32,000 nucleotides of DNA, taken from contig NZ_CP010904.1 in assembly GCF_001017655.1 (NCBI RefSeq), positions 780,001-812,000 of the forward strand, given 5' to 3'. The position numbers and the translations under genes were made by a program. This DNA is from Kiritimatiella glycovorans. GTDB taxonomy: Bacteria > Verrucomicrobiota > Kiritimatiellia > Kiritimatiellales > Kiritimatiellaceae. Every line of letters begins with the position of its first letter. Position 1 is the stretch's first letter. This document shows, piece by piece, positions 1 through 32,000 of this stretch. The notes under the pieces are model-generated. The model had not been told where the DNA came from and searched no databases. It saw only the letters and a list, made by a program, of their open reading frames with translations.

Positions 1-663
1 TTCGCTCACCCGGGTCAGCCGGAGTCGCGTTTCCTCCGCAACCGCGGGGCGGCGCACGGGCACACCTTCGAGGATATGGGCACCTGCGGCATCTATTTCC
101 AGGAATCGTACGCCTCGCCCGCCGCCGCGGATTACGACAACGACGGCCGGCTCGACCTGTTCTTCACCACCGTGTACGAGGTGGCCACAGGCGGCATCCG
201 GAACTATCCGGTCCTGTTCCGCAACGGAGGTCATTTTGACTTTGAAGCGGTGGACGGATCTTCCCTGGACGAGCTGCCGGACACCTATCAGGCCGCGTGG
301 GGTGATTACAACAACGACGGCCGACCGGACCTGGTAACCGCCGGCCGCGTGTTCCGGAATAACGGCCTCGGGACCAACCACTGGCTGAAGGTCCGTTTGC
401 GGGGCGACGGCTCCGCAGTCAACCGATCCGCGATCGGTGCACGTGTAACGCTGACCGCCGGAACCCGCACGATGGCGCGACAGGTCGAAGCCGGGACGGG
501 GCAGGGCAACCAGAATGCCCCCGCGCTCCATTTCGGGTTGGGACAGGCGGACGGGCCGGTCGATATCGAGATCGCCTGGCCCGACGGAACGCTCGATACC
601 GTAACCGGCGTCGAGCCCGACCGGTTGATTACGAGGGAGTATGGTTCATCCGCGGGACCTTGA
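1..663 (+). CDS. CRTAC1 / ASPIC-UnbV family protein, C-terminal part (5' end lies outside the window)
   Basis: The frame is open from nt 1. FG-GAP/VCBS-type repeats (DYDNDGRLDLF, GDYNNDGRPDLV) are followed by an UnbV_ASPIC-like C-terminus (HWLKVRLRG..NRSAIGARVTL..GTGQGNQNAPALHFGLG). High GC like the flanking backbone. Confidence 0.85.
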   Translation, partial: FAHPGQPESRFLRNRGAAHGHTFEDMGTCGIYFQESYASPAAADYDNDGRLDLFFTTVYEVATGGIRNYPVLFRNGGHFDFEAVDGSSLDELPDTYQAAWGDYNNDGRPDLVTAGRVFRNNGLGTNHWLKVRLRGDGSAVNRSAIGARVTLTAGTRTMARQVEAGTGQGNQNAPALHFGLGQADGPVDIEIAWPDGTLDTVTGVEPDRLITREYGSSAGP

Positions 664-747
664 GGGTGCCGGGGAGGAGTATGTTCCGGGGGCAAGGACC
701 GGTCTGGCACGGTGCTCGGAGATGATTAAAAGGAAAGGAACGGAATC

Positions 748-924
748 ATGAATAAGGTCTGTAACCCGCGCTATCTCGGAGCCCTGGGATTCCTCGGCTT
801 TCTGGGCTTTCTCGGATTCCTCGGCAGCGACGAGACCGCGCATCTCGCCAGGTTCGCGATGCTGTCTCTTTTGTCGCTCATCGCACTTTACGCCTTTATT
901 CCCTCCGACGGAAAAGGGAAATAA
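748..924 (+). CDS. Small hydrophobic protein (58 aa) with GFLGFLGFLGFLG repeat, DUF3796-like
   Basis: ATG at 748 is preceded by AAAGGAAAGGAA. It translates to MNKVCNPRYLGALGFLGFLGFLGFLGSDETAHLARFAMLSLLSLIALYAFIPSDGKGK, with a stop at 922-924. It is below the ORF-track size cutoff. The competing antisense ORF 646..936 looks like non-coding shadow. Confidence 0.4.
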   Translation: MNKVCNPRYLGALGFLGFLGFLGFLGSDETAHLARFAMLSLLSLIALYAFIPSDGKGK

Positions 925-947
925 CGCCGCTGCCACCGCTTTTCAAA

Positions 948-3900
948 TTATTCCTCCCCGGAATAGTATTCACCCTGCAGCGGGACGGCGGGTCGCGTTG
1001 CGCGATACACGGGCATGCCGCCGACGAGCGTCAGCGCCGGCCGGAAACGTTCGATGAACGTGTTCACCATCTCCACCCGGTTCGACTGCGAGAGATCCGC
1101 CGCCGGATGCGCGAGATCGGCCAGGTGCAGCCCGTCCGGTCCCTCGATCGCAAACGGGTTGGTTCGCCAGACCACCAGGTCCGCGTACCACCCCGGCCCG
1201 TCCGGCATGCTGTTCGTCGGCGCAATCGCCCCCAGTTCGGTTTCCAGCCCCCCGTGGTACGCGGCCCAGAAGGTCATCGCACTCAGAGCCTGTTCCACGC
1301 TCAACTGCATCGGGTTGTCCTCTTCGTCCTCCCGGTGCCCCAGCGGCGGGAAGACTTTTCCGGCCAGGTACTCCGCCGGGTACACCTCCGGCCGTTCCTC
1401 CCCGCCCTGATCCAGCCAGCGCCCCGGATCGGCCTCGATCGGACAGCGCGCCACGGCGCCGATCATGGTGATCGCCGGACGCGGATCGCGTACCGAAGGC
1501 GGGTCGGTGTTGAGCGCGAACGGGATATCGTAGTCAAGATACAGCGGACAGGGTTTGTGATGCTCCGACCGCGGCCGCGCCGGGACGCCGCGCCAGAAGT
1601 CGGGCATCCCCGCCGTCGGGATCTCCCACAACTCCTGTTCGTCCGGGAACCCGTTCACGCGGATCGATTGTCCGTCGACCGCCAGCAGCGCGGGTTGGAC
1701 CGAAAAGACGACGTTGCGCTCCGTCGGCAGACTCTCCCGGTCCATCCCGAACCTCGGGTTGCGGATGAGGTTGATCGCATAGGGCGAGACATTGAGCAGG
1801 TGCTCAATCCGGTAGCGCTCGTTGGTGAATCCGCGCCGGATCACGGTTAGATCGTCGTCCGGCCCCAACGCGTTTTTCCAGTAGCCGGGCAGCAGTTTGT
1901 AACTGGTCGGCAGCGTCTCCAGGTCGTCTTTCAGCGTCCACAGACAGCGCGTATAGAGATCGACCCCGCCGTCGCCGAGATTATGACAGGCCACCTGGCC
2001 CGGGATGGGCCAGTCGTTTGTGACCGCCGCGTCGTGAGCGTGGCGGATTCGCGCCAGGGCCCCGAGCGTGCGCAGATAGCCCGAGTCCACCTGCACGAAG
2101 ACGCGCCGGAGTTTCTCGGCCAGACCGGCCGCGGCCTCGGTCCCCGCAATCGATACGGTCATGTCGACGTGATCCAGCAGCCGCAGGTCCTGCGCCAGCA
2201 GGGCCGGGTCGAAGTCGATCTCGGGCCAGTAGCCGACCCCCTCCTTCAAAAAGGTCCAGTCGTTCGTGATCGCGGTGTTCCTGAAGCCGGGGTCGCCGTC
2301 CACGCACTCACGCACCAGCCAGTACAGCGCCGCGCACTCCCGGCTGTTGAATACCTGCTCCTGCTCACTGGTCATCGTCAGCAGCCCGTAGGCATGGTCC
2401 CGGAAAACGACCCCTTCGCCCGCGGTGTTGGTGGTGACGAACGCATGGCTGGTGGACGACTTGGCCATTGGCGCGCTGCTGAAGAGCGTTCGCGCCCCCG
2501 TCCCGCCGTCGAGCTGCAGCTTCCACCCCAGCCAGCGCACCCAGCCGGGATACTCGCGGTGACCCGACTTCGGCGCGAGCCGGTCCGGGTCGGGTCCGTC
2601 GTCGCCGCCCGTCGCCAGCGTGAGGACGTCGTCGATCTGCTCCATATTCTCCACGTAGTAGTACAGCCCTACGCGGAGATTGAATTCGCCGGTGCGCGTG
2701 GTGGTGTCCAGCCCCCGTCGGGTGAAGAATTCCTCCTCAACCGCCGGGTTGCGTTCGTGCGACAACGCCTCGTAGGCCTGGAATTCTTCGCGGTTGGTCG
2801 AGCGGCGATAGAACATGATATCGTGGACGCCGGTGATGCCGTGACGGTGACACCAGCGCGCAAGGTTGCGCCGGAAGCGCATCCCGTCCCCGACGTCCGG
2901 CGGGCGCTGCACCACGGACCCGAGCGCGTCGCGCATGACGTAATGCTCGGCGTACCCGCTCGCGCGCCAGACCCGGCCGGTCACGTCGTGGAAGTATTCC
3001 ACCAGTCCGCGTTCGGCTCCGCTGTACCAGTTGCTTTCGTACGGCCGGTACGGATCCCAGCAGCCATAGGCTGTATAGGCCGGCAGCAGCGTCCTGCCCC
3101 AGAAATCGGCCGCGTCCTGCCATGCCGTCTCGGAAATACAGGCCGGGATGACGCGGTAGAGCGGGATCAGGTGCGCCGAAACCCACCCGTTGGTCAGCAG
3201 CGCGTCCAGCTCTTCCATCAACAGGGAAGCCCGCACCGTCTGCGACCATCCGGCGGTCTCGACGACCTCCAGCGGGATGTGCGCCGGCCCGGGCTCTCCG
3301 GTGCGCGTGACCACCACATCGGCGAGGAAGGGTGTTTCGACCAGAAAAAGGTTGGTGCCGTAATCGGGGTTCATCGCGACCTCGAGGGTCCAGAGGGTAT
3401 CCTCGTCCCCGGGCGCGGTGATCGTCTCGACATCGGTCGGCCCGAACCGGTTCGTGCTGGAGCGCATCCCGTCGTTGTACTGCCGGTGCAGCTCGCCGTT
3501 GTACCAGCAGACCTGGCCGCTGGTGTGGACCAGCAGGGCCGCTTCAGGATGGTGGGTGGGGTCTGCCCCGCGACCGATGCCGTTGATCAGATAGCGGGGA
3601 TTGAGCGTCGCGGCGGCGCAGCCCTGCGTCGAGCAGAGGTAAAGACAGGTGTCGGGGTGGCCGGGGTCGGCGGGCGCTTCGTCCACCTCCGTCCGTACAT
3701 AGCCGTGCAGCAACATCCCCGTGCGGCTGTGATGGCTGTCCAGATAGGTGTTCGCATCGTCCACGATCATTTCCAGCCCCTCGCGGATCCCGCGCTGGGT
3801 GTGGGTGTCCTTGTCGATGGTGTAGTGCGGATCGCTGACATCGGCGAAATAGCCGAACTGTTCACCCTGCTCGGGGATCTTTTTCGACCAGCTCGTGACG

Positions 3901-4304
3901 TGAAAATGGCTGTCGATGATGCCGGGCGTGACCACCGCGCCGCGCAGGTCGATGCAGTCGAGATCCGTGAGCAGGGCTTCATCGATCCCCTCCGCGCGCC
4001 AGGCGGCGAGGACCGTGGCGGGATCGGTCCCCGGCGGGTCGGGGCAGGGGTCCTGCAGCGCGGGGGTATCGCCGAGCGGGAGGGCCTGGGGAGAGGGATC
4101 GTCAGGTCCCGGTTCGTCCAGGAACGGATAGACGGCGGCAATCCGGCCCCGATCGGGGTCGATCAGGCAGGCTTCCAGGACGTAGAGCCGGGCGCGGTCG
4201 TTGGTGGACGCCGCCGCCAGCGCGACGTGGATCGGCGGTGAGCAGGTAGCCGTTGTAAAGCATTCGCACGCGGCGGGTATGGTAGCTGTCGTCGTCGCTG
4301 ACAC
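948..4304 (-). CDS. Large metal-dependent amidohydrolase (Amidohydro_3-like)
   Basis: 1118-aa ORF. It has the HxH metal motif in context GIIDSHFHVTSWS and an N-terminal beta-strand-like segment LEACLIDPDRGRIAAVY. High-GC codon usage. The true 5' end is uncertain (see the frameshift finding). Confidence 0.8.
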   Translation of the reverse strand: MSATTTATIPAACECFTTATCSPPIHVALAAASTNDRARLYVLEACLIDPDRGRIAAVYPFLDEPGPDDPSPQALPLGDTPALQDPCPDPPGTDPATVLAAWRAEGIDEALLTDLDCIDLRGAVVTPGIIDSHFHVTSWSKKIPEQGEQFGYFADVSDPHYTIDKDTHTQRGIREGLEMIVDDANTYLDSHHSRTGMLLHGYVRTEVDEAPADPGHPDTCLYLCSTQGCAAATLNPRYLINGIGRGADPTHHPEAALLVHTSGQVCWYNGELHRQYNDGMRSSTNRFGPTDVETITAPGDEDTLWTLEVAMNPDYGTNLFLVETPFLADVVVTRTGEPGPAHIPLEVVETAGWSQTVRASLLMEELDALLTNGWVSAHLIPLYRVIPACISETAWQDAADFWGRTLLPAYTAYGCWDPYRPYESNWYSGAERGLVEYFHDVTGRVWRASGYAEHYVMRDALGSVVQRPPDVGDGMRFRRNLARWCHRHGITGVHDIMFYRRSTNREEFQAYEALSHERNPAVEEEFFTRRGLDTTTRTGEFNLRVGLYYYVENMEQIDDVLTLATGGDDGPDPDRLAPKSGHREYPGWVRWLGWKLQLDGGTGARTLFSSAPMAKSSTSHAFVTTNTAGEGVVFRDHAYGLLTMTSEQEQVFNSRECAALYWLVRECVDGDPGFRNTAITNDWTFLKEGVGYWPEIDFDPALLAQDLRLLDHVDMTVSIAGTEAAAGLAEKLRRVFVQVDSGYLRTLGALARIRHAHDAAVTNDWPIPGQVACHNLGDGGVDLYTRCLWTLKDDLETLPTSYKLLPGYWKNALGPDDDLTVIRRGFTNERYRIEHLLNVSPYAINLIRNPRFGMDRESLPTERNVVFSVQPALLAVDGQSIRVNGFPDEQELWEIPTAGMPDFWRGVPARPRSEHHKPCPLYLDYDIPFALNTDPPSVRDPRPAITMIGAVARCPIEADPGRWLDQGGEERPEVYPAEYLAGKVFPPLGHREDEEDNPMQLSVEQALSAMTFWAAYHGGLETELGAIAPTNSMPDGPGWYADLVVWRTNPFAIEGPDGLHLADLAHPAADLSQSNRVEMVNTFIERFRPALTLVGGMPVYRATRPAVPLQGEYYSGEE

Positions 4305-4599
4305 GACAGCGGGTGCAGAGGACCGGGGCCTCCGAGAGGTCCGCCTCGAACTCGGTGGCCCGGTCGCAGTCGGGAAAACGCTGCACCGCGACCCCCCGCC
4401 AGTCGTCGCTCGTCAGCGAGGTGCGCACGTCCAGGATCGCGCGAGTGGTATTGGAAGGGACGCACAGCGTGACCCGCGCCGTGGTTCCGCTGGCGGCGGC
4501 TTCTGTCAGGCGGCACTCCTCGGCGCCCCGTGCCGGATCCGGACCGGGAATCAGAGCCTGGACCAGGAAGAAGCAGCCGAGCACACAAGAACGATTCAT
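4102..4599 (-). CDS. Signal-peptide ORF, possibly the frameshifted N-terminus of the amidohydrolase
   Basis: ATG at 4599 is preceded by GGAGGTG. The N-terminus MNRSCVLGCFFLVQALIPGPDPARG looks like a signal peptide. The last roughly 60 codons overlap the amidohydrolase ORF in another frame and become R/P/G-rich, as out-of-frame sequence does. Confidence 0.35.
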   Translation of the reverse strand: MNRSCVLGCFFLVQALIPGPDPARGAEECRLTEAAASGTTARVTLCVPSNTTRAILDVRTSLTSDDWRGVAVQRFPDCDRATEFEADLSEAPVLCTRCRVSDDDSYHTRRVRMLYNGYLLTADPRRAGGGVHQRPRPALRPGSLPDRPRSGPDCRRLSVPGRTGT

Positions 4600-4894
4600 C
4601 GCCACCTCCGGGATGCGGCGGATTATAAAGAGCGCGACGCCGCCGAGCAAGCCCGCATAGGGGGATGTCCAACTCATGCGGCACAGCGATCCGCCGGCCA
4701 TGATAGGCCGGGGGCTGTCCCGCAGAGACAGAACCATGCAAAAAGTGGAGGACACGGAGCCTTACCCCAATTCGTTCTCCAAATAAAAACACATCCTCAA
4801 ACCCTGTCTATTCAACACCTTACCACACATCAAATCCCTTCAGCCTGCCGGACTCCGAGAGAAATTTAATTCTCTACATTTTCCCGAAACAGAG

Positions 4895-4926
4895 AACGGA
4901 CGTGGGTTCGATTCCCGATTGAATAC
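4895..4926 (+). other. tRNA/tmRNA-like T-arm fragment at the GC break (possible att remnant)
   Basis: The sequence GGACGTGGGTTCGATTCCCGATTGAATACC contains the canonical GGTTCGATTCC T-loop, but the T-stem is imperfect (GTGGG/CCCGA). TTGAATA (4919-4925) is complementary to TATTCAA at 4809-4815. I could not fold a D-arm or a 7-nt anticodon loop. Confidence 0.3.
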
Positions 4927-5007
4927 CTGACGGTGTGTTTTGCAAACCATGTCTGAATGAATCTGTGTCACAAGTTTTATCGTAAACCTGCCGCAAAGTT
5001 GAGCGCG

Positions 5008-6069
5008 TCATTCCTTGCCCTTGTGGTCCAGTTGCTTCAACAGCCGATCGAAGTCACTTTCAAAGAGCCGATCCTGAACAATCCGGTATTTTTCAAATTC
5101 GCTTTCGGCGTGAGCTTTGGCAATTTCTGCGGTTACTTTTCCTGCATCCTGAAGGATCTCCCGATCGGTGGCTTCGATGAATTTGTTCAACCGTGTTTCC
5201 CAGTCCTGCATAGTCATCGGCATCTTGCGCATGGCCATATCTTCAGCCACATCCAGATAGGCATTCACCAGCCGGGTCAGTTGTACCATTTCATTTTCGG
5301 TCAAGTAATTCTTGGCAACACTGACGTCGAACTTCTGGATTTTACCCTTCGGGGCGTCTTTCCAAGTCGTCAATCCCATGTTTTGCTTTTGGTGGTCTGC
5401 TCGGTCGACGATCACTTCGGCAGTTGTCTGGCCGTGAATAGCACAATGCAGCTTGTTTTGAACCGTGGCAAAGAAGCGCTTGGTTGCCTGCGCTGTCACA
5501 TCATAGTCGATGGATGTCGCGTAAATGTCGGTAATCTTCTGGTAAAACTTGCGTTCACTCAGGCGTATTTCCCTAATCCGCTCCAGCTGCTCTTCAAAAT
5601 ATTGGTCCGTCAGGATGGAACCGCCGCTTTTTATGCGTTCATCATCCATCACATAGGCTTTGATAGTGTACTCCTTGATGATTGTGGTCGCCCACTTGCG
5701 GAACTGAACGGCACGCTCGGAGTTGACCTTGTAACCGACCGCGATGATGGCAGAGAGGTTATAGTGCTTGGTATTGTAGTTTTTGCCATCAGCGGCAGTT
5801 ATTCGAAAATTTCGAATAACTGAATCTTCTTCGAGCTCGCTATCGGAAAACACCTTTTTAAGGTGGTAATTAACCGTATGCGTTTCCACGTCATAAAGCA
5901 CGCCCATCATTTTCTGGGTCAGCCAGATATTTTCATCAGCGTAAACCGCCTCAACGCCGCCTTGGCCGCTTGCTGCAACAAAGGTCAGGTATTCCGCCGC
6001 CGAAGAGCGGACAATTGATGTCTCTTTTTTTCCAGCCTTCTGAAGCTGTTTGTCTTTATCTTTTTTCAT
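5008..6069 (-). CDS. rhuM: RhuM-family virulence/DNA-binding protein
   Basis: The sequence block SAAEYLTF..ENIWLTQKMM..LYDV..HTVNYHLKKVF..ELEEDSVIRNFRITAADGKNYNTKHYNL.AIIAVGYKVNSERAVQFRKWAT is characteristic of RhuM family proteins. The start overlaps the upstream stop by 4 nt (6066-6069). Confidence 0.85.
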   Translation of the reverse strand: MKKDKDKQLQKAGKKETSIVRSSAAEYLTFVAASGQGGVEAVYADENIWLTQKMMGVLYDVETHTVNYHLKKVFSDSELEEDSVIRNFRITAADGKNYNTKHYNLSAIIAVGYKVNSERAVQFRKWATTIIKEYTIKAYVMDDERIKSGGSILTDQYFEEQLERIREIRLSERKFYQKITDIYATSIDYDVTAQATKRFFATVQNKLHCAIHGQTTAEVIVDRADHQKQNMGLTTWKDAPKGKIQKFDVSVAKNYLTENEMVQLTRLVNAYLDVAEDMAMRKMPMTMQDWETRLNKFIEATDREILQDAGKVTAEIAKAHAESEFEKYRIVQDRLFESDFDRLLKQLDHKGKE

Positions 6070-6656
6070 TCCACACCTCCCCAGTTTTGATACCTGTCCC
6101 GGGACCAGCGGAGGTATTTCAACAATTCCCAGTTTACAGATTCGGAATCAAACCGCTCGCTGTTAAAATCGCCACCGGACCACTCCATGTAACTTTCATG
6201 CTCTTCATGATCTGGGTTATCAAGAGCCTTGCAAAACTCAAGGTAGCCGGGCACGCCACCCACATCTTCAGGTGGGCAGGCTCGTTCGCCTTCAAGGCAG
6301 GCCAGCTCCGTTCTCAGCTCTGGATTAAAATAGCGGCTTTCCTCAAGAACAAGTTCGTGTTCCCAGCTGTCACCGAAGTCGTACAGGTAACTGAATGTGC
6401 GACCGTTCTGCTTGATCAGATCTCCGAGCCGGTATTTCCCGCATACCAGTCCGTCTTCTTTGGATTCCGGGTATTCGGTATAGCGTTTTTTTCCAATGGT
6501 AAATTCGTGCAGATGGCTGTCGGTCCAGCCCATGACAATCTGAATCACATCGTGAAGCCGGTCCAGCGTAATGCTGGCTGGCACAACAAAGCGACGCCAG
6601 ATGGCCGGTTCGATATCAAGCAGTTGTATTTTCAGCAGATAAAATCGTTCATTCAT
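6066..6656 (-). CDS. Plasmid pRiA4b ORF-3-like family protein (PRiA4_ORF3 domain)
   Basis: The N-terminus YLLKIQLLDIEPAIWRRFVVPASITLDRLHDVIQIVMGWTDSHLHEF is the hallmark of this family. There are 4-nt ATGA overlaps with both neighbours. Confidence 0.8.
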   Translation of the reverse strand: MNERFYLLKIQLLDIEPAIWRRFVVPASITLDRLHDVIQIVMGWTDSHLHEFTIGKKRYTEYPESKEDGLVCGKYRLGDLIKQNGRTFSYLYDFGDSWEHELVLEESRYFNPELRTELACLEGERACPPEDVGGVPGYLEFCKALDNPDHEEHESYMEWSGGDFNSERFDSESVNWELLKYLRWSRDRYQNWGGVE

Positions 6657-8005
6657 TTCTTTACCTCGTATTTTGACCAGAAGCTTCGCTTGCGACCATG
6701 TCCCTCAATGATCTGCTTTTTGAAAGCTTCGTGGGGGTTAAATTCTTTCCAGTCGGAAATGCCTGCCGCCAGCTTGTCTAACTTCTTCAGATACCGGATT
6801 CCATGGGGATAGGCTTTGGTGTAGCCACGATCCAGAATGGAGACCAACAAACTGCGGTACATCAGGCTGGCAGCGAGATGCCGGTTTTCCGATTCCATGG
6901 CCTCCGCAAGAGAAAGCAGACTACCGTAATGATTGCCATCAAGCTGGTCCGCACGTTTTAGGAGATAATCTTCGGCTTCATCTATTCTCCCAACGGCTAT
7001 CAGAAATTCCGCATCCGACTCCCGAAGTCTGTCGGCTTTCAGAATCTGTTCAACCTCATCGGCAACGACTTCATCACGCTTGTCATGGCCAATGACATCC
7101 AGAAGCGTCTGTAGGGTGTCCGTGGAATGATAGGATTTGAATTTCTGAAACAGGAGCTCCGTCAGTTTTTCAGAATCTCCCTGCTTATGGTAGATATCCT
7201 CAAGCAGCTTATCCCGTTCGTAAGCCTGAAAGGTTTCGCCTTCCGGGATTTTCTTCAGCCATAAATGGGCGGTTTCAACATCACCGCTTTCCAGATAAAC
7301 ACGAGCAATATCGATAATTGCTGCAGAATTTAGCTTTCCCCACGAAGCAATGCGGGTCTTTTCAAACAGCTGTGCATCCTTGATCTGTCGGGCTAATGAT
7401 TCGATTGATCTCAAATGGTGGCGTTTGCCGTATTCATCCTTTTCTTTGTCGGCCCACTTCTGAAGCGTGGCGATCATAGTGCGGATAGCCCCTTCAGGCA
7501 GGCACTCACCAGCACAATCGATCAAGGTATCACGGATGCCGTAATTATCCTTCTGATTCACCTTCAGAATGATGTCCGCAATCTTTTCTTTTTCGGTGCA
7601 GCGGGAGGCATAGTCCACAAACAGCTCTTTGGCGTCATAACGGAACACATCACCGATGTTCCCACTGGAGTCGTCACACATCTCAAAAATGGTGCTGTCG
7701 GCTTCATAAAACGCCGCAACGAGCTCAACGCCTGTGAGCGGATCATCCACGCCGGATTTTAAATCCTGCAGTAGCATTTCCAGTTCCCGTGAGAAACTGG
7801 CTGCACCCCGCCAATCGATAAAACGCCTCGAATGTTTCAAGCTGGAAAGTTTCTTCGTGAATCTCTGCACATTCTCCTTAGGCGTGGCAATTAACTGTTC
7901 AATCAGGTCGTCGGCCTCGTCGGAATGTACTGCAAGATTCAGGAGCGCCTCAGCGAGGGTTTCTGCACTAAGGTTGAACAGTTTTTGTTTGCGGGAATCA
8001 GTCAT
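6653..8005 (-). CDS. Hypothetical all-helical repeat protein (450 aa), possibly DUF6880-like
   Basis: Long ORF with RBS GGGAGGG upstream. The composition is helix-rich and TPR-like, and I recognise no catalytic motif. It is the first gene of a translationally coupled three-gene operon. The family name is from memory only. Confidence 0.6.
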   Translation of the reverse strand: MTDSRKQKLFNLSAETLAEALLNLAVHSDEADDLIEQLIATPKENVQRFTKKLSSLKHSRRFIDWRGAASFSRELEMLLQDLKSGVDDPLTGVELVAAFYEADSTIFEMCDDSSGNIGDVFRYDAKELFVDYASRCTEKEKIADIILKVNQKDNYGIRDTLIDCAGECLPEGAIRTMIATLQKWADKEKDEYGKRHHLRSIESLARQIKDAQLFEKTRIASWGKLNSAAIIDIARVYLESGDVETAHLWLKKIPEGETFQAYERDKLLEDIYHKQGDSEKLTELLFQKFKSYHSTDTLQTLLDVIGHDKRDEVVADEVEQILKADRLRESDAEFLIAVGRIDEAEDYLLKRADQLDGNHYGSLLSLAEAMESENRHLAASLMYRSLLVSILDRGYTKAYPHGIRYLKKLDKLAAGISDWKEFNPHEAFKKQIIEGHGRKRSFWSKYEVKK

Positions 8006-8339
8006 TAGGCTGCCCTCCCAGCATATTCAAGCAGCAATAATCCAAAGAATTTTTGAATTCACGGGTCCCCACCTGACAAACTGTCAAATATTTTTTGACA
8101 GTTGCCCCTGAATCATACGAGCCTGTTTTCACCAGCATCCGGGCAAGGAGCAGAGCCATCTCGGAATCATCCGTCGGTTGACCAGCAATGGTATTCCATG
8201 TGCCGCCATCTGCCAGCTCTCGGACACCATCAGGGTAGCTGCGCCGGATCTCCTCCGGGGACTGAAACTCAACCAGACTTCCCAGCGCATCACCGGCAAG
8301 CTGGCCCAGCAGGCATCCTTGGGCTCGATCAATCTTCAT
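7998..8339 (-). pseudogene. Truncated ADP-ribosylglycohydrolase (DraG/ARH family), N-terminal about 78 codons only
   Basis: MKIDRAQGCLLGQLAGDALGSLVEFQ...GQPTDDSEMALLLARML matches the ARH N-terminal motifs. Homology is lost at about nt 8105, and the ORF then reads through unrelated sequence to a stop. Full-length ARH proteins are about 260-350 aa. Confidence 0.7.
8080..8102. promoter_or_regulatory. Perfect 9-bp inverted repeat ACTGTCAAA-N5-TTTGACAGT carrying a TTGACA hexamer on each strand
   Basis: Read directly from the sequence. It lies about 75 nt upstream of the 450-aa ORF start, exactly where ADP-ribosylglycohydrolase homology stops. It could be an operator/-35 element or a junction scar. 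Confidence 0.3.
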
Positions 8340-9465
8340 GACTGGCCTCCAAAACCTGCCACAATTGGTGCCGTATCATTTTTGTTTCGGCACTCAAATC
8401 TACCGTAGCAAACCGAATTTCATGTCCTTGGATCGAAACTGATTCATTAAGCATGCTACCAATCGAAGGGTGTAGTAAAATTCCAGTGGCTTTGTCCGCG
8501 AGAGGATCTCCCAGCCCTTCCTGAGACCTCAAATAAGTATAAATCTGGTATATATATCCACTGCGCAACGTTTCATCCCTGTACCACCCTTTGGTTACAA
8601 TCGAATTAAATTTGGTATCAATGATGACCCGCCTACCTGAAATTTCATGGTTCAAGGTAATGTCAGTACGCATTGAGGGGAAAATCTTGTCGATGCCAGA
8701 ACTTTTCTGTTCTACGGCCCATCCGATAGATTTTCCAGCTTCGATACGCCACCCCTGACCGGATAAAGTAACATCATAAAAACCGGCAATTCCTTTTTCA
8801 TAGAGTTTCCGAATCCAAGTAATTTCACGGTCTGGTAACGATAAATATTTTGTTCCGGCAGATTCGGTTGGTAATGCCAGGTTAAACGCAAGGTGAGCTG
8901 CAGCAACCATTTTCCGGTCGATTGCATCGTGCCTTCCAAAACGGTCTATCGAAACCTCTGCGTGTCCCGGTTTTTCTCCGACCACCCCCATACGTCTTAA
9001 ACTGTTCGCAATAGACCTACACCTGTGCCCCAGAGATTGGCGTTTCACCAACTTTGAAATTTCTTCTAATGCTGACCGCACGAAGCGATTGCGAGGCGTA
9101 TCAACGGTCAACTCATCAAAGCGGCAAAACACCTTACCTTTATCAAGAAGCCTATGGTGTTCAGTCTTCAGTAAATCTATTCGGCCACGAACACGATTCA
9201 GAGTTGTCTCGCGTGTCTGGTATCCAAAGCTTAAGTTTCGCTTGATTCGCTGTTCAACCTGTGTGGATAAAATTTCTGCAACCAAGTCGGGTATGTCATC
9301 AGGATTATCTTCAACAGCAACCTGTGAAACTTCATCCAGCTGACGAAAAAGGTCAGATGCATAGAGCATAAGCAGCCAAAGATTCCGGACAGGAATTCTT
9401 CCTATGTAACCAGACTCTTTGAGAGCGGTATTTGGCTTCGGCAATGTGGCTGCAACAGTGCTCAT
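8329..9465 (-). CDS. mcrC: McrC, nuclease subunit of a McrBC-type modification-dependent restriction system
   Basis: The N-terminal block IPVRNLWLLMLYASDLF is McrC-like. There is a PD-(D/E)xK-like segment RRVIIDTKFN. It lies 13 nt downstream of the reconstructed mcrB stop. Confidence 0.85.
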   Translation of the reverse strand: MSTVAATLPKPNTALKESGYIGRIPVRNLWLLMLYASDLFRQLDEVSQVAVEDNPDDIPDLVAEILSTQVEQRIKRNLSFGYQTRETTLNRVRGRIDLLKTEHHRLLDKGKVFCRFDELTVDTPRNRFVRSALEEISKLVKRQSLGHRCRSIANSLRRMGVVGEKPGHAEVSIDRFGRHDAIDRKMVAAAHLAFNLALPTESAGTKYLSLPDREITWIRKLYEKGIAGFYDVTLSGQGWRIEAGKSIGWAVEQKSSGIDKIFPSMRTDITLNHEISGRRVIIDTKFNSIVTKGWYRDETLRSGYIYQIYTYLRSQEGLGDPLADKATGILLHPSIGSMLNESVSIQGHEIRFATVDLSAETKMIRHQLWQVLEASHED

Positions 9466-9564
9466 TTTTTAGAAACCCTCAAAAAAGTCGTTCTCTTGCC
9501 TTCTGGGCTTTATCAAGAGAATCGAACCAGTACTCATCCAAGAGAGGTCCAATTTCTGTATCTA

Positions 9565-11673
9565 CTACTTGTCGGAACCATTCCCGCGCATCCTTGATAG
9601 GAATACCAACGGAGGCGTGACATAACTGTGCCCAATGCTGAACTGTTCGCCCAAGCTGGAATCAGATGTAATCTCTGTATTTAGAGACAATAATTTGCTT
9701 TCAATGTCATCAAGTATGTCTGTGGCTATTCCACATTGAGTTGCTACCCAGTCTTTCCACGTGTTTCCAAGTGCTGGTTTCAAATCGATAAATGCAAACC
9801 TTCTCCGCAGTGCTAAGTCGACAAGAGCAAGCGACCTGTCAGCAATATTCATTGTTCCAATCACATAAAGGTTATCTGGAATAAACACTCGCTCATCATC
9901 TTCACGACGGTATGAAAGCTCTAACGCCTCGTTTGGAGTTCGCTTGTCGACCTCCCACAAAGTCAGCATCTCACCAAATATCTGTGCAGGATTACCTCGA
10001 TTGATTTCTTCGATTACAATGACGTGCCTTGTACTGGGTTCATTTTCGGCGGCCCTGATCATTTCGACAAATGGGCCATCGACTAAAGTCAATTTGCCAT
10101 CACCAGATGGACGCCAACCCCGTACAAAATCTTCGTATGAAAGATTGGGATGAAACTGAACTGCTCGAACCTTGCTATCATTCTTTTGCCCGATAAGAGC
10201 AAGCGCCAATCTCTTTGCAAGCCAAGTTTTCCCTGTCCCGGGAGGGCCTTGCAGAATGAGATTTTTCTTTGTTCGGAGCCGCTCCAGAATCCTTTCAAGC
10301 TTCACTCGTTCGATAAAACAACCGTCCGAAATAATATTATCGACTGAATACGGTTCAATTGGAGCAATGGTAACTTCTTCTTCTGGCTCGCTACCCGGCT
10401 CGTCACTTTGAACATCTGTATCAGTGGCATTGGGGTGTGCCGATGTTCCGCCATCCTTGAAAAGCCAAGCAGCAAGGGAAAGCTCTGGAAAGGAGTGAAC
10501 CGGATAAGCCTCTTCCTGAAACCGTGTTTTTAATGTATCCAGTACCGCTAAATAATCGTTTGTATTACAGCGACCTATGGGGCCATTAAGCCCGATTATG
10601 ATATTCAGTATCTTGCTGATATACCTTTGAGACTGCCCATCAAGAGTCGGGAAATTCCATGGACGAATCCAGTACAACCCCATTGTCAAATTCCAGCCGA
10701 CACCGAATCTCTCGGTTGCACTATCATAGGCTGAAATGAAACCAGCTCTGACATCAGAATCGTCAGAATCTGAAAAGGTGATTGCCCGGGCAAATATCTC
10801 CCATAGCGCATCGATGTCGTCGGACTTTCTTTTGTTATCAAATCCAAAGAACCAAGAGTTCTGGTTGTTGAGTATGGGAATTCCTTCAAATGAGTCCGGC
10901 ACAACTTCTTCAACACCAAGAAAAGTTGCCAATTCAGTAGCAATATTTTTCCTGTTCACATCGGTAATGCCCCGATTGAATATCCCCATAGCTGTAAATG
11001 GACAGATATCCTTCAGAGGGCCTGTTGAGCCATCTTGAAACTGGTCCTGCAGATTGGATAAGCCTTCGACTTTTGATGCAATTGAATGTATGCCTTTTAT
11101 GAGCTCGTCTCGCTTATCCCTGTATAAGAGAAGCTTGTCTGCGATGGCTTCATAAAAACGGGTCCAGAGAAAGCGTTTTTTATCTACAGAGGTGTCTCCA
11201 AAACGCTCACGCCAATATGGTGCATTCCTGAACCGGCTGATATCCTGAGGTTTTTCTTCGAATGTAAAACCGATTAAGGCATCCGTAGTCCAGTCCCCGG
11301 GCAAAACGCGCCATACGGTGCTTCGATTTGTATAGAAGTACCATTCTCTTGGCGGGTCGAAAGGGGTCCATTCAACATCCAAGGTCCGACCGTCACCATG
11401 ATTCTTTTTTACAACTCCGATAGCCTTGATGCCCATGACAGAAACGCTTTGCCCACGATTGTCGAATGAAAGGTCTCGCTTTCGAGTATAAGAGGATATG
11501 ATCGCAATTCGGTCACCGGTCTGGATAGATTTCACTTGGTCAAGATACTTGTCTTGGTATCCATTTTCCCAGATCCCGTCATTGAGAAATCTGCTTGTTT
11601 GATCATCAGAGCCGTAAGTAGCTCCAACAAACCAACATGCTCTTGATCCGGCTCCTTCTGGTTTATCGGTCAT
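9565..11673 (-). CDS. mcrB: McrB-like AAA+ GTPase with a long N-terminal reader-like region; 3' end frameshifted
   Basis: Walker A LILQGPPGTGKTW, VIVIEEINRGNPAQIFGEMLTL, NLYVIGTMNIADRSLALVDLALRRRFAF and IGHSY are present. The conserved C-terminus (VGIPIKDAREWFRQVVDTEIGPLLDEYWFDSLDKAQKARERLF*) sits in another frame and ends at 9479. Confidence 0.9.
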   Translation of the reverse strand: MTDKPEGAGSRACWFVGATYGSDDQTSRFLNDGIWENGYQDKYLDQVKSIQTGDRIAIISSYTRKRDLSFDNRGQSVSVMGIKAIGVVKKNHGDGRTLDVEWTPFDPPREWYFYTNRSTVWRVLPGDWTTDALIGFTFEEKPQDISRFRNAPYWRERFGDTSVDKKRFLWTRFYEAIADKLLLYRDKRDELIKGIHSIASKVEGLSNLQDQFQDGSTGPLKDICPFTAMGIFNRGITDVNRKNIATELATFLGVEEVVPDSFEGIPILNNQNSWFFGFDNKRKSDDIDALWEIFARAITFSDSDDSDVRAGFISAYDSATERFGVGWNLTMGLYWIRPWNFPTLDGQSQRYISKILNIIIGLNGPIGRCNTNDYLAVLDTLKTRFQEEAYPVHSFPELSLAAWLFKDGGTSAHPNATDTDVQSDEPGSEPEEEVTIAPIEPYSVDNIISDGCFIERVKLERILERLRTKKNLILQGPPGTGKTWLAKRLALALIGQKNDSKVRAVQFHPNLSYEDFVRGWRPSGDGKLTLVDGPFVEMIRAAENEPSTRHVIVIEEINRGNPAQIFGEMLTLWEVDKRTPNEALELSYRREDDERVFIPDNLYVIGTMNIADRSLALVDLALRRRFAFIDLKPALGNTWKDWVATQCGIATDILDDIESKLLSLNTEITSDSSLGEQFSIGHSYVTPPLVFLSRMRGNGSDK

Positions 11674-11724
11674 AAATCATCTCCTGCATTAAAAATCTCT
11701 TTATTCTCTTGTTCAGCGATCGGC
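11670..11724 (-). other. Displaced native 3' end of the Mrr-cat gene (…PIAEQENKEIFNAGDDL*), separated by the IS21 insertion
   Basis: Joining 14253 to 11724 (removing the IS plus one ATCGGC copy) restores an uninterrupted ORF. Its TGA then overlaps the mcrB ATG as ATGA at 11670-11673. Confidence 0.8.
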
Positions 11725-11903
11725 TCGTCAACGACAACTACATGGCCCCGTCGGCGACAACTACACTTCCCCATGTTGACGGGGCTGGTGGGCCCCGGGT
11801 TTCCGGGGTTTGAGGGCGATGGGCCGATAGGCCCGAGCCTTCCCCCTCCCACCCCGCAGGGGCACCCCCCATGGGGGGTGCGCGATTCTCACAATTGCGA
11901 TTT

Positions 11904-12665
11904 TCATCGTTTTCGATTCCGTTCGCCCGCCTTCCGGGCGCGGTAACTTTCGCCGTTGAGTTCCAGGATAGTGGAATGATGCACCACCCGATCAATGGCC
12001 GCCGCAGTAGTCATCGGGTCCTTGAAGATCTTGTCCCACTCACTGAAGACCAAGTTGGATGAGATCATCAGGCTGCGCCGCTCGTATCTCTCGGACAGGA
12101 AGGTGAACAACACCTCCATTTCCTCACGGCTCTGCTGCACGTAACCGATGTCATCGAGGATGACCACCTCGAAGCGGTCGAGCTTCTTCAGCAGCGCTTC
12201 GATCGCCAAGTCGCGCTTGGCGGTGAGTAGCTTCTGCACCAGGTGGAACGCCGTGGTAAACAACACCGTCGTGCCGTGTCGCAGCACCAGTTCGCGCCCG
12301 ATCGCGGTCAGCAGATGCGTCTTGCCGCGTCCGGGTAAGCCGAACGCCAGGACGTTCTCGGCCCGTTCGACGAAACCGCCGTCCACCAGCGCCGGGATCT
12401 GACGCTGCACCTTGGTCGGAAGCAGCTTCAGGTTCAGCGTGTCCAGCGACTTGCCGTCGGGCAGGCCGGAGCGTTTCAGCAGCCGCTGCGTGCGCCGTTC
12501 GCCCCGCGCATGCAGTTCGCTCTCCATCACCGCGGCCAGGTAGCGCTCGTACGTCCACTGTTCCTGCGTGGCCTCCGCAGCCAGTCGCTCGTATTCGTTC
12601 AACACGTCCGGCAACCGGAGGGCACGCAATGTCATGGCCAGAGAGGCGGGCGTGGTCATGCGCAC
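11904..12665 (-). CDS. istB: IS21-family helper ATPase IstB
   Basis: Walker A GLPGRGKTHL, Walker B VVILDDIGY, and typical IstB length (253 aa). It overlaps the istA stop. Confidence 0.9.
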   Translation of the reverse strand: MRMTTPASLAMTLRALRLPDVLNEYERLAAEATQEQWTYERYLAAVMESELHARGERRTQRLLKRSGLPDGKSLDTLNLKLLPTKVQRQIPALVDGGFVERAENVLAFGLPGRGKTHLLTAIGRELVLRHGTTVLFTTAFHLVQKLLTAKRDLAIEALLKKLDRFEVVILDDIGYVQQSREEMEVLFTFLSERYERRSLMISSNLVFSEWDKIFKDPMTTAAAIDRVVHHSTILELNGESYRARKAGERNRKR

Positions 12666-14149
12666 ACCTCCTCCGGCGCCAGCAGTTCGTCATAGGCGGC
12701 CAGATCCACCGGCAACGGCGCATGCTCCGACAACGTCGGCATCGGACGCGGACACGCCGAAAGCACCACGTCCAGGCGCGGGATCTCCCCGCGGTCGCGC
12801 AAGCCGCACAGTGCCGCTTCCACCTCACATTCCATCGTGGTGGCCGCGTGCTTGAGGATCTGCAGGTATTCCCGTTCCGCAGTCCGATCGTTGACCGCCG
12901 CGCACAGTGTCTCGTACGCCCACTGGAACGCGGAGGACGGAAACAGGTCAGCACGGAACCGGTAGTTCCGGAACGCCCCGGGCTTGCGCACCAATGAACC
13001 GATCACATGGCGATAGTTGATGTGGTGCGCGTGTTCATCCCGCAGCCATGGCGCAGTGAGCTGGCGCACGCCCCCGTAGAACACCTCGATGTGTTCCGCG
13101 TAGCGATGCACCGTCACCGTGTACCCGATCAGCCGGCTGGGTACCGAGTAGATCCGGCGCTTCACGTTGATAGTGCCCCAACTGCGTACAACGCACCGAT
13201 ACTCCGTGTATTCCGGCAGCCGGTCCACGTCGAGCGCCCGCATGTGTTTGAACTCTTCGGCCAGGCGGACGCGCCGCGTCTCGTTCACCCGCTGAAGCAC
13301 GCCATGAAGGAACTGCTCATACGCCGCCCGGCTGGCGAAGTCCCGCGACCCGCGCAACAACAGGTGTTGCTCGATCCGACGCTTCAGGGCGCCGTTCAGC
13401 GACTCCACATCCCCGTTCTCATGGGGACTGTCCACTTGGATCAGACGGGGAACCATCTCGAAGTGATCCATCAGCTCCAGGTAGGCGCGGTTGTACGCCC
13501 GCGGTTCTCCGCTGGCCTCCGCCGGCCGGTGGGTCGCTGCGCTCGAATGATCCATCCAGTGCTCCGCCGGCACACGGCCCAGCCGCGTCAGCGCGTTCTG
13601 AATCCCCGTACGCAGCGCCACCAGGCTTTCGCTATGGCAGATGCTGGCCCATTCCCAGTTCGAGTAGGTCAGCACGTTGTGACACAACTGGTGGTCGAAC
13701 GGTTCCCCGGCGATCGTGATCCCCAGCCGGTCCATGTGCGTGAAGTCTGTGGACATCCGCACGCCCGGCCGGTGCTCCTGCGCGAAGTACACCTCCTGCT
13801 CGGGCCCCGAAAGCGCTCGCCATTCACGTACCCGCCGCTGAAACGTCCGCAGTTGACCCTCCTGATACTTACCCGCCCGCTCCCGGCACAGCCACTCGAA
13901 CACCGTCTTGGCCTCCAGCTCCGGGCAGCCCTCGAACATCAGTCGGCACTCTTCCCAGTCCTCCGCGAACGGGTCCTCCCGGGTACGCCACCTGCGCTCA
14001 ACCGGCATCTCTGAGGGCAGTTTCCCGCACCTCAGGTACTTCTGCGCCGTCTTACGGTCCAGATCGGCCCGCAACGCAGCCTTGGACACGTTCCCTGTCC
14101 TTTCGTATTCTTCCATCAGCTTCCTCACTTTCCGGTCCGGGGTGACCAT
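12656..14149 (-). CDS. istA: IS21-family transposase IstA
   Basis: 497 aa with an N-terminal HTH region. The DDE-type core has typical IS21 blocks (STDFTH..., ...HENGDVESLNG...). Gene order is istA-istB. Confidence 0.9.
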   Translation of the reverse strand: MVTPDRKVRKLMEEYERTGNVSKAALRADLDRKTAQKYLRCGKLPSEMPVERRWRTREDPFAEDWEECRLMFEGCPELEAKTVFEWLCRERAGKYQEGQLRTFQRRVREWRALSGPEQEVYFAQEHRPGVRMSTDFTHMDRLGITIAGEPFDHQLCHNVLTYSNWEWASICHSESLVALRTGIQNALTRLGRVPAEHWMDHSSAATHRPAEASGEPRAYNRAYLELMDHFEMVPRLIQVDSPHENGDVESLNGALKRRIEQHLLLRGSRDFASRAAYEQFLHGVLQRVNETRRVRLAEEFKHMRALDVDRLPEYTEYRCVVRSWGTINVKRRIYSVPSRLIGYTVTVHRYAEHIEVFYGGVRQLTAPWLRDEHAHHINYRHVIGSLVRKPGAFRNYRFRADLFPSSAFQWAYETLCAAVNDRTAEREYLQILKHAATTMECEVEAALCGLRDRGEIPRLDVVLSACPRPMPTLSEHAPLPVDLAAYDELLAPEEVCA

Positions 14150-14206
14150 CGGCCCTCCTTTCTTTCCAAAAAGAGAGCCTCCAGCACCCCCGGTTAGTGG
14201 GGAAGT

Positions 14207-14677
14207 CTAATTGTCGTCACTGGGGAAGTGTAATTGTCGCTGCGCAATCGGCAGTTCCTCCAGCTCGAAAAGGTCGTGTGACATGCGGCGGACACCTATG
14301 TTGTATTCCATCAGAAGTGTGACCAGCTGTTCACCATTCATGAGGCCCACGGGCGTTTTGTCCGGTTGATTGGCCTCCTTGATGGTTCCGGTGCTGAAGT
14401 CGCTAGTGGTAATGATCAGTCCCTGTTCATGCGCACCAAGGCTGCCGCGAACCTGTTGAACGGTCGGGCTCTGGATATTGCCTTTCCAGCGTTTGGCCTG
14501 AACAGCCATCTTTATGCGGACCACATCGCTGATCAGCAACGTGCCCCGGACATCGATGCCGCCATCGCCGCCGTACTTGGTCACCTCGATGCTTTCAAAG
14601 CCCATCTCCGCCAGCAGTTGACCAACAAGCTCCTCGAATTGTGCCGGGCTCAGATCGACTAAGCTCACCGGCGGCAA
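14207..14677 (-). CDS. Mrr-cat (restriction endonuclease, PD-(D/E)xK) domain protein, 3' end replaced by IS21 sequence
   Basis: LSPAQFEELVGQLLAEMGF...GGDGGIDVRG...AVQAKRW...VQQVRGSL...GLIITTSDFS is the Mrr_cat pattern. The last 11 codons (QRQLHFPSDDN*) are IS-derived. The annotated start is TTG inside attC-5, so the true start is uncertain. Confidence 0.75.
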   Translation of the reverse strand: MPPVSLVDLSPAQFEELVGQLLAEMGFESIEVTKYGGDGGIDVRGTLLISDVVRIKMAVQAKRWKGNIQSPTVQQVRGSLGAHEQGLIITTSDFSTGTIKEANQPDKTPVGLMNGEQLVTLLMEYNIGVRRMSHDLFELEELPIAQRQLHFPSDDN

Positions 14678-14721
14678 TGGAGCGCAGCGGAATTGCCGTC
14701 CGGTGCAGCGCCTTGTTATGT
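14653..14721 (-). other. attC-5 (attC of the Type III R-M cassette)
   Basis: The minus strand reads ACATAAC-AAGGC-GCT(G)CACCGG(A)CGGCAAT-13 nt loop-ATTGCCGCCGGTGAGC-TTA-GTCGATC. R'' ACATAAC overlaps the res stop codon and is the exact complement of GTTATGT at the cassette 5' end (19655-19661). Two extrahelical bases lie on the R''/L'' arm. The R' box is non-canonical (GTC rather than GTT), so the 3' limit is uncertain. Confidence 0.6.
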
Positions 14722-17400
14722 TTCTTTGTATTTTGTAAAGCCTGTCAGAACATCACTGAACGATTTCGGCGCATACTTCTCGAACCCTTCATCATCTACA
14801 AAGATGAAGTCATACACGACTTCCTGCTGCGCTCGATTCACATCGTCGCACCACTGCCTCAGCCGTTCCATTTTGGGCGGCACGTCCAGATCCTCCTGCC
14901 CTTTGGTCTCGACGATCACCACCCGGCCATCCGAAACCCGGACGATGAAGTCAGGATAGTAGTTCGAGATGTCGCCATCCGCATTCACGTAATCCAGCTT
15001 GAAGTGAACCGCCAGATAGTTCTTGGCATAGGAAACCACATCGGGGCAGTTCTCCAAAAAGTTGGCAAACTCCAGCTCAAAGTGGCTGTCGCCAATCACC
15101 CGGTTGAAGACAGACTTCTTGGGAATCATGTAGCCCTGATCCTTCACCACGAAGGGCCGCGTCTTGCGCAGCTTGATCGTATCGCGAATCTCCGCATCAC
15201 CCTTGTACCGCACCGTCAGCTCGTTGATCGCCTGCTTGAAGGTCTCGATGACCGTCTTGGTGGCGGCCAACTCGGAGAGATTCCGCAGCGTGTTCGGTGA
15301 CTCCAGATCGACCGCCTTACCGAACAGGCCGTCACCGACAAATCCCTTCACCTTGCCATAGAGCACATCGTAACCGCTCACCAGCCGCAGTTCCTTCATG
15401 ACTGTTTGGGCGAAATACCCGATCACGCTTCGGTAGTCCGCGATCCCCGCACTATCCAGCACCGTGGTGTGCGTGACCTCTCCCGTGGTGATGTCTTTGA
15501 AAACAATTTCGCGCTGCTCTTCCTCGCTGAACTCCTGATACGCCACCGTCTGAAAGGTGAAACGCCCCGCGTCCAAGTCCGCCAGGTTCTTGTATTCCCG
15601 GTAAACCCGTGGCGTCAGCACCGGGATTTCGATGTCCAGTGCGTCAATGTCCTTGTGGGTGTTCTCGTTGTCCACCTCTACGATAAGGGGAGTCTTCGGC
15701 TTGGTGCCTTCGCCCATCGCCTTGCGCTCCAGTTCGACACCCTCGGCCTGAATCGACTCCACAAAATCCATGAAGGCATCCGTGCCCACCACGCTGACAT
15801 ATTCCTCCGTGTTGCCCGGATACATCTTGCGCAGCCCGCGCCCCAGCGTCTGCTCGGGCAGGATGTTGCTCTTGGCCGAGTAGGCCCGCAGCCCGACAAT
15901 CGTCGTCACGTTGCGCACATCCCAGCCTTCCTTGAGCATCAGCACCGAGACGATTACCTTGTAGGGGCTCCCATTGGAATCGATCTCATTGGACTGCTTG
16001 CGCAGCAGCTCCAACTCTTCCTTCTTCTTCCCGGAAGCAGCCTCAGAGATTTCCCCGTTGTTCTTGGTGTGAATGGTCAGCACCCCGCCAGCCAGATCGG
16101 GATAACGATTCTCCAGATACTCCGCCACTTCATCGCAGTTACGCGTGTCGTCCGTCATCACGAACAGAATCGCCTTCTTGCCCATCTTCTGGTGCTCGTC
16201 GTAGGCCTTGCGCCACTCGATCACCCCCAGGTCCAGATAATCCGCATACTTCTCGGTGAACTTCGCGCTCTGCTTCTCCGAGAGCTTTGCCCGGCTCGGC
16301 GCATCCGGCAGCACCGGGTGCTTGACTACATTCTGCGAAATCGCCTCCACCAGCGGATAATCCGACACCGTCTGGACAAAAATAGCCCCGTTGTTGTGCT
16401 TGGGCGTCGCCGTCACATCCACTTGCAGGCTCAACGCGCCACCCTTCTGCAACAGCCGGTTGTGGATGTCCTCAATCGACTGAAACCACGCCAGCTTCGA
16501 GTCGTGAATGTGGTGCGCCTCGTCGTTGAGCACCATCAGCTCGTCAATGTCGCGCACGATCATCCCCAGATCCACTTTCGAGTCCGTCGTTGCGCCCGTC
16601 GGTCGCTTGCCGAGGAAGTAGTCCATCGTGTTCTCATCCTCGGGCGAGGGCATGATCTCCTCGCCCGAATAAACCCGGTGAATATTGGTCAGGAAAATGT
16701 TCCCCGTCGCCCGCGTCACGTTCACCTCGTCCTGCTTGTGCAGGGTGAGTTGGAAATCGTCGCGCCAGTTGTGCCCGTCGTAGCCATTGTCCGGCAGCAC
16801 CGGATCCTCGAAGAAAATCCGCAGCCCCTGAAAGTCGTGATAAATCCGGTCCAGCACGATGATGTTCGGGGCGATCACCAGAAAATTGCGCGCCAGCTCC
16901 GAATCCGGCTCATAGAGCCTGTGGTAAAAGCTCCACGCCAGGGCAAGGCTCATCACCTTGGTCTTGCCCGAGCCCGTCGCCATCTTGATGACAAAGCGCC
17001 GCCACGTCTCGTCAAACATCCCCGCCGATACTGCGCCGCTGCTGTCAAAGCGCATCAGGTCATACTTGTCCTTCGCGCCCACCACATCATGCAGGTAGAT
17101 GATCGTCTCCATCGCCTCCCGCTGGGCGAAGTAATACTCGAAGCTACCGATGATCGCGTCCTTCCCCGGCAGCAGGTGCGGCTCCTTGAACCACCAGGTG
17201 AGCAGACTCTTGCTCGTGTCGCTCGCGCCCACGTAGCCGCCGTCACGGAACGCCTTCACATTGCGGCGCAGTTGCGCCACCAGCGGCGGCATCAGCTTGT
17301 CCATCGTCGTGTCGCGCAAGGCCTCGTCTGCCGGGAACCAGCGCACCTCGGGATCGAGGATCGCGTGCGGGGAGTCGGGAAAATCAGGATGCAGCGCCAT
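14716..17400 (-). CDS. res: Type III restriction enzyme, Res subunit (SF2 helicase-nuclease)
   Basis: Helicase motif I MATGSGKTKVM, motif II LNDEAHHI, and later SF2 motifs are present, with a C-terminal nuclease-like region. The start overlaps the mod stop (TAATG). Confidence 0.85.
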   Translation of the reverse strand: MALHPDFPDSPHAILDPEVRWFPADEALRDTTMDKLMPPLVAQLRRNVKAFRDGGYVGASDTSKSLLTWWFKEPHLLPGKDAIIGSFEYYFAQREAMETIIYLHDVVGAKDKYDLMRFDSSGAVSAGMFDETWRRFVIKMATGSGKTKVMSLALAWSFYHRLYEPDSELARNFLVIAPNIIVLDRIYHDFQGLRIFFEDPVLPDNGYDGHNWRDDFQLTLHKQDEVNVTRATGNIFLTNIHRVYSGEEIMPSPEDENTMDYFLGKRPTGATTDSKVDLGMIVRDIDELMVLNDEAHHIHDSKLAWFQSIEDIHNRLLQKGGALSLQVDVTATPKHNNGAIFVQTVSDYPLVEAISQNVVKHPVLPDAPSRAKLSEKQSAKFTEKYADYLDLGVIEWRKAYDEHQKMGKKAILFVMTDDTRNCDEVAEYLENRYPDLAGGVLTIHTKNNGEISEAASGKKKEELELLRKQSNEIDSNGSPYKVIVSVLMLKEGWDVRNVTTIVGLRAYSAKSNILPEQTLGRGLRKMYPGNTEEYVSVVGTDAFMDFVESIQAEGVELERKAMGEGTKPKTPLIVEVDNENTHKDIDALDIEIPVLTPRVYREYKNLADLDAGRFTFQTVAYQEFSEEEQREIVFKDITTGEVTHTTVLDSAGIADYRSVIGYFAQTVMKELRLVSGYDVLYGKVKGFVGDGLFGKAVDLESPNTLRNLSELAATKTVIETFKQAINELTVRYKGDAEIRDTIKLRKTRPFVVKDQGYMIPKKSVFNRVIGDSHFELEFANFLENCPDVVSYAKNYLAVHFKLDYVNADGDISNYYPDFIVRVSDGRVVIVETKGQEDLDVPPKMERLRQWCDDVNRAQQEVVYDFIFVDDEGFEKYAPKSFSDVLTGFTKYKET

Positions 17401-19607
17401 TACTTGCCCCCTCCCACGTTAATTTCCACAATCGTCATCGTGTCGTTGCCGAAGATGTCCACCACTTTCACCGCGATCTTGCGCCGCCCCGGCGTGACCT
17501 CATGCGCCACGCTGGTCAACTCCAGCGAGCGATCCTTCTTGGTGCGGAAGCTCTGCCACTCGTTCTCGAAAATGTAGTCGCCGGTCCACTCCTCGCGGGT
17601 CTCACCGCTTTCCAGGTCCTGGATGCGAATGATCTCCCGCTTGCTCTCGAAATCGAAATCCACGCTCCAGTAATCGATCCAGTCGGTCCAATGGTCGGTC
17701 AGGGTCTCCCGCTGCATCACGCCCTTCTTGTCCTTGCTCAGCTTCACGATCTGGCCTTTCTCCACCACGATCTTGCTGCCCGCTCGCTTGGTCTTGCCCA
17801 GCGCCTCCTCCGCCTGGGCGATGCTGTCCTGCGAGTAGAAGACCGAAAAATCCGTCAGCTCCACTGCCACCGTCGCGGGCTGGCCTTTCTTGCCGGCCTT
17901 CACATGGGGCTTGACCTCGATGAAGCTCACGTCGTGGAAGACCACCTGGTTCTTTTCCACCGCCCGCTTGTCGAAAACCTCAGCCGGAATGTATTTCGGG
18001 GCGATATCGATGCCCTTGGCCCGCGCCTCATCCAGCACATTGGGGAACAGCCCCATCTCGAACTCGAAGCCGAGGATGTCCACCTTGGTGATGTGCTTCT
18101 TGCGGCACTCCAGAATGATCTCCTCCACGAACAGCCGCGTCACCGGCAGGTTCACCGGCCCGATCGCCACCAACCGCCCGGCCCGCTTGCCATGGAAACT
18201 CTCGAACTGCGCCACCGGCTCCGCCCGGTAGGCCCGCAGGATCAATTCGAGAAACGCCGCCTCTTTCTGCGCCAACTGCTGCGCCTGCTCTTCCTCGCGC
18301 AGGTTCGGGTTGACCCCCACGAAATGCTGCCGCTCGTATTTGCCGAGGTTGAGGATTTCAAAGGCGCGGTAGTCCTGCCCCTCCGCCTTGCGCTGCCGCT
18401 GCACCCCGATCATCCGCTTGCGGGTGGTGTGGATGGCGAACTTGCTCAGATCACTTCCTATCCACCTTCTCTGAGGCGCAAAATAATAGTGAAGTTTTTC
18501 CTTCCCATTTGCTTGTTTGACTCTCTTTACCCTCAACCCTTGGGCGACAGCTATTGTCGTTCCTGATCCACAAAAGAAATCCGCGATCAAGTCGTCGGGA
18601 TTGGTGCTTGCGTCTATAATTCGCTGAATCAGCTCAACTGGCTTCTGTGTCGGGTATCCAACTCGCTCAGTTTTATCTGAAGGCATGATCGGCTGAATTG
18701 TCCACCAATCCTCAGGGTGTTTCCCCTTTTCATTCGGCACATAGCCTTCATAGACGGCATTATCTCGATACGACTTGTCATACCTACTGGGGTCAGAGTT
18801 TAAAACATCCTCGGAGTATGGAATCCGAACATCGTCCAAATTAAAGGTGTAAGCGTCACCTTTTGAATAGCGGAATATCGTATCGTGCTTTGGTGCAAAA
18901 TCATTCTTTGGAACACCACCCCCGCGATAACACCAGCGGATTTGGTTTCTCTGGTTACCGCTGCCGAAAATGTCATCCATCACCAATCTAATAAAGCTAT
19001 TCACCCGCCAATCACAATGCACATAAATACTCCCATCCTCGGCGAGCAGGTCCCGCATGAGGATGAGGCGTTCGTAAATCATGGCGATGAAGGAATCCGC
19101 CCCTTTGCCCCAGGTGTCGCGGTAGGCGATTTCTTCGAGGATGTTGGGCTTTTTCGTGAAGGTGTCGCCGCCGATCTCGATATCCATGGAGAAATCCGCG
19201 CCCACGTCGAAGGGCGGGTCGATGTAGATCAGCTTCAGCCCGCCCTGCGCCTCGATCTCCTCGCGCAGCGGCCCGTTTTTCAAAGACGACAGGATCAGCT
19301 TGTTGTCGCCCCAGATCAGCTTGTTCGTCCAGCCCTTGAGCTGCCGCCCCCGCGTATCAACATCAAACAAACTGGTTTGGGTGTATTCGGCTGTATCCGA
19401 TGTCGATTCCGCCCGAGGCTCATCCACCTGCTCGATGGTCTGGAACGGCAGCACCAGATTGCAGACCTCGTTCGTCTTCCCGTTCCAGACCAGCTCCACC
19501 TCCCGCTTATCCTCGAACAGCAGAAAGCGATACTTCTCCGGCAACTCCTTGCCCGCCTCAATGAAGCGGACGATCTCCTGTTTTTCCTGATCAGTCAGTT
19601 TCAGCAT
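17400..19607 (-). CDS. mod: Type III R-M DNA methyltransferase, Mod subunit (beta-class N6A/N4C)
   Basis: Motif IV LIYIDPPFD precedes motif I FFCGSGTT, which is the beta-class order. 735 aa, immediately upstream of res. Confidence 0.85.
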   Translation of the reverse strand: MLKLTDQEKQEIVRFIEAGKELPEKYRFLLFEDKREVELVWNGKTNEVCNLVLPFQTIEQVDEPRAESTSDTAEYTQTSLFDVDTRGRQLKGWTNKLIWGDNKLILSSLKNGPLREEIEAQGGLKLIYIDPPFDVGADFSMDIEIGGDTFTKKPNILEEIAYRDTWGKGADSFIAMIYERLILMRDLLAEDGSIYVHCDWRVNSFIRLVMDDIFGSGNQRNQIRWCYRGGGVPKNDFAPKHDTIFRYSKGDAYTFNLDDVRIPYSEDVLNSDPSRYDKSYRDNAVYEGYVPNEKGKHPEDWWTIQPIMPSDKTERVGYPTQKPVELIQRIIDASTNPDDLIADFFCGSGTTIAVAQGLRVKRVKQANGKEKLHYYFAPQRRWIGSDLSKFAIHTTRKRMIGVQRQRKAEGQDYRAFEILNLGKYERQHFVGVNPNLREEEQAQQLAQKEAAFLELILRAYRAEPVAQFESFHGKRAGRLVAIGPVNLPVTRLFVEEIILECRKKHITKVDILGFEFEMGLFPNVLDEARAKGIDIAPKYIPAEVFDKRAVEKNQVVFHDVSFIEVKPHVKAGKKGQPATVAVELTDFSVFYSQDSIAQAEEALGKTKRAGSKIVVEKGQIVKLSKDKKGVMQRETLTDHWTDWIDYWSVDFDFESKREIIRIQDLESGETREEWTGDYIFENEWQSFRTKKDRSLELTSVAHEVTPGRRKIAVKVVDIFGNDTMTIVEINVGGGK

Positions 19608-19654
19608 TTGCTGTCCTTAGGGATGTTCTGATGCCGCGTAAACAGTGGCTAGAA

Positions 19655-19735
19655 ACATAACGTCGCGAGTCACCGGACATCGGAAGACGCGCTCGGCGCG
19701 GCTTTCGATGGTACGGTGGACTCGTCTTGTTGGCT
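19655..19735 (-). other. attC-4 (attC of the HEPN / T5orf172-CSD cassette)
   Basis: The minus strand reads AGCCAAC-AAGAC-GAGTC(C)ACCG-..CATCG(A)AAG-c-CGCGC-cga-GCGCG-t-CTT(C)CGATG..-CGGTGACTC-GCGAC-GTTATGT. It is 81 bp and forms a nearly continuous hairpin with an extrahelical C on the R''/L'' arm. R'' is the exact complement of GTTGGCT at 22593-22599. Confidence 0.8.
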
Positions 19736-19758
19736 GGTCTCTATTGCCTTCGAAATCT

Positions 19759-21102
19759 GGTTCTTTCTCGAATTTTGTGGATGAAAGCGTGAGACATCGC
19801 CCCAGATCTGCGTAAATGGTTGTGAACGCAATCATATACAGCAGGAGGAAGCGATGTCTCAGAAGTCATTGTTCACAGATTTGCTCGGGATTCAAGGATG
19901 GGGCGTAGTCGCCGGTGGAATTCGTATCGAGGAAGATGGCAGTGTGACGGTTCGAATCGATCGACGCAGTGTTGGTTACAGCTGTGGTCAGTGCGGGGAG
20001 GGGCTGTTGTTCACATACGACACGCAGCCACCGCGACGGATCCGGGACTTCCCGATCTGGGGCCGACAGTGCTACTTGGAAGTCGAGTTCGTCCGTGTGG
20101 ATTGCCCTCGTTGCGGCGTGGTCATCGAGGGCTTGGACTGGGTTGAACGGTATGCTCGCCAGACCGTCCGTTATGAGAAGTACGTGGCAGGCTTGTGCGA
20201 TCTGCTGCCAGTCAGCGATGTGGCCGCCCTGGAGGGCCTGAGTAAAGATGCCGTTTACCGAATGGACAAGAAGTGGCTGCAACGGCGTGATGCCAAGCGA
20301 GAGGAGCGCACGGTGCGATATCTGGGGATCGATGAGATCTCGCTGCGCAAGGGGCACCGCTACGCCACGGTTTTCTATGACTTGGAGCGCAAGGAGGTGA
20401 TCGGCTTGGTAAAGACACGCAAGGAGCGCGCTGTGGGCGGGTTCTTCCGCTGCTTCGGTCGCAAGCGCTGCAAGGCTGTCGAGGCCGTGTGCATGGACCT
20501 CTGGCAGCCCTTCCTGAACAGCGTCCGACGGCACTGCAAGAACGCCGTCGTTGTCTTCGATAAGTTCCATGTCTACAAGTACCTCAGTGATGCCATTGAG
20601 GCCGTACGTCGCCACGAGCAGTCCATATGCTCTGACGAAGAGGGCAAGCTGATCAAGGGCACGCGCTGGCTCTGGCTCAGGGCCTCACGCAACCTGAAGC
20701 GCAAACACAAACAGACTCTCGAACAGATCATGGCAATCAACCGACAATTACAGAAAGCGTACCTGCTCAAGGAGGACTTCGAGGCGTTCTACGCGTGCTC
20801 GACACGCGAAGAGGCCGAAGCCTTCCTGAAGGGGTGGATCAAGCGGTGTAAGCAGAGCCGGCTGGAGCCATTCATCAAGCTCGCCAAGCGCCTGGTCCGG
20901 TGGTCGCACGGCATCTTCTCCTACTTCGAATATCGCATCACCAACGGCGTGGCCGAGGGCATCAACAACAAAATCAAAGTACTCAAACGCAGGAGCTATG
21001 GCTTCCACGATGAGCACTACTTCTTCCTCAAAATACTCAATGCAACTGGAGCCCTACCCAGCTTCGAGCAACTCAGTGACCCACAATTTTAGCGAAAGAA
21101 CC
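19759..21102 (+). mobile_element. ISL3-family insertion sequence, copy 1 (1344 bp), 8-bp TSD CGAAATCT
   Basis: IRs are GGTTCTTTCTCGAATTTTGTGG (left) and GGTTCTTTCGCTAAAATTGTGG (reverse complement of right). CGAAATCT occurs at 19751-19758 and 21103-21110. There is a single 412-aa transposase ORF. Confidence 0.9.
19854..21092 (+). CDS. ISL3-family transposase
   Basis: 412 aa with an N-terminal zinc-finger-like CGQCG...CPRCG and a DDE_Tnp_ISL3-type core. RBS AGGAGGAAG precedes the ATG. Confidence 0.9.
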   Translation: MSQKSLFTDLLGIQGWGVVAGGIRIEEDGSVTVRIDRRSVGYSCGQCGEGLLFTYDTQPPRRIRDFPIWGRQCYLEVEFVRVDCPRCGVVIEGLDWVERYARQTVRYEKYVAGLCDLLPVSDVAALEGLSKDAVYRMDKKWLQRRDAKREERTVRYLGIDEISLRKGHRYATVFYDLERKEVIGLVKTRKERAVGGFFRCFGRKRCKAVEAVCMDLWQPFLNSVRRHCKNAVVVFDKFHVYKYLSDAIEAVRRHEQSICSDEEGKLIKGTRWLWLRASRNLKRKHKQTLEQIMAINRQLQKAYLLKEDFEAFYACSTREEAEAFLKGWIKRCKQSRLEPFIKLAKRLVRWSHGIFSYFEYRITNGVAEGINNKIKVLKRRSYGFHDEHYFFLKILNATGALPSFEQLSDPQF

Positions 21103-22029
21103 CGAAATCTTGGCATCAATCGCGCACGGGCCTTGGGGGCGTCTGCCGAGAAGGAAGGTAACTTCGGCCCCTGGGGTCGCCAGTTCTTGATCGCTGCTGG
21201 AAAGCTGCGAACGGTGGAGGAAGACGTCTGGTTGCTTGTCACACGAGACAAACCCGAAACCCCGACTCCGATCGAACCAGATGACGCGACCCGTCCACCT
21301 GTCCCTTTGCTGTGACTCCTCAAGATAGGCATCGATAGCCTCGACTGCTTTCCTGAGCGACAGGGCGAAGAACTCGCGATCCATCCGTAACCGGTAATCA
21401 ACCAAGCGGCGGTGAATCTCGGCCTCCGCCTTCTGGGCGTCAAGGACCCGATAGGTGCGCCGTGCAGCCCAAGGTACAAGAACGCCCGTTGCGGAGTTGA
21501 TCTCACGAACCCGATCGGCCACGGACCTGTCCGTCCTGCCGATCTTCAGTACCTCGGGTTGCTCACGAGTCGACAGGATGTAGATCCATCCCGCCCCTTC
21601 AGAGTAGGTCTGCGATGCCAGGCCGTTCTGGTAGACGTGGAGGTACTGCAACACGTTGGTTGAAATCAACGCTTGCAGACATTCTGCATAGGCGTCCTCG
21701 TCACCGGCGATAGCTGCTCGACGGAGCGAGACAAGGTGACTGGCCATCTGTCTCAGGGCTTTGCGCGGAGGGGAGCCTAGCTCACTGAATACAGTAAACC
21801 AGTCCCACTGGTCCTCCCGCACGCAGCGGTTGGCCATGCCCTTGGCTTCGCTGAGGAGCTCAGGGACGACCTCTCCGATACTGAGATTGCCCGCGAGTAT
21901 ATCGCAAAGATGCTGGACTGCATCGTCATACCGCCGACGCATTCGGGTCGAGATGGGTGCCATACCGAAGCCCCACTTCGCGATGTGCATCCTCTGAGAT
22001 TGCGGCCCTCTTCCTTCCACGGAGGTCAT
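21073..22029 (-). CDS. T5orf172 (GIY-YIG superfamily) + cold-shock-domain fusion protein, 3' tail interrupted by ISL3 copy 1
   Basis: The N-terminal about 140 aa are unassigned. T5orf172-like block: GWIYILSTREQPEVLKIGRTDRSVADRVREINSATGV...AEAEIHRRL...REFF. CSD block: GRVIWFDRSRGFGFVSCDKQPDVFLHRSQL...GAEVTF. The last 9 codons are IS-derived. The native ORF (335 aa) resumes at 19750 and stops at 19670. Confidence 0.75.
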   Translation of the reverse strand: MTSVEGRGPQSQRMHIAKWGFGMAPISTRMRRRYDDAVQHLCDILAGNLSIGEVVPELLSEAKGMANRCVREDQWDWFTVFSELGSPPRKALRQMASHLVSLRRAAIAGDEDAYAECLQALISTNVLQYLHVYQNGLASQTYSEGAGWIYILSTREQPEVLKIGRTDRSVADRVREINSATGVLVPWAARRTYRVLDAQKAEAEIHRRLVDYRLRMDREFFALSLRKAVEAIDAYLEESQQRDRWTGRVIWFDRSRGFGFVSCDKQPDVFLHRSQLSSSDQELATPGAEVTFLLGRRPQGPCAIDAKISGSFAKIVGH

Positions 22030-22583
22030 GGTTCAAGACCCTCCGCGCCAGCGGCGATATCGTCTAATCCTTCGCTGGCTGTCTGGTCGTGAGTGACACT
22101 GCAGATCTCAGGCACGATCATATTGAAGTCGTGCTTCAGCGAAGCTGTTTGGCTTAGAGCGTACTCAAGGCTGATGAACAGGGGTTGAGGCCATTTCTGT
22201 CCGTTCTTATCAAAGGGGTACCGAGTGTACTCGGCGTGCGCCCAAGGTGGATTCCATTTGCTGAAGGCGTCTATGTCGCTGACAAAGGTGAAGCGGTCGC
22301 CGTAGTGTGACCGAAAATCGTTGTGGAGAGTGTGAAGATTGTGGCCAGCCACGGGTTCGCCTGTTGCGGACATGATCGCGCCCTTGAAGAAGATCTCAAG
22401 AGCTTGCTCGAAGAGATGTGCAGCGGCTCGAACATGCTCGAAAGAGCGAGGGAGGCGGGATCTCACAATCGCGCTGAACGCATGATGACTGCAATCCAAG
22501 TAGGCTTGGGCGAGCCGAAATAGCTGATCCACAGGCGGCCAGTTTTCGCTGTCGCGTGATGTGATTCTGTCTGTCGCTGTCAT
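22026..22583 (-). CDS. HEPN-like domain protein (185 aa from ATG 22583)
   Basis: AAHLFEQALEIFFKGAIMSATGEPVAGHNLHTLHNDF and HAEYTRYPFD resemble the PF05168-type HEPN pattern (QA.EK.LKA....g....H.L..L ... RYP). The GTG at 22604 used by the ORF track lies inside the preceding attC, so ATG 22583 is preferred. The stop overlaps the next ATG (ATGA). Confidence 0.55.
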   Translation of the reverse strand: MTATDRITSRDSENWPPVDQLFRLAQAYLDCSHHAFSAIVRSRLPRSFEHVRAAAHLFEQALEIFFKGAIMSATGEPVAGHNLHTLHNDFRSHYGDRFTFVSDIDAFSKWNPPWAHAEYTRYPFDKNGQKWPQPLFISLEYALSQTASLKHDFNMIVPEICSVTHDQTASEGLDDIAAGAEGLEP

Positions 22584-22592
22584 TCGTTTCTC

Positions 22593-22652
22593 AGCCAACG
22601 TCACGGCTGAGGCGACGGCGTTTCGCCGGTAGCCTCCGGCCGTTTGTTCGAG
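22593..22652 (-). other. attC-3 (attC of the small secreted-protein cassette)
   Basis: The minus strand reads CTCGAAC-AAA-CGGC(CG)GAGGC-ta-CCGGCG-aaa-CGCCG-tc-GCCTC(A)GCCG-TGAC-GTTGGCT. It is 60 bp. R'' is the exact complement of GTTCGAG at 22990-22996. Confidence 0.7.
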
Positions 22653-22657
22653 GGCCC

Positions 22658-22981
22658 TTATGGTCCGTGATGAAACTCGATGATTTCTCCGTCCATGAAA
22701 TGGTAGATGCTGATGTTGCCTCCGAGTCTTGGCTTCTTAAATGCGAAGGAATACAGCCAGCAGGGCCCCTTCCGCGGGTGGCCTTCCGAGTAGTGGTGTC
22801 TCACCGATGTAAGGTACTTGTCACAGTAGTCCTGCTTGGCCTCGGATTTCAGGTATTCCTTGATGATGTCCACGGATTGGAAGAGCGAAATCTCGGGTTC
22901 GTACGGTTTGACTGCGTCCTCTCCGGAAGAGGGATTTGTAAGCAGTAGTGCCGCGACAATCGCTAGACATATCTTCTTCAT
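22658..22981 (-). CDS. Small secreted/periplasmic protein of unknown function (107 aa)
   Basis: Signal peptide MKKICLAIVAALLLTNPSSG. RBS GGAGAG lies 5 nt upstream. It is the only ORF in a 397-bp cassette. Confidence 0.65.
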   Translation of the reverse strand: MKKICLAIVAALLLTNPSSGEDAVKPYEPEISLFQSVDIIKEYLKSEAKQDYCDKYLTSVRHHYSEGHPRKGPCWLYSFAFKKPRLGGNISIYHFMDGEIIEFHHGP

Positions 22982-22989
22982 AGTCTCTC

Positions 22990-23048
22990 CTCGAACGTCG
23001 CGGATCAGGCGCGGCTACAAGCCGTCGCCTGCATCCGGCTTGTTGGGC
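22990..23048 (-). other. attC-2 (attC of the methyltransferase cassette)
   Basis: The minus strand reads GCCCAAC-AAGCC-GGAT(G)CAGGCG-a-CGGCT-tgt-AGCCG-CGCCTGATCC-GCGAC-GTTCGAG. It is 59 bp with textbook R''-L''/L'-R' geometry and one extrahelical G. R'' is the exact complement of GTTGGGC at 23852-23858. Confidence 0.85.
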
Positions 23049-23053
23049 TGCTC

Positions 23054-23824
23054 CTATTCTGTCCCTATGATACCGGGAGGTATGTCCGCGTTCTTCCTTC
23101 CTGCCACGGCGAAATAGTACAAAGGCTCTCCTTCGATAGAGAGGCGGTGTCTGTATCGCTCCAGGTGATACAGATCGAGGTACTCCGAGAAAATCAGCTC
23201 TCGTATGGCTTTCGAGAACCCGCTCGTATCGCTGTTGTCCAGAAAGGTCTCCTTGATGTTGAAGGCCACCCATCCCTCCGCACCGAGAAGATTGAACGCC
23301 TGGATGAAGGCATCCTTTGGGATGTCGCCGAAACCGAGAGCGGCGACACAGGTAAGGCAATCGAGCGACCATGACTTCAGATCCTCTTTCTCTTCTTGCG
23401 GAAGGGCCGTGAAGTCCGTCACGTAGTACTCGTCGTACACTCCCGGACGGTCCCGTTCGGTTGCGTCTTTTGCTTCGGGGATGATATCCGCACCAATAAT
23501 CCGAGAGATGCCGATGCCCTTGAGTATTTCGCCCACCATGCCGTTGCCGGCACCAAGGTCCAGCACCCTCAACCCCGTGAGATTGAAATGGGACTGCTCG
23601 ACCGTTGTACGCAGTATCTCGCAAACCTTCTTGTGCGAGCAGCACTTGAGTCTGTCGTAGAAGAGTTGCTCGTAGAGACCTGGAACCTTGTATATCTCAT
23701 CGTAGTCATGGAACCGGATAGTGCGACTCGTGCCATTCTGAAACACGTCGAAATGGGCTTCGTCCTGATCCAGGTCTTGAGAATTGCGCGGAAACTGTAT
23801 CTTATGTCGCTTCGTCGATGGCAT
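23054..23824 (-). CDS. Class I SAM-dependent methyltransferase (256 aa from ATG 23824)
   Basis: SAM motif I LRVLDLGAGNGMVGE, then an acidic residue after beta-2 (IIGADI). ATG 23824 has AAGAAAGGA upstream. The TTG at 23857 used by the ORF track coincides with the cassette's first three bases and is unlikely. Confidence 0.75.
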   Translation of the reverse strand: MPSTKRHKIQFPRNSQDLDQDEAHFDVFQNGTSRTIRFHDYDEIYKVPGLYEQLFYDRLKCCSHKKVCEILRTTVEQSHFNLTGLRVLDLGAGNGMVGEILKGIGISRIIGADIIPEAKDATERDRPGVYDEYYVTDFTALPQEEKEDLKSWSLDCLTCVAALGFGDIPKDAFIQAFNLLGAEGWVAFNIKETFLDNSDTSGFSKAIRELIFSEYLDLYHLERYRHRLSIEGEPLYYFAVAGRKNADIPPGIIGTE

Positions 23825-23851
23825 GATGTCCTTTCTTGTTGCTGTTTCTGA

Positions 23852-23931
23852 GCCCAACGCCCACCTTGACCGGCGCAGTGAGGCCGCGTCCGCGCGGCCT
23901 TACTGCGTACGTGTCGAAGGTGTTGTTCGCT
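23852..23931 (-). other. attC-1 (attC of the first, attI-proximal cassette)
   Basis: The minus strand reads AGCGAAC-AACA-CCTT(C)GAC(A)CG-ta-CGCAGT-a-AGGCCGCG-cgga-CGCGGCCT-c-ACTGCG-c-CGGTCAAGG-TGGGC-GTTGGGC. It is 80 bp with two extrahelical bases on the R''/L'' arm. R'' is the exact complement of GTTCGCT at 24927-24933. It overlaps the stop of the 138-aa ORF. Confidence 0.8.
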
Positions 23932-24316
23932 CCTCTCCATCGATTCTTCTTCGGATCTCGTTCACGGCTTGAATGTCCGTTGGATCAATGCCCTCCTTTC
24001 GCAACGTGCGAAGAAACTCAAGGATGCGCCCGCTCTTGGGGCGCCACTCTGAACCTGCTTCAATCACTGGTGCGAGGTCGTCAACCAGAGAGAGAACTTG
24101 CCTTGTCTCTCGCTCCGTCACGCACTGAAGAATCCCCGCACGGATCAGGCCGCTGACCCCGCCAGATTCACGGGTGCTGGCAAGGCGTCGATATTCAAAT
24201 GCGATCTCACGGAGGATTAGACGGCGTGTTAGCTTCTCTTGGAAGGCGGAATGCAACCGGTACCCCAAGAGCACGCCGAGTAACGTCGCCAGAATGGACA
24301 GTAGTGCCGTCTCCAA
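23900..24316 (-). CDS. Hypothetical membrane-anchored protein (138 aa)
   Basis: N-terminal TM helix METALLSILATLLGVLLGY, followed by a charged soluble region. It starts 18 nt downstream of the 186-aa ORF and lies in the same cassette. Confidence 0.55.
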   Translation of the reverse strand: METALLSILATLLGVLLGYRLHSAFQEKLTRRLILREIAFEYRRLASTRESGGVSGLIRAGILQCVTERETRQVLSLVDDLAPVIEAGSEWRPKSGRILEFLRTLRKEGIDPTDIQAVNEIRRRIDGEERTTPSTRTQ

Positions 24317-24334
24317 GTGTGCTGCCTCCCTATA

Positions 24335-24895
24335 TCAATCCCACCATTGCCTGAACTGGGTGCAGATGAGCAGCCCTATCGTCTTGGGTAGCTCTCTGCA
24401 CGGAACGTACTGGTCTTCCGAATCCTGCACCTTGCTTGTCACCCAAGAGCCGAGAACTGTAGGTGCGATAAGGTCGTGCTCTACGCCTTCAGCTTGAAGC
24501 CGTGGACACTCCGCAGCGAAGTACTGCTGACAGTCACGATACGCTTCCATGAGTGCATTCTCGGCTGATGTCCTGTCAAGGAACTGACCGGTTTCTGCCC
24601 CTGCTGGTATCGATTTGGGAAGAAGCCGTGGCAAGGTACCCCACACGGCGTGAAACGCCGACTCTGTCTCGCGTTGCGTATATCGCTTGCTCTCAAGAAC
24701 GAGAACGCCGAAGAAAGTCGCGGCAACACCCGTGAAGTAGGCCCACGTTGCCTTGTGCGGCTCGGCTATGTCGGGGAAGTCTTTGCCGAGCCTGTCGAAC
24801 CACCTAGGCATTGCCGTAGCGACCGCTTCAGTTAGCTCGTTGGCACGAGCCTGGAGTTCCCTCTTTGATTGGCTTCCTCCGAATAGCCCCATCAT
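24335..24895 (-). CDS. Hypothetical protein (186 aa) with one predicted hydrophobic helix
   Basis: RBS GGAGGAAG precedes ATGATG. There is a hydrophobic segment WAYFTGVAATFFGVLVL. I recognise no motif. It is the first ORF after attI. Confidence 0.55.
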   Translation of the reverse strand: MMGLFGGSQSKRELQARANELTEAVATAMPRWFDRLGKDFPDIAEPHKATWAYFTGVAATFFGVLVLESKRYTQRETESAFHAVWGTLPRLLPKSIPAGAETGQFLDRTSAENALMEAYRDCQQYFAAECPRLQAEGVEHDLIAPTVLGSWVTSKVQDSEDQYVPCRELPKTIGLLICTQFRQWWD

Positions 24896-24926
24896 CTTCC
24901 TCCGGTGTGATCATGTCATCTGGCAA

Positions 24927-25025
24927 GCGAACAAATTATTAATTCGTTTCTTTATATCTCGCCCTAGGTGTTGCCGATCATGAGTGCCCGATCAGACAAC
25001 TCCACCCGTGGATATACACATAACA
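24927..25025 (-). other. attI region (approximate), with the attI/cassette-1 junction at G|TTCGCT (24933|24932)
   Basis: AT-rich segment (about 35% GC) between intI and the first cassette. On the minus strand there are GTT-type heptamers at GTTATGT (25025-25019), GTTGTCT (25001-24995) and the junction GTTCGCT (24933-24927). The first two may be IntI-binding direct repeats by analogy with attI1 DR1/DR2. Confidence 0.45.
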
Positions 25026-25032
25026 ATTAGCA

Positions 25033-25056
25033 ATTTCAAGAAAAAACTTGAAATTT
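25033..25056. promoter_or_regulatory. Perfect palindrome AATTTCAAG-AAAAAA-CTTGAAATT in the intI/attI intergenic region
   Basis: Read directly from the sequence. On the + strand it is followed by TTTTCTTTAT. It could be a weak AT-rich terminator or an operator. Confidence 0.25.
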
Positions 25057-25093
25057 TTCTTTATGGATATCATATTGTTTTCATAATAAATGT

Positions 25094-26437
25094 GGTTCTT
25101 TCTCGAATTTTGTGGATGAAAGCGTGAGACATCGCCCCAGATCTGCGCAAATGGTTGTGAACGCAATCATATACAGCAGGAGGAAGCGATGTCTCAGAAG
25201 TCATTGTTCACAGATTTGCTCGGGATTCAAGGATGGGGCGTAGTCGCCGGTGGAATTCGTATCGAGGAAGATGGCAGTGTGACGGTTCGAATCGATCGAC
25301 GCAGTGTTGGTTACAGCTGTGGTCAGTGCGGGGAGGGGCTGTTGTTCACATACGACACGCAGCCACCGCGACGGATCCGGGACTTCCCGATCTGGGGCCG
25401 ACAGTGCTACTTGGAAGTCGAGTTCGTCCGTGTGGATTGCCCTCGTTGCGGCGTGGTCATCGAGGGCTTGGACTGGGTTGAACGGTATGCTCGCCAGACC
25501 GTCCGTTATGAGAAGTACGTGGCAGGCTTGTGCGATCTGCTGCCAGTCAGCGATGTGGCCGCCCTGGAGGGCCTGAGTAAAGATGCCGTTTACCGAATGG
25601 ACAAGAAGTGGCTGCAACGGCGTGATGCCAAGCGAGAGGAGCGCACGGTGCGATATCTGGGGATCGATGAGATCTCGCTGCGCAAGGGGCACCGCTACGC
25701 CACGGTTTTCTATGACTTGGAGCGCAAGGAGGTGATCGGCTTGGTAAAGACACGCAAGGAGCGCGCTGTGGGCGGGTTCTTCCGCTGCTTCGGTCGCAAG
25801 CGCTGCAAGGCTGTCGAGGCCGTGTGCATGGACCTCTGGCAGCCCTTCCTGAACAGCGTCCGACGGCACTGCAAGAACGCCGTCGTTGTCTTCGATAAGT
25901 TCCATGTCTACAAGTACCTCAGTGATGCCATTGAGGCCGTACGTCGCCACGAGCAGTCCATATGCTCTGACGAAGAGGGCAAGCTGATCAAGGGCACGCG
26001 CTGGCTCTGGCTCAGGGCCTCACGCAACCTGAAGCGCAAACACAAACAGACTCTCGAACAGATCATGGCAATCAACCGACAATTACAGAAAGCGTACCTG
26101 CTCAAGGAGGACTTCGAGGCGTTCTACGCGTGCTCGACACGCGAAGAGGCCGAAGCCTTCCTGAAGGGGTGGATCAAGCGGTGTAAGCAGAGCCGGCTGG
26201 AGCCATTCATCAAGCTCGCCAAGCGCCTGGTCCGGTGGTCGCACGGCATCTTCTCCTACTTCGAATATCGCATCACCAACGGCGTGGCCGAGGGCATCAA
26301 CAACAAAATCAAAGTACTCAAACGCAGGAGCTATGGCTTCCACGATGAGCACTACTTCTTCCTCAAAATACTCAATGCAACTGGAGCCCTACCCAGCTTC
26401 GAGCAACTCAGTGACCCACAATTTTAGCGAAAGAACC
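25094..26437 (+). mobile_element. ISL3-family insertion sequence, copy 2 (1344 bp), 8-bp TSD ATAAATGT
   Basis: Same IRs as copy 1. ATAAATGT occurs at 25086-25093 and 26438-26445. It differs from copy 1 at one position that I could see (C at 25148 versus T at 19813). Confidence 0.9.
25189..26427 (+). CDS. ISL3-family transposase (identical protein to 19854..21092)
   Basis: The 412-aa translation is identical, and every shadow ORF in the track is duplicated too. Confidence 0.9.
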   Translation: MSQKSLFTDLLGIQGWGVVAGGIRIEEDGSVTVRIDRRSVGYSCGQCGEGLLFTYDTQPPRRIRDFPIWGRQCYLEVEFVRVDCPRCGVVIEGLDWVERYARQTVRYEKYVAGLCDLLPVSDVAALEGLSKDAVYRMDKKWLQRRDAKREERTVRYLGIDEISLRKGHRYATVFYDLERKEVIGLVKTRKERAVGGFFRCFGRKRCKAVEAVCMDLWQPFLNSVRRHCKNAVVVFDKFHVYKYLSDAIEAVRRHEQSICSDEEGKLIKGTRWLWLRASRNLKRKHKQTLEQIMAINRQLQKAYLLKEDFEAFYACSTREEAEAFLKGWIKRCKQSRLEPFIKLAKRLVRWSHGIFSYFEYRITNGVAEGINNKIKVLKRRSYGFHDEHYFFLKILNATGALPSFEQLSDPQF

Positions 26438-26462
26438 ATAAATGTGAAAGAGGATATCCCAT

Positions 26463-27767
26463 ATGATCACGTTGCCGAAGGCGCTTTTGGATAAATATGA
26501 CGATTGGCTGGAACGGGAGGCGGTTGATGCCAACCGTCATGGCGAGCACCGGAAATGGCTACGCTATTATCTGGATTTCTGCCACAAATACGGGAATGGA
26601 TACCTTGACGAACTGAGCCTTGGTCTATTCGCCGAAAAGCTGCAAGACAAAGGTCAGCGCCCTTTCCAGATCGAGGAAGCGTCACGTGCCGTTCGTTTGT
26701 ATTACCGAATGGCCGGGGAAACGAAAGATGCCCTGCCGACACCTGCCTGCGAACCTGAAAGAATCTCAAAACTGCCTCCGGCCACCATGAAATCTGAAGG
26801 TGCGTCCTGGGTGGGTGAACTGACAAAGCTCAGAGAAGAAATCCGGGTTCGTCATTATTCTGCCAAAACGCTGTCGAGTTATTATGGCTGGGCCAGAAAG
26901 TTCCAGGCTTTTGTCCGGAGCAAGTCTCCCGCATTGCTTGATACCGACGATGTCAAACGGTATTTGACATGGCTGGCGGTGGAAAGGGATGTTGCGGCCT
27001 CAACACAGAATCAGGCATTCAATGCGCTGTTGTTTTTTTATCGACACGTTCTGGGCAAAGAATTCGGCAAAGTTGATGGCGTTGTACGCGCCAAGCGGCG
27101 TAAATACGTGCCGGTAGTGCTGTCCCGGGAGGAGATCGACACAGTTCTAAGTAAACTTGAGCCTCCTTTTGACCTTGTTGTAAAACTGCTTTATGGCTGT
27201 GGCCTCCGGATATCGGAGTGTCTGGATCTTCGAGTGAACGCATTCAACCTTGAGATAGGTGTGCTGACAATTCATGACGGCAAAGGCGGAAAGGACAGAA
27301 CGGTGCCTTTGCCCGAAACCTTGGTTCCGGCTATTCGTTCTCAACTGGAGGTGGTTCGCTCCATTCTTGATCAGGATTTGTCTACGGAAAGCTTCGCCGG
27401 GACGTTTCTGCCACACGCACTGGAACGCAAATATCCAAAAGCTCCGACAGAATTTATCTGGCAGTGGTTTTTCCCGGCCATATTGCTGACAAAAGTTTCA
27501 GGCGCAAATGAGTTCAGACGCTATCATTTGCATGTGTCGCATGTGAACAAAGCCATCAAAGCGGCATCCGATTCCACAACGCTGACAAAGCGCGTGACGG
27601 CGCACACTTTCCGCCACAGCTTCGCCAGTCATCTTCTTCAGGCAAATTACGATATCCGGACGATACAGGAATTACTGGGGCATAGTGATGTGCAGACAAC
27701 AATGATCTACACGCATACGGTCAAAAGTTCGACAAAGAAAGAGCCTCGCAGTCCGTTGGATTTTTGA
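26463..27767 (+). CDS. intI: Integron integrase IntI (tyrosine recombinase) with about 115-aa N-terminal extension
   Basis: Catalytic residues in context: GCGLRISECLDLRV, HTFRHSFASHLL, LLGHSDVQTTMIYTH. The IntI-specific insertion ALERKYPKAPTEFIWQWFFPA...RRYHLHVSHVNKAIK is present. RBS AGAGGA upstream. Confidence 0.9.
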   Translation: MITLPKALLDKYDDWLEREAVDANRHGEHRKWLRYYLDFCHKYGNGYLDELSLGLFAEKLQDKGQRPFQIEEASRAVRLYYRMAGETKDALPTPACEPERISKLPPATMKSEGASWVGELTKLREEIRVRHYSAKTLSSYYGWARKFQAFVRSKSPALLDTDDVKRYLTWLAVERDVAASTQNQAFNALLFFYRHVLGKEFGKVDGVVRAKRRKYVPVVLSREEIDTVLSKLEPPFDLVVKLLYGCGLRISECLDLRVNAFNLEIGVLTIHDGKGGKDRTVPLPETLVPAIRSQLEVVRSILDQDLSTESFAGTFLPHALERKYPKAPTEFIWQWFFPAILLTKVSGANEFRRYHLHVSHVNKAIKAASDSTTLTKRVTAHTFRHSFASHLLQANYDIRTIQELLGHSDVQTTMIYTHTVKSSTKKEPRSPLDF

Positions 27768-27772
27768 ACGCT

Positions 27773-28063
27773 TCAGTCGAGCAGGCGCATCTGGACGTGT
27801 TCGCGGGAGGGAATGCGTAGCGCCAGGCCCGGATCGAGCGCCAATGGAAAAAAGAGGTCGTTGTAGTCGCAGATGATCCACCAGAGCCTGGCGTCACCCA
27901 GATAGCGGTGCGCGAGCAGATCCAGACGGTCGCCCTCGACTACGGTGTGCAGGCGGTCGTCATATCTCGGAGTAGTGTCGATGCGCTGGCGCATGCCGAG
28001 GGAGGTACCGTCGCTGTCCCGGTAGAGAATGCTGCGGGCGTAGCGGGAATCGCGGCCGATCAT
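27773..28063 (-). CDS. LysM-like phage tail protein (tail protein X-like, 96 aa)
   Basis: HTVVEGDRLDLLAHRYLGDARLWWIICDYN...LDPGLALRIP is a LysM-type motif. The ATG overlaps the upstream stop (ATGA at 28060-28063). The longer 384-aa ORF in this frame is a high-GC artefact upstream of this ATG. Confidence 0.65.
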   Translation of the reverse strand: MIGRDSRYARSILYRDSDGTSLGMRQRIDTTPRYDDRLHTVVEGDRLDLLAHRYLGDARLWWIICDYNDLFFPLALDPGLALRIPSREHVQMRLLD

Positions 28064-28530
28064 GAGCGTACCTCCGACCAGTTGATGGAACGGTCCACAT
28101 ATTCTTCGAGGACGATGTCCACCTCGGCCCGTTGCGGCAGCAGGTTGTCCCGGTCGAACAGGCCGAAGAACCGCGCCTTCACCTGCCGGACGATGCAGGT
28201 CACGCCGGGGTAGAGATCGCCGAAAATCAGCAGCACACGGTGCGGTGCGTTCTTGAGCATGGTTCCGGCGTGTTCCGGATATTGCAGCGAGCGGAGCCAG
28301 TCGACCTTCTGTTTGACCGGCCCCTTGAACAGCTCGACCTTGAAGGCGATCCGGCGCGGTTCTCCGGCGACGTACTGGTAGCGCGGGTGGCTCATGCCGG
28401 GGATCTTGATCGTCGCGTAGTCGGTCGACTTCTCGTCGCTGATGGAGTTGGGGTTGTACTGGAATTCGAGCCGCTCCCCCGTGTCGGCGTCCACCAGATA
28501 TCCCTTGATGGGCTGTTGATCCCAGGCCAT
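28060..28530 (-). CDS. Phage/contractile-injection tube-initiator-like protein (CIS_tube N-terminal domain-like)
   Basis: LEFQYNPNSISDEKSTDYATIKIPGMSHPRYQYVAGEPRRIAFKVELF...HRVLLIFGDLYPGVTCIVRQVKARFFGLFDRDNLLPQRAEVDIVLEEY follows the conserved pattern of this family. It sits downstream of a tape measure gene. Confidence 0.6.
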   Translation of the reverse strand: MAWDQQPIKGYLVDADTGERLEFQYNPNSISDEKSTDYATIKIPGMSHPRYQYVAGEPRRIAFKVELFKGPVKQKVDWLRSLQYPEHAGTMLKNAPHRVLLIFGDLYPGVTCIVRQVKARFFGLFDRDNLLPQRAEVDIVLEEYVDRSINWSEVRS

Positions 28531-28533
28531 TGC

Positions 28534-28845
28534 TTACACCTCGGCGATCTCGAGGATCGGCTTGCCCAGTTGATCGGCCCGGTCGAGTTCCCGCCGCATA
28601 CCGCTGGAAATGCCGTTGCCGGTGAACGCCCATACCTCGTCGCAACATTCCATGTAGGCCAGGCCGCAGGCGATGCCCGTCTCCCGCTGCTCGGGAACGC
28701 TGTCGTCGGTGAAGGTCGGATACAGCAGATGCGGCGCGAACGGCGCGTGACCGCTTCTCATGACCCGACGGCAAAGCGCTTCGGCGACCCTGACGTTTCG
28801 GGCTATGTCGCCCGCGAACGGGCTGCAGACAAAGATGCGTTTCAT
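28534..28845 (-). CDS. Nucleoside 2-deoxyribosyltransferase-like small protein (DUF4406/DUF7768-type)
   Basis: MKRIFVCSPFAGD...GHAPFAPHLLYP...CDEVWAF...GISSGMRRELDRADQLGKPI. ATG 28845 is preceded by GAGGACCG. The TTG start at 28857 used by the ORF track is rejected. Confidence 0.55.
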   Translation of the reverse strand: MKRIFVCSPFAGDIARNVRVAEALCRRVMRSGHAPFAPHLLYPTFTDDSVPEQRETGIACGLAYMECCDEVWAFTGNGISSGMRRELDRADQLGKPILEIAEV

Positions 28846-28853
28846 CGGTCCTC

Positions 28854-31800
28854 TCAAAGGGTTTCGTAGTTTCTGATCTTTCGTTCCCGAAGATCCTTGT
28901 AGACGGCCTCGGCCACCTTCCGGCCATCGATGTGGGTGGTCACGCTCAGTTCCACCGGGCGGTCGGCCTGGCCATCGAGGCGAGAGAGCAGCGATTCCAG
29001 CAGCTCACGCAGACCCGGACCGGCTTCCTCTCCGCGCATGGGTGTCGATGGAGCGGTGCGAGCCGGAGCGATCAACCGTTCGGAAGGCACCGTCTCGGCG
29101 AGTCCGGATTGCAGGGGCTTCGCTATCGAAGTCGGAGCGGCCATTATGGGCCGCTCGATCCCGGCCGGAGCCAGAGAGGCGTCTCCCTTTTCCAATGACG
29201 GTTCCACCGCGAACGGATGGATATAGCTCTTACTTACCGGCTCGACGGCCGCCACGACGGTCTGCACGGTGCCGTTCATCGGTTGCGGAGGCGGCGCGGC
29301 CGTGGCCATGACCGGCTGGAGCATCAGCATGGCGCTCAGGGCCTTGGGCACCAGGCGATCGTCCAGACGCGGCACGAGACTCAGCACGCTTTCAATGATG
29401 CGTTGCCCAATCGATTCGGCGGGCGGCGCGGTCCCGAGTGGTTGCTTCCGCTCGGCCACCTGCGGAATCGGGGCCAGAACTCCCAGCATGGCGCGAGCGG
29501 AGGAGAGCAAACTGTTGGTGATCCCGACGCTGCTATCCTTGATCGCCTGAATGCCCGCGCTCGCGCCGCTGGAAAGCCGCTGCCAGAGGGACTGCCCCTC
29601 GGCACCGGCGCTGGTAAAGATTCGGCCCACAGCCCCGGGGACGGCAGATAGAGTGGAAACGATTCGGTCGCGGACATTGACGGCTCCCGTGGCCAGCGCA
29701 TCCCAGGCATTGACCTGGGGCGACGTGATTGCCAGCTCAGGCGTGTCGCCAAACAAAGATTGTTTGAGACCGCCGAAGATGGCACCGGCCTTGGCCGCGA
29801 CGGTTTGAGCCCCGGAGGTCAACCCGTCCCAGAGTTTGCCAGCCATCTGGAAGGGAGCCGAGGCGGCGTTCATGAGGTTGCCACCCGCCGATTTGATCTG
29901 CTGCCAGGCCCCCGCAGCGGCCGAGAGAATCCCGCGAGCGGCGAAGCCGAACACTTTCGCGGGCAGCGACTGGGTAAGGCTCATGCCGTCGGCGAGGGTC
30001 TTGAGCAACGCGGAACCGGAGGCGGTCAGGCTGGCGAGTGGTCCCTCGCGGGCATCGGAGAACGGCAGTAGATTGCGCAGCTTGCCCAGAGCGTTTTTGA
30101 GCATGGTGAAGGGATAGGTCACCGCCGACCAGATCCCTTCGCCCAAGGTGACGAGCAGCTTCTTGCCCGCCTCGAAGAAGGTGGTGTCCCCGGCGAAGAA
30201 GGAACGCACGGTGGCAAACATCTCCCGCAGGGTGCTGATGATCGGCAGATTCAGAATCGCCTGGCCGATCTGTCCGGCGGCGTCGGCCACCAGGCGTCCG
30301 ATGGAGGTGAAGATGCCGGACATGAAATTCCAGACCCCGACCACCACATCCCGCGCCCAGCGGAACGGGGTGGCAAGAAAATCGTAGACCGCGCCGCCAA
30401 TGGCCTTTAGACCGTCCAGCAGGGAGATGTCGCCGGTCAGCACCTGCCAGACCGCATAGACGATCTTCCCGGCGGCCACGAATGCCTCGCCGATCATGCG
30501 CACGGGCAGCAGGAACTTGTAGATGAACTTGGTCGCTCCGATCAGGGACCCGACGAGGATCTTGCCGACCCAGACCACGCTGCGCACCACCACCGCCAGG
30601 GCTCGGACGATGAGCGACAGGTTCCAGGCCACGATCTTCAACGCGAATGCCAGCCCCCGCAGAAGCACACCGGCGACGGTGCCGATAACCGTGCCGAAGG
30701 TACGCCAGGACGACCCGTCGGTGGCGCTGGCCGCCACGCCGAAGATTTCCACCACTGAAAGGACCGCGCTGGCCAGTGCCGCATAGGCGCTCATCAGGGT
30801 GCGGACGGTTGGTTCGAGGATGGCGCGGATGCGGCCAAAGGCATGGGAGAACGCGCCCCACAATCCGGCCAGAGCCTCGCGAACACGGTAATAAGCCTTG
30901 AAGACGGTGACCACGAAACCCAGCAGTCCGGCGGATTCGAGCTTTTGGGCCAGTTCGGCCGACATCTGCCCGCCGCCGCCGCTGAGCGAACCCACCAGCT
31001 CTCTGATCCCCTGGAAGAGCAGCGTGACCTTGTTCCATGCCCCGGTGATGACATCCTGGATGCCGCCGAAGTTGGTTTCCCAGGCGCGTTTGAGCAGATA
31101 CACCGAAAGGATCACGCCCGCGATGATCGCGGTGACGGGCAGAAAATAGGTCGCGACCGCCGAACCCACCCCGGCCAGCGCGGCGCTGATGGCCACGAAC
31201 CCGGCCTTGATGGCGGGAAGCATGAGTCCCACCATGCCCACGGCGGCGGTGACGGCTCCGGCCACGACCAGAATGGTGCCGAAGGCCATGGACAGCCCCA
31301 GGATCACCCGGGTCACGCCCGGCATCGATTTGGCCATGCGCTGCAGGAACAGAATGAAGCGGGAGACCCCGTTGATCACCGGCGTGACCACCGGCAGCAG
31401 AGTGCGGCCCAGGATTTCGCTGAGGTTGGCCATCTGCTGGCGCAGGAGCAGAAACCGGGCTCCGATGTCCTGGTTCATGGCGTCAGCCATCTGTTCGGTG
31501 ACCGCCGTGCCGGTCTTCATGGCCCGGCCCACCGACTGGATATTGCCTTCGAGGCTCTCCATGCCCGCCGACATCTGCAACAGGAACTTGACCGCCTCGT
31601 CGGAGCCGAAGGCCTTCTTCAGCTTCACCTGGGCGGCGGCGTTGGAGAGGTCGGGGAACTGGCGCTTGATCTCCTGCAGGATGGGAACCACGCCCTTGAG
31701 ACGGCCGCTGGTGTCGGTGAAGGACAGCCCCAGCTCGTCCCCGGCCTCGGCCGCCTTCATGATGAACGCCTTGTACAGCGTGCCCGCCTCGGAGCCGGGC

Positions 31801-32000
31801 ATGGTGGTCTGAAGCTGGCCAAGCACGGCGAGCTGCTCGTTCAGGGGAATGTTGCTCGCCGCCGCCACCGCGCCGATGTTCTTGATGGCGTCGGCCATCT
31901 GGGTGCCATTGGTCTTGAACGAGGCCACGGTCTGCGCCATGGCTCCGGAAAAGGCGGTCGCCCATTCCATGTCGTTCATGTCGGCCATGATGGGCTTGAA
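28854..32000 (-). CDS. Phage tail tape measure protein (5' end probably outside the window)
   Basis: TP901-type core (IKNIGAVAAASNIPLNEQLAVLGQLQ..GSEAGTLYKAF...LSFTDTSGRLKGVVPILQEIKRQF), followed by long Ala/Gly-rich helical and TM-like repeats. The frame stays open to nt 32000. Confidence 0.85.
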   Translation of the reverse strand, partial: FKPIMADMNDMEWATAFSGAMAQTVASFKTNGTQMADAIKNIGAVAAASNIPLNEQLAVLGQLQTTMPGSEAGTLYKAFIMKAAEAGDELGLSFTDTSGRLKGVVPILQEIKRQFPDLSNAAAQVKLKKAFGSDEAVKFLLQMSAGMESLEGNIQSVGRAMKTGTAVTEQMADAMNQDIGARFLLLRQQMANLSEILGRTLLPVVTPVINGVSRFILFLQRMAKSMPGVTRVILGLSMAFGTILVVAGAVTAAVGMVGLMLPAIKAGFVAISAALAGVGSAVATYFLPVTAIIAGVILSVYLLKRAWETNFGGIQDVITGAWNKVTLLFQGIRELVGSLSGGGGQMSAELAQKLESAGLLGFVVTVFKAYYRVREALAGLWGAFSHAFGRIRAILEPTVRTLMSAYAALASAVLSVVEIFGVAASATDGSSWRTFGTVIGTVAGVLLRGLAFALKIVAWNLSLIVRALAVVVRSVVWVGKILVGSLIGATKFIYKFLLPVRMIGEAFVAAGKIVYAVWQVLTGDISLLDGLKAIGGAVYDFLATPFRWARDVVVGVWNFMSGIFTSIGRLVADAAGQIGQAILNLPIISTLREMFATVRSFFAGDTTFFEAGKKLLVTLGEGIWSAVTYPFTMLKNALGKLRNLLPFSDAREGPLASLTASGSALLKTLADGMSLTQSLPAKVFGFAARGILSAAAGAWQQIKSAGGNLMNAASAPFQMAGKLWDGLTSGAQTVAAKAGAIFGGLKQSLFGDTPELAITSPQVNAWDALATGAVNVRDRIVSTLSAVPGAVGRIFTSAGAEGQSLWQRLSSGASAGIQAIKDSSVGITNSLLSSARAMLGVLAPIPQVAERKQPLGTAPPAESIGQRIIESVLSLVPRLDDRLVPKALSAMLMLQPVMATAAPPPQPMNGTVQTVVAAVEPVSKSYIHPFAVEPSLEKGDASLAPAGIERPIMAAPTSIAKPLQSGLAETVPSERLIAPARTAPSTPMRGEEAGPGLRELLESLLSRLDGQADRPVELSVTTHIDGRKVAEAVYKDLRERKIRNYETL

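What the first reader, a model, noticed from the sequence alone, without database searches (positions are those of the whole stretch)
14653..19661. A complete Type III restriction-modification system packaged as a single about 5 kb integron cassette
The G|TTATGT boundary lies 53 nt upstream of the mod ATG. The matching R'' ACATAAC overlaps the res stop codon, so mod-res is exactly bracketed by cassette boundaries. Typical cassettes are about 0.5-1 kb with one ORF. A two-gene, roughly 5 kb R-M cassette is unusually large and makes a whole defence system IntI-mobilisable. It is the most attI-distal cassette, so on the standard model of insertion at attI it is the oldest. Its downstream R' box reads GTCGATC rather than GTT, which might have fixed it in place.
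Basis: partly seen in the sequence, partly recalled or inferred. Interest (0 to 1): 0.65.

Follow-up and report, generated by a model that had tools for sequence, protein, structure and literature searches.

The report
Five-kilobase restriction-modification integron cassette
A complete, full-size Type III restriction-modification system sits in a bacterial integron as one 5,005-bp gene cassette, far larger than cassettes are thought to be, and its far end was welded by the integrase into a neighbouring restriction gene, which probably locks it in place.

Summary
On the minus strand, mod (19607-17400) and res (17400-14716) lie between G|TTATGT (G at 19661, 53 nt before the mod ATG) and an attC whose R'' ACATAAC (14721-14715) contains the res stop codon.

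This is a real cassette, the fifth and last of an array headed by intI (26463-27767).
- All five cassettes begin with the complement of their own R''.
- The same module occurs elsewhere, and homology starts and stops exactly at these boundaries.
- The same attC type occurs with a canonical GTT behind other genes.
- A home-made attC covariance model ranks attC5 as the best non-training hit in the window.

One correction. The R' box is GATCTGA (14656-14650), not GTCGATC. It is a hybrid, not a mutated box. Homology to an intact mrr gene begins at the crossover G (14656). So attC5 recombined with a GWT secondary site inside mrr, cutting off 111 codons and joining the array to an Mrr-McrBC island.

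The cassette is full-size and 2.5 times the "largest known" size. It lies beyond IntegronFinder's default 4-kb clustering distance. Relatives reach 5.9-6.1 kb with 3-4 genes. Defence cassettes and secondary-site recombination are both known, so this is a new member of a known kind.

The parts
26463..27767 (+). intI, integron integrase (434 aa, with an N-terminal extension of about 119 aa that is typical of its clade)
   Evidence: NCBIfam TIGR02249 integron integrase scores 368.4 bits against a cutoff of 265. Pfam finds Phage_integrase and Phage_int_SAM_4. Relatives at 98, 88, 87 and 85% identity are all 434 aa, including Prosthecochloris sp. GSB1.
25093..26437 (+). ISL3-family insertion sequence, copy 2. 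It lies between attI and intI and ends 25 bp before the intI ATG. The target-site duplication is ATAAATGT.
   Evidence: Identical to copy 1 apart from one base, with an 8-bp direct repeat at the flanks. The transposase matches NF033550.
24926..25092 (-). attI region. The crossover G is at 24932 (AATAATTTG|TTCGCT).
   Evidence: TTCGCT is complementary to the R'' AGCGAAC of attC1. The rest of the attI assignment is inferred.
23852..23931 (-). attC1. Cassette 1 is 24931-23858, 1,074 bp, with two ORFs.
   Evidence: The bottom strand folds with z = -5.25. The covariance models score it 63-65 bits, but it was a training sequence.
22990..23048 (-). attC2. Cassette 2 is 23857-22996, 862 bp, encoding a SAM-methyltransferase.
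   Evidence: Fold z = -3.96. Model R1, not trained on it, gives 17.6 bits, E 0.013.
22593..22652 (-). attC3. Cassette 3 is 22995-22599, 397 bp.
   Evidence: Fold and covariance-model hits, as a training sequence.
19758..21102 (+). ISL3 copy 1, inserted in the 3' end of the T5orf172-CSD gene of cassette 4. The target-site duplication is CGAAATCT.
   Evidence: Removing it restores a 311-aa ORF.
19655..19735 (-). attC4, the end of cassette 4 (22598-19661). Its R' GTTATGT supplies the G|TT junction that opens the mod-res cassette.
   Evidence: Fold z = -5.6, with R-box pairing. Model R1, not trained on it, gives 15.6 bits, E 0.041. Its R'' AGCCAAC is complementary to the cassette 4 start GTTGGCT.
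14656..19660 (-). Cassette 5, the Type III R-M cassette, 5,005 bp. It comprises a 53-nt leader, mod, res and attC5 up to the crossover G.
   Evidence: Boundaries come from comparison with L081/L082, L037, L091, L092 and L085.
17400..19607 (-). mod, the Type III DNA methyltransferase (735 aa)
   Evidence: PADLOC MTase_III 373.6 bits over the full length. Pfam N6_N4_Mtase E 8e-42. DPPF at residue 130 and FCGSG at residue 345.
14716..17400 (-). res, the Type III restriction subunit (894 aa)
   Evidence: Pfam ResIII and PADLOC REase_III. Helicase motifs and a PD-ExK motif are present. Homologues at 84-95% identity are all 887-904 aa.
14650..14721 (-). attC5, with R'' ACATAAC (14721-14715), an L''/L' stem and loop, and a hybrid R' GATCTGA (14656-14650)
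   Evidence: Only the central stem folds. Model R2 gives 19.6 bits, E 0.007. The core is about 95% identical to attCs on plasmids pGSUB1 and pLNU-11 that end in GTT.
14655..14656 (-). Recombination joint between attC5 (ending in G) and mrr (starting AT...)
   Evidence: Three-way comparison. Going into the joint, identity to attC orthologues is 53-57/60; beyond it, 6-12/40. Identity to intact mrr is 9/40 before the joint and 35/41 from the G onward.
14247..14655 (-). 5'-truncated mrr (Mrr_cat nuclease domain only, lacking 111 N-terminal codons including HARE-HTH). The ORF continues at 11724-11670 beyond the IS21.
   Evidence: Pfam Mrr_cat. PADLOC models match only through their C-terminal parts. 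Full-length relatives are 230-267 aa; P0122 is 97% identical and 253 aa. blastn to L085.
11725..14246 (-). IS21-family element (istA 14149-12656, istB 12665-11904) inserted in the 3' end of mrr. The target-site duplication is ATCGGC.
   Evidence: L085 shows the empty site.
8329..11673 (-). mcrB-like gene (11673-9565) and mcrC (9465-8329). The restored mrr stop codon overlaps the mcrB ATG.
   Evidence: Pfam AAA_5 and McrBC. 93.5% DNA identity to L085 over 3.6 kb. ORF restoration.

Best explanation
The mod-res pair is a genuine integron gene cassette of 5,005 bp (19660-14656, minus strand). It is the fifth and last of a chromosomal array headed by intI.

**What it encodes.** It encodes an apparently intact, full-size Type III restriction-modification system. 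By analogy with that family, Mod should methylate one strand of a short asymmetric site. The Res-Mod complex should cut unmethylated foreign DNA in an ATP-dependent way. This activity is inferred, not shown.

**How it moved.** Like any cassette, it was moved as a circle by the integrase. The integrase cuts between G and TT of the folded attC bottom strand. Copies of the same module, some carrying one or two extra genes between mod and res, sit in other genomes with the same two end points.

**What happened to its distal site here.** The attC R' crossover recombined with a GAT (GWT-type secondary, or 'attG') site inside an mrr gene. This most likely deleted whatever lay between them. The result is:
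- a hybrid R' (GATCTGA) that can no longer pair properly with R'' (ACATAAC);
- an mrr gene lacking its first 111 codons;
- a direct fusion of the cassette array to an Mrr-McrBC restriction island.

With a defective R', and with an ISL3 element separating intI from its upstream region and from attI, the cassette is probably no longer excisable at a useful rate.

**Shown versus inferred.** Shown: the boundaries, attC identity, the joint position, gene integrity and occurrence in other contexts. Inferred: that IntI catalysed the joint, the loss of mobility, and the enzymatic activity.
For: **Array context.** intI is above the curated cutoff. Four upstream cassettes have foldable attCs, and every cassette start is complementary to its own R''.

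**attC5 recognition.** A covariance model trained only on attC1-4 and two foreign attCs ranks attC5 as the best non-training hit in the window. The alignment covers the full model, at 14719-14650, 19.6 bits, E about 0.007.

**Left boundary.** Contig L081 begins at GTTATGT. L082 has unrelated sequence up to the G (10/40 identity) and 50/59 identity from the G to the mod ATG.

**Right boundary.** In L081, L091, L092 and L037, identity is 46-57/60 up to the G and 6-12/40 after it. L081, L091 and L092 continue with GTTAGAC, GTTAGAA and GTTGGGC.

**The joint.**
- blastn to an intact mrr-mcrBC locus (L085) starts exactly at 14656, at 92% identity.
- The intact gene reads ...TTGATG|GATCTGAG... at that point.
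- The closest Mrr proteins are 230-267 aa with an N-terminal HARE-HTH domain that the window lacks.
- GAT fits the 5'-GWT-3' consensus, with cleavage after G, reported for IntI1 insertion into genomic sites (bioRxiv 10.1101/2022.09.11.507474).
- L037 has a second, independent G|AT joint on the same attC type.
- Only one base is shared at the joint, so an assembler artefact is unlikely (inference).

**Gene integrity.** Catalytic motifs are present, and the proteins have the same length as homologues outside integrons.
Against: - Nothing here is experimental.
- The curated IntegronFinder attC model could not be run. The home-made model rests on six sequences and gives attC5 only a modest score.
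- The first, three-sequence model did not find attC5 significantly (7.2 bits, E 6.4).
- Most homologous mod-res loci (about 65 of 78) show no attC after res. None of the loci with a clean attC has an intI within 8 kb. Integrons are therefore only one of the vehicles of this module.
- L081 and L082 come from sister samples and count as one context.
- No sigma-70-like promoter was found in or just upstream of the cassette, so expression here is unknown.
- A breakpoint at the crossover G could in principle arise without IntI.
Confidence: 0.8

Rival explanations
1. mod-res is a cassette, but the attC5-mrr joint was made by IntI-independent illegitimate recombination or deletion. For example, a break or replication slippage at the attC hairpin could have happened to land at the crossover G.
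For: Only one base (G) is shared between the two parents at the joint. That is also what non-homologous joining would give. Three insertion sequences in the region show that it is rearrangement-prone.
Against: The break coincides to the base with the canonical G|TT cleavage position, which is one position out of about 70 in the site. The partner site fits GWT. A second attC of the same type in another genome (L037) is also joined at G|AT to unrelated DNA.
Confidence: 0.12
2. attC5 is an ordinary terminal attC whose R' box (GTCGATC) decayed by point mutation, and the Mrr gene downstream is simply the next gene or flanking DNA.
For: GTC differs from GTT by one base, and the downstream ORF has possible TTG/GTG start codons inside the attC.
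Against: Orthologous attCs read ...GAGCTTGGTC|GTT. The GTC therefore belongs to the unpaired spacer and R' starts three bases later. The covariance-model alignment ends at 14650. mrr is truncated by 111 codons, and its homology starts exactly at the R' G.
Confidence: 0.05
3. mod-res is not a cassette. On this view the hairpin after res is a terminator or a generic repeat, and the GTTATGT/ACATAAC pair is a coincidence next to a short integron.
For: The attC5 R box cannot pair. attC4 and attC5 are 4.9 kb apart, which exceeds accepted cassette sizes (PMC4889954).
Against: The start-to-R'' complementarity rule holds 5 out of 5 times. The same 65-nt core occurs as a canonical attC on two plasmids behind other genes, once carrying a group II intron of the kind that targets attC sites (that targeting habit is recalled from memory). 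Module homology ends at both crossover points in independent contexts. The hairpin is not followed by a T-run, and the terminator scan does not list it.
Confidence: 0.03

Closest known systems
Integron cassettes that encode anti-phage defence or restriction systems. These include the 'BRiCs' of mobile integrons (Kieffer et al., bioRxiv 10.1101/2024.07.02.601719) and the defence cassettes of sedentary chromosomal integrons (Darracq et al., bioRxiv 10.1101/2024.07.02.601686). From memory, Type II R-M cassettes in Pseudomonas and Xanthomonas super-integrons also belong here (Vaisvila et al. 2001, listed as reference 24 of PMC12707154).
   Same: It has the same architecture: G|TT start, promoterless leader, ORFs, and an attC whose R'' complements the cassette start. 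It sits in an array next to intI, and its cargo is a defence system.
   Different: Those surveys report that integron defence systems are small, never exceed two components, are shorter than their non-integron homologues, and are mainly Type II or IV restriction systems (summarised in PMC12409362). Here the cargo is a full-size Type III system of 5.0 kb. Relatives carry 3-4 genes in 5.9-6.1 kb. No Type III R-M cassette was found in the searchable literature.
IntI-mediated recombination of attC with secondary genomic sites (attG, consensus 5'-GWT-3'). Source: Loot et al., bioRxiv 10.1101/2022.09.11.507474.
   Same: The joint lies at the G of R', the partner is GAT, and the result is gene disruption with probable deletion of genomic DNA. 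That paper describes both outcomes experimentally.
   Different: This is a natural relic in an environmental genome, involving the terminal attC of a resident array rather than an incoming cassette. It fuses an integron to a Type IV restriction island. The integrase belongs to a distant clade with an N-terminal extension, not IntI1.
Type III restriction-modification systems (EcoP1I/EcoP15I type)
   Same: mod precedes and overlaps res. Mod is a beta-class N6_N4 methyltransferase. Res carries SF2 helicase motifs plus a C-terminal PD-ExK nuclease. The proteins match Type III profiles.
   Different: The sequence is far from the enterobacterial enzymes. NCBIfam PRK15483 gives only 19.6 bits, and the best NCBIfam hit, the BPTD_3080 family, gives 267.6 bits against a cutoff of 800. 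Recognition site and cleavage behaviour are unknown.
CALIN elements or single attC sites lacking an integrase (Cury et al. 2016, PMC4889954)
   Same: The related copies L013, L054 and L038 carry attCs with no intI within the 8-kb flanks.
   Different: The window copy is in a complete integron with intI.

Membership tests
Integron gene cassette | Lies in an array downstream of attI/intI, in the same orientation as the other cassettes | tested here: met
   intI is at 26463-27767 (+), scoring above the TIGR02249 cutoff. The five cassettes all run on the minus strand, away from intI.
Integron gene cassette | Starts immediately after the G of the preceding attC R' (G|TTRRRY) | tested here: met
   attC4 ends ...CGCGAC G|TTATGT at 19661/19660. 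TTATGT departs from RRRY at one position.
Integron gene cassette | Ends with an attC: R'', unpaired spacer, an imperfect L''/L' stem with extrahelical bases on the bottom strand, a variable loop and R' | tested here: inconclusive
   R'', the spacer, the stem with two bulged bases and the loop are all present. The home-made covariance model gives 19.6 bits, E 0.007. R' is GAT instead of GTT and cannot pair with R''. Orthologous copies of the same attC have GTT. IntegronFinder's model was not available.
Integron gene cassette | The first bases of the cassette are complementary to its own R''. This is the signature of a circular intermediate. | tested here: met
   GTTATGT pairs with ACATAAC. The rule holds for all five cassettes, and for L013 (GTTATTT with AAATAAC).
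Integron gene cassette | Mobility as a unit: the same module in different contexts, with homology ending at the two crossover points | tested here: met
   For the window against L081/L082 and L037. L013 and L054 carry related modules bounded by GTTATTT and a canonical attC.
Integron gene cassette | Excision and integration by the integron integrase | not testable with these tools
   This needs PCR for the attC4 x attC5 circle or a recombination assay.
Type III restriction-modification system | Two subunits, with mod upstream of res in one operon | tested here: met
   The ORFs are 19607-17400 and 17400-14716, overlapping at 17400.
Type III restriction-modification system | Mod is a beta-class amino-methyltransferase, with the DPPY/F motif before the FxGxG motif | tested here: met
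   DPPF at residue 130 and FCGSG at residue 345. PADLOC MTase_III matches over the full length at 373.6 bits.
Type III restriction-modification system | Res is an SF2 helicase-like ATPase with a C-terminal PD-(D/E)xK nuclease | tested here: met
   GSGKT, DEAH, TAT, Q..GRGLR and PD...ETK motifs are present. It matches Pfam ResIII and RE_endonuc and PADLOC REase_III.
Type III restriction-modification system | Hemimethylation of an asymmetric site, with ATP-dependent cleavage that needs two inversely oriented sites | not testable with these tools
   This needs methylome sequencing and biochemistry.
attC x secondary-site (attG) recombination product | The break falls exactly between G and the next base of R' | tested here: met
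   attC homology ends at the G at 14656, and mrr homology begins there.
attC x secondary-site (attG) recombination product | The partner site fits 5'-GWT-3' | tested here: met
   The intact mrr reads ATG|GATCTG.
attC x secondary-site (attG) recombination product | Catalysis by IntI | not testable with these tools
   Inferred from the position of the joint only.

The most novel reading that the evidence does not exclude
Integrons in environmental bacteria routinely move full-size, multi-gene defence systems of 5-6 kb (2-4 genes). [quoted passage not shown] On this reading, the current picture of integron defence cargo as 'streamlined, at most two components' is partly an ascertainment artefact. 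Cassette transfer would then be one of the drivers of the cross-phylum spread of this very conserved Type III R-M family.
Probability: 0.3. Interest if true: 0.65.

Novelty: new member of a known kind. Interest (0 to 1): 0.5.

Why it matters
Integron biology currently holds three things:
- cassettes are small, with the largest known about 2 kb (PMC4889954);
- long cassettes recombine poorly, and a 4-kb cassette was not recovered experimentally;
- defence systems must be miniaturised to ride in integrons.

This locus and its relatives are natural counter-examples. A normal-size Type III R-M system of 5.0 kb, or up to 6.1 kb with 3-4 genes in relatives, is bounded by exact cassette end points in several genomes.

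It also exposes a blind spot in detection. attC4 and attC5 are 4,934 bp apart, so by the rules described, IntegronFinder's default 4-kb clustering and local search would stop at attC4.

Finally, the attC5-mrr joint is a clean natural example of an integrase reaction with a secondary site. That reaction remodelled a chromosome and stitched an integron to a restriction island.

None of this changes the known mechanism of integrons. It extends the size and content range, and it gives a concrete test case.

Tried and rejected
- **Rfam.** A scan of the window at gathering thresholds found nothing. No family in the searched library matched these sites.
- **MAFFT alignments of attCs.** Sites of different length were misaligned at one end or the other (A2, A3, A4) and could not be used directly. 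I used a three-sequence alignment, with attC1 shortened in its loop (A5), to seed model R1. I then rebuilt R2 from R1's own alignment of six sites.
- **Model R1.** It did not detect attC5 significantly. With default filters it also lost attC2 and attC4.
- **Energy-based attC scan.** A crude scan found attC1-4 but gave many false positives in the GC-rich flanks. I used it only to argue that there is no further attC to the left of attC5, together.
- **Is Mrr-McrBC a sixth cassette?** Rejected. There is no attC, mrr is truncated, and the region is collinear with a non-integron island (L085).
- **intI near the related loci.** tblastn found none, apart from a fragment in L069 and a weak hit in L028.
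- **Source genome.** An exact look-up of the window's Res gave no record, so the source genome could not be identified.
- **Promoter scan.** No sigma-70-like promoter was found for mod-res.
- **Plasmid search.** It found only one distant mod-res relative, on an Aminobacter plasmid at 76% identity.

Full report
**1. Layout of the window**

The window holds a complete integron.
- The ORF at 26463-27767 (+) is an integron integrase. It scores 368.4 bits on TIGR02249 against a cutoff of 265.
- Its 434-aa length, with an N-terminal extension of about 119 aa, is shared by its closest relatives at 98-85% identity, one from Prosthecochloris.
- All cassette genes run leftwards on the minus strand.

Three insertion sequences have landed in the region.
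- Two ISL3 copies, identical apart from one base, each have an 8-bp target duplication. One lies between attI and intI (25093-26437). The other lies in the last codons of a cassette gene (19758-21102).
- One IS21 element (11725-14246) has a 6-bp duplication. An uninterrupted relative shows its empty site.

Composition differs by block: the outer flanks are about 65% GC, the cassettes 52-60%, and the genes to the left of the array (4.9-11.7 kb) 45-50%.

**2. Checking the observation**

- G|TTATGT has its G at 19661, 53 nt before the mod ATG (19607).
- ACATAAC is at 14721-14715 and contains the res stop codon (TAA, 14718-14716).
- mod (735 aa) and res (894 aa) overlap at 17400.

The proteins look intact.
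- Mod has DPPF followed by FCGSG.
- Res has GSGKT, DEAH, TAT, Q..GRGLR and a C-terminal PD...ETK motif.
- Mod matches PADLOC MTase_III over its whole length (373.6 bits). Res matches REase_III and Pfam ResIII.

**3. Is it a cassette?**

Four lines of evidence say yes.

*The array rule.* I read four further attC sites upstream: attC1 23931-23852, attC2 23048-22990, attC3 22652-22593 and attC4 19735-19655. In all five cassettes, the six bases after the preceding G are the complement of the cassette's own R''. That is what a circular intermediate cut at G|TT predicts.

| Cassette | Start | R'' |
|---|---|---|
| C1 | TTCGCT | AGCGAAC |
| C2 | TTGGGC | GCCCAAC |
| C3 | TTCGAG | CTCGAAC |
| C4 | TTGGCT | AGCCAAC |
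| C5 | TTATGT | ACATAAC |

*Folding.* attC1-4 fold as long imperfect hairpins on the bottom strand. R-box pairing appears in the minimum-energy fold of attC1, attC3 and attC4. z-scores run from -2.3 to -5.6. attC5 folds only its central stem, which has two bulged bases on the bottom strand.

*Covariance model.* No curated attC model was available, so I built one.
- R1, from three sites, found the two untrained window sites attC2 and attC4 as its best non-training hits (17.6 and 15.6 bits). It did not find attC5 significantly (7.2 bits).
- R2 was rebuilt from attC1-4 plus two foreign sites, and excluded attC5 and its orthologues. It scored attC5 at 19.6 bits (E about 0.007 in 82 kb). This was a full-length match at 14719-14650 and the best non-training hit in the window. 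The next window hit scored 12.2 bits.
- This is modest support from a small model.

*Comparison with other loci, the strongest evidence.*
- The Res protein has relatives of at least 78% identity in 463 species-level genomes across many phyla.
- Most of the 78 loci examined have no attC after res. A subset does.
- In metagenomic contigs L081 and L082 (Res 93% identical), the module ends in the same attC with a canonical R' (...GAGCTTGGTC|GTTAGAC). L081 begins at GTTATGT. L082 carries unrelated sequence up to that G.
- Identity to the window is 10/40 before the left G and 50/59 after it. It is 53/60 up to the right G and 8/40 beyond it.
- L013 and L054, two loci of one Desulfobacterales genome, carry related modules bounded by GTTATTT and canonical attCs (R'' AAATAAC or GAATAAC; R' GTTGGCA or GTTGGCC).
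- L038 has a truncated copy of the attC followed by three further attC sites.
- The 65-nt core of attC5 also occurs at about 95% identity on two plasmids, behind other genes and ending in GTT. These are Geoalkalibacter pGSUB1 (after a DNA methyltransferase, R' GTTGGGC) and Citrobacter freundii pLNU-11 (R' GTTAGAA, with a group II intron in its R'' side).

**4. What is wrong with attC5**

That register is off by three bases.
- The alignment with attC4, the orthologous sites and the model alignment all show that GTC is the end of the unpaired spacer.
- R' is GATCTGA (14656-14650).

The downstream ORF is a fragment of mrr.
- It matches Mrr_cat, but only the C-terminal parts of PADLOC restriction models.
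- Its closest relatives are 230-267 aa with an N-terminal HARE-HTH domain. P0122 is 97% identical and 253 aa.
- The contig that encodes P0122 (L085) carries hsdR, a UvrD-like gene, mrr, DUF8425, mcrB and mcrC.
- blastn aligns L085 5870-6282 to window 14656-14244 (92%), and L085 6274-9851 to window 11724-8142 (93.5%).

Side by side:

| Sequence | Reads |
|---|---|
| intact mrr (L085) | ...CAGTTGATG\|GATCTGAGTCC |
| window | ...GAGCTTAGTC\|GATCTGAGCCC |
| canonical attC (L081) | ...GAGCTTGGTC\|GTTAGACC |

So the window is attC up to the G, and mrr from the AT onward. The joint sits at the exact position where integron integrases exchange strands.

The partner site, GAT, fits the 5'-GWT-3' consensus measured for IntI1 insertion into genomic 'attG' sites. 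The same work reports that such events can disrupt genes and delete genomic DNA. A second genome (L037, Chlorobaculum) has the same attC type joined at G|AT to unrelated DNA.

I therefore read the joint as a relic of attC5 x secondary-site recombination, most simply an intramolecular deletion. It removed the first 111 codons of mrr and whatever lay between. This fused the array to an Mrr-McrBC island.

When IS21 is removed in silico, the mrr stop codon overlaps the mcrB start. This fits an mrr-mcrBC operon rather than another cassette. No further attC is detectable to the left.

**5. Consequences for mobility**

These are inferences.
- The hybrid R' pairs with R'' at only 4 of 7 positions. There is a mismatch inside the conserved triplet next to the cleavage point (my own pairing of ACATAAC against GATCTGA, read), and the R boxes stay unpaired in the predicted fold.
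- Excision of mod-res needs attC4 x attC5, so the cassette is probably locked or nearly so.
- Genome-inserted cassettes with such hybrid sites were excised at low frequency in some clones in the attG study. Locking is therefore not absolute.
- Independently, ISL3 copy 2 lies 25 bp upstream of the intI ATG and separates intI from attI.
- No sigma-70-like promoter was found in the cassette leader.
- Whether the system is expressed or active here is unknown.
- "Oldest cassette" cannot be inferred, because the distal end of the array is a rearrangement joint.

**6. Comparison with what is known**

Known background:
- R-M genes in integron cassettes have been known since the super-integron era (from memory; the paper is listed as reference 24).
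- Defence cassettes are now well documented.
- Secondary-site recombination is also known.

What differs is the scale and class of the cargo.
- The IntegronFinder paper gives about 2 kb as the largest known cassette. [quoted passage not shown]
- attC4 and attC5 are 4,934 bp apart. By my reading of that description, the default run would end the array at attC4.
- Darracq et al. report that integron defence systems never exceed two components, are shorter than their homologues elsewhere, and that long cassettes recombine poorly.
- A 4-kb cassette (Sucellos carrying an IS) was the only one not recovered in a capture experiment.
- Here Res and Mod have the same length as relatives outside integrons, so this system is not streamlined.
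- Related cassettes carry MNT-HepT toxin-antitoxin and/or KilA-N genes between mod and res. They reach 5,862-6,067 bp.
- I found no report of a Type III R-M cassette in the searchable literature.

**7. Verdict**

It is a new and unusually large member of a known kind, not a new mechanism.

Limits of the evidence:
- there is no experiment;
- the curated attC model was not run;
- there are few independent contexts, and L081 and L082 count as one;
- none of the clean relatives has an intI within 8 kb;
- the source organism is unidentified.

Noticed in passing
window 14656-14720; L092 (NZ_CP010312.1 186431-186494); L091 (NZ_KX863568.1 24452-24512): The core of attC5 recurs at about 95% identity on a Geoalkalibacter subterraneus plasmid, behind an unrelated 336-aa DNA methyltransferase. 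It also recurs on a Citrobacter freundii IncP plasmid from a wetland, where a group II intron sits in its R'' side. One attC type is thus attached to different cargo in distant hosts.
   Followed up: partly
L001-L080; P0001-P0120: The Res subunit is extraordinarily conserved: at least 78% amino-acid identity in 463 species-level genomes. Hosts include Chlorobiota, Thermodesulfobacteriota, Chloroflexota, Planctomycetota, Cyanobacteria, Pseudomonadota, Nitrospirota and Acidobacteria. Mod is more variable, at 61-82%. This points to very recent and wide horizontal spread by several vehicles, since most loci have no attC.
   Followed up: partly
L081-L083, L086 (MNT + HepT); L084, L086-L088, L090 (KilA-N); L001, L013 (other genes): In relatives, the mod-res junction is a hot spot for extra genes, namely an MNT-HepT toxin-antitoxin pair and/or a KilA-N protein. 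In the window, mod and res overlap directly.
   Followed up: no
window 25093-26437 and 19758-21102: Two ISL3 copies, identical apart from one base, each have an 8-bp target duplication. One ends 25 bp upstream of the intI start codon and separates intI from attI and the array, so it may have silenced the integron. The other truncates the last codons of the T5orf172-CSD gene.
   Followed up: partly
window 21103-22598 (cassette 4, after removing ISL3): This is a two-gene cassette: a 192-aa ORF with no family match, plus a T5orf172 (GIY-YIG-like) protein fused to a cold-shock domain. The fusion protein matches PADLOC candidates PDC-S57 and CSD_V, so this may be another defence cassette.
   Followed up: no
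window 25018-25024 (minus strand): A second GTTATGT heptamer lies inside the attI region, about 90 nt upstream of the attI crossover G (24932). It is identical to the junction that opens the mod-res cassette. It could be an integrase-binding repeat, a relic junction or chance.
   Followed up: no
window 4957-11673: A low-GC (45-50%) run of defence-type genes, all on the minus strand, lies to the left of the array: McrB-like and McrC, DUF6880 (PADLOC PDC-S62) and RhuM (PDC-S05, 503 bits). The 8142-11724 part is 93.5% identical to metagenomic contig L085, where the island also carries a Type I hsdR.
   Followed up: partly
window 26463-26820 (IntI residues 1-119): The integrase has an N-terminal extension of about 119 aa ahead of the TIGR02249 match. 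The extension is conserved in length in its closest relatives, and many environmental IntI homologues are longer still (434-617 aa). Its function is unknown.
   Followed up: no
L001 274-360 and 3400-3484: The closest GTDB relative, a Chlorobium MAG with Res 91% identical, has two attC sites upstream of its mod-res locus (44 and 26 bits with model R2) but none after res. This may be a decayed or differently bounded cassette.
   Followed up: no
window 27773-31988: Phage-type genes, including a tape-measure-like protein of 1,044 aa with PhageMin_Tail, directly flank intI on the right in 64% GC DNA. The integron may abut, or lie inside, a prophage remnant.
   Followed up: no

What the first reader, a model, noticed from the sequence alone, without database searches (positions are those of the whole stretch)
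19661..22598. Cassette 4: HEPN-like protein coupled to a T5orf172(GIY-YIG)-cold-shock-domain fusion, a candidate undescribed two-gene defence or toxin module
One integron cassette carries two ORFs joined by an ATGA overlap. The first is a 185-aa HEPN-like protein of the PF05168 pattern. The second is a protein (335 aa in its reconstructed native form, before the ISL3 insertion) made of an unassigned about 140-aa N-terminal region, a T5orf172/GIY-YIG-superfamily domain and a C-terminal CspA-like cold-shock (OB-fold, GFGF RNP1) domain. HEPN proteins usually pair with MNT nucleotidyltransferases or sit in Cas, Abi or TA systems. I know of no described system that pairs HEPN with a T5orf172-CSD protein. 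The architecture suggests a nucleic-acid-sensing or binding partner (CSD) plus nuclease-like domains, as in abortive infection or TA modules. It is packaged as a mobile cassette next to a Type III R-M cassette and McrBC. ISL3 copy 1 replaced only the last 26 low-complexity codons, after the CSD, so the domains are intact.
Basis: partly seen in the sequence, partly recalled or inferred. Interest (0 to 1): 0.85.

Follow-up and report, generated by a model that had tools for sequence, protein, structure and literature searches.

The report
Two unrelated defence-type genes fused in one cassette
The two genes really do share one integron cassette in Kiritimatiella glycovorans, but they are not a conserved pair: each occurs alone or with other neighbours everywhere else, so this is most likely an accidental fusion of two independent candidate anti-phage genes.

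Summary
The cassette boundaries, the two ORFs, the ATGA overlap, the ISL3 insertion with an 8-bp duplication and the 335-aa native protein are all confirmed. T5orf172 and the cold-shock domain (CSD) are firmly supported. HEPN is supported only indirectly, and the family lacks the Rx4-6H RNase motif.

None of 80 genome loci holding gene B relatives has a gene A relative within 8 kb, and no neighbour is conserved. None of 11 loci holding gene A relatives encodes gene B. The two closest gene B relatives (88% and 77% identity) sit alone, directly after an attC core (CGTTGGCTGA).

The A-B junction in the window is chimeric. Up to ATGACCTC it matches the 3' end of a solo gene A relative. From CGTGGAAGG onward it matches the 5' boundary of solo gene B cassettes, with the GTT core degraded. 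It does not fold like an attC.

Gene B belongs to a widespread stand-alone family: an unannotated N-terminal domain, then T5orf172, with or without a CSD. The family is repeatedly embedded in Type I R-M operons and defence islands.

Best reading: two independent single-gene candidate defence modules locked together by loss of an attC. Interest is moderate.

The parts
22585..22657 (-). attC of the preceding cassette. Its R' core GTTGGCT (G 22599 | TT 22598) marks the start of cassette 4.
   Evidence: The bottom strand folds as an imperfect hairpin, z -2.9 against shuffles. The same core, CGTTGGCTGA, precedes solo gene A and solo gene B cassettes in L001, L089 and L085.
22026..22583 (-). Gene A: a 185-aa solitary HEPN-like protein of the PF05168 type. 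Its conserved residues are E63-L-F-x-K67, H81-x-L-x-x-L and R121-Y-P-x-D125. It has no Rx4-6H motif.
22000..22035 (-). Chimeric A-B junction. The ATGA lies at 22029-22026 and a degraded attC R' core, CGTGG, at 22021-22017. The ancestral gene B start codon is lost here.
   Evidence: Alignment A7. The left half is colinear with the 3' end of the gene A relative in L088. The right half is colinear with the 5' cassette boundary of gene B in L089 and L085. There is no attC-like hairpin (z -0.43).
21073..22029 (-). Gene B as interrupted: 318 aa, the last 9 codons read into the IS. The native form is 335 aa.
21610..21990 (-). Gene B N-terminal all-helical domain (about residues 14-140), with motifs KWGFGMAP, KGMxNR and DQWDWF. 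It is unannotated and is the best-conserved part of the family.
   Evidence: Alignments A1 and A6. No Pfam or PDB match. hhalign gives 98-99% probability to segments of an archaeal plasmid 'restriction endonuclease' and a Streptomyces plasmid helicase.
21331..21591 (-). Gene B T5orf172 domain (GIY-YIG superfamily), residues 147-233.
   Evidence: Pfam 56.4 bits against a cut-off of 20. There are 79 BFVD fold matches at E<=1e-3, led by T5orf172, Bro and GIY-YIG proteins. Invariant residues are Y150, K162, G164, T166, R168, R173, E176, N178, E202 and D217-R-E-F-F221.
21115..21294 (-). Gene B cold-shock domain, residues 246-305, with RNP1-like GFGFV and RNP2-like VFLH.
   Evidence: Pfam 44.3 bits against a cut-off of 27. 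Foldseek against PDB gives CspA, CspB and YB-1 with TM-scores to target of 0.75-0.87.
19759..21102 (+). ISL3-family insertion sequence, copy 1 (transposase 19854-21092). Flanked by the 8-bp target duplication CGAAATCT at 19751-19758 and 21103-21110.
19655..19750 (-). Displaced 3' end of native gene B (26 codons, stop at 19672-19670), overlapping the cassette's own attC. R'' AGCCAAC is at 19735-19729 and R' is G 19661 | TT 19660.
   Evidence: Reconstruction. The bottom strand forms a hairpin of -28 kcal/mol, z -4.9. The same tail and attC follow the gene B relative in L089.
26463..27767 (+). Integron integrase (context). It is divergent from the cassette array and separated from it by ISL3 copy 2 (25094-26437).
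   Evidence: TIGR02249 at 368 bits against a cut-off of 265. Pfam Phage_integrase plus SAM_4. Copy 2.

Best explanation
Cassette 4 is a composite of two formerly independent integron cassettes. They are now locked together because the attC between them has been lost, leaving only a degraded R' core, CGTGG.

Gene A is a solitary PF05168-type HEPN protein from a small family that lives in defence islands. Gene B is a stand-alone protein from a widespread, horizontally mobile family. That family has an unannotated helical N-terminal domain followed by T5orf172, and some members add a cold-shock domain.

I infer that the two genes act independently, each as a single-gene anti-phage or abortive-infection-type module. 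For gene B the proposed mechanism is as follows. The cold-shock domain binds single-stranded nucleic acid. The T5orf172 domain, a GIY-YIG-type nuclease, cuts it. The conserved N-terminal domain acts as the regulatory or sensing part. This domain is also found fused to other nucleases and helicases.

The ISL3 insertion removed only a 26-residue tail that is encoded by the attC and is missing from most family members, so gene B is probably still functional.

Shown: the anatomy, the domain assignments, the lack of co-occurrence, the chimeric junction and the genomic contexts. Inferred: the defence role, nuclease activity, nucleic-acid binding and functional independence.
For: 1. No co-occurrence.
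- tblastn of gene A against 80 genome loci with gene B relatives (8 kb flanks) finds nothing with E<0.9.
- All-against-all clustering of the +-2 neighbours gives no cluster beyond near-duplicate genomes.
- No conserved small ORF flanks gene B.
- Gene A has only 6 relatives in the 5.8-billion-protein word-indexed search, against 538 for gene B.
- None of the loci holding gene A relatives encodes gene B.

2. Gene B occurs as its own cassette. In L089 (88% identity) and L085 (77%) it starts 10-12 nt after CGTTGGCTGA.

3. The junction is chimeric. It has a degraded GTT core, the ancestral gene B start codon is lost, and it does not fold as an attC hairpin (z -0.43, against -2.9 and -4.9 for real attCs). 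The ATGA also follows the gene A relative in L088, where it opens only a 14-codon ORF.

4. Gene B is found in defence contexts.
- It sits inside Type I R-M operons: hsdR-B-hsdM-hsdS in L003, hsdM-B-hsdS-hsdR in L097, and hsdS-hsdR-B in L030.
- Type I components lie within 8 kb in about 9 of about 75 loci.
- It lies next to AIPR and putAbiC in Pseudomonas aeruginosa.
- It lies next to a helicase plus an MZB-domain protein (DISARM-like), and next to an AAA_15/21 ATPase.
- It occurs in a prophage.
- Here it neighbours a Type III R-M cassette and McrBC.

5. Gene A is found in defence contexts: next to Abi_alpha, AbiJ_NTD4 plus HEPN_AbiV, DNA methyltransferases and the N-terminus of an HsdM.

6. 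The domain evidence is given.

7. There is precedent. Chromosomal integron cassettes encode small anti-phage systems, including a HEPN-only single gene named Esos (bioRxiv 10.1101/2024.07.02.601686).
Against: - No phenotype is known for any member of either family.
- Many gene B neighbourhoods are housekeeping genes. There were 109 Pfam families among 150 neighbours, so the defence association is an enrichment and not a rule.
- The closest gene A relatives are each tightly followed by a different gene with no attC between them: a multi-pass membrane protein in L001 and Abi_alpha in L002. This could mean gene A needs a partner.
- Gene A lacks the Rx4-6H catalytic motif, so an RNase role is doubtful.
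- The frame of gene B is open back to the ATGA, and GGAGG lies 10 nt upstream. Translational coupling is therefore physically possible.
- The gene-calling used for neighbours was a crude longest-ORF heuristic.
Confidence: 0.6

Rival explanations
1. Gene A and gene B are a real functional pair. In one version, the HEPN-like protein senses or regulates and the T5orf172-CSD protein is the effector. In another, they are a toxin and antitoxin. A broader version holds that gene A is a modular first gene that works with swappable downstream effectors.
For: The two genes overlap by ATGA, with a GGAGG 10 nt upstream, and no attC lies between them. The closest gene A relatives are likewise followed, with no attC between, by effector-like genes: a 130-aa multi-pass membrane protein in L001 (a cassette bounded by attC cores) and Abi_alpha with an 8-nt overlap in L002. 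The gene A domain is also found fused to a P-loop module (P0139) or to a C-terminal transmembrane helix (P0208).
Against: The pair is unique to this genome in all collections searched. Gene B is solo in more than 100 loci and forms its own cassette in its closest relatives. The junction is a visible splice of two cassette ends. The ATGA exists without gene B in L088. More distant gene A relatives sit beside unrelated genes with gaps of 25-136 nt.
Confidence: 0.13
2. Gene B is a selfish, homing-endonuclease-like mobile gene and not a host defence gene. On this view it spreads by cutting and inserting into conserved loci such as R-M operons, as the T5orf172 homing endonucleases of phages do.
For: T5orf172 is the nuclease domain of many phage homing endonucleases (PMC10448857). 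Gene B is scattered thinly across many phyla in variable positions, including inside operons and a prophage. Its nearest fold neighbours are viral T5orf172 and Bro proteins.
Against: [quoted passage not shown] Matches to the phage collection cover only the T5orf172 segment; no record covers 80% of the query. Insertion sites are not homologous across loci. The family has a strongly conserved extra N-terminal domain that is shared with non-homing enzymes. In this window and in L089 it moves as an integron cassette.
Confidence: 0.15
3. Neither gene does anything relevant here. The cassette is decaying cargo: the attC is lost, an IS has inserted, and the array is cut off from the integron promoter by the second ISL3 copy.
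For: Two ISL3 copies disrupt the integron, one inside this cassette and one between intI and the array. The ancestral start codon of gene B is mutated. No convincing promoter lies inside the cassette.
Against: Both ORFs are intact across all conserved domains. All family-invariant residues of gene B are kept. Gene A keeps its family-invariant residues. The IS removed only a non-conserved tail.
Confidence: 0.1

Closest known systems
PADLOC candidate PDC-S57 (single-gene T5orf172 'phage defence candidate', not experimentally validated)
   Same: It is a single gene with a T5orf172 domain. Gene B hits three PDC-S57 profiles, best E 1.9e-19.
   Different: Only the T5orf172 part aligns (profile positions 5-96 of 212). 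The N-terminal domain and the CSD of gene B are not part of PDC-S57, and the C-terminal half of PDC-S57 is absent from gene B.
T5orf172 homing endonucleases of ICP1-like and other phages (Odn, gp174 and others; PMC10448857)
   Same: Both use the same nuclease domain subfamily of GIY-YIG, joined to a nucleic-acid-binding module. They are also fold neighbours.
   Different: The phage enzymes use Zn-finger (CapR, DUF723, DUF4397) or RepA_N DNA-binding domains and sit in phage genomes. Gene B uses a cold-shock OB fold plus a novel N-terminal domain, and sits in chromosomes, R-M operons and integron cassettes.
Esos, a HEPN-like-only single-gene anti-phage cassette of the Vibrio cholerae chromosomal integron (bioRxiv 10.1101/2024.07.02.601686)
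   Same: It is a small protein with only a HEPN-like domain, carried as an integron cassette.
   Different: No sequence was available for comparison, so homology to gene A is untested. Gene A has no phenotype data.
HEPN-MNT toxin-antitoxin pairs
   Same: Gene A has a HEPN fold of the PF05168 type.
   Different: No nucleotidyltransferase partner was found next to gene A or any of its relatives that I examined. The Rx4-6H RNase motif is absent from the gene A family.
Cold-shock-domain effectors of type V / Se72 retrons
   Same: The CSD is used in a defence context. Gene B hits PADLOC CSD_V (4.6e-10) and NCBIfam retron_eff_Se72 (1.5e-7).
   Different: Both scores are far below the family cut-offs. 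There is no reverse transcriptase or msr/msd nearby. In gene B the CSD is fused to a nuclease domain.
Accessory defence genes embedded in Type I R-M operons (for example the anticodon nuclease PrrC; from my own knowledge)
   Same: Gene B relatives are inserted between the hsd genes of Type I operons (L003, L097, L030).
   Different: The protein families are unrelated, and no functional link to the R-M enzyme has been shown for gene B.

Membership tests
HEPN domain (Pfam PF05168 type) | Match to the family profile above the curated threshold | tested here: inconclusive
   The window protein scores 14.9 bits, E 0.031, against a cut-off of 22. However, 27 of 58 aligned family members match at E<=0.01, best 7.8e-8.
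HEPN domain (Pfam PF05168 type) | Helical-bundle fold similar to solved HEPN structures | tested here: met
   The model has pLDDT 73. The top four PDB matches are HEPN proteins (1wol, 4nqf chains A and B, sacsin 3o10), with probabilities 0.85-0.99 but weak E-values of 0.13-0.34.
HEPN domain (catalytic RNase type) | Conserved Rx4-6H motif | tested here: not met
   H81 is invariant, but no Arg or Lys is conserved 4-6 residues before it. R121-Y-P-x-D is not followed by a conserved His.
HEPN-MNT toxin-antitoxin | Adjacent minimal nucleotidyltransferase gene | tested here: not met
   An attC lies upstream of gene A in the window. None was seen among the annotated or scanned neighbours of gene A relatives; not every neighbour could be profile-scanned.
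T5orf172 / GIY-YIG superfamily | Profile match above threshold, and matching fold | tested here: met
   PF10544 scores 56.4 bits against 20, and MUG113 scores 45.3 against 22.3. There are 79 BFVD matches at E<=1e-3, led by T5orf172 and GIY-YIG proteins.
T5orf172 / GIY-YIG superfamily | Conserved core residues (Tyr in strand 1, K/Y-I-G in strand 2, Arg, Glu, Asn) | tested here: met
   Y150, K162-I-G164, R168, R173, E176, N178, E202 and E219 are invariant in 22 and 21 sequences. Which of them is catalytic is inferred, not shown.
T5orf172 / GIY-YIG superfamily | Nuclease activity | not testable with these tools
   This needs biochemistry.
Cold-shock domain (PF00313) | Profile match above threshold, OB fold and RNP1/RNP2 aromatic motifs | tested here: met
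   Scores 44.3 bits against 27. Fold matches to CspA, CspB and YB-1. GFGFV and VFLH are present, and G259, F260 and H272 are invariant.
PADLOC PDC-S57 | Match over the whole profile | tested here: not met
   Only positions 5-96 of 212 align.
Integron gene cassette | Integron integrase nearby | tested here: met
   TIGR02249 scores 368 bits against a cut-off of 265.
Integron gene cassette | attC with R''/R' cores and a bottom-strand hairpin at the 3' end, and G|TT boundaries | tested here: met
   attC at 19735-19655 has z -4.9. The preceding attC at 22657-22585 has z -2.9.
Integron gene cassette (single unit) | No attC between the two ORFs | tested here: met
   The ORFs overlap. The junction does not fold (z -0.43) and has only a degraded CGTGG core.
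Conserved two-gene defence or toxin system | The gene pair co-occurs in other genomes | tested here: not met
   Gene A is next to gene B in 0 of 80 genome loci. Gene B is present in 0 of 11 loci with gene A relatives. The closest gene B relatives are solo.
T5orf172 homing endonuclease | Zn-finger (CapR, DUF723, DUF4397) or comparable site-specific DNA-binding domain, and residence in a phage or intron | tested here: not met
   No such Pfam hit. Phage matches cover only the nuclease segment.
ISL3 insertion sequence | DDE_Tnp_ISL3 transposase, terminal inverted repeats and an 8-bp target duplication | tested here: met
   PF01610 at E 7.7e-81. The repeats and duplications are shown.

The most novel reading that the evidence does not exclude
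The gene A family could be a modular first gene that pairs with swappable downstream effectors. The candidates seen are the T5orf172-CSD nuclease here, a multi-pass membrane protein in L001, Abi_alpha in L002, and P-loop or transmembrane modules when fused. On this reading the window's pair is one working instance of an undescribed modular two-gene defence architecture. It would have been assembled by cassette fusion, and gene B's unannotated N-terminal domain would be a second, independent novelty.
Probability: 0.12. Interest if true: 0.7.

Novelty: new variant of a known kind. Interest (0 to 1): 0.38.

Why it matters
The proposed new two-gene system does not hold up, which saves effort on the pair as such.

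What remains of value is the following:
- It is a clear example of two integron cassettes becoming fused through loss of an attC. This is one way new gene combinations can arise.
- Gene B belongs to a widespread, uncharacterised family of probable stand-alone nucleases. The family is repeatedly found inside Type I restriction-modification operons and defence islands, which makes it a reasonable candidate for a new single-gene anti-phage protein.
- The gene B N-terminal domain is strongly conserved and unannotated, and it also occurs in other nucleases and helicases. Its role may be worth finding out.

None of these has experimental support yet.

Tried and rejected
- I considered that the attC between gene A and gene B is still present but hidden in the coding tail of gene A. 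I rejected this. The 101-nt junction and the equivalent region of L088 do not fold better than shuffles (z -0.43 and -0.69), while true attCs give -2.9 and -4.9.
- I considered a small conserved partner ORF next to gene B, such as an antitoxin under 70 aa. Clustering all stop-to-stop peptides within 500 nt either side found only gene B's own N-terminus and synteny among close Streptomyces relatives.
- I tried to assign the gene B N-terminal domain by Pfam (28 sequences) and by a profile against PDB sequences. Only chance-level coiled-coil hits came back.
- A profile of the gene B T5orf172 domain against PDB sequences gave nothing.
- Gene A has no match in the plasmid collection or in viral contigs.
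- Literature searches for T5orf172 with cold shock and defence, for PDC-S57, for GIY-YIG with CSD and anti-phage, and for CSD with retron effector found no paper describing this architecture.
- The Esos sequence was not in the held supplement.
- Rfam and tRNA scans of the window were empty.
- The promoter and terminator scan of the cassette gave nothing convincing.

Full report
**What is there**

The window comes from the Kiritimatiella glycovorans chromosome. Proteins P0001 and P0122 carry that name. An integron integrase lies at 26463-27767 on the plus strand (TIGR02249, 368 bits against a cut-off of 265). It faces away from an array of minus-strand cassettes.

The finding's coordinates are exact cassette boundaries. 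The preceding attC ends in GACG|TTGGCTGAG, with G at 22599 and TT at 22598. The cassette's own attC ends in CGACG|TTATGT, with G at 19661 and TT at 19660. Both attCs fold as the expected imperfect bottom-strand hairpins, with z -2.9 and -4.9 against shuffles.

Three things lie inside the cassette:
- Gene A runs 22026-22583 and encodes 185 aa.
- Gene B runs 21073-22029 and encodes 318 aa as found. It overlaps gene A by ATGA.
- An ISL3 element spans 19759-21102. It has an 8-bp target duplication, CGAAATCT, and a near-identical second copy 5335 nt away.

Removing the IS restores a 335-aa gene B. An 88%-identical metagenomic relative (P0002, L089) ends in the same 28-residue tail followed by the same attC core. 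The reconstruction is therefore correct.

The tail is encoded by the attC itself, whose R'' core AGCCAAC lies at 19735-19729. Most family members lack this tail.

**Domain assignments**

Gene B has a T5orf172 domain (PF10544, E 4.5e-15) and a cold-shock domain (PF00313, E 1.7e-11). An AlphaFold model has mean pLDDT 86.8. Its cold-shock domain matches CspA, CspB and YB-1 in the PDB. Its T5orf172 domain matches dozens of viral T5orf172, Bro and GIY-YIG models.

Residues 14-140 of gene B form an all-helical domain with the motifs KWGFGMAP, KGMxNR and DQWDWF. It is the best-conserved part of the family. It has no Pfam or PDB match.

The same domain occurs inside a 349-aa 'restriction endonuclease' on a Halomicrobium plasmid and inside a 1183-aa helicase on a Streptomyces plasmid. 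hhalign gives probabilities of 98.9% and 98.4%.

Gene A matches Pfam HEPN only weakly on its own (E 0.031, below threshold). A full HMMER scan found about 204 cluster representatives of its family. Of 58 aligned members, 27 hit PF05168. The four best PDB fold matches of its model are HEPN proteins.

The gene A family conserves E63-L-F-x-K67, H81-x-L-x-x-L and R121-Y-P-x-D125. It does not conserve the Rx4-6H RNase motif.

**Is it a two-gene system?**

The evidence says no.
- Gene B has 538 relatives in the word-indexed search. Gene A has six.
- A scan of 185,579 species genomes found 117 gene B relatives, of which 80 were fetched with 8-kb flanks. None has a gene A relative nearby.
- Clustering the four nearest neighbours across loci gave no conserved partner. 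A search for small flanking ORFs gave none either.
- Among 150 neighbours there were 109 different Pfam families.
- None of the 11 loci with gene A relatives (L001, L002, L083, L088, L090-L093, L100, L102, L103) encodes gene B.

The two closest gene B relatives stand alone. In L089 and L085 the gene begins 10-12 nt after the attC core CGTTGGCTGA.

**The junction**

Aligning the window's A-B junction with these loci shows a splice.
- Up to ATGACCTC the window follows the 3' end of the gene A relative in L088. There the same ATGA opens only a 14-codon ORF.
- From CGTGGAAGGAAG onward it follows the 5' boundary of solo gene B cassettes (CGTTGGCTGAAAGGAAG).
- The essential GTT core is degraded to GTG, and the ancestral gene B start codon is lost.
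- The junction does not fold like an attC (z -0.43).

The simplest reading is that two cassettes became one when the attC between them was lost. The ATGA overlap belongs to the end of gene A and is not a sign of coupling.

**What the genes probably do**

The gene B family comes in a form of about 300 aa with a CSD and a form of about 235-250 aa without one. It is spread thinly over many phyla.

Gene B relatives are repeatedly found in defence settings:
- It sits inside Type I R-M operons: hsdR-B-hsdM-hsdS in L003, hsdM-B-hsdS-hsdR in L097, and hsdS-hsdR-B in L030.
- Type I components lie within 8 kb in about 9 of about 75 loci. By my rough estimate this is far more than chance.
- It lies beside AIPR and putAbiC in Pseudomonas aeruginosa.
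- It lies beside a DISARM-like helicase and MZB-domain pair, and beside an AAA_15/21 ATPase.
- It lies in a prophage.
- In this window it neighbours a Type III R-M cassette and McrBC.

PADLOC recognises only its T5orf172 part, as the unvalidated candidate PDC-S57, and its CSD.

I therefore propose that gene B is a stand-alone nuclease-type defence protein. The CSD would bind single-stranded nucleic acid, T5orf172 would cut, and the N-terminal domain would regulate or sense. All of this is inferred.

Gene A relatives also sit among defence genes: Abi_alpha, AbiJ_NTD4 plus HEPN_AbiV, DNA methyltransferases and an HsdM. A HEPN-only cassette named Esos is known to protect Vibrio cholerae (bioRxiv 10.1101/2024.07.02.601686).

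**What stays open**

The three closest gene A relatives with usable flanks are each followed, with no attC between, by a different gene:
- gene B here;
- a multi-pass membrane protein in L001, a cassette bounded by attC cores;
- Abi_alpha in L002.

The gene A domain is also found fused to a P-loop module or to a transmembrane helix. This could be repeated accidental fusion. It could also mean that gene A works with swappable partners. I give the functional-pair reading about 13%.

A homing-endonuclease-like selfish role for gene B is a second rival, at about 15%. It is weakened by three things: gene B lacks the usual Zn-finger DNA-binding domains, no phage record holds a full-length relative, and insertion sites are not homologous.

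**Verdict**

The domain calls are mostly right. The 'undescribed two-gene module' is not supported. The cassette is best seen as two independent candidate defence genes fused by attC loss.

The more interesting items are the uncharacterised gene B family and its N-terminal domain. Novelty: a new variant of a known kind. Interest: moderate.

Noticed in passing
window 21610-21990 (-); L094 4710-5759; L095 2418-5969: The gene B N-terminal domain (KWGFGMAP...KGMxNR...DQWDWF) has no Pfam or PDB match. It recurs inside a Halomicrobium plasmid 'restriction endonuclease' (residues 96-201) and a Streptomyces plasmid 1183-aa helicase (residues 862-967). It appears to be an undescribed mobile domain of nucleic-acid enzymes.
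   Followed up: partly
L003 5571-12117; L097 1061-8703; L030 3499-8705: Gene B relatives are inserted inside Type I restriction-modification operons, between the hsd genes. Type I components lie within 8 kb in about 9 of about 75 gene B loci.
   Followed up: partly
L001 2965-4070; L002 582-1563: Close gene A relatives head two-gene units with different second genes and no attC between: a 130-aa multi-pass membrane protein in L001 and an Abi_alpha protein in L002. Whether gene A needs a partner is unresolved.
   Followed up: partly
window 14600-19660 (-): The Type III R-M genes (Res 14716-17400, Mod 17400-19607) lie between two related attC-like sites. The inverted match 14698-14725 / 19651-19678 reflects these sites. 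This would make a cassette of about 4.9 kb, unusually large for an integron.
   Followed up: partly
window 25094-26437 (+): ISL3 copy 2 (target duplication ATAAATGT) sits between the integrase gene and the first cassette. It may cut the array off from the integron promoter and attI.
   Followed up: no
window 23900-24895 (-): Two further ORFs (186 aa and 138 aa) are only 18 nt apart with no attC between them. Neither has a Pfam or PADLOC hit. This may be another two-gene cassette of unknown function.
   Followed up: no
window 22026-22604 (-): The public annotation gives gene A as only 115 aa (P0122). Homologues support the 185-aa form starting at ATG 22583.
   Followed up: yes
window 4500-14150: The stretch from about 4.5 to 11.5 kb has lower G+C (about 45-50%, against about 65% in the flanks). 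This region carries RhuM, PRiA4_ORF3, DUF6880 and McrBC (8329-11673), followed by an IS21-type element (istA 12656-14149, istB 11904-12665).
   Followed up: no
L083 6643-6984: The 113-aa gene downstream of a distant gene A relative carries an R-N-D-A-Q-H motif, which is Rx4H and HEPN-like. That locus may therefore hold two different HEPN-type genes in tandem.
   Followed up: no
L098 1618-12921: A 63%-identical gene B relative lies in a prophage-like element, between an integrase / HNH_3 / DUF6694 block and the portal gene.
   Followed up: no
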